Assembly (NCBI GenBank): GCA_027460535.1
Contig: JAPZAR010000031.1
Span: forward strand, 90,001 to 122,000
Origin: Candidatus Methanoperedens sp.
GTDB lineage: Archaea > Halobacteriota > Methanosarcinia > Methanosarcinales > Methanoperedenaceae
Reading direction: 5' to 3'
Length of the DNA stretch: 32,000 nt
The position numbers were made by a program, and so were the translations under genes. The notes under the pieces were generated by a model. It was given only the letters and a program-made list of their open reading frames with translations, had not been told where the DNA came from and ran no database searches. Positions 1-32,000 of the stretch are shown here, piece after piece. How positions within the stretch are numbered: position 1 is the first letter of the stretch; the number at the start of each line of letters is the position of its first letter.

Positions 1-378
1 ACCGAGGATGACCGTATTAACCTTGAAATAATATTTTATAAGCTCCGCCATGCGGTACATCTGCAGGCAGGTAGCATCTATCGCCACCATATCCGTGTTT
101 TTAATATACGGGTCCTGGTTCTCAGCAAATAGACCGACGCTCTCCCTTACGAAAACGCAGTTTTTAGTTGAAATATACCTGGCGCCAATCTCAACCAACC
201 TGTCATCCCCCCCTTTCCCCAGCCTGACAGGGATCAATCCAAGCGCATGGATTATTTCTTCAGGAATATTGTAATTGAACCATCCCACAACATTTGCTCC
301 ATTTTCCCTTGCTTTGGCGAGCTCTCCGGGTCTTTCCTTTACAGCCTCGTCGATCTTTTTTAACGTATCCAGCGCCAT
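1..378 (-). CDS. 2-hydroxyacyl-CoA dehydratase / benzoyl-CoA reductase-type subunit (HgdB/BcrB-like), N-terminal 126 codons; gene continues beyond the window start
   Basis: Not in the ORF track because it runs off the edge. ATG at 378-376, 2 nt after the stop of the upstream ATPase gene, opens a frame that stays open to position 1: MALDTLKKIDEAVKERPGELAKARENGANVVGWFNYNIPEEIIHALGLIPVRLG... This N-terminus and the pairing with a BcrA/HgdC-type ATPase are typical of the dehydratase component. Confidence 0.55.
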   Translation of the reverse strand, partial: MALDTLKKIDEAVKERPGELAKARENGANVVGWFNYNIPEEIIHALGLIPVRLGKGGDDRLVEIGARYISTKNCVFVRESVGLFAENQDPYIKNTDMVAIDATCLQMYRMAELIKYYFKVNTVILG

Positions 379-380
379 TT

Positions 381-1187
381 TTACACCTTTCCTCCGTAGC
401 TTTTTGCAAGTATTGCCGCTCCCAGCGCCCCAACCAACTGCGGATCGTATTCCGGTGCAACTATCTTAGCCTTCAGCACTTCTTCGAGTGCAGATTTCAT
501 TCCCACATTCTTTGCCACCCCGCCTGAGAAGAACACATCACTTTCCAAACCTACGCGCGAAAACATCCCGGATACCCTGTTCGCAATGGCATGGTGGATT
601 CCTTTGAGGATGTTCTCCGGTTTCTCGCCTCTTGCCAGCAGGGAAATAGTCTCGGATTCGGCGAAGACCGTGCATGTGCTGCTCATGGGCACGATTTCTT
701 TTGCTTTCAGTGCTAAAGGACCAAGATCATTAAGTTTAACCTTGAAAACATTAGCCATTACTTCAAGGAATCGCCCTGTGCCCGCTGCGCATTTATCATT
801 CATGGCAAAATCTATGACATTGCCATCCTCGTCCAGGCGGATCGCCTTGCAGTCCTGTCCCCCCATATCGATTATTGTTCTTGTTCCAGGATGGAGATAA
901 TGGGCGCCTTTTGCATGGCAGGTTATCTCGGTTACGGTCTTGTTTGCATACGGGGCTGAAATTCTGCCATAACCTGTAGCAACGATATATTTCAGGTCAT
1001 CACGCGTCAGTTTTGCCGCATCAAGCGCCTTCTGGAGAGCCTTCAGGCCATTCTCTTCCGTATTTATCCCAGTTGGAATAAGACCGTGGCCAAGTATAGT
1101 GCCGTTGGATACGATCACAGATTTGGTCGTTAGCGAGCCCACATCCACACCCGCAAATATTGGTTTATCATCTATTTTTTTTGTCAT
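381..1187 (-). CDS. BadF/BadG/BcrA/BcrD-family ATPase, HgdC-like activator of 2-hydroxyacyl-CoA dehydratase
   Basis: 268-aa ORF with acetate/sugar-kinase-fold motifs: GVDVGSLTTK, IIDMGGQDCK, NDKCAAGTGRFLE, FSGGVAKN. Tightly coupled to the downstream dehydratase-like gene. Confidence 0.85.
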   Translation of the reverse strand: MTKKIDDKPIFAGVDVGSLTTKSVIVSNGTILGHGLIPTGINTEENGLKALQKALDAAKLTRDDLKYIVATGYGRISAPYANKTVTEITCHAKGAHYLHPGTRTIIDMGGQDCKAIRLDEDGNVIDFAMNDKCAAGTGRFLEVMANVFKVKLNDLGPLALKAKEIVPMSSTCTVFAESETISLLARGEKPENILKGIHHAIANRVSGMFSRVGLESDVFFSGGVAKNVGMKSALEEVLKAKIVAPEYDPQLVGALGAAILAKSYGGKV

Positions 1188-1326
1188 ATTATACTCCTAA
1201 TGTAGAGTAAACACACTATACTCTATTCTTATAATACTCTTTAGAAATCAGCAACTGCAGCCTAATTTATTCCAAATCCTGCATCATTGTGGCAATATTT
1301 TCCGAATCAATTCTGTTTTCTGCCGT

Positions 1327-1557
1327 CTAGAAAGTATAGAACGCCAGGGTACCAAATGGAAGCATAAACCCCAGAAGAATCACCTGCACTCCAAAGGCAT
1401 CCCCTATTATCCCTCCAAGCATAGGCCTAAGAATAGCGCCAGTGCTGGAGCCAAGGAATGGTGATTCTATCTTGTCCTTTTCTCCATCAATATTTCCAAG
1501 CTGTGTAAAATCAGGGTTAGGCAGCCCGGAATGTATTCCAAGGATTAATGAAGCCAT
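1327..1557 (-). CDS. Small hydrophobic ORF, possibly the C-terminal remnant of a transporter
   Basis: 76-aa ORF ending in Gly-rich hydrophobic segments (LGSSTGAILRPMLGGIIGDAFGVQVILLGFMLPFGTLAFY). No convincing upstream extension, since an in-frame stop lies at 1597-1599. Sits in a ~560-bp otherwise non-coding gap. Confidence 0.2.
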   Translation of the reverse strand: MASLILGIHSGLPNPDFTQLGNIDGEKDKIESPFLGSSTGAILRPMLGGIIGDAFGVQVILLGFMLPFGTLAFYTF

Positions 1558-1751
1558 TCCAGGTTGGGTGATATCTTTTCCTAATCCAGGTCTCCCTCAG
1601 TTGAGCCGCCTTCGTAAAAAAGCTGTCTGTAGAATAGTGAAGCAATGGGCTGAATCTATCTACTGAGGCTATCCCCGCGAGATCATCACCCACATGGAAA
1701 GTATTTTTGCGTGCGCTGCGAATATTCTGCCCCGTAAAAAAGGAGGAGAGT

Positions 1752-2996
1752 TTAATCTCTCCTCAGTATTAAATATCCTGTCGTAACAAGTCCTGCCATT
1801 GCAAACAACTCCCAATACCACTGCTGTGGTTCGGCTATAATGCCCGGTTTCGTATCCGTCTGCAGGGAATTTGACGATAGTGTTTGAGATGGCGCTGCTG
1901 CCTGCAGCGAGGCAGGCGCTGGAGTTGCAGCTGCTGTCTGTGTCGCAGCGGGCATGGTAGTAGCAGTTGCTGTAGCACTTGCGGCTTTTAATTCCACCTT
2001 GGGCGCTGTCGGAATTGTTTGTTCGAGAATCGGATAGAACCGCAGCGCAGTCGAACTATCCGCCACCCTGAACTTCAGGTCACCGTACAACGGCTGCACC
2101 GTGTTCTGGTCAAGGTTTATGGTCTTGTCCTTATTGTAGAGGAGCACGTAGTTTTCATTTGCCTCCTTGACCTCAAATACCCCAAACGCATCCCCAGCTT
2201 TGACCTCAAGCACATTCTGTGAGATGAACCATGTATATCTGAGCTGGACTAAAGTAGACATACCTTCTGCACCTGCAAAAATGCTCACTACATTTGTAAC
2301 GAATACCGGGACATCGGATTCACCTTTCAGGTTATTCACGGAATACGAATAAACGTCACCCTCGTTAACCACTTTATTATCCAATATTTTTCCATCCCTG
2401 GATAAGGAAAGGTGCGCCTGTCTTGGGGATGCTGTTGTATCAAGTGCTTCGACAGTAAGATTATAACCTTCCCCGAGCTCCCAGATTGTACCAAGCTTTA
2501 ATGTCTTCTGTTCTTCAATACCTCTTCCCTGATTAACAAGTAACCTGGCTAACTTATTTGCTTTGCCGTTTACAGCCACGTACTGCACGCCAAACCAGCC
2601 AAGCTGAGCATATTTACCGCCTGTAGCGCTCTTTGTAAAGGTACCGCTGCTGTAATCAAGACCATTCTCTACTTCTTTGCCCTTCTCAGTGAACACTGTA
2701 AAGTTCTGGTCTGTGAGTGAGGTATTATAGAAAAGATTTTCCTTCTGGATAGTCCTGCTGCTGGCTGTTAAGCTTGATGCAGATTGAGTAATGCTGAGAG
2801 TTTCACTTGATTTGCCGCCGTTAAAGTTATACCAGAAACCCGGGAATTTCTGGGCATCCCACAGCAATGTGGTATTATATATTTTCGAACCCTGGTCAAA
2901 AACAACGCCGTGAATCTCGACTTTGGTCACATTGGCAGCAGTTGCGGGCATTATTAAAATGAGCACGAGTGCAAATATTGCTATTATTTTTTTCAT
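1752..2996 (-). CDS. S-layer-type surface protein (Methanosarcinales S-layer duplication domain, DUF1608-like) with signal peptide and C-terminal membrane anchor
   Basis: 414 aa. N-terminal signal peptide MKKIIAIFALVLILIMPATA. Domain strings GFWYNFNGGKSSETLSI, YAQLGWFGVQYVAVNGKANKLARLL, KTLKLGTIWELGEGYNLTVEALD, AHLSLSRDGKILD. Ala/Thr/Gln-rich linker, then C-terminal TM WYWELFAMAGLVTTGYLILRRD. Confidence 0.75.
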   Translation of the reverse strand: MKKIIAIFALVLILIMPATAANVTKVEIHGVVFDQGSKIYNTTLLWDAQKFPGFWYNFNGGKSSETLSITQSASSLTASSRTIQKENLFYNTSLTDQNFTVFTEKGKEVENGLDYSSGTFTKSATGGKYAQLGWFGVQYVAVNGKANKLARLLVNQGRGIEEQKTLKLGTIWELGEGYNLTVEALDTTASPRQAHLSLSRDGKILDNKVVNEGDVYSYSVNNLKGESDVPVFVTNVVSIFAGAEGMSTLVQLRYTWFISQNVLEVKAGDAFGVFEVKEANENYVLLYNKDKTINLDQNTVQPLYGDLKFRVADSSTALRFYPILEQTIPTAPKVELKAASATATATTMPAATQTAAATPAPASLQAAAPSQTLSSNSLQTDTKPGIIAEPQQWYWELFAMAGLVTTGYLILRRD

Positions 2997-3303
2997 TTTT
3001 ATTATCTCCGTATGCCAGACATTTTCCCAAACTTATATAATGATAGAGAAATCAGCAAGAGTTGTCATCATAGTTCCAGAAACCAAATAAACCCGGCAAA
3101 TTAATCCGCATATATTCCAATTAGCGAGGATTCAAAGCAAAATCATCCTCTTTACAATATTAAATAGACTGAAAGAAGTAAGCGCATGTGCAATCGCGGT
3201 TGCACACCTGTGCAACAGAGTGAGCTTCTCCCATCTCCATACCTCCGACCATCAGATTATAAAAAATTTTGAGAGGAATATCAGTAAAAGCAACAAAAAC
3301 TGT

Positions 3304-3522
3304 TCAGCATTTTCTTATAATCACTCTAAGATCTCGGCCCGAATCCTCAATCTTAACTATCTCATGCCCGTGTTCCTTGCTCCACCGCGGAATCGTATCT
3401 TTTGCGATGGTATCATCAGTCAATACTTCAAGCTCTTCCCCGGGTTTCAACCCGTCGATCTCTTTCTTGGTGTAGAACAGCGGCAGCGGGCATACCTTGC
3501 CTCTTGCGTCTAATTTATGCAT
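3304..3522 (-). CDS. TusA/SirA-family sulfur-carrier protein
   Basis: 72 aa, LDARGKVCPLPL (CPxP active-site motif), with typical length and the ...EIVKIEDSGRDLRVIIRK ending. Confidence 0.85.
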   Translation of the reverse strand: MHKLDARGKVCPLPLFYTKKEIDGLKPGEELEVLTDDTIAKDTIPRWSKEHGHEIVKIEDSGRDLRVIIRKC

Positions 3523-4451
3523 GTATCTCCCATGAATTTCCGGTTTATTGTAATTTAAGGTGCAGGCAAAAATTGCTCTTATTGTTTGCCTTAGCCTTTA
3601 ACCCGATATCCAGCACGAGACTGGGTATCTCGGTACACGGTCTTTGGATTGTGCCAACAAAGATTTGTCATATTTATCGACCTTTAAAATAAACCTCGTG
3701 TTCATTATTTGATTCAGCTGCCTTCTCAACTCTTGCTATCATAGCATCAAGAGTGTCAAGTATCGGCGTTCTCCTCTGCGTTCGTGAGTACTCAAACTCG
3801 CGCCATTCCTTCAACGTATCGAGAACCGGAGTTGTTTTCTGTTCTTTGCCTTTGTCGGAGACAAAGACGATTCCTTCTTTTGATGTTTTTCATTTTGTAT
3901 CACCTGATACATAACAAATAACTCAATACTTATATCAATTCAGAAATCAGCAACTTTTGACAGATATATTCTGAAACTGTAACAATAGAGACAATTTTTT
4001 CCCACTGATTATACCTTATGGCGGCTCAGCCCGCAATAGCAAGCCAACCATGACCGATGGAGGCAACCATCTCCCAAAACACTGGATAAAAGCTGCCTGC
4101 GGGAGATCGTGAGGGTTGATAAAGGGAGCATGAGCCGTTACTCTAGAAGTTTCACACAATACATCACAACAAATTGATTTTTATGGGATTATTGCCTTGG
4201 TCTTCCTGAAAACCGAATGAATTTGTCAAATTTGGCTCATTTCTCGATTTAAATATCTTAGAAAACTATGCTGTATTGGTGATAAAATGACACTACAAGA
4301 AAACAGAAGGGGTTTACTTTGCCCCAGATACAGATACCGGTAAGGGTATAGTTAAAGGGGAATCCAATCTACTGCCCGAAAGCGGGCAGGAAAAAGATTT
4401 GGTTAAAAGCTCAAGCAATCTCCAGATACAGGATTTTGTCTGGTGGCTGAT

Positions 4452-4601
4452 ATGACTTCAACCAAACAGTACAAATGCCCCAACTGCAAGGCCACGATAT
4501 CAATAACGAGCGCGGATTTTATCAAAGGGATAGCCATGGCATCATGCAGTGACTGCGGTAAAGATGCTTTTGCCATCGAAGAAATCCTGTTGAAGGGATA
4601 A
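4452..4601 (+). CDS. Small zinc-ribbon protein (49 aa), hypothetical
   Basis: ATG 4452 to TAA 4599-4601: MTSTKQYKCPNCKATISITSADFIKGIAMASCSDCGKDAFAIEEILLKG, with two CxxC pairs. Below the ORF-track length cutoff and has no obvious RBS. Confidence 0.3.
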   Translation: MTSTKQYKCPNCKATISITSADFIKGIAMASCSDCGKDAFAIEEILLKG

Positions 4602-4700
4602 AAATGAATAAGCGGGGGGTTCTAGGCGTTGTTGTCATAATATTTTTCTCCTATAATATTTTCTCCTACATAGTAATGTTAAAATGCCTCTGAAGCCGCA

Positions 4701-6357
<1,657 letters not shown>

Positions 6358-6410
6358 TATTCCTCCTATAATTTGCATGATGGCATACGGCTGTCTACTG
6401 AATAGTTAAT

Positions 6411-6421
6411 ATTATATAAAG
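6411..6421 (-). promoter_or_regulatory. Candidate archaeal TATA box for amtB-glnK
   Basis: The minus strand reads CTTTATATAAT, ~54 nt upstream of the 6357 start, in the AT-rich divergent intergenic region. Confidence 0.4.
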
Positions 6422-6433
6422 CTTATCATAGAT

Positions 6434-6465
6434 AATATCTTTATACTGAATATCTTTATATATTA
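6434..6465 (+). promoter_or_regulatory. Candidate nifH promoter: direct 12-mer repeat AATATCTTTATA (6434-6445, 6449-6460), the second copy forming a TATA box (CTTTATATATTA, 6454-6465)
   Basis: Read directly. The TATA-like box lies ~45-55 nt upstream of the nifH ATG (6508). RBS GAGGAGGA at 6496-6503. Confidence 0.4.
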
Positions 6466-6480
6466 TTAAATCACCAGTAG

Positions 6481-7332
<852 letters not shown>

Positions 7333-7336
7333 GAAC

Positions 7337-7654
7337 ATGAAGATGATACGTGCAATAATCAGGCCGAACAGGGAAGAAAAAGTCGTGGAGCATCTGGAAA
7401 AAGATGGATTCTACTCCATGACCAAGATGAATGTGTTCGGGCGAGGCAAACAGAAAGGAATCAGGGTAGGGACGGTTTGTTACGATGAACTTCCCAAGGT
7501 GATGCTGATGCTGGTCGTGGAGGACGAGGACGTTCCAAAGGCGGTGAACGTTATCCAGAACAGCGCACGCACCGGGAATATCGGGGACGGCAAGATCTTC
7601 GTGACCGATGTTTCAGAGGCGTACACTGTGAGGACCGGAGAATCAGGATTATAG
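7337..7654 (+). CDS. nifI1: P-II-like nitrogenase regulator NifI1
   Basis: MKMIRAIIRPNREEKV..., GRGKQKG T-loop, TGNIGDGKIFVTDV. The start at 7337 follows GGAGAGGTGA; the track ORF begins 18 nt earlier. Located between nifH and nifD as in methanogen nif operons. Confidence 0.9.
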   Translation: MKMIRAIIRPNREEKVVEHLEKDGFYSMTKMNVFGRGKQKGIRVGTVCYDELPKVMLMLVVEDEDVPKAVNVIQNSARTGNIGDGKIFVTDVSEAYTVRTGESGL

Positions 7655-7662
7655 GTGAGATA

Positions 7663-8040
7663 ATGAAGGAAGTTATCGCCATAATACGAAGGCACAGGTT
7701 GCAGGAGACAAAAGCAGGTCTTCTGGGGATTGGCGTTCCCACCCTTACAATGGTAAGCGTGGAAGGCAGAGGAAAACAGAAAGGACTGCCGGGCTGGAAT
7801 TATGAACTTGATCCCACACTCACTGAGGTGGAAGAGAAAAATACTGGCGCAAGCATGCGCTTTATTCCCAAGAGGATGATATACGCTGTGGTCGAGGATG
7901 AAGATGTCACAAAAGTTGTTGAGACCATAATCAGGACAAACCAGAGCGGGCACATAGGAGACGGCAAGATCTTCGTGTGCCCTCTGGAAGATGCAGTGAG
8001 AGTTAGAACAGGAGAGAGCGGAGAACAGGCATTGAAGTGA
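7663..8040 (+). CDS. nifI2: P-II-like nitrogenase regulator NifI2
   Basis: MKEVIAIIRRHRL..., with an extended T-loop insertion (GRGKQKGLPGWNYELDPTLTEVEEKNTGASMRFIPKR) and C-terminal SGHIGDGKIFVCPLEDAVRVRTGE. Confidence 0.9.
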   Translation: MKEVIAIIRRHRLQETKAGLLGIGVPTLTMVSVEGRGKQKGLPGWNYELDPTLTEVEEKNTGASMRFIPKRMIYAVVEDEDVTKVVETIIRTNQSGHIGDGKIFVCPLEDAVRVRTGESGEQALK

Positions 8041-8052
8041 ATAGTAACGAAC

Positions 8053-8120
8053 CGCAGATAAACGCAGATGAACGCAGATTTACTGCTTCGGATATCTGCG
8101 TTTATTCTGGTTCATCTGCG
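8053..8120. repeat. Phased heptamer repeat / alternative hairpins in the nifI2-nifD spacer
   Basis: CGCAGAT at 8053, 8063 and 8073 (10-nt phase), with inverted ATCTGCG at 8094 and 8114. Exact complementarity for 8058-8069/8094-8105 (12 bp), 8063-8073/8110-8120 (11 bp) and 8071-8079/8094-8102 (9 bp). Confidence 0.8.
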
Positions 8121-8170
8121 ATTAAAATTGTTCAATAGGAATAATAACGCGATAAAAAGGAGAAATAAAC

Positions 8171-9541
8171 ATGACAACAATCTTACCTGAATGCGATATT
8201 CCCATACCGCAGCGTCAGCCACACATTGTATGCCATGAACCCGGGAACATGATACTGCCCATGTGCAATATCCAGACAGTGCCCGGGGACATGACCGAGC
8301 GCGGCTGCACGTTCGCGGGATGCAGGGGTGTGGTAGGCGGACCAGTAAAGGACGCAATACAACTGGTGCACGGTCCGATAGGATGCGCTTATTATACATG
8401 GGGCACGCGCAGGAACCTTTCAGATGTAAAGCTGCACAGGAAGTACTGCTTCAGTACGGACCTGACCGAAGAAAGCGTGATATACGGGGGTGCAAAAAAG
8501 CTACTAAATTCCATTATAGAAGCACATGAACTGTTTCCTGAAGGCAAGGCGGTTTTCGTGTATTCCACCTGCGTGGTCGGGCTGATAGGCGACGATACCG
8601 ACGCTATATGCAAGCAGGCCCAGGAGAAGATCGGAATACCCGTTGTGCCTTTCCATTGCGAGGGCTTCAGGGGCGTGAGCCAGTCCCTTGGACACCACAT
8701 CGCAAACCGCACGCTATTTGAGAAAGTGGTCGGGACAGAGGAGCCCGAGACCACCACGCCCTATGACATGTGCATAATCGGTGAATTCAACATCGACGGC
8801 GATGCCTGGATAGTCAAGCCGCTGTTTGAGAGAATGGGCGTGAGAGTTCTATCAGTATTCACAGGCAATGCCTCGTACCATGACATCCCCCCAATGCACA
8901 GGGCGAAACTGAATATCGTGCAGTGCCAGAGGTCCTCGACCTATATCGCCAAGATGATCCAGGACAAGTACAATATTCCCTATATCAACGTGTCCCTGTT
9001 CGGCATGAAGCAGACTGCGGACGCCCTTCGCGATGTTGGGAAGTTCTTCCACCTTGAAGAGAACGCAGAGAAGGTGATAGCAGAGGAGCTCGCAAAGTAC
9101 CAGCCAATGATCGATCACTATCGGAAGAAGCTTGAGGGCAAGAAGTGCTTCATATACCAGGGAGCGCCGCGAGCCTGGCACTGGATAGACCCGATGCGAG
9201 AGTTAGGTATCGAAGCGATTCTCACGGCAACCACGTTCGGGCACAAGGACGACTACGAGAAAATAATGGAGAAGGCAAAGCCCGGGCATATCTGCATTGA
9301 TAACCCCAATGCCCTTGAGATAGAGGAATACTTGGTCAAGCTCAAGCCTGATTTCTTCATCGGAGGCTTGAAGGAAAAATACCTGACATACAAGCTTGGT
9401 ATTCCCTTTATCAACGGACATTCCTACGAAGAAGGACCATATGCGGGATTTGAGGGCTTTGTGAATTTTGCAAAGGACATTGATGTTGCGGTGAACAGCC
9501 CTGTGTGGAAGTTCATAAACCTGCCACTGGAGGTGAAGTAA
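8171..9541 (+). CDS. nifD: Nitrogenase MoFe-protein alpha chain NifD (short, methanogen-type)
   Basis: 456 aa. HGPIGCAYYTWGTRRN, VYSTCVVGLIGDD, LNIVQCQRS, PFINGHSYEEGPYAGFEGF. The stop abuts the nifK ATG (9541/9542). Confidence 0.95.
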   Translation: MTTILPECDIPIPQRQPHIVCHEPGNMILPMCNIQTVPGDMTERGCTFAGCRGVVGGPVKDAIQLVHGPIGCAYYTWGTRRNLSDVKLHRKYCFSTDLTEESVIYGGAKKLLNSIIEAHELFPEGKAVFVYSTCVVGLIGDDTDAICKQAQEKIGIPVVPFHCEGFRGVSQSLGHHIANRTLFEKVVGTEEPETTTPYDMCIIGEFNIDGDAWIVKPLFERMGVRVLSVFTGNASYHDIPPMHRAKLNIVQCQRSSTYIAKMIQDKYNIPYINVSLFGMKQTADALRDVGKFFHLEENAEKVIAEELAKYQPMIDHYRKKLEGKKCFIYQGAPRAWHWIDPMRELGIEAILTATTFGHKDDYEKIMEKAKPGHICIDNPNALEIEEYLVKLKPDFFIGGLKEKYLTYKLGIPFINGHSYEEGPYAGFEGFVNFAKDIDVAVNSPVWKFINLPLEVK

Positions 9542-10903
9542 ATGGCTTTGATGAATCAGAGTTCTGAGCCTATCAAGACGGTTCGTAAAACTCGAAGCGT
9601 TACAATAAATCCTCCCAAGATGTGTCAGCCTATGGGTGCCATACTCGCCTACATGGGAGTGCACGGCTGCGTTCCACTGGTACATGGTTCCCAGGGATGC
9701 AGCACGTATCCCCGCTACAATATCGCGCGCCATTTCAGGGAATCTGCCGAGGTAGCGGTTTCTTCGCTTGCCGAGGACGCAGCTGTATATGGAGGAGCCA
9801 AGAACCTGACAGAGGCAATAAAGAACATCAAGTCCAGGCTGAACCCGGCTGCAATAGGTATCTGTACCACGTGCATGAGCGAAACGATAGGTGACGATGT
9901 GAAACTGATCGCAAAGAAGGCGCTGGCTGATGATACGATGAAGATATTCCCTGCGTCCACGCCGAGCTATGTTGGCACGCATCTCACTGGCTATGATAAT
10001 GCCCTCAGGACGCTTGTGGAAACGCTGGCACAAAAGGCAGAACCCAATAACAAAATAAACATTATCACGGGCATAATAAACCCCGGCGATATCAGGGAGT
10101 TAAAGAACATGCTGCGCTTAATGAATGTGCAAAGCATATTCCTGTCAGATATCTCCGAAACCCTTGATACTCCCATATTGCCTGGAGGACATAAACCAAT
10201 GCTCCCCGATGGCGGAACAAAGATTGCCGACATCGCAGATTCGGCGAACTCGCTTGGTACCATAGCGATATGCAGGACAGCAGGCTCTGCTGCCGTATAT
10301 CTTAAAAACAAGTTCAACGTGCCCGCGATCCTTGACCCTGCGCCAATCGGCGTTGCAAACACGGACAGGTTCGTGCAGAATATAAGCCGTTTGAGCAAAG
10401 TGCCAATCACAAATGAAATTGTGATCGAACGCGGCCGCCTGATAGACAGCATGGTGGACGTGCATCACTATATGTATGGCAGGAAGGTCGCGATATTCGG
10501 CGACCCTGATCTTGTGTCTGCCATCGTAAGGTTCTGCGCCGAAGCGGGCATGAACCCCACAGTAGCGATGACAGCGACAAAGCACAAGGACTTTGCCCCG
10601 GACATCAAAGCGGTGAACAGCGAATACAAGACCGATACCCAGATACTTGAAGGCACTGACCTCTATGAATTCCATGAGGTCGTGAAAACCCACGGCGCTG
10701 AACTGATACTTGGCAACTCCAAGGGCAAGGACATAGCGGATGATGAGGGTGTTCCTTTAGTGCGCTTCGGGTTCCCTGTGTATGACCGTGTGGGCGTGTA
10801 CCGCTATTCCATCATAGGCTACAACGGCTCGATATACCTTCTTGACCAGATGACGAACGCTATACTGGGGCACAAGTACGACCCAAATAAGCTTCATCAG
10901 TGA
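9542..10903 (+). CDS. nifK: Nitrogenase MoFe-protein beta chain NifK
   Basis: 453 aa. VHGSQGCSTYPR, ICTTCMSETIGDD, STPSYVGTHLTGYDNA. Confidence 0.95.
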   Translation: MALMNQSSEPIKTVRKTRSVTINPPKMCQPMGAILAYMGVHGCVPLVHGSQGCSTYPRYNIARHFRESAEVAVSSLAEDAAVYGGAKNLTEAIKNIKSRLNPAAIGICTTCMSETIGDDVKLIAKKALADDTMKIFPASTPSYVGTHLTGYDNALRTLVETLAQKAEPNNKINIITGIINPGDIRELKNMLRLMNVQSIFLSDISETLDTPILPGGHKPMLPDGGTKIADIADSANSLGTIAICRTAGSAAVYLKNKFNVPAILDPAPIGVANTDRFVQNISRLSKVPITNEIVIERGRLIDSMVDVHHYMYGRKVAIFGDPDLVSAIVRFCAEAGMNPTVAMTATKHKDFAPDIKAVNSEYKTDTQILEGTDLYEFHEVVKTHGAELILGNSKGKDIADDEGVPLVRFGFPVYDRVGVYRYSIIGYNGSIYLLDQMTNAILGHKYDPNKLHQ

Positions 10904-10912
10904 GGTGGAAGC

Positions 10913-11182
10913 ATGGAATATTTAACAGGAATAACATCTTCCGGCGGGAGCTGGACTCCCACCTTTGTGGTGCGCAGCAACATTAACGACTGCGGCTGCT
11001 GCGGAAAATGTTTCAAGATATGTGGGCGCGGTGTGTTCGAGTACATCGATCATCCCAATAGCGATGACCTTTGCGGGGCAAAAGTAATGACAGTGGCGCA
11101 TCCCGGGAACTGCATCGGCTGCGGTGCATGTGCACGCGGATGCCCGAAGAAGAATATTGTGTGCGAGCCGAAAGTGAGGTAA
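10913..11182 (+). CDS. Small 2x[4Fe-4S]-type ferredoxin-like protein
   Basis: 89 aa with Cys clusters CGCCGKCFKIC and CIGCGACARGCP. Starts 10 nt after nifK. Confidence 0.7.
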   Translation: MEYLTGITSSGGSWTPTFVVRSNINDCGCCGKCFKICGRGVFEYIDHPNSDDLCGAKVMTVAHPGNCIGCGACARGCPKKNIVCEPKVR

Positions 11183-11260
11183 GAACTTACACCGCAAAGA
11201 TTATTGTTGCTCTGCTTTGCGTTCTTTGCGGTGATTAAAACTAAACGAGGTTACCAAAAC

Positions 11261-12148
11261 ATGGCAAAAATACGCTACATCCTTCTGAAAAACCCGGTGG
11301 TGGTTCCCACCGGGACAAAACTCATTGAGGCAGCGCAGCTCATGAAGAAAACTAAAGTCGCAAGTGTGCTGGTAAGCAAAAATGGCATGCTTGCCGGCAT
11401 TGTTTCAATGGAAGATATCGTGCTTAGAGTAGCAGAAAGAGCGGATATAGATATTGCAGTAGATGAAATGATGCAATCTCCGGATCTTACCATTGATTCA
11501 GAGAAATGGCTTTCAGACGCCGTTACAATGTTCGAGCGCCACAAAGCTTCCCATATAACAGTGGTAGAACATGGGGAGAAGGTAGGCATTATCAGGGCAG
11601 ATGATATACTGCACACGTATAGGTTTAATAAAGAGGGCAGTTACGGATTAGAGGCATTGCCCAAAATATGCATACAGAGGTTAAAATTGAGGAGAAAAGA
11701 TAAAGAAATCGAAGATACAAGAGAGATAGAATCCATAATAAGCAGATCTGATGTCTGCAGGATTGCTCTTTCTGAAAACAATTCTCCGTATATCATCCCT
11801 ATGTGCTTTGGTTACAGGGATAACTGCCTGTATTTCCATTCTGCAGCCAATGGCAAGAAAATAGATATCATTAAAAAAAATAACAGGGTTTGTTTTGAGT
11901 TCGATACTCATGAGGGGTTAATAAAATCCGAAAATGCCTGCGATTGGGATATGAAATATCAAAGCGTTGCAGGGTCTGGTAAGGCGTTTTTTATTGAAGA
12001 CCCTGAGGAGAAAACAAAAGCTCTGAATATTATAGTGGGTCATTATTCAAGTGATGCGCACGAATATCAAAAAAATTCAGTTGATAATGTGATAATTATT
12101 AAAGTTGAGATAGAAAAAATTACAGGAAAAAAATCTGGATATTTATGA
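11261..12148 (+). CDS. CBS-pair domain fused to a pyridoxamine-5'-phosphate-oxidase-like (flavin-binding split-barrel) domain
   Basis: Start moved to M20 (ATG 11261, after ACGAGG). N-terminal CBS pair (VVVPTGTKLIEAAQLMKKTKVASVLV ... GEKVGIIRADDIL). C-terminal PNPOx-like half (CRIALSENNSPYIIPMCFGYRDNCLYFHSAANGKKIDIIKKNNRVCFEFD). Confidence 0.7.
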   Translation: MAKIRYILLKNPVVVPTGTKLIEAAQLMKKTKVASVLVSKNGMLAGIVSMEDIVLRVAERADIDIAVDEMMQSPDLTIDSEKWLSDAVTMFERHKASHITVVEHGEKVGIIRADDILHTYRFNKEGSYGLEALPKICIQRLKLRRKDKEIEDTREIESIISRSDVCRIALSENNSPYIIPMCFGYRDNCLYFHSAANGKKIDIIKKNNRVCFEFDTHEGLIKSENACDWDMKYQSVAGSGKAFFIEDPEEKTKALNIIVGHYSSDAHEYQKNSVDNVIIIKVEIEKITGKKSGYL

Positions 12149-12846
12149 GAATCCATTCCCTTGAACACGAACCCTTTGAAGGCCTGGCAAACGTCGAAGT
12201 ATGGGCAAAGAACAGGGGCCACGGCATTTCAAGAACCCTCCTCTTCAATAACGAAGAACTCCCCGATATGAGCGATTTCGACTGGCTTGTCATCCTGGGC
12301 GGCTCGATGAACATCTACGAGGAAGAAAAATACCCCTGGCTCAGGGAAGAAAAGAATTTCATTGCCGAAGCTATTGCGAACAAAAAAATTGTGCTGGGAG
12401 TGTGCCTCGGTTCTCAACTGATTGCAGATGTCCTTGGGGGCAGGGTTAGCAAGAATAGATTTAAGGAAATCGGATGGTTTCCTGTCTCATTAGCAGGAGA
12501 AGCAAAAAACTCCCCGATATTCAGTACCTTTCCCAGCACATTTACGGCTTTCCACTGGCATGGTGATGCATTCAGAATACCGCCTGGCGCGGCAAGAATG
12601 GCTGAAAGTGAAGGATGCGCGAACCAGGCGTTTGAATACGGACGGGTGATAGGATTGCAGTTCCATCTTGAATATTCAGTTGAGAGCATCGATCTCATGT
12701 TACAGAACTGCGAAGATGAGATTGTTGAGGGGAAATACATACAGAAACCGGAAGAAATTATATCACAATATAATAATGTGCGAGAAATAAATAAATTGTT
12801 GATTTTATTGCTGGATAATATTGAAAGAGAGTTCGGTAGACCATAA
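12145..12846 (+). CDS. Class I glutamine amidotransferase-like protein
   Basis: VLGVCLGSQLIA (nucleophile elbow), FHWHGD, GLQFHLE. ATGA overlap with the preceding gene. Confidence 0.8.
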   Translation: MRIHSLEHEPFEGLANVEVWAKNRGHGISRTLLFNNEELPDMSDFDWLVILGGSMNIYEEEKYPWLREEKNFIAEAIANKKIVLGVCLGSQLIADVLGGRVSKNRFKEIGWFPVSLAGEAKNSPIFSTFPSTFTAFHWHGDAFRIPPGAARMAESEGCANQAFEYGRVIGLQFHLEYSVESIDLMLQNCEDEIVEGKYIQKPEEIISQYNNVREINKLLILLLDNIEREFGRP

Positions 12847-12857
12847 TCGAGAAAGAT

Positions 12858-13592
12858 ATGATGGACATTATTCTTCTTTCAGTTCTCATCTTTGCAGCGG
12901 GGCTGCTTTACTCTTCGGTAGGTCATGCCGGTGCATCGGGGTATCTGGCAGCAATGGCATTGTTCGGTCTTGCTCCAGATGTAATGAAGCCGACGGCTCT
13001 GGTATTGAACATTCTTGTCGCGTCCATCGCAACTTTCCAGTTCTACCGGGCGGGTTATTTCTCATGGAATATCTTCTGGCCGTTTGCTGTTAGTTCGATC
13101 CCGTTTGCGTTTATAGGAGGGGCTTTATCTCTTCCTGGTTCCGTTTACAGGCAGGTCCTTGGTTTAATCCTATTGTTTGCAGCATACAGGCTTTTTCAAT
13201 ACAGGCACTCGGCGGTTACAGATTCAGTTAAGCCAGTTCCGGTTCTCGGAGCCATTCTTTTCGGAGCAGGTATTGGACTATTATCCGGAGCAATCGGAGT
13301 AGGAGGTGGAATCTTCCTGAGTCCCCTGCTCCTGTTTATGGGTTGGGCTAAAACAAAGCAAACCGCCGGGATTTCTGCTGCTTTCATCCTGGTGAACTCC
13401 ATAGCCGGAATTGCTGGGCATCTTGCAAGTGTGCAATTTCTGCCGGATGTCATGTATCCATGGGCATTAGCAGCAGTGTTTGGCGGGATAATCGGCTCTC
13501 ATCTGGGAAGCCGTATGTTTGTGACTGTAACGCTATACCGTCTGCTCGCAATGGTCCTCGTTATCGCCAGCGCAAAGCTCATGCTTGGGTAA
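12858..13592 (+). CDS. TauE/SafE-family (DUF81) anion exporter membrane protein
   Basis: 244 aa and polytopic, with an internally duplicated Gly-rich motif (SVGHAGASGYLAAMALFG / GAIGVGGGIFLSPLLLFMG). Confidence 0.8.
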   Translation: MMDIILLSVLIFAAGLLYSSVGHAGASGYLAAMALFGLAPDVMKPTALVLNILVASIATFQFYRAGYFSWNIFWPFAVSSIPFAFIGGALSLPGSVYRQVLGLILLFAAYRLFQYRHSAVTDSVKPVPVLGAILFGAGIGLLSGAIGVGGGIFLSPLLLFMGWAKTKQTAGISAAFILVNSIAGIAGHLASVQFLPDVMYPWALAAVFGGIIGSHLGSRMFVTVTLYRLLAMVLVIASAKLMLG

Positions 13593-13846
13593 ATTCCCTT
13601 GCGACCAGCCTTCCGCACAAATACCAAATGTTTCCTTCTTGATTTAACATTTTTATTCACATTATGAGTATATAAATAAATATGTATATATTGCTGAATA
13701 TATGGGCTAAATTTGCTGCTATTCGAACAAAGCCAGGATTATCGCCACAATAATTGCCCCGGGGATTAAAAGTTTGAATGGCATGAAAGTAATTTCTCCA
13801 AAAGATTTATGAACATGCCTTCATAATGTTTAATGGGGAGGTTTTT

Positions 13847-14224
13847 ATGGATAAAGTAGTGCATTTTGAAATTCCTTCTGACGACATTGAGAGAGCCCGG
13901 AAATTTTACAAAAACATTTTCGGATGGAAGATGGACAGCATTCCAGATATGGATTACATATTGATCGGCACGACACCGGTGGATGAAAACGGTATGCCGA
14001 CAGAGCCGGGGGCGATCAATGGCGGGATGATGAAGCGGCAGCGCCCTATCATTTCTCCTGTCATAACCATAAGGGTGGAGAACATAGACAATGCCCTGAA
14101 AAATATCAAGAAAATGGGTGGTGAAATGATTAGAGGAAAAATGCAGGTGGGAGACATGGGCTACTCTGCCTATTTCAAAGATACAGAGGGCAATATCCTC
14201 GGACTCTGGGAGACCATCAAATGA
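13847..14224 (+). CDS. VOC (glyoxalase/bleomycin-resistance fold) family protein
   Basis: The start at 13847 follows GGGGAGG. MDKVVHFEIPSDDIERARKFYKNIFGWKM ... GYSAYFKDTEGNILGLWE. Confidence 0.8.
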   Translation: MDKVVHFEIPSDDIERARKFYKNIFGWKMDSIPDMDYILIGTTPVDENGMPTEPGAINGGMMKRQRPIISPVITIRVENIDNALKNIKKMGGEMIRGKMQVGDMGYSAYFKDTEGNILGLWETIK

Positions 14225-14237
14225 ATGGAGCCAAAAA

Positions 14238-14624
14238 ATGAAAACCATTCGACAATCCGTAATTTTCAAAGCTAATCCTCATGAAGTCTTTGAGGCGCTG
14301 ATGGATTCACATAAACATTCGGAGTTTACCGGTGAAAAGGCCAGCATCAGCCGTGAGGTTGGGGGAGAGTTCAGTGCTTATGGCGAGTATATCAAAGGAG
14401 TGAACCTTGAACTTGTTCCCGACAAGAAAATCGTACAGTCATGGCGCGGAAGTGATTGGCCTGAGGGCCATTATTCCAGAGTTACTTTTTTTCTGGATGA
14501 AGTAAAGGAGGGTACTCGCCTCACATTTACCCAGACGGGCGTTCCTGACGAGCATTATGACGAAATAAGTCAGGGCTGGTACGATTTCTACTGGACCCCC
14601 ATGAAAAAGATGCTGGAAAAATAA
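14238..14624 (+). CDS. SRPBCC / AHSA1-domain protein
   Basis: 128 aa. IRQSVIFKANPHEVFEALMDSHKHSEFTG ... RLTFTQTGVPDEHYDEISQGWYDFYW. Confidence 0.75.
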   Translation: MKTIRQSVIFKANPHEVFEALMDSHKHSEFTGEKASISREVGGEFSAYGEYIKGVNLELVPDKKIVQSWRGSDWPEGHYSRVTFFLDEVKEGTRLTFTQTGVPDEHYDEISQGWYDFYWTPMKKMLEK

Positions 14625-14776
14625 AAAATTATAGTTCAATAATTGCTCAAATAAATAGATTTATAAAGGATGAATCTGAGTTTAATTCGGTGATGAACCA
14701 ATGAGGAATTGTCTTTGCAAACAGTGAAACAGCGAAGATAGATCATCTGCCCCCCTCAGCAAAGCTTGTTTTTAAG

Positions 14777-14968
14777 GTGCTGGAAACCAGCGGTTTTTTG
14801 ACACAGAAGGATATCGTGAGGCAGACCTATCTTCCGGCGAGAACAGTAAGATACGCCCTGAACAGATTGAAGGAAGAAAACGTATTGCAGGAGCGCTTCT
14901 ATTTTCAGGATGCGCGCCAGAGTCTGTACGGGCTGAACAGAACAAGCGGGGAGGTGGTGACAGGGTAA
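14777..14968 (+). CDS. Small winged-helix DNA-binding protein (start uncertain)
   Basis: GTG-start ORF, ...FLTQKDIVRQTYLPARTVRYALNRLKEENVLQE. The frame is open back to 14705 (…DHLPPSAKLVFKVLETSGF) with no ATG/GTG/TTG upstream. Confidence 0.5.
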   Translation: MLETSGFLTQKDIVRQTYLPARTVRYALNRLKEENVLQERFYFQDARQSLYGLNRTSGEVVTG

Positions 14969-15098
14969 TTGCCTCTTATTTCTTCTTAAAAAATGCAGGA
15001 TGGAGGAGCCACTACGCGATCACCCATAGGATATCTCAATACTTAAACAGTTTGAAGCGTTAAGTACTTAAGTTTACACTGTGTGTAAAACCATTAAA

Positions 15099-15698
15099 AT
15101 GATAGAACTGGATAATCTCGATGTAAAGATATTGACCCATCTGGAGAGCAATGGCAGAAAGTCCTTTCAAGAAATAGCGAAGCACTGCCTGACAAGCGTC
15201 CCCACTGTCAAGAGCCGTGTGGACAGGCTTCTTGAACTTGGAATTATCAGTAAATTCACCATAGACATTGATAACAGCAAACTTGGGATAACCGAGGCGA
15301 TATTACTTATGAATGCAAAGCCAGGCGCCATTAGCAGGATAACTGAAGAGCTCCGGGGGCTTGAAGAAGTTAAGGAACTGTACGTAACATCTGATTCTGA
15401 AACAGCCATAGTATCAAGGGTAGCGGGGGATATGCAGCGCATTCTCGCGATACAGGACAGAATAAATCTCACCGACGTGAATAACATCCGCATATTATCA
15501 GTAAAAAATGCATTCACAAAGGATTCAACTATCCCGCTCGCCTCTTCCAGTATAACCTTGACATGTTCTTATTGCAATAAGAAAATGGCCGGAGATGCTG
15601 TAAGGAAGAAATTCGACAACAAAGACTATTACTTTTGCTGCACCACATGCCAGGGCGAGTTTGAAAAAAAATACTCTAAACTGCTTGCCAAAGTCTAA
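15099..15698 (+). CDS. Lrp/AsnC-family transcriptional regulator with C-terminal TRASH-type Cys-rich (metal-binding) domain
   Basis: MIELDNLDVKILTHLESNGRKSFQEIAKH (HTH_AsnC), a RAM-like middle region, and C-terminal CSYCNKKM...YYFCCTTCQGEF. Confidence 0.8.
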   Translation: MIELDNLDVKILTHLESNGRKSFQEIAKHCLTSVPTVKSRVDRLLELGIISKFTIDIDNSKLGITEAILLMNAKPGAISRITEELRGLEEVKELYVTSDSETAIVSRVAGDMQRILAIQDRINLTDVNNIRILSVKNAFTKDSTIPLASSSITLTCSYCNKKMAGDAVRKKFDNKDYYFCCTTCQGEFEKKYSKLLAKV

Positions 15699-15835
15699 TG
15701 AGAGAATAATCAGGAAACAGAAAAAATCTACTGAATTAGTATGCATTTTCAAAAAAGCAAATTTAATGCATTTTTATCTTAATTTTATAAAGCACAAATC
15801 AAATAAAAGATTATCACCTTCAATCTAGTGCAGCG

Positions 15836-16072
15836 ATGGCGGAGAAAATGCAAAATACTATACTGGATGTAAGAGGTAAGACATGCCCTTATCCTTTCAT
15901 CAGGACAAAATGGCAGATGGAAAAGATGGGAAGCGGGGAGATACTTAAAGTGATAACCGATGATTCTGAGGCACCTCATAACATCGATGCATGGACGAAA
16001 AAATCGGGTGATGAGATTAAGAAACTTGAAAAGGAAGGGAGCACATTTATTATTTATCTAAGAAAGAATTAA
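15836..16072 (+). CDS. TusA/SirA-like sulfur-carrier protein (second copy in the window)
   Basis: 78 aa, LDVRGKTCPYPF motif. Confidence 0.8.
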   Translation: MAEKMQNTILDVRGKTCPYPFIRTKWQMEKMGSGEILKVITDDSEAPHNIDAWTKKSGDEIKKLEKEGSTFIIYLRKN

Positions 16073-16075
16073 AGT

Positions 16076-16726
16076 ATGGACAGTAATTTTAATAAATATA
16101 TCCCGGCTCTCAGCCATGAGTGGTTAACGCCTTTGTATGATCCGATAATGCAGCTGTTCATGCGCGAATCCACATTCAAGCGTTGCCTTGTCCTGCAGGC
16201 AAAGATAGAAAAAGGTTATCGAGTCCTTGACATAGGCTGCGGTACTGCCACACTCACTATTCTCATAAAGAAAGTCAATCCCGAAGCTGAAGTGAGGGGG
16301 CTTGATGGAGATCCTCAAATCCTCAAGATGGCAAAGACAAAAATAATTCGTGAAGGTATTGACATTAAACTTGACCTCGGGATGTCATTTGAATTGCCGT
16401 ATCCTGACAGCTCTTTTGACCGTGTGGTTTCAAGCCTGGTATTTCATCATCTGACTCAGGAACAAAAAGCCCGCACATTTAAAGAGATATTCCGGGTTCT
16501 GCGGTCCGGAGGAGAATTGCATGTCGCTGACTTTGGAAAACCTCATAATGGACTGATGTATTTGATATCCCTGGTATTCCGGCATCTTGAAGAAACAAGA
16601 GATAACATAAGAGGTTTGCTGCCGGAGATGATGCAGAAAGCTGGTTTTGACCATGTCGAAGAGACAGCCAGATATTCGACAATTTTTGGCACGCTTTCCC
16701 TTTACAGGGCAAGAAAGGCTCTTTAG
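16076..16726 (+). CDS. Class I SAM-dependent methyltransferase
   Basis: Motif I VLDIGCGTATLT, LVFHHL, and post-II LRSGGELHVADF. Starts 4 nt after the TusA-like gene. Confidence 0.85.
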   Translation: MDSNFNKYIPALSHEWLTPLYDPIMQLFMRESTFKRCLVLQAKIEKGYRVLDIGCGTATLTILIKKVNPEAEVRGLDGDPQILKMAKTKIIREGIDIKLDLGMSFELPYPDSSFDRVVSSLVFHHLTQEQKARTFKEIFRVLRSGGELHVADFGKPHNGLMYLISLVFRHLEETRDNIRGLLPEMMQKAGFDHVEETARYSTIFGTLSLYRARKAL

Positions 16727-16869
16727 ATTTGTAAACCGAAAACCCTTAAACTGATAGGTGGTATAAATAATTTAAAAACGTATGAAACAAAAACGAGTGT
16801 TCCTTGTTCTATTAATAGCAATTATAGTTTTGAACTTCAATTAGCATTCTCTTGTTCCAGTGGCTGCTG

Positions 16870-17031
16870 ATGCTTATTGGATTGGGGTTCTCGATTTCAA
16901 TCGGCAAAAATATTTCGAAACGGATTTTCCGCGGAAATAATTCTGTATATATCCCTGTATTGATATTTGTTCTCATCTTTTTTATTTTCAATCTCTGGGT
17001 ACTCGGACAGCCGATAATGCATAAACACTGA
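16870..17031 (+). CDS. Possible 53-aa two-TM membrane peptide
   Basis: MLIGLGFSISIGKNISKRIFRGNNSVYIPVLIFVLIFFIFNLWVLGQPIMHKH. Hydrophobic, but short and without a clear RBS. A 20-aa hydrophobic ORF lies just upstream in another frame, so this may be a broken gene. Confidence 0.2.
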   Translation: MLIGLGFSISIGKNISKRIFRGNNSVYIPVLIFVLIFFIFNLWVLGQPIMHKH

Positions 17032-17164
17032 TCAATTGGCTAACTGCGCTCCCGTAGGCCCCTATTGTTCGTGTAAGCCCCAAGTAGGGGAGCTTTTTCT
17101 TCCTGTTCTTTTGTCTATTATCTGGCGCTCCGTTGGGTGTCCTGAGGAGCGGAGTAAAAATTAG

Positions 17165-17218
17165 TATATTTATTACACACTAATTATAAAACCCTCGGCG
17201 CCGATATGTTCCCGAAGC
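17165..17218 (-). promoter_or_regulatory. Inverted copy (P5) of the 22-nt core + TATA-like box module found in the TA-cassette region
   Basis: The minus strand reads GCTTCGGGAACATATCGGCGCC (17218-17197), then GAGGGT, then TTTATAATTAGTGTG. The core is identical to 31211-31232. Confidence 0.6.
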
Positions 17219-17296
17219 ATCTTCATTCTTCAAAACCAAGCCTGCCAGATCACATATATAATACAAACCGCAGATAAAAGCGCCCAGAGTCACGGG

Positions 17297-17350
17297 CCTC
17301 CCGAGTCGCGCCTCGGGAGGGCGCACCCACGCATGCCGCAGGCATGCGTG
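17297..17350. repeat. Two perfect GC-rich hairpins between the convergent methyltransferase and hsdR genes
   Basis: CCTCCCGAG (17297-17305) pairs with CTCGGGAGG (17312-17320). CACGCATGCC (17328-17337) pairs with GGCATGCGTG (17341-17350) around a GCA loop. Confidence 0.75.
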
Positions 17351-17927
17351 TATACCAAGTCGAGAAGCGTAGTTTTCGGTCTGAGAACCCGCAGGGTTTC
17401 GGCATTGATGAACGCAGATTTAGAGTCTCGTTCTTCATAGCATTTTTACTACGCCGAATATTTATAACTCTGTAATTATTAAACTCCAGGCGCGCCGTTC
17501 CCGGAGCAGCAATATTCCATTAGACCCGAACTCCCCAGGCCCACGTTGATGGGATGGGCTTTTTTCTTGCGGAGGGGAAGACGGAATCATTTCTGGCTGG
17601 GGGCGCGAGGAGAGGTATATGATCAGTTCGCTTGTTGTTCTGACGCGTGAGATTATGCTGGCTCTTAAAGTCGTAAATGTCGTGGAATGCAGGGATGAAA
17701 CCTGTGATTTCGTCGGATATAGCAGGGAACCAAAAACAGAACCAAAAATATCTTGAAGACTGATATAATGTTGAGAAGAATTCACCGTTGAAACGTGGCA
17801 TCGAAATGAAAAATATATTGCATAATTAGAATTGATTTCTTGAATCCAGAATTGGATTTCTGAGAACATCGGTAGACTCGTCCTAGGTTGACGCCGAACG
17901 CTAAGAGCATCCAGAGACGGCTGTGAA

Positions 17928-20900
17928 CTATGCTTCGCCTCGAACAAAGTAATCTGCCAATAACTCAGCCTGCTTTAACACTGTATCAATAGCTTTTTGC
18001 TGCATATCCGGCGGATACCCGTATTTGTTTAATGTTCTTTTTACCAGTACCATTAGCTTTGCCCTTGCACTTTCCCGAATTGTCCAATCTATTGTCGCAT
18101 TAGCCTTTACCTTTTCTGCCACTTCAATTGCAATAATTCTCAATTTGTCATCACCTAAGACTTCAACCGCTGAACCATTTTCAGCAAGTGCATCATAGAA
18201 AGCCAACTCTTCTTTTGATAAACCTAAATGAGCTTCTCTTTCATCATTCTCCTTTATTTTCTTGGCAACTTCATCAACTAAAAACTGTATAATTTCTGCT
18301 GTTGTCAGCAATCCATTATTGTACTTCTTGATTGCAGTTTCAAGCATTTCAAGCAAGGCCTTGCTTTTTACAAGGTTGGTTTTTGAACGGGTTCGGATTT
18401 CATCATTGAGGATTTTCTTTAACAATTCAAGAGCCAGGTTCTGATGCTTCATACCTTTTATCTCCTGCAGAAATTCCTGTGAGAGAATGGATATCTCAGG
18501 CTTTTTTATGCCTGCCGCATCAAAAATATCTATCACCTGATCTGAACTCAACGCTTCATCAACTATCTGTTTTATGGTAGTTTCAATATCCAGATCTGAT
18601 CTGCCACCACCGTTGCCTATAAACTTTACAAGCCTTGCCTTTACAGCCTGAAAGAATGCAACTTCATCTGTTATTGCCAGCGCTTGTCCGTCTGGCACGG
18701 ATAACGCAAACGCCTGAGAAAGCATTGTGACTTCCCGGATTAAACGGTTCTTGCCATTCTCAAGACCCATTATATGTTCCTCTGCCTGTAAGATTATCGA
18801 GAGCTTTTCTTGTGGTGAAGCTGAAAAGAAACGCCTGTAATTAAAGCCCGTTCCAGGATATTTGCCATAATAAGCCGTGGGTTCCGCGATAAGGATCGCC
18901 TCTTTTGATTTGCTTTCTTCAAAGAAAAGCTGGCGCACTATTTCCAACTTCTCCAGCATTGCAGCTACTGCCTTTTCCTGCCCTTCTGCAGGGTCGCCTT
19001 TTCCACCTGAATTAGAATAAAAAGACAATGCTTTTTTAAGGTCTGTTGCAATGCCAAGATAATCAACAACCAGACCGCCAGGTTTGTCTCTAAATACCCT
19101 GTTTACCCGCGCTATAGCCTGCATCAGACTGTGGTCTCTCATTGGCTTATCAACATAAAGCGTATGCAGACAGGGCACATCAAAACCCGTGAGCCACATA
19201 TCTATGACGATGACCAGTCTTAACGGGTCTTCCGGGTCTTTCATTCTATCGGATAAATCCCTACGCTGCGATTTAGTGGTGTGATGCTTCTGCATGACTG
19301 GGCCGTCAGCACTGGATGCAGTCATGACAACTTTGATCGCACCTTTTGACAGGTCGTCATTATGCCACTGCGGTCTAAGCTTGGTGATCTCATTATAGAG
19401 GTCAACCGCAATCCTGCGGCTCATAGCCACGACCATTCCCTTGCCCTCAAATCTGGCTGTCCGCAGCTCAAAGTGTGTGACGATATCCCTTGCTAAATTC
19501 TTTATCCGTTCCGGATTCCCAACAATGGCTTCAAGTTTTGCCCACTTGGCTCTTACTCTTTGCTTGTCGGTTATTTCTTCGTCTTCTTCAAGTTCTTTAT
19601 CGAACTCTGCGATCAAGCGCTTGCCTTCCTCATCCAGATTTACTTTGGCAAGACGGCTTTCATAATAGATCTTAACTGTTGCGCCATCAGCAACGGATTG
19701 TGAAATATCGTAGATGTCAACATACTGCCCGAAAACTGCCGGGGTGTTTACGTCTGTACTTTCAATGGGCGTGCCTGTAAAACCAATGTATGTAGCATTG
19801 GGAAGGGCATCTCTCATATACTTGGCAAAGCCGTAGGCTATGCGTTTGCCGATTACATCTTTGGTTTCTTTGTCTTTTACATCAACAAGCTTTGCTTCAA
19901 AGCCATACTGGGTTCTATGCGCTTCATCAGCAATAACTACAATATTTCTTCTGTCTGAGAGCCGGTCGAATTCTGCCTTGCCTGCTTCGGGTAAAAACTT
20001 CTGGATGGTTGTAAACACAATACCGCCGGAGGCAACGTTCAGCAGTTGTTTCAAATGCTCCCTGTCTCTTGCCTGTACCGGTTCCTGCCTCAGCAACTGC
20101 TTTGAGGCTGCAAAGGTGTCAAATAGCTGGTCGTCAAGGTCGTTGCGGTCTGTGATAACTACAACGGTGGGATTGTTCAGGCTTAAAACAAGCTTGGCTG
20201 AATAGAAAACCATCGAAATGGATTTGCCGCTACCCTGTGTGTGCCATACAACACCGCCTTTGCGGTTTCCATTTGTAGAAGCTGCTTTGATTGTGTTTTC
20301 TACTGCTTTATTGACTGCATAGTATTGATGATAGGCTGCTAATTTCTTTTCAGTCTCAACCTGTGTAATGCCTGTTTTTGGATCTTTCTTCTTTGATTTC
20401 TCAAATATTATGAAATTGCAAACAAGGTCTAATAAGGTAGTGGGGTTCAGCATTCCTTTTATCAGGATCTCTAACTGTGGAATGAACCGCGATGCTTCTT
20501 TTTTGCCGTCTGCACTTTTCCATGTCATGTAGCGGCTGAATCCTGCAGAAACGCTTCCTGCCCTGCAATCCATTCCATCTGAAATAATGCAGACCTCATT
20601 GAAAGCAAATAAGCCCGGAATGGTGGCTTTGTAGGTCTGGATTTGGTCAAAGGCTTTTTTTATGGTTGCAGTTTCATCTGCTGCATTCTTCAACTCAAAA
20701 AGCACGATTGGGATACCATTGATAAAGAGCAAGATGTCAGGTCGCTTGTTCTGGTTATTCTCAACGATCGTGTACTGATTGACAACTAAAAATTCGTTGT
20801 TTGAAGGATGAGCAAAATCAATCAACGCCACTTCAAAGCTTCTTTCGTAGCCGTCCTGCTGATATGGTATTTTTATTTTCTCAATTAAGAACTGGTGAAA

Positions 20901-21170
20901 GGTTTCATTGTTGTGCAACAGGTCTGGTGAATAAATACGCAGCACTTTTTGCACAGCCTGTTCCTGTGCATCCGCAGGAATATCAGGGTTTAACTTTGCA
21001 ACAGCTTTGCGCAGGCGCTGCGTTAAAATGATCTGATCAAAACCTTCTCTCTCGGCAAACTCGGCGCCGGGGGCGATGGAAAGACCGTGGACATGTTGCC
21101 AGCCTAATGTCTTAAGTATTTCGATGGTAAAGGTTTCGATTTGTGATTCAGTGATTTTATTCGTCGTCAT
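17928..21170 (-). CDS. hsdR: Type I restriction enzyme R subunit HsdR
   Basis: 1080 aa. N-terminal nuclease motif PDILLFINGIPIVLFELK, helicase motifs HTQGSGKS and VIADEAHRTQ, and a C-terminal HsdR tail (LSKEELAFYDALAENGSAVEVLGDDKL...). Confidence 0.95.
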   Translation of the reverse strand: MTTNKITESQIETFTIEILKTLGWQHVHGLSIAPGAEFAEREGFDQIILTQRLRKAVAKLNPDIPADAQEQAVQKVLRIYSPDLLHNNETFHQFLIEKIKIPYQQDGYERSFEVALIDFAHPSNNEFLVVNQYTIVENNQNKRPDILLFINGIPIVLFELKNAADETATIKKAFDQIQTYKATIPGLFAFNEVCIISDGMDCRAGSVSAGFSRYMTWKSADGKKEASRFIPQLEILIKGMLNPTTLLDLVCNFIIFEKSKKKDPKTGITQVETEKKLAAYHQYYAVNKAVENTIKAASTNGNRKGGVVWHTQGSGKSISMVFYSAKLVLSLNNPTVVVITDRNDLDDQLFDTFAASKQLLRQEPVQARDREHLKQLLNVASGGIVFTTIQKFLPEAGKAEFDRLSDRRNIVVIADEAHRTQYGFEAKLVDVKDKETKDVIGKRIAYGFAKYMRDALPNATYIGFTGTPIESTDVNTPAVFGQYVDIYDISQSVADGATVKIYYESRLAKVNLDEEGKRLIAEFDKELEEDEEITDKQRVRAKWAKLEAIVGNPERIKNLARDIVTHFELRTARFEGKGMVVAMSRRIAVDLYNEITKLRPQWHNDDLSKGAIKVVMTASSADGPVMQKHHTTKSQRRDLSDRMKDPEDPLRLVIVIDMWLTGFDVPCLHTLYVDKPMRDHSLMQAIARVNRVFRDKPGGLVVDYLGIATDLKKALSFYSNSGGKGDPAEGQEKAVAAMLEKLEIVRQLFFEESKSKEAILIAEPTAYYGKYPGTGFNYRRFFSASPQEKLSIILQAEEHIMGLENGKNRLIREVTMLSQAFALSVPDGQALAITDEVAFFQAVKARLVKFIGNGGGRSDLDIETTIKQIVDEALSSDQVIDIFDAAGIKKPEISILSQEFLQEIKGMKHQNLALELLKKILNDEIRTRSKTNLVKSKALLEMLETAIKKYNNGLLTTAEIIQFLVDEVAKKIKENDEREAHLGLSKEELAFYDALAENGSAVEVLGDDKLRIIAIEVAEKVKANATIDWTIRESARAKLMVLVKRTLNKYGYPPDMQQKAIDTVLKQAELLADYFVRGEA

Positions 21171-22176
21171 CTTTTTTTCCTGTGATGCGCTTTATCTCTT
21201 TGTCAAAATCGGAGATGTAATTTTTATCCTGAATTTTCTTGAATCTTTCATATTCTTTATTGACCAGAGCCAGAGCAACTTCATGACTGATTTGCCCGGC
21301 ATTGGTGAGTATTTCGTATTCACTGAATTTCAGGAAGGCGTTCAGTTTTTCAATCCAATCTTTCATGTACATTGGCGAATTGCGAACCGCCTGTAATTCC
21401 GCAAAATCAAGATACATGGTAACTATGCGGTTCAAATGATCAAGCTCAGGTTTGTCTAGATAGTTTTTTGCTATGGTAACATCACCTGGCATGATTTTAC
21501 CGCCAGGTGCTTTTCGCCATGATGTCAATCCCATATTTGGCTTGTCGCTGCTGGCTCGTGTGGCTATAATTTCCGCGGCGGTCTGCCCTGTAATGGCAAA
21601 GTGCAGTTTGTTCTGTACCATCGCAAAGAACTGTTTTGTGTCCTGTGCTTTTGGCGAATAGTCAATAGAAGTGGCGTAAATATCAGTAATTTTCTGATAC
21701 AACATCCGCTCACTGGAACGGATATCCCGGATTTCTTCGAGTAAGTCGTCAAAATATCGTGCGCTGAAACGGGAACCATATTTAAATCTGTCGCTGTCAA
21801 TCGCAAAACCTTTATGAATATATTGCTGAAGAATTGAAATTGCCCATTGCCGGAACTGTGTGCCACGTTCTGAGTTAACCCTGTACCCCACCGCGATAAT
21901 TGCTTCAAGCGAATAAAACTTTGTCTGATATTCCTTGCCATCTTCGGCAGTATGTGCAAAATTTGCACATACTGAATCTTCCTCTAACTCGTTCTCAGAA
22001 AAGATGTTCTTCAGGTGCTTGGTGACAACACTACGATCTACATCGAACAGTTCCGCAATCCGCTTCTGGGGAAGCCAGATGTTTTCATTAGCGTATAGCA
22101 CTTCAATGTTGATTTTTCCATCAGGTGTTTGATAAACGGTAATTTGATTGTCGGGTAATTTTTTATTTTTGGCCAT
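21157..22176 (-). CDS. rhuM: RhuM-family (Virulence_RhuM) protein embedded in the R-M operon
   Basis: 339 aa. ITVYQTPDGKINIEVLYANENIWLPQKRIAELFDVDRSVVTKHLKNIF, YSLEAIIAVGYRVNSERGTQFRQWA. Its last 14 nt overlap the hsdR start. Confidence 0.8.
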   Translation of the reverse strand: MAKNKKLPDNQITVYQTPDGKINIEVLYANENIWLPQKRIAELFDVDRSVVTKHLKNIFSENELEEDSVCANFAHTAEDGKEYQTKFYSLEAIIAVGYRVNSERGTQFRQWAISILQQYIHKGFAIDSDRFKYGSRFSARYFDDLLEEIRDIRSSERMLYQKITDIYATSIDYSPKAQDTKQFFAMVQNKLHFAITGQTAAEIIATRASSDKPNMGLTSWRKAPGGKIMPGDVTIAKNYLDKPELDHLNRIVTMYLDFAELQAVRNSPMYMKDWIEKLNAFLKFSEYEILTNAGQISHEVALALVNKEYERFKKIQDKNYISDFDKEIKRITGKKDDDE

Positions 22177-22393
22177 ATTTTACCTTTCGTACATCCACGG
22201 AACCTCTGTTTTTTTCAGTTATTCTGCCAGTGGCTTTTCGCAGGCGTTCCAGCAGTAGATCATCTTCAAAGGAGCCACTTTCCGGTTTCTCGCCAGCAGG
22301 GGCAATGTCGGGAGCGTAGAGATACTGGTAGCCCTGCTTTTCGAGGAGTTCGATTGCGAATTTTTCGATGACGGATTCGGTAATATTGGTCAT
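22163..22393 (-). pseudogene. 5' remnant of a second, divergent hsdR
   Basis: MTNITESVIEKFAIELLEKQGYQYLYAPDIAPAGEKPESGSFEDDLLLERLRKA parallels the intact HsdR N-terminus MTTNKITESQIETFTIEILKTLGWQHVHGLSIAPGAEFAEREGFDQIILTQRLRKA. Similarity is lost after ~55 codons, and the ORF ends 14 nt into rhuM. Confidence 0.6.
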
Positions 22394-22409
22394 TGTATTT
22401 GTTTCTTAT

Positions 22410-23231
22410 TCATTGGTTTAGTTTAAGTACAGAGTTTGCCAGCCTTTTTTCATTGCCTATCGGTGTTGTGTAATATCTCTGCTCAATACCATACAATATC
22501 TTTTTAAGATGGTCGTCTGTGCTAACAAGAAATGTGTCATCTTCTACTGGAACATCTTCACAATACGACCGTATATATTGAAAAATCTGCTGTTTGTTAT
22601 CTTCTGTGAATTGGTTTAATATATCGATTGCCATTGCTATTCGCTTTCTATTGGCTGTTTTCACATTGTTGCAAGTAAATGTTTCATCAAGAGAAATGAA
22701 GTCTTGCTCCAGAAAAGCATCAACTTCGGCTTGAGTGGCTTCTCTGTAGAGTTCCTCAATACCTCTGAATATTGATTTGACTCTTGCTATATTTTTAAAG
22801 TAAAGACTGTCAGCGTTTATATCGTAAACAGCATCAACAAAACTATTGAGGATTATAATAGGCTTATCAATTTCAAGCGTTGGTTCGCTTGAAATGCGAA
22901 ACCACTTTTTATAAATTAATTGAGTTGAAGACATCTTCAGAAAAAGAAAAAAATTGCCTTGTTTGCTACATAAATAATTGATTTTAGAATATTGTCTTAC
23001 AGTTATTTGATTATAAACTGTACTATCAAAGGTGCTTCCTATAAAGTTATTCTCATAACCAAGACTTAAAAAGTTATCTAATTTAAACCATTCACCATCT
23101 TCCAACTTATATGCTGGCGAATATGCTTGACTATCTGATAAGTCAGGCAAATCAAATACGCCTCTTTGAACTGACATGACCTTCAAAAACTCTGCATTTC
23201 GACCTTTTATTTCTGCTAGTAAATAATTCAT
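22410..23231 (-). CDS. Hypothetical 273-aa soluble protein; candidate KwaB-like (DUF4868-like) defence protein, family unverified
   Basis: Start at 23231 (MNYLLAEIKG...) follows GGAAAGG; the track ORF starts 24 nt earlier inside a tandem duplication. No enzymatic motif recognised. Lies downstream of a 4-TM gene inside the R-M operon and is very AT-rich. Confidence 0.5.
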   Translation of the reverse strand: MNYLLAEIKGRNAEFLKVMSVQRGVFDLPDLSDSQAYSPAYKLEDGEWFKLDNFLSLGYENNFIGSTFDSTVYNQITVRQYSKINYLCSKQGNFFLFLKMSSTQLIYKKWFRISSEPTLEIDKPIIILNSFVDAVYDINADSLYFKNIARVKSIFRGIEELYREATQAEVDAFLEQDFISLDETFTCNNVKTANRKRIAMAIDILNQFTEDNKQQIFQYIRSYCEDVPVEDDTFLVSTDDHLKKILYGIEQRYYTTPIGNEKRLANSVLKLNQ

Positions 23232-23235
23232 AATA

Positions 23236-23290
23236 TTACCTTTCCATATCCACAAATGTATATTTACCTTTCCATATCCATAAATGTATA
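23236..23290. repeat. 28-nt tandem duplication at the junction of the TM gene and the 273-aa gene
   Basis: TTACCTTTCCATATCCACAAATGTATA (23236-23262) and TTACCTTTCCATATCCATAAATGTATA (23264-23290), one mismatch. It duplicates the last codons, stop and GGAAAGG of the upstream gene. Confidence 0.9.
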
Positions 23291-23806
23291 ATTATTGATG
23301 CGTTTTAGATTGTCAAATGCTGCGCTTTTAGGCTCTTTTATTTGCTTTCGTGTAATTAATAACACTTTGATATTCTTATTGTTCACGAGATAATAAAAGT
23401 TGAATCCAAACAGGAAAAATATCGGATTAAAATAAGAAATTCTGGAATAAAAAATAAAAATACAAATTATCCCGAAAACATAAAGAAATACCTCAATGTT
23501 TGGAATGCTTAACGCAACAAAAAAATAACCTAAATAACTTGGTAAGAATGCGTCATTGGCTGGTTCAATAACCGAGATGGAGCCTGCATCTATCGTGTCT
23601 GTGCCTAAAAAGTTAATAAGCCGCATACTCAGCCATGTAAATATTAAAACTACTACAAAATATAAAATATAAGAAATTATATTTGGTAAGCTTGAAAGGT
23701 ATGGATACAAAGAGTTTATGACAATCCCTTCTTTAATAAGAAATACAATCAACGAGAGTAATAATGAATTTAATGTCAAACAAAATTTAAAAATGTGTTC
23801 TATCAT
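23264..23806 (-). CDS. Hypothetical 180-aa 4-TM membrane protein; candidate KwaA-like partner, family unverified
   Basis: Four hydrophobic segments (FKFCLTLNSLLLSLIVFLI, IISYILYFVVVLIFTWLSM, LPSYLGYFFVALSI, VFLYVFGIICIFIFY) and a basic C-terminal tail. ATG lies 9 nt after the hsdS stop, behind AGGAGG. Confidence 0.5.
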   Translation of the reverse strand: MIEHIFKFCLTLNSLLLSLIVFLIKEGIVINSLYPYLSSLPNIISYILYFVVVLIFTWLSMRLINFLGTDTIDAGSISVIEPANDAFLPSYLGYFFVALSIPNIEVFLYVFGIICIFIFYSRISYFNPIFFLFGFNFYYLVNNKNIKVLLITRKQIKEPKSAAFDNLKRINNYTFMDMER

Positions 23807-23815
23807 TCATCCTCC

Positions 23816-25015
23816 TCACATTTCAACCCTCACTTCCCCGCTCATCAACTTCGGCAGCAGCGTATCGCGCAGGCGGGTGAGGGTGCGGATTTGGATTTGA
23901 TTGCTTTTTATTTTTTCAAAAGTTGGATTAATTATTTCATGCATTTCTTTTAATTTATTTTTTGGCGGAACTAATACCGTTGCACTTGATAAATGATGTC
24001 TTTGGATATGTCCCATTGTGGTTGCTTTATCTTCTGCTATTCCTTGAAATTCAGGTAAGTGATATTTCACCCAGAAATAATAAAACCATTGTGGAAATTC
24101 AGTTGATGAAACTTTAAATAAATGTTGATTCAAAACTCCTTTACCTTCTGACCAAATCACAATATCTAAACTACCTGACCATGAGAAAAGCATATCACCA
24201 TTATGAACCAAATATTTTTCAGGAACATCATTAGTTGCAATATCCGAAGCATCTGTAATTCCTGTTCTCAATTCTTTTATCTTGATAACAGGCAAACCAA
24301 CTTCACCGACTTTTGCTGGAAATTTCTGACAAGCTAAACCATTTAAGAACTCTGCAATTTCATCCATACCTTTTTCTTCCCACCCCTCCTCCGCCTCTTC
24401 CACAAACCACTGCCTGAACAGCGTCTCTGCCAGTGCCTCCAGGGTTTTGTTCTGGCGGTGCAGCAGGTCTATTTTGTTGTCGAGGCTGGAAAGCACAGAG
24501 GCGATGGATTGTTGTTCTAGGAGGGGGGGGACAGGGAGAAAAATTTCCTTTAAAGCAGAAAGATTTAATGTTGGCTGAACTGTATCGTTTGTGTGACTAT
24601 AGATTTGATATTTTACTTGTTCAAAAGAGAAGCAGTATTTTATAAATGATTTATCATAAGCCTCAGAAATATTGGAAACACTCACTGCTCTTGCAACATT
24701 CCAACCTTTGTAGACATTGGGGACAATTGCACATTCTCCAACACTTCCAACAACCGTTAATAAAAGTTCCCCACCCTTAAGTCTTGTTCGGGAATATTTT
24801 TTTTCAATCTCTTTATCTACCATCATCACATCAACTGAAAAAATTCTTCCGTCTTTTATGTTATTAACTCTAAGAACAGGGATACTATTGGTAACTTGAT
24901 GGAAACCGGGTTGAACAATGCCATAAGACAGACCATTCGGGATAATTATTCTCTCAAAAGGCAAGCAGTCCCAATGTTTAGGAATTAATCCAACTTTACT
25001 GTCTTTGTATTCCAT
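23816..25015 (-). CDS. hsdS: Type I R-M specificity subunit HsdS
   Basis: 399 aa with two target-recognition halves. Central conserved region LPVPPLLEQQSIASVLSSLDNKIDLLHRQNKTLEALAETLFRQWF and C-terminal IRTLTRLRDTLLPKLMSGEVRV. ATG lies 1 nt after the hsdM stop. Confidence 0.93.
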   Translation of the reverse strand: MEYKDSKVGLIPKHWDCLPFERIIIPNGLSYGIVQPGFHQVTNSIPVLRVNNIKDGRIFSVDVMMVDKEIEKKYSRTRLKGGELLLTVVGSVGECAIVPNVYKGWNVARAVSVSNISEAYDKSFIKYCFSFEQVKYQIYSHTNDTVQPTLNLSALKEIFLPVPPLLEQQSIASVLSSLDNKIDLLHRQNKTLEALAETLFRQWFVEEAEEGWEEKGMDEIAEFLNGLACQKFPAKVGEVGLPVIKIKELRTGITDASDIATNDVPEKYLVHNGDMLFSWSGSLDIVIWSEGKGVLNQHLFKVSSTEFPQWFYYFWVKYHLPEFQGIAEDKATTMGHIQRHHLSSATVLVPPKNKLKEMHEIINPTFEKIKSNQIQIRTLTRLRDTLLPKLMSGEVRVEM

Positions 25016-25016
25016 A

Positions 25017-26624
25017 TCATCCCACAGTTGTGTTATTGATATTGATTTTAGAAAGATTGTTTTGAATACGATTGTTTAATTCGGTTTCTTCGATAATTTG
25101 TTTTTCCAACTCGGTTTTCAGAGAAATAAATCGTTCAACAAAATTGAAATCATCCTCATCATCTGGCAAGCCAATATACCTGCCGGGTGTCAGTACATAG
25201 TTCAAAGTCTTTACGTCATCCAGTGCCGCTGATTTACAGAATCCCTGCACATCCTTATATTCCCCTTCACCTGTGCGCCAGTTGTGATATGTGCGCCCGA
25301 TCAATGCAATATCTTCATCAGATAACTCCCTGTTTTTGCGGTTAATCAAATGCCCCATATTACGGGTATCAATAAACAATATTTTGCCCTTGCGTTGCTG
25401 TTTGTTACGGCTCAAAAACCACAAGCATGCGGGAATCTGGGTATTCAGGAATAGCTTGGTTGGAAGATTCACAATGCAATCTATTAAATCATTTTCCACC
25501 ATAGCCTTGCGTATATCGCCTTCGTTGTTGGTTTTGGTGGTCAGTGAACCCTTAGCCAAAACAAAGCCAGCCTGCCCCGTCGGCGCCAGATGATAGAGGA
25601 AATGCTGTATCCATGCATAGTTGGCGTTGGCTGGCGGCGGCGGCAGTTTTTGTCCTAATACGCTCCAGCGCGCATCATCACGGAGCATCTCGCCGCTCCA
25701 GTCACTGTCGTTGAATGGGGGATTTGCAATGATGTAATCGGCCTTCAGATCCTTATGCATATCGTTGAGAAAAGAGCCTTCATTGTTCCACTTTACATTG
25801 CTGCTGTCAATGCCGCGGATGGCAAGGTTCATTTTGGCCAGGCGCCAGGTGGTCTGGTTGCTCTCCTGCCCGTATATTGAGATGCGGTCTTTGGGATCAA
25901 TGCTTAATTTCCTGCCATTATTTTTTTTATAATGATCCTGATGCGCCTCAATGAACTTTTCACTCTGCACAAACATACCGCCAGAACCGCAGCAGGGGTC
26001 AAAAACGCGCCCTTCATAAGGCTCAAGCATCTCAACCAGTAGCTTTACAACGCTACCCGGAGTGTAGAACTGTCCTCCCTTTTTGCCTTCTGCCAATGCA
26101 AATTCACCCAAGAAATATTCAAATACCTTGCCCAAGAGGTCTTTACCTTTTGCTTCCTTAGTACCCAATTCCGCGCTGCCTATAAGGTCAATCAAACCGC
26201 CAAGGCTCTGTTTGTCTAATTTCTCCTGTGCAAATACTCTGGGCAACACCCCTCTGAGGGAAGGGTTGTCCTTTTCGATTGCATCCATGGCTTCATCTAC
26301 ATCTTTGCCTATGGTGGGAAGCTTTGCTCGACCCTGCAACCAATTCCAGCGCGAAGAAGGGGGCACGTAAAAAACCTTTTCAGCAGTGTATTCATTCTTA
26401 TCTTCGGGGTCAGCACCTTCATAGGCGCCTTTGCCTTCTTTCAGCTTTTGATGAAGTTCGAGAAAGGCGTCAGAAATATATTTCAGGAAGATCAAGCCCA
26501 AAACAATATGCTTGTATTCGGCTGCATCCATGTTCTTGCGCAACTTGTCGGCTGCCTTCCAGAGTTTCTTTTCTAAGGGTTCATCATTGTGGTTATTTTT
26601 TTCTTTATCGAACCGGGCCATCAA
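25017..26624 (-). CDS. hsdM: Type I R-M N6-adenine DNA methyltransferase subunit HsdM
   Basis: 535 aa. HsdM N-terminal domain (LWKAADKLRKNMDAAEYKHIVLGLIFLKYISD), motif I VFDPCCGSGGMF, catalytic IIANPPFNDSDW. Confidence 0.95.
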   Translation of the reverse strand: MMARFDKEKNNHNDEPLEKKLWKAADKLRKNMDAAEYKHIVLGLIFLKYISDAFLELHQKLKEGKGAYEGADPEDKNEYTAEKVFYVPPSSRWNWLQGRAKLPTIGKDVDEAMDAIEKDNPSLRGVLPRVFAQEKLDKQSLGGLIDLIGSAELGTKEAKGKDLLGKVFEYFLGEFALAEGKKGGQFYTPGSVVKLLVEMLEPYEGRVFDPCCGSGGMFVQSEKFIEAHQDHYKKNNGRKLSIDPKDRISIYGQESNQTTWRLAKMNLAIRGIDSSNVKWNNEGSFLNDMHKDLKADYIIANPPFNDSDWSGEMLRDDARWSVLGQKLPPPPANANYAWIQHFLYHLAPTGQAGFVLAKGSLTTKTNNEGDIRKAMVENDLIDCIVNLPTKLFLNTQIPACLWFLSRNKQQRKGKILFIDTRNMGHLINRKNRELSDEDIALIGRTYHNWRTGEGEYKDVQGFCKSAALDDVKTLNYVLTPGRYIGLPDDEDDFNFVERFISLKTELEKQIIEETELNNRIQNNLSKININNTTVG

Positions 26625-26734
26625 TCAGTCTCCTATACAAACAATATATATTTTATTTTTAAGTCCGAATGAACTGCAGGCGCTCTTAGTGCGCGCGCAT
26701 CGTAAATAACATAAAGTACAAAGTAATGCTGCTT

Positions 26735-27319
26735 TCATAATAGATGACTTTTTGTAACTTCAATAATTCGATCTAACATAATAGCTGAATTTCTAAATTT
26801 CATATCCTTTTCCTGTGGATTTCCAATTTTCTCTCTAAAACCTTGTGTTATAGAATCAAGGACAATATCCAAGTCTTCTCTTAGTTTTATCTCTTTCTCA
26901 TTTAAGACTTCATTTAAGTCAGGTTGATTTTCTGTATGATATTTCTTCATATAATTGGATATTTTAATAATTTGATTTTCAATTTCTTCTTGTGATTTCT
27001 TTTTGAAGATGTTCTTATCATTTTTAATAAAGGATATCCAATTCTTACTATTTCGTTTACTATTACAAGTAGGGCAGGACGGAACTACATTTCCTATAAC
27101 ATGAAGTCCACCAATTGTTTCTGGCCACAAATGGTCAGGCTGTAAATCTTGATCATCCTTGGAAATACCACAATAAACACAATTAGGCCCTAATTCCTCA
27201 AGTGATCTCTCAAATGCATCCTCTTGACTATGCTTCTGCAATAAAACTGATAAAATAGCCTTTCTAAATGCACCACGTCCATTTCCTAGAATTTGTGCAA
27301 TTGGTTTCGGTTTTGGCAT
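26735..27319 (-). CDS. HNH endonuclease-domain protein
   Basis: CVYCG...QPDHLWPETIGG...GNVVPSCPTCNSKRN (CxxC / DH / N / CxxC-N), followed by a Lys/Glu-rich helical C-terminal half. Own AAGGAG RBS and an AT-rich upstream box. Confidence 0.8.
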   Translation of the reverse strand: MPKPKPIAQILGNGRGAFRKAILSVLLQKHSQEDAFERSLEELGPNCVYCGISKDDQDLQPDHLWPETIGGLHVIGNVVPSCPTCNSKRNSKNWISFIKNDKNIFKKKSQEEIENQIIKISNYMKKYHTENQPDLNEVLNEKEIKLREDLDIVLDSITQGFREKIGNPQEKDMKFRNSAIMLDRIIEVTKSHLL

Positions 27320-27427
27320 TGTTTATCTCCTTTATGTTATATATTTAGTGTCACTATTACGCACAACGGTATGAGTGTTTGATTAGGACGGAACCTTTGG
27401 ATTTTAACCTGTTAAATGAAATTGCTC

Positions 27428-27446
27428 TTTGATTATACAAATCAAA
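27428..27446 (-). terminator. Stem-loop just downstream of the 341-aa gene
   Basis: TTTGATT (27428-27434), ATACA loop, AATCAAA (27440-27446), 8 nt beyond the stop at 27455. The stem is weak and AT-only. Confidence 0.3.
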
Positions 27447-27454
27447 CAACAGCA

Positions 27455-28480
27455 TCAATCTTCACCTGATTCATATGTTTCTAAAAGTAAAACCGAAACT
27501 CCCGGGCCGCCTTCATCATTCCATTGCCCTTCGTGTCTATTCGGTGGAAGGTCATTATTTGAAAAAGAAAAATCAACCAACTCCTGCAGGAAAGATCGTC
27601 TTGATGGTCGTATGCTAGGAGGCGTTGCATAGAAACACCCATCTATTTCAGATGGCGAAGCTCCTGTAGTTCTAGGTTGTTTTCCGTATTTAGAATTAGC
27701 TCTTCGAAATGCTTTTTCAGCGGAGCTTTTTAAAATGTCCCAAACGACTCTTGACCATCCATTTTCCTTAATAGCTGTTTTGCTATCATCAAATGGATCA
27801 CCGGAAAGGAGTTCCAATGAATGAACAATTTCCAATCCGAGGTCACAATGATCCATTATCGGATTGCTTGGAATGCAAGATCCGATAGGATAGGTGCATG
27901 GACTACCCAATATACCGGATTCCGGTCTTTCAGGAGGTCGGTCATCAATAAGTAGATATTGAGCGCCTCTACGTGGAGCTGAGGGCTTAACGTGTCTTGT
28001 TTGACCATTTAATGAGCCAGAAGTGACATAGGTAAATGCAGGCCACGTTGAATAAAGTTTTAATTGGTCTTTGTCATTTCCACGAAGTTTATATGGCTGA
28101 ACCGCAGACTTTTTTGCCTGATATAAAATTGCATTTCTAATTACATTTCCGTCAATATCAGAATGGACATGACACCATAATAAATCGCCGAGTTCGCATG
28201 AGTTGCCTTTCATACCGCTAAAGTTGACTTTAGGTGTCTGATGACAATAAATTCCAGTAACAACAATCCGGATTCCGAGTGAATCAAAAACATTGCGCCA
28301 TTCATTTTCAATAATTTTTGTACCATTTAAAACCAAAGATGCAACGATATCTGGTTCTTCAGGCTCATTACCTCTGATTCTACAATTATTCCATGCTTCA
28401 ATCATGCTTACTGATATTGCATATCGAGCAGAAGTAACTAGATAAGGCTTAACCTTCATAACAGTAAGCAAAAATGACAT
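27455..28480 (-). CDS. Orphan 341-aa protein with a PD-(D/E)xK-like (Mrr-type D..QxK) motif
   Basis: Long uninterrupted ORF. SCELGDLLWCHVHSDIDGNVIRNAILYQAKK resembles the E / D.DG / QxK restriction-endonuclease-fold core. The rest, including the Pro/Ser/Arg-rich C-terminal third, is unrecognised. Confidence 0.6.
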   Translation of the reverse strand: MSFLLTVMKVKPYLVTSARYAISVSMIEAWNNCRIRGNEPEEPDIVASLVLNGTKIIENEWRNVFDSLGIRIVVTGIYCHQTPKVNFSGMKGNSCELGDLLWCHVHSDIDGNVIRNAILYQAKKSAVQPYKLRGNDKDQLKLYSTWPAFTYVTSGSLNGQTRHVKPSAPRRGAQYLLIDDRPPERPESGILGSPCTYPIGSCIPSNPIMDHCDLGLEIVHSLELLSGDPFDDSKTAIKENGWSRVVWDILKSSAEKAFRRANSKYGKQPRTTGASPSEIDGCFYATPPSIRPSRRSFLQELVDFSFSNNDLPPNRHEGQWNDEGGPGVSVLLLETYESGED

Positions 28481-28941
28481 GTTCCTTCATCTCTATTATT
28501 ATATGCTCTTGCGTTCGCTTTTTGCACATTACTCGTTCATATCCGAACTCGATTCGAATATAGGTTCTTTTGCCTGAATACCAATTCCTTACTCATCAAA
28601 TACCACCTCGCATTATATTTGTCTAAAGGATTTTTTATTCTGCTTAATTCTATATTACTCACATATGTATAAGAGTTCCTCATAATAGTGAATTTAAACC
28701 ATAATACTAATGGTGGCCTTAGTCATGCAAATGCATGGCTTATCAGTGCACAGTTAATTATTTCAGGTGCAGGAACAGTAAGACAAAAGCCTTTATAACA
28801 AAGATCGCACACATGGTCGAAAAGGAAGCCATCAACCCATCCCAGGTCCTTCATCACCATACATTCCTATCTCGCAGTGGATAGCTTTCAACCGAGTTCT
28901 TGACCAGCTTGCCGTACTTCTTCTACCTTCTCATCTCCATG

Positions 28942-29085
28942 GTGAACAGGGTCTTCAATCAAAATAATCCCATAGCCCTTCATATCCAGCAGCCCCATCA
29001 CCCTATTCCTCTCGCCAGCCATCTTGAATCTATAGCAGGACTGTCGCCCAACCGCAGGCGGATTCGGGCCGAACGGGCGGCGGGG
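28942..29085 (+). repeat. Copy A of the ~115-bp V-W-X repeat (decayed hsdS-3'-like segment)
   Basis: GTGAACAGGGTCTTCAATC ... CCCATCACCCTATTCCTCTCGCCAGCCATCTTGAATCTATAGCAGGACTGTCGCCCAACCGCAGGCGGATTCGGGCCGAACGGGCGGCGGGG. Matches copies at 30168, 31289, 31459 and 31573. Confidence 0.85.
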
Positions 29086-29108
29086 GTTTGATGTGGTTGC
29101 CCGGGGTG

Positions 29109-29147
29109 CATATCGGCACCAAGGGATTAATATTTTTTAAGTGATAC
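29109..29147 (+). promoter_or_regulatory. Promoter-like module P1 (diverged core + TATA-like box) upstream of the MNT gene
   Basis: CATATCGGCACC, AAGGGA, TTAATATTTTTT, AAGTGATA. Same layout as P2-P5. Confidence 0.5.
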
Positions 29148-29188
29148 ATGTCTTCGACCCTTCCTGCACCCCAATTCTTAAATATTAT

Positions 29189-29226
29189 TGTTCACATATA
29201 TGAACATATGTTCAAAAAAATGAACG
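29189..29226. promoter_or_regulatory. Tandem palindromic operator candidate: TGTTCA-N6-TGAACA twice
   Basis: TGTTCA (29189-29194) CATATA TGAACA (29201-29206) TA TGTTCA (29209-29214) AAAAAA TGAACG (29221-29226). Overlaps the candidate start codons 29208 and 29220. Confidence 0.5.
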
Positions 29227-29747
29227 TATTCTCAAAGCCCTCCATACAAATAATACAATATCTTGGCAGGAGATATCGAGATGGCTACTATGTCCGCGAG
29301 ATATCAAGAAATCTTGGTATCGGTCTGGGATCAGCGAGCCAGAGCCTGAGAACGCTCGAAGAAGCCGGACTCGTTTTAAAAGAGCACAAGGGCAGGCTGG
29401 TAATATACAGGGCGAACATGCAAAATTTCGTGCTCAGGGAGTTCAAGATACTTCTCACCCTTCTGGAAATATATCCGTTCATCTTGCCCTTAAAAAAAAT
29501 CTCTTCAAGGATCATCCTATTTGGAAGCTGTTCCGCAGGGGAGGACACAATAGACAGCGATATCGATATTTTCATTGAATCCGATAATAAAAGAGATGTT
29601 TCCATGCTTCATGACCGTTATTGGGAAGAGATCCCCAGGAAGATATCTCCCATTATTCTGGACGCCTCTGAATTCAGGAACCTGGAGGCTAAAGACAGAC
29701 CACTTTTCGAAAGGATTAACATTGGAAAAGTAATCCATGAAACATAA
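29208..29747 (+). CDS. wHTH + minimal nucleotidyltransferase (MNT) protein, antitoxin-type partner of HEPN
   Basis: The N-terminal wHTH (VREISRNLGIGLGSASQSLRTLEEAGLVLKEHKGRLVIY) is followed by the NTase motif ILFGSCSAGEDTIDSDIDIFI. The start is probably 29208 or 29220, because the track start at 29148 lies too close to the TATA-like box. Confidence 0.8.
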   Translation: MFKKMNVFSKPSIQIIQYLGRRYRDGYYVREISRNLGIGLGSASQSLRTLEEAGLVLKEHKGRLVIYRANMQNFVLREFKILLTLLEIYPFILPLKKISSRIILFGSCSAGEDTIDSDIDIFIESDNKRDVSMLHDRYWEEIPRKISPIILDASEFRNLEAKDRPLFERINIGKVIHET

Positions 29748-30172
29748 TGAGATATCAGTTTGAACAGTGCATTGACAAAGGTAAGATAGTAAAAATCGAA
29801 ATAGCCTCTGATCTAATATCTAAAGAGATCGATGAGGCAAAAAACGATCTTAATTCATGCGAGAGATCCATACAGGAAAGTAACTTCAAATGGGCGATAA
29901 TCCAGGCATATTATTCCATGTTTCACTCATTTAGAGCCCTTATTTTCAGCAAAGGCTATAGAGAAAAAAGCCACACTTGCATAAAATACGCAATAGAATC
30001 TCTTTTTGTGGACACAGGCGCTCTGGATAACCAGCTCTTACAGGACTTTAGCTATGCCATGAAGGTCCGGGAAGGAGCGGATTATGGAAGTGTATATGGT
30101 AAAGACTCTGCGCTGGAATTGCAGATCTCAGCAGGTAGAATATACGAAGTAGCTAAAAGGTTAATTTCATAG
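29747..30172 (+). CDS. HEPN-domain protein (toxin-type partner of MNT)
   Basis: 141 aa. WAIIQAYYSMFHSFRALIFSKGYREKSH ... AMKVREGADYG (HEPN R..(A)DY region). TAATG overlap with the MNT gene. Confidence 0.8.
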   Translation: MRYQFEQCIDKGKIVKIEIASDLISKEIDEAKNDLNSCERSIQESNFKWAIIQAYYSMFHSFRALIFSKGYREKSHTCIKYAIESLFVDTGALDNQLLQDFSYAMKVREGADYGSVYGKDSALELQISAGRIYEVAKRLIS

Positions 30173-30320
30173 CCCTTCATATCCAGTAGCCCCATCACCC
30201 CATCCCTCTCGCCAGCCATCTTGAATCTATAGCAGGACTGCCGCCCAATTGCACGCTCGAAGCCTGACCCGCGAGAGGTTGTGGAGGCGGTGGTGAGTGG
30301 GGTGCTTGAGGAAGAATCGC
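30168..30320 (+). repeat. Copy B of the W-X repeat fused to a shortened hsdS-3'-like tail
   Basis: CATAGCCCTTCATATCCAGTAGCCCCATCACCCCATCCCTCTCGCCAGCCATCTTGAATCTATAGCAGGACTGCCGCCCAA..., then GCGAGAGGTTGTGGAGGCGGTGGTGAG (compare 30861-30890). It begins inside the last codons of the HEPN gene. Confidence 0.8.
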
Positions 30321-30392
30321 ATAATGAGAATATCAAATGAAAATAAAGAAAACATATATACGATATTAGTAATCTATTAAAATTGCATTAAT

Positions 30393-30611
30393 ATGGTAAA
30401 AGCGATAGTGAATATAAACGAAAGAGCCAACAGGGTATTAAATATAGTAAAAGCAAAACATGGTTTGAAAACCAAATCTGAAGCTATTAATAAAGTGGTA
30501 AGTGAGTATGGAAAATCACTTCTTGAACCTGAACTGGATATTCTCAAAACTTGCAAAGAGAGATCCGAAAAAGATGCGGATGATCGAGAAAAAGATAAAA
30601 CAGATTTGTGA
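30393..30611 (+). CDS. Small antitoxin-like protein
   Basis: MVKAIVNINERANRVLNIVKAKHGLKTKSEAINKVVSEYGKSLLEPEL... From memory this N-terminus matches small archaeal antitoxin-like proteins (DUF2683-type, unverified). The last ~36 codons overlap the toxin gene out of frame. Confidence 0.55.
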   Translation: MVKAIVNINERANRVLNIVKAKHGLKTKSEAINKVVSEYGKSLLEPELDILKTCKERSEKDADDREKDKTDL

Positions 30612-30765
30612 AAAACCTCTGCATTTCAAACCCTTAAGAGCGCCGATGCAGCATTTGCGAAGAGTCCATATTGATAAAAGCTTTGTCTTAACCTATTCAG
30701 TCAATGAGAAAAATAAAGTTGTGGTAATAGAAGATTACGATCACCATGATAAAATCTATTTATAG
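30502..30765 (+). CDS. RelE/ParE-superfamily toxin
   Basis: ...FSKLAKRDPKKMRMIEKKIKQICEKPLHFKPLRAPMQHLRRVHIDKSFVLTYSVNEKNKVVVIEDYDHHDKIY. The start is uncertain (30502, 30508 or later). Confidence 0.7.
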   Translation: MSMENHFLNLNWIFSKLAKRDPKKMRMIEKKIKQICEKPLHFKPLRAPMQHLRRVHIDKSFVLTYSVNEKNKVVVIEDYDHHDKIYL

Positions 30766-30783
30766 TAATTTTTATTTTACAGC

Positions 30784-30930
30784 ACCGCATCGCCGCCAGA
30801 CCAGCTCGTGCCCCTCTGCGATAAGCTCGAAGCCGGACTCCTGCGCTCGCAGGCGGACAGCGAGAGGTTGATGGAGGCGGTTGGAGGATGCTGGCGGGGC
30901 TTCGGGAACATATCGGCGCAGGGAGTTTAA
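30784..30930 (+). pseudogene. 3'-terminal remnant of an hsdS of a different family from the intact one
   Basis: The frame reads ...ASPPDQLVPLCDKLEAGLLRSQADSERLMEAVGG..., the C-terminal conserved helix pattern (…L.ALCD.LEA.L…) of many HsdS proteins. No target-recognition domain lies upstream; the frame opens only at 30769. Confidence 0.5.
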
Positions 30931-30950
30931 TATTTTTGAAGTGATATAAG
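30899..30950 (+). promoter_or_regulatory. Promoter-like module P2
   Basis: GCTTCGGGAACATATCGGCGCA, GGGAGT, TTAATATTTTT, GAAGTGATA. No ORF follows it. Confidence 0.45.
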
Positions 30951-31003
30951 ATGTGATAGAACACGGAGCGCACTGATAACACAGAGTGGCATGGATTAAA
31001 ATT

Positions 31004-31038
31004 ATCCGTGCGTATCCGTTAAATCCGTGTCATCCGCG
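31004..31038. repeat. Phased ATCCG(Y)(K) heptamer array
   Basis: ATCCGTG (31004), ATCCGTT (31014), ATCCGTG (31023) and ATCCGCG (31032), with 9-10-nt phase. Similar in style to the ATCTGCG/CGCAGAT repeats at 8053-8120. Confidence 0.6.
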
Positions 31039-31210
31039 TTCCATTCTTCGAACCGCCTCCCCCCACAAAAAGAAGCAATAACCGTTTCCCCGCCCCCCAT
31101 CGCCGCCGCCTGCCCCGCGCCATCGCCAGCACTATCCCTCATCGGATAGCTCTCAACCGGAGTTCGCTGTTGATTCTGAGTAAACGCGCTGTCCCATAGG
31201 CCGTGAGGCT

Positions 31211-31260
31211 GCTTCGGGAACATATCGGCGCCGCGAGATTAATATTTAAAGAGAGATAAA
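31211..31260 (+). promoter_or_regulatory. Promoter-like module P3
   Basis: GCTTCGGGAACATATCGGCGCC, GCGAGA, TTAATATTTAAA, GAGAGATA. The core is identical to the inverted copy at 17197-17218. Confidence 0.45.
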
Positions 31261-31288
31261 TGTGCGGTGCGCAAAGGACGCGAAGCAT

Positions 31289-31407
31289 GCCCCATCACCT
31301 TATTCCTTTCGCCAGCCATCTTGAATCCATAGCAGTGCAGGACTGCCGCCCAACCGCAGGTGGATCCGAGCCGAATCTCGGTTTTGATGCGAGGTGGTTA
31401 CCTGGGG
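31289..31407 (+). repeat. Copy D of the W-X repeat (5'-truncated)
   Basis: GCCCCATCACCTTATTCCTTTCGCCAGCCATCTTGAATCCATAGCAGTGCAGGACTGCCGCCCAACCGCAGGTGGATCCGAGCCGAATCTCGG... Confidence 0.8.
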
Positions 31408-31450
31408 CCGTATCGGCGCCGGAATTGAATATTTTCTAAGTGATATATAT
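31408..31450 (+). promoter_or_regulatory. Promoter-like module P4 (diverged)
   Basis: CCGTATCGGCGCC, GGAA, TTGAATATTTT, CTAAGTGATA. Confidence 0.4.
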
Positions 31451-31458
31451 TTCTCCAA

Positions 31459-31710
31459 GTGAACAGGGTCTTCATTCAAACTAGGGTCATAGCCCTGCAT
31501 TTCCGGCAACCCCATCACCCTATTCCTCTTGCCCACCATCTTGAATCCATAGTAGGACTGTCGCCCAACCGCAGGGGTCTTCAATCAAAATTAGACCATA
31601 CCCCTTCATATCCACCAGCCTATCACCCCATCCCTCTCACCGGCCATCTTGAATCTATAGCAGGACTGTCGCCCAACCGCAGGCGGATTCGGGCCGAACG
31701 GGCGGCGGGG
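31459..31710 (+). repeat. Copies E and F of the V-W-X repeat, head-to-tail
   Basis: E spans 31459-31575 and F spans 31573-31710. The junction is ...CCCAACCGCAGG|GGTCTTCAATC, so the X end joins the V start at a shared CAGG. F ends with the same GCGGATTCGGGCCGAACGGGCGGCGGGG tail as copy A. Confidence 0.85.
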
Positions 31711-31858
31711 TACGCATACATCAGATGGTTGATCTTGCTGAGGGCGAAGGCGGATTATCAGGATGGAGAATGAGGGGAAGTTCTATCGGGATATTCTTAT
31801 CGCAAAGATGAATTATGCGAAGACGAAGAGGCTCATGGAGCAAGATAATGTTTATATT

Positions 31859-32000
31859 TTACCTTATGATCCCCAACTGAAAACACAATCTATCGATTAG
31901 TTCTTCCTGTAAGCTCAAATCCTCGATTTTACCTAAATCCCTGATAAGGCGCCTTTTGTCAAGAGTCCTTATTTGATAACATAGTGCAATGGACTCTTTC
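31859..32000 (-). CDS. MazF/PemK-family toxin, C-terminal 46 codons (5' part beyond the window end)
   Basis: The minus frame from 31999 reads KESIALCYQIRTLDKRRLIRDLGKIEDLSLQEELIDRLCFQLGIIR*, with the stop at 31859-31861. QIRT(I/L)DK.RL is the hallmark C-terminal motif of PemK/MazF/EndoA toxins. Confidence 0.65.
   Translation of the reverse strand, partial: KESIALCYQIRTLDKRRLIRDLGKIEDLSLQEELIDRLCFQLGIIR

Follow-up and report, generated by a model that had tools for sequence, protein, structure and literature searches.

In a Candidatus Methanoperedens genome, a gene for a membrane protein and a gene for a soluble protein lie within a type I restriction-modification (R-M) operon, inside the 32,000-nucleotide stretch of DNA analyzed here (the window). 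NCBI labels both genes hypothetical in Methanoperedens, Methanosarcina, Methanolobus, and Methanococcoides, which raises the question of what the pair encodes and whether it works as a defense system in its own right. Judging from profile matches and structural models, the cassette is very probably a working Kiwa system, made up of two genes and belonging to a remote clade, that lies co-directionally within a type I R-M operon that is itself complete. This result names the two genes and offers a testable mechanism for them.

Layout of the locus

The minus-strand order is hsdM-hsdS-kwaA-kwaB-[hsdR relic]-rhuM-hsdR, with all genes co-directional (Table 1). Same-strand neighbors are tightly packed, with intergenic gaps of at most 32 nt, and rhuM overlaps the end of the relic and the start of hsdR by 14 nt each. 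ORF calls agree with a first-pass annotation, made from the sequence alone, on the gene order and coordinates of hsdM, hsdS, and the 180-aa and 273-aa ORFs, and on a start of the 180-aa gene 9 nt after the hsdS stop behind AGGAGG; the 9 nt between the hsdS stop and the kwaA ATG are GGAGGATGA, and AGGAGG overlaps the stop. The hsdM start is likely the ATG at 26621, because gene callers give 534 aa on identical contigs. The kwaB ORF is 281 aa long, and its ATG at 23231 gives a 273-aa protein; homologues have about 274 aa.

Table 1. Features of the hsd-kwaAB locus (positions in the window)
Feature	Coordinates	Strand	Evidence
hsdM, type I R-M methyltransferase	25017..26624	-	TIGR00497 E 2.8e-53; PADLOC MTase_I E 2e-181
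hsdS, type I R-M specificity subunit	23816..25015	-	PADLOC Specificity_I E 8.6e-84; NF007278 E 1.7e-18
kwaA, 180 aa	23264..23806	-	PADLOC KwaA PDLC00216 E 9e-12; AF2; Foldseek
28-nt tandem duplication of the kwaA 3' end, kwaA/kwaB junction	23236..23291	.	repeat search
kwaB, 273 aa, soluble, probably two-domain protein, divergent KwaB (putative DUF4868) clade	22410..23231	-	PADLOC KwaB PDLC00222 E 6.7e-15
hsdR N-terminal relic, 76 aa	22163..22393	-	Pfam HSDR_N E 7.4e-7
RhuM-family gene, PADLOC candidate PDC-S05	21157..22176	-	PF13310 E 4e-107; PDC-S05 E 1e-145
hsdR, full length, 1080 aa, restriction subunit	17928..21170	-	TIGR00348 E 2.2e-188; PADLOC REase_I 1269 bits

HsdM, HsdS, and a full-length HsdR are all encoded and co-oriented, the REase_I match spanning residues 5–1072 of the last. 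Because this 1080-aa hsdR follows rhuM, the type I R-M operon is complete. The first-pass annotation had listed only an hsdR remnant after the 273-aa ORF; the 76-aa HSDR_N fragment is indeed present, but the full-length gene downstream of rhuM had been overlooked. By its sequence, the fragment is the relic of a different, replaced hsdR allele, as it is 72–74% identical to the HsdR N-termini encoded after kwaB in Methanolobus, Methanosarcina, and Methanococcoides and only 44% identical to the resident hsdR. It is closest to the hsdR alleles that follow kwaB elsewhere and is probably the trace of a cassette recombination event.

A search of the entire window for tRNAs and Rfam families returned none, and the locus therefore has no tRNA-linked island boundary. 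The HNH and 341-aa genes upstream of hsdM were considered as a conserved pair and rejected, as three distant 341-aa homologues have no HNH neighbor.

KwaA

The 180-aa protein matches KwaA models only among the PADLOC profiles; PDLC00216 aligns over positions 32–172 of its 173, and KwaA models recognize 40/40 members of the family. Its hydropathy profile has three 19-residue peaks above 2.1, with hydrophobic stretches at approximately residues 4–34, 36–69, and 92–126. The AF2 model (pLDDT 90.3) contains four helices (2–26, 42–66, 84–100, and 104–119) and six strands (68–72, 77–82, 136–142, 147–152, 164–171, and 174–177), and the last 45 residues hold 9 K/R against 4 D/E, in keeping with the four hydrophobic segments and basic tail that had been noted from the sequence. 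KwaA is thus predicted to consist of four transmembrane (TM) helices and a cytoplasmic six-stranded beta unit formed by the inner loop and the C-terminus. This topology is that of the published KwaA architecture, in which the inner loop and C-terminus build a six-stranded cytoplasmic beta-barrel (PMC11785009); the model is of a monomer and shows 2+4 strands, not barrel closure.

Searched against the PDB with Foldseek, the model matches 9mrx_A (E 1e-5, TM 0.65/0.61), and the only other matches at E<=1e-3 are 9mrr and 9mrg; all are KwaA cryo-EM chains. No Pfam or NCBIfam family matches the protein. The Pfam copy searched gives no KwaA-type match; PF28043, which is precomputed on some homologues, has no identifiable entry in that copy. 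Searches of PDB sequences with phmmer gave nothing relevant, and a profile of 40 KwaA-clade sequences also misses the KwaA chains.

KwaB

The 273-aa protein likewise matches only KwaB models in PADLOC (PDLC00222, residues 42–275 of the 281-aa ORF), and these models, described as "DUF4868 domain", match 39/40 family members. The first-pass annotation had seen a resemblance to DUF4868 in the C-terminal half. The PADLOC models so described do match (E 6.7e-15), but the resemblance is not borne out by Pfam PF16162 (KwaB/DUF4868), which does not match the protein at E<=1. PF16162 matches 2/40 and 10/78 KwaB relatives, weakly (best E 6.7e-7), and across the wider clade no other Pfam family recurs. 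Because it misses this KwaB and reaches only 10/78 clade members weakly, we place the pair in a remote Kiwa branch.

No NCBIfam family and no catalytic Pfam domain matches KwaB, and no stretch is hydrophobic enough for a TM helix (maximum KD19 1.05), as expected from its earlier description as soluble and without catalytic motifs. The AF2 model has a pLDDT of 76.5, with low-confidence, disordered stretches at 106–124 and 255–273. Its only significant Foldseek matches in the PDB are the KwaB crystal structures 9nyu_A (E 8.3e-6) and 9mtn_A (E 3.7e-5), followed by a match at E 1.4. These alignments have a probability of 1.0 over 306–316 columns, but a TM score of 0.37 and an rmsd of 16 A, a poor overall superposition.

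As with KwaA, phmmer against PDB sequences gave nothing relevant, and clade profiles of 40 and 78 sequences miss the KwaB chains. The link to the solved KwaA and KwaB comes solely from the fold search. A homologue from the E. coli plasmid p101EVA-3 (23% identity) was tried as a bridging sequence and rejected, as it too misses the PDB KwaB. The kwaA-like ORF of this plasmid looks truncated.

The published KwaB fold comprises an N-terminal Rossmann-like domain and a C-terminal DUF4868 domain, and E. coli KwaB binds DNA via basic residues of the latter (PMC11785009). Basic or asparagine positions are conserved in the clade (K191, N194, R195, R197, K243, R252, K262, and R263); at this divergence they could not be mapped onto R142, R167, K187, and R233 of the E. 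coli protein.

The first-pass annotation had offered Kiwa as one option and suggested PADLOC Kiwa models, Foldseek, and a homologue survey as checks. The first two point to Kiwa for each protein, with Kiwa models the only PADLOC matches and KwaA or KwaB structures the only significant PDB matches; the survey agrees, as described below. A membrane/soluble pair that has nothing to do with Kiwa and only looks superficially like it, for instance a transport or toxin-antitoxin-like module, would fit the lack of Pfam and NCBIfam matches to either protein and the identity of only ~11–20% to the solved chains in the Foldseek alignments. It is extremely improbable, however, given that each partner independently matches Kiwa exclusively in both PADLOC and Foldseek and that no Pfam family other than PF16162 recurs in the wider clade. 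By profile and fold search, both proteins are members of the KwaA and KwaB families.

Conservation of the pair

Homologue searches found 1108 relatives of KwaB and 1394 of KwaA. A kwaA-like gene lies directly upstream of kwaB on the same strand in 79/80 related loci, the 80th being cut by a contig end. Phage genomes searched with KwaB by tblastn contain no relative, and a plasmid search for KwaB relatives gave 23 records.

In relatives, kwaA and kwaB share an ATGA stop/start overlap (4/5) or are separated by 5 nt (the fifth). Here the overlap is replaced by a 32-nt spacer that comes from a 28-nt duplication (two copies, 93% identical, spacing 28), which is absent in five archaeal orthologous loci. 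The cassette is also AT-rich: whole-gene G+C is 0.287 for kwaA and 0.331 for kwaB, compared to 0.452 for hsdM, 0.434 for hsdR, and 0.514 for nifD, and two earlier spot counts (13/60 and 44/60) were exact on recount.

The rearranged locus, with its hsdR relic and a duplication that has cost the junction its tight spacing, and a G+C content far below that of host genes could together indicate a decaying passenger, derived from Kiwa and non-functional in this lineage. Yet both ORFs are full length, with lengths that agree with those of homologues, and the duplication leaves both reading frames and the GGAAAGG ribosome-binding motif before kwaB intact. Both genes are under purifying selection, with dN/dS of 0.12–0.25 against six archaeal orthologues and still 0.17–0.25 against the closest relatives. 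The low G+C is clade-wide, with kwaAB exceeding its flanks in AT content in 69/71 loci, so it does not mark a special event in this genome, and we discarded it as a signal of recent import peculiar to the window. Decay is therefore very unlikely, and kwaAB is a diverged but intact copy of a known antiviral system, not a new system.

Association with type I R-M

Of 51 loci whose upstream flank extends 8 kb or more, 18 have type I R-M components flanking kwaAB. Two fused layouts recur, in which kwaAB lies between hsdS and hsdR or the open frame that contains kwaA overlaps or adjoins the one that contains hsdR (12 loci; positions are those of stop-to-stop frames, not called starts). These layouts span archaea, Campylobacterota, Bacteroidota, and Bacillota, and the composite hsd-kwaAB operon is also found in Methanomethylovorans hollandica, other Methanosarcinales, and Campylobacterota.

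Such fusions, the gap of just 9 nt between hsdS and kwaA here, and the precedent of TgvAB, which gave 10-100-fold less protection against several phages when it was expressed outside its host cluster (PMC11411939), would suit an accessory module that depends on hsdMSR, for example by tethering Hsd at the membrane or holding DNA for HsdR. We consider this quite unlikely. In roughly two thirds of the long-flank loci the flank contains no type I R-M, in one genome the pair sits by itself between the housekeeping genes gidA and polA, and five cloned Kiwa operons protected an E. coli strain that lacks Kiwa (PMC11785009). The pair also occurs beside Hachiman-like genes.

This Kiwa clade, fused into hsd operons in two independent layouts, could also be a habitual type I R-M partner that cooperates mechanistically rather than a mere neighbor, a reading that we consider unlikely. 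KwaB may, for example, hold incoming DNA at the entry site for HsdR to act on, or Kiwa may cover invaders that are methylated or protected by anti-restriction. If so, the locus would represent an archaeal membrane-level sensor of virus entry that works across an S-layer envelope, in a lineage from which RecBCD is not known. RecBCD is not known from archaea in general.

Proposed mechanism

The Kiwa mechanism was established in E. coli, where a KwaA tetramer and KwaB dimers form a supercomplex (PMC11785009). The envelope and RecBCD context of E. coli are unlike those of an archaeon with an S-layer. Kiwa protection against viruses or conjugation requires both genes. By analogy, KwaA would oligomerize in the membrane and hold KwaB dimers on its cytoplasmic beta-barrel, and the complex would be activated where the membrane is distorted by an attaching virus, entering DNA, or conjugation (PMC11785009). 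Activated KwaB would then bind incoming DNA non-specifically and stall the replication and late transcription of that DNA, while the cell survives (PMC11785009).

The layout suggests that kwaAB is co-transcribed with hsdMS, which would complement methylation-dependent cleavage with a layer at the entry site that does not depend on methylation. It also suggests that the cassette may move from one hsd operon to another through recombination within the hsdS and hsdR sequence on either side. With a relic of a replaced hsdR and a composite operon common to archaea and Campylobacterota, the locus would be a clean case of cassette swapping in type I R-M operons.

Comparison with known systems

Reference Kiwa systems come from E. 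coli O55:H7 and ECOR strains (structures 9mrx, 9mrr, 9mrg, 9nyu, and 9mtn; Zhang et al., PMC11785009). The pair resembles them in its two-gene layout, which starts with the membrane gene, in a KwaA of ~180 aa with four TM helices and a cytoplasmic beta unit of six strands (predicted here), in a soluble and probably two-domain KwaB, in recognition by PADLOC Kiwa models and fold, and in horizontal mobility. It differs in its ~11–20% identity to the solved chains, in a KwaB that is ~40 aa shorter (273 vs 307–313) and beyond the reach of PF16162, and in its archaeal host and nesting in a type I R-M operon.

Defenses embedded in type I R-M include TgvAB of V. cholerae VPI-2 (PMC11411939) and the "guilt-by-embedding" candidates of Payne et al. 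2024 (bioRxiv 10.1101/2024.01.29.577857). PrrC is another defense gene embedded in type I R-M. Like these, kwaAB consists of co-oriented genes nested inside an hsd cluster and would form an independent second defense layer, and RhuM (PDC-S05) is embedded alongside. What differs is the embedded system, here Kiwa with its membrane sensor and DNA binder in place of a nuclease; the main text of the Payne et al. 2024 survey (bioRxiv 10.1101/2024.01.29.577857) does not name Kiwa. The locus does not define a new class of system, as Kiwa, archaeal Kiwa, and the embedding of defenses in type I R-M have all been described previously. It does expose a detection gap, in that a sizeable Kiwa branch, comprising 806 clusters at 50% identity (E<=1e-3), escapes the Pfam KwaB model.

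A close counterpart is found in M. hollandica DSM 15978 (Metho_1318/1319, CP003362), which shares the order hsdM-...-hsdS-kwaA-kwaB-rhuM-...-hsdR. Its KwaA is 74% and its KwaB 73% identical to the proteins described here, and UniProt calls that M. hollandica KwaB a DUF4868 domain-containing protein. The two loci differ in that no hsdR relic is called in M. hollandica, kwaA and kwaB overlap there by ATGA, and additional small genes separate hsdM from hsdS in that operon.

Gene order, junctions and coding status

A six-frame ORF list returns hsdM, hsdS, a 180-aa ORF (kwaA) and the kwaB ORF in that order on the minus strand, as the first-pass annotation had read them, and the hsdS/kwaA junction, TGA-GGAGGATGA-ATG, has the 9-nt spacing, AGGAGG included, that was described there. 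Because kwaB homologues are about 274 aa long and start with MN.LLA, the 273-aa version originally proposed is the right one. The two proteins have 1108 and 1394 database homologues, and dN/dS against six archaeal orthologues is 0.12–0.25 for kwaA and kwaB alike. Both are real genes under purifying selection, packed tightly and co-directionally with hsdMS and hsdR.

At the kwaA/kwaB junction, 28 nt of the kwaA 3' end are duplicated in tandem (23236-23291; copies 93% identical), which leaves 32 nt between the genes and keeps both reading frames and the GGAAAGG motif before kwaB. This duplication is not present in the five archaeal relatives compared, four of which overlap kwaA and kwaB in ATGA while the fifth has a 5-nt gap.

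Features of the window, with positions within it
Feature	Position	Strand	Remark
hsdM	26624-25017	-	six-frame ORF list
hsdS	25015-23816	-	six-frame ORF list
kwaA, 180-aa ORF	23806-23264	-	six-frame ORF list
kwaB	end 22410	-	six-frame ORF list; 281 aa from TTG, 273 aa from ATG at 23231
hsdR relic, 76-aa ORF	22393-22163	-	six-frame ORF list; Pfam HSDR_N
rhuM	21157-22176	-	PF13310, E 4e-107; PADLOC candidate PDC-S05
hsdR, full length	21170-17928	-	1080 aa; TIGR00348, E 2e-188; PADLOC REase_I, 1269 bits
194-aa HNH protein	26735-27319	-	just upstream of hsdM
341-aa protein	27455-28480	-	without Pfam, NCBIfam or PADLOC match
Nucleotidyltransferase with HTH domain and HEPN protein	29148-30172	+	overlapping pair; MNT-HEPN toxin-antitoxin-like module
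S-layer protein (PF07752), ammonium transporter, nifH, nifD, nifK	1752-10903		host genes

Assignment to Kiwa

KwaA has zero matches in Pfam and NCBIfam profile searches, and its PADLOC matches are to Kiwa models only (KwaA model, E 9e-12, profile positions 32-172 of 173); PADLOC KwaA models also match 40/40 members of its family (best 1.4e-17). Three 19-residue hydropathy peaks exceed 2.1, and hydrophobic stretches lie at about residues 4-34, 36-69 and 92-126. The AlphaFold2 model (pLDDT 90.3) predicts helices at 2-26, 42-66, 84-100 and 104-119 together with six strands, of which two fall in the loop behind helix 2 and four in the C-terminal part; four helices and six strands are also the published KwaA architecture (PMC11785009). 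The helices agree with the four hydrophobic segments claimed at first pass, and the last 45 residues, which count 9 K/R and 4 D/E, with the basic tail. When this model is compared with the PDB by Foldseek, only five KwaA chains reach E<=1e-3 (best 9mrx_A, E 1e-5, TM 0.65/0.61; next hit E 0.9). Some KwaA-like homologues (proteins P0146, P0174, P0184 and P0193) carry the precomputed Pfam accession PF28043.

KwaB, read earlier as soluble, indeed has no hydrophobic stretch of transmembrane grade by hydropathy. It too has zero matches in Pfam and NCBIfam and matches only Kiwa models in PADLOC (KwaB model, E 6.7e-15, positions 46-287 of 292); these KwaB models match 39/40 relatives (best 1.2e-21). 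Its AlphaFold model reaches a pLDDT of 76.5 and is weak over residues 106-124 and 255-273; its only significant Foldseek matches in the PDB are two KwaB crystal structures, 9nyu_A (E 8.3e-6) and 9mtn_A (E 3.7e-5), both with probability 1.0 and full-length alignment; the next hit has E 1.4. The global TM is just 0.37, which suggests either that the relative placement of the two domains is altered or that the model is imperfect. These profile and fold-search matches assign both partners to the KwaA and KwaB families and the pair to Kiwa; together with conserved pairing, they support the Kiwa option of the first-pass annotation.

Sequence searches with the single proteins and with clade profiles made no link from the pair to the solved KwaA/KwaB proteins. 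Pfam bears out the DUF4868 resemblance suggested earlier only in parts of the clade: PF16162 (KwaB/DUF4868) has no match in the window KwaB but reaches 2/40 and 10/78 clade members (best E 6.7e-7), and is the only Pfam family recurring there. Given the missing sequence link and the scant reach of PF16162, the clade is a remote branch of Kiwa. It is populous, with 806 clusters at 50% identity (E<=1e-3). The orthologue in Methanomethylovorans hollandica (73% identical), which shares the operon layout of the window, is DUF4868 domain-containing in UniProt and hypothetical in NCBI.

Conserved pairing and association with hsd operons

We collected 80 genome loci with KwaB relatives from Methanosarcinales, Campylobacterota, Bacteroidota, Bacillota, Gammaproteobacteria and Cyanobacteria, and ran profiles and the window proteins against their six-frame ORFs. 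A kwaA-like gene lies directly upstream on the same strand in 79/80, the remaining one being cut by a contig end; the pairing is obligate. The pair is autonomous at many loci: at one it stands alone between gidA and polA, in Poseidonibacter its neighbours are Hachiman-like genes (HamA plus helicase) and a toxin-antitoxin pair, and in a Halioglobus MAG they are transposases and a type II system. The small E. coli plasmid p101EVA-3 (L092, NZ_CP138396.1), typed non-mobilizable, encodes a KwaB-clade protein of 292 aa that its annotation calls hypothetical, with a seemingly truncated 144-aa KwaA-like ORF upstream.

In 21/80 loci the flanks hold two or more different Hsd components; among the 51 loci whose upstream flank spans 8 kb or more, the number is 18. 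A genome generally carries few type I R-M loci, and judged by that background this striking rate of fusion would be far above chance. Two layouts recur. The first, hsdM-hsdS-kwaA-kwaB-(rhuM)-hsdR, is found in Methanosarcinales, the window included, and Campylobacterota. The second, hsdM-hsdS-hsdR-kwaA-kwaB, is found mainly in Bacteroidota, with the open frames of kwaA and hsdR overlapping or abutting; measured on stop-to-stop frames rather than called starts, the overlap is 4-60 nt in loci L025, L029, L035, L046, L054, L055, L059, L061, L062, L064, L070 and L075, and L078 has a 75-nt gap. Two Sulfurimonas loci encode an HsdM with 66-68% and an HsdR with 62-63% identity to the window proteins, much the same as in Methanolobus and Methanococcoides (69% and 61-62%); the domain boundary has thus been crossed by the composite operon as a whole.

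The hsdR remnant noted after kwaB is genuine, but the operon does not end there, continuing through a RhuM-family gene, which shares 14 nt with the end of the relic and another 14 nt with the start of hsdR, to a full-length hsdR. In Methanolobus, Methanosarcina and Methanococcoides, HsdR N-termini come after kwaB, and the relic shares 72-74% identity with these but just 44% with the resident HsdR. The simplest reading of these sequences is that an earlier hsdR directly after kwaB was swapped for a rhuM-hsdR block of another allele, of which event about 60 codons of the old gene would remain. The Halioglobus locus, too, has a short HsdR_N-like stretch behind kwaB, which fits a cassette that moves by recombination in the flanking hsd sequence. 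In 13/80 loci the flanks contain RhuM-like ORFs.

The two spot G+C counts of the first-pass annotation (13/60 and 44/60) were exact on recount. Over whole genes, G+C is 0.287 for kwaA and 0.331 for kwaB versus 0.452 for hsdM, 0.434 for hsdR and 0.51 for nifHDK. Among related loci (L012-L091), kwaAB falls below its flanks in 69/71 (means 0.309 versus 0.375, difference up to 0.21), and its AT-richness is nothing special to the window genome.

Relation to known systems and possible mode of action

Kiwa is a described system with solved structures (PMC11785009), and a preprint counts it among those that are more frequent per Mbp in archaea than in bacteria (10.1101/2024.10.26.620412). Defence genes embedded in type I R-M operons are likewise known, from TgvAB (PMC11411939) and from a guilt-by-embedding survey whose main text does not mention Kiwa (10.1101/2024.01.29.577857). 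Three findings are new here: an archaeal pair that lacked annotation is assigned to Kiwa, its clade proves to lie outside the reach of Pfam's model, and members of that clade are repeatedly fused to hsd operons, in two layouts.

By analogy with the E. coli system (PMC11785009), KwaA tetramers in the membrane would hold KwaB dimers on cytoplasmic beta-barrels, and membrane perturbation by virus attachment, DNA ejection or conjugation would activate the complex. The KwaB C-terminal domain would then bind entering DNA non-specifically, stalling replication and late transcription, and the cell would survive. Judging from the layout, the pair would share a transcript with the type I R-M genes and may add a methylation-independent layer at the entry point. 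The E. coli Kiwa sensor was studied in a Gram-negative envelope and may behave differently in an S-layered archaeon; the window encodes an S-layer protein. RecBCD is not known in archaea, and its lack may also change the outcome.

Other genes in the window

The 341-aa protein is an orphan family of variable regions. It has no conserved partner in three distant contexts, where VapBC, Mrr and T4SS genes lie nearby; its 117 homologues name Methanoperedens, Patescibacteria, Heimdallarchaeota and Actinobacteria as sources. A protein identical to one from the island is named Candidatus Methanoperedens sp., and the best genome locus belongs to a Methanoperedenaceae MAG. The 194-aa HNH protein weakly matches PADLOC PDC-M01B, PtuB and the IscB/Cas9d HNH region, and its position beside the 341-aa gene is conserved in identical metagenome contigs. 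The nucleotidyltransferase of the MNT-HEPN-like pair matches PADLOC PDC-M05A (E 6e-21).
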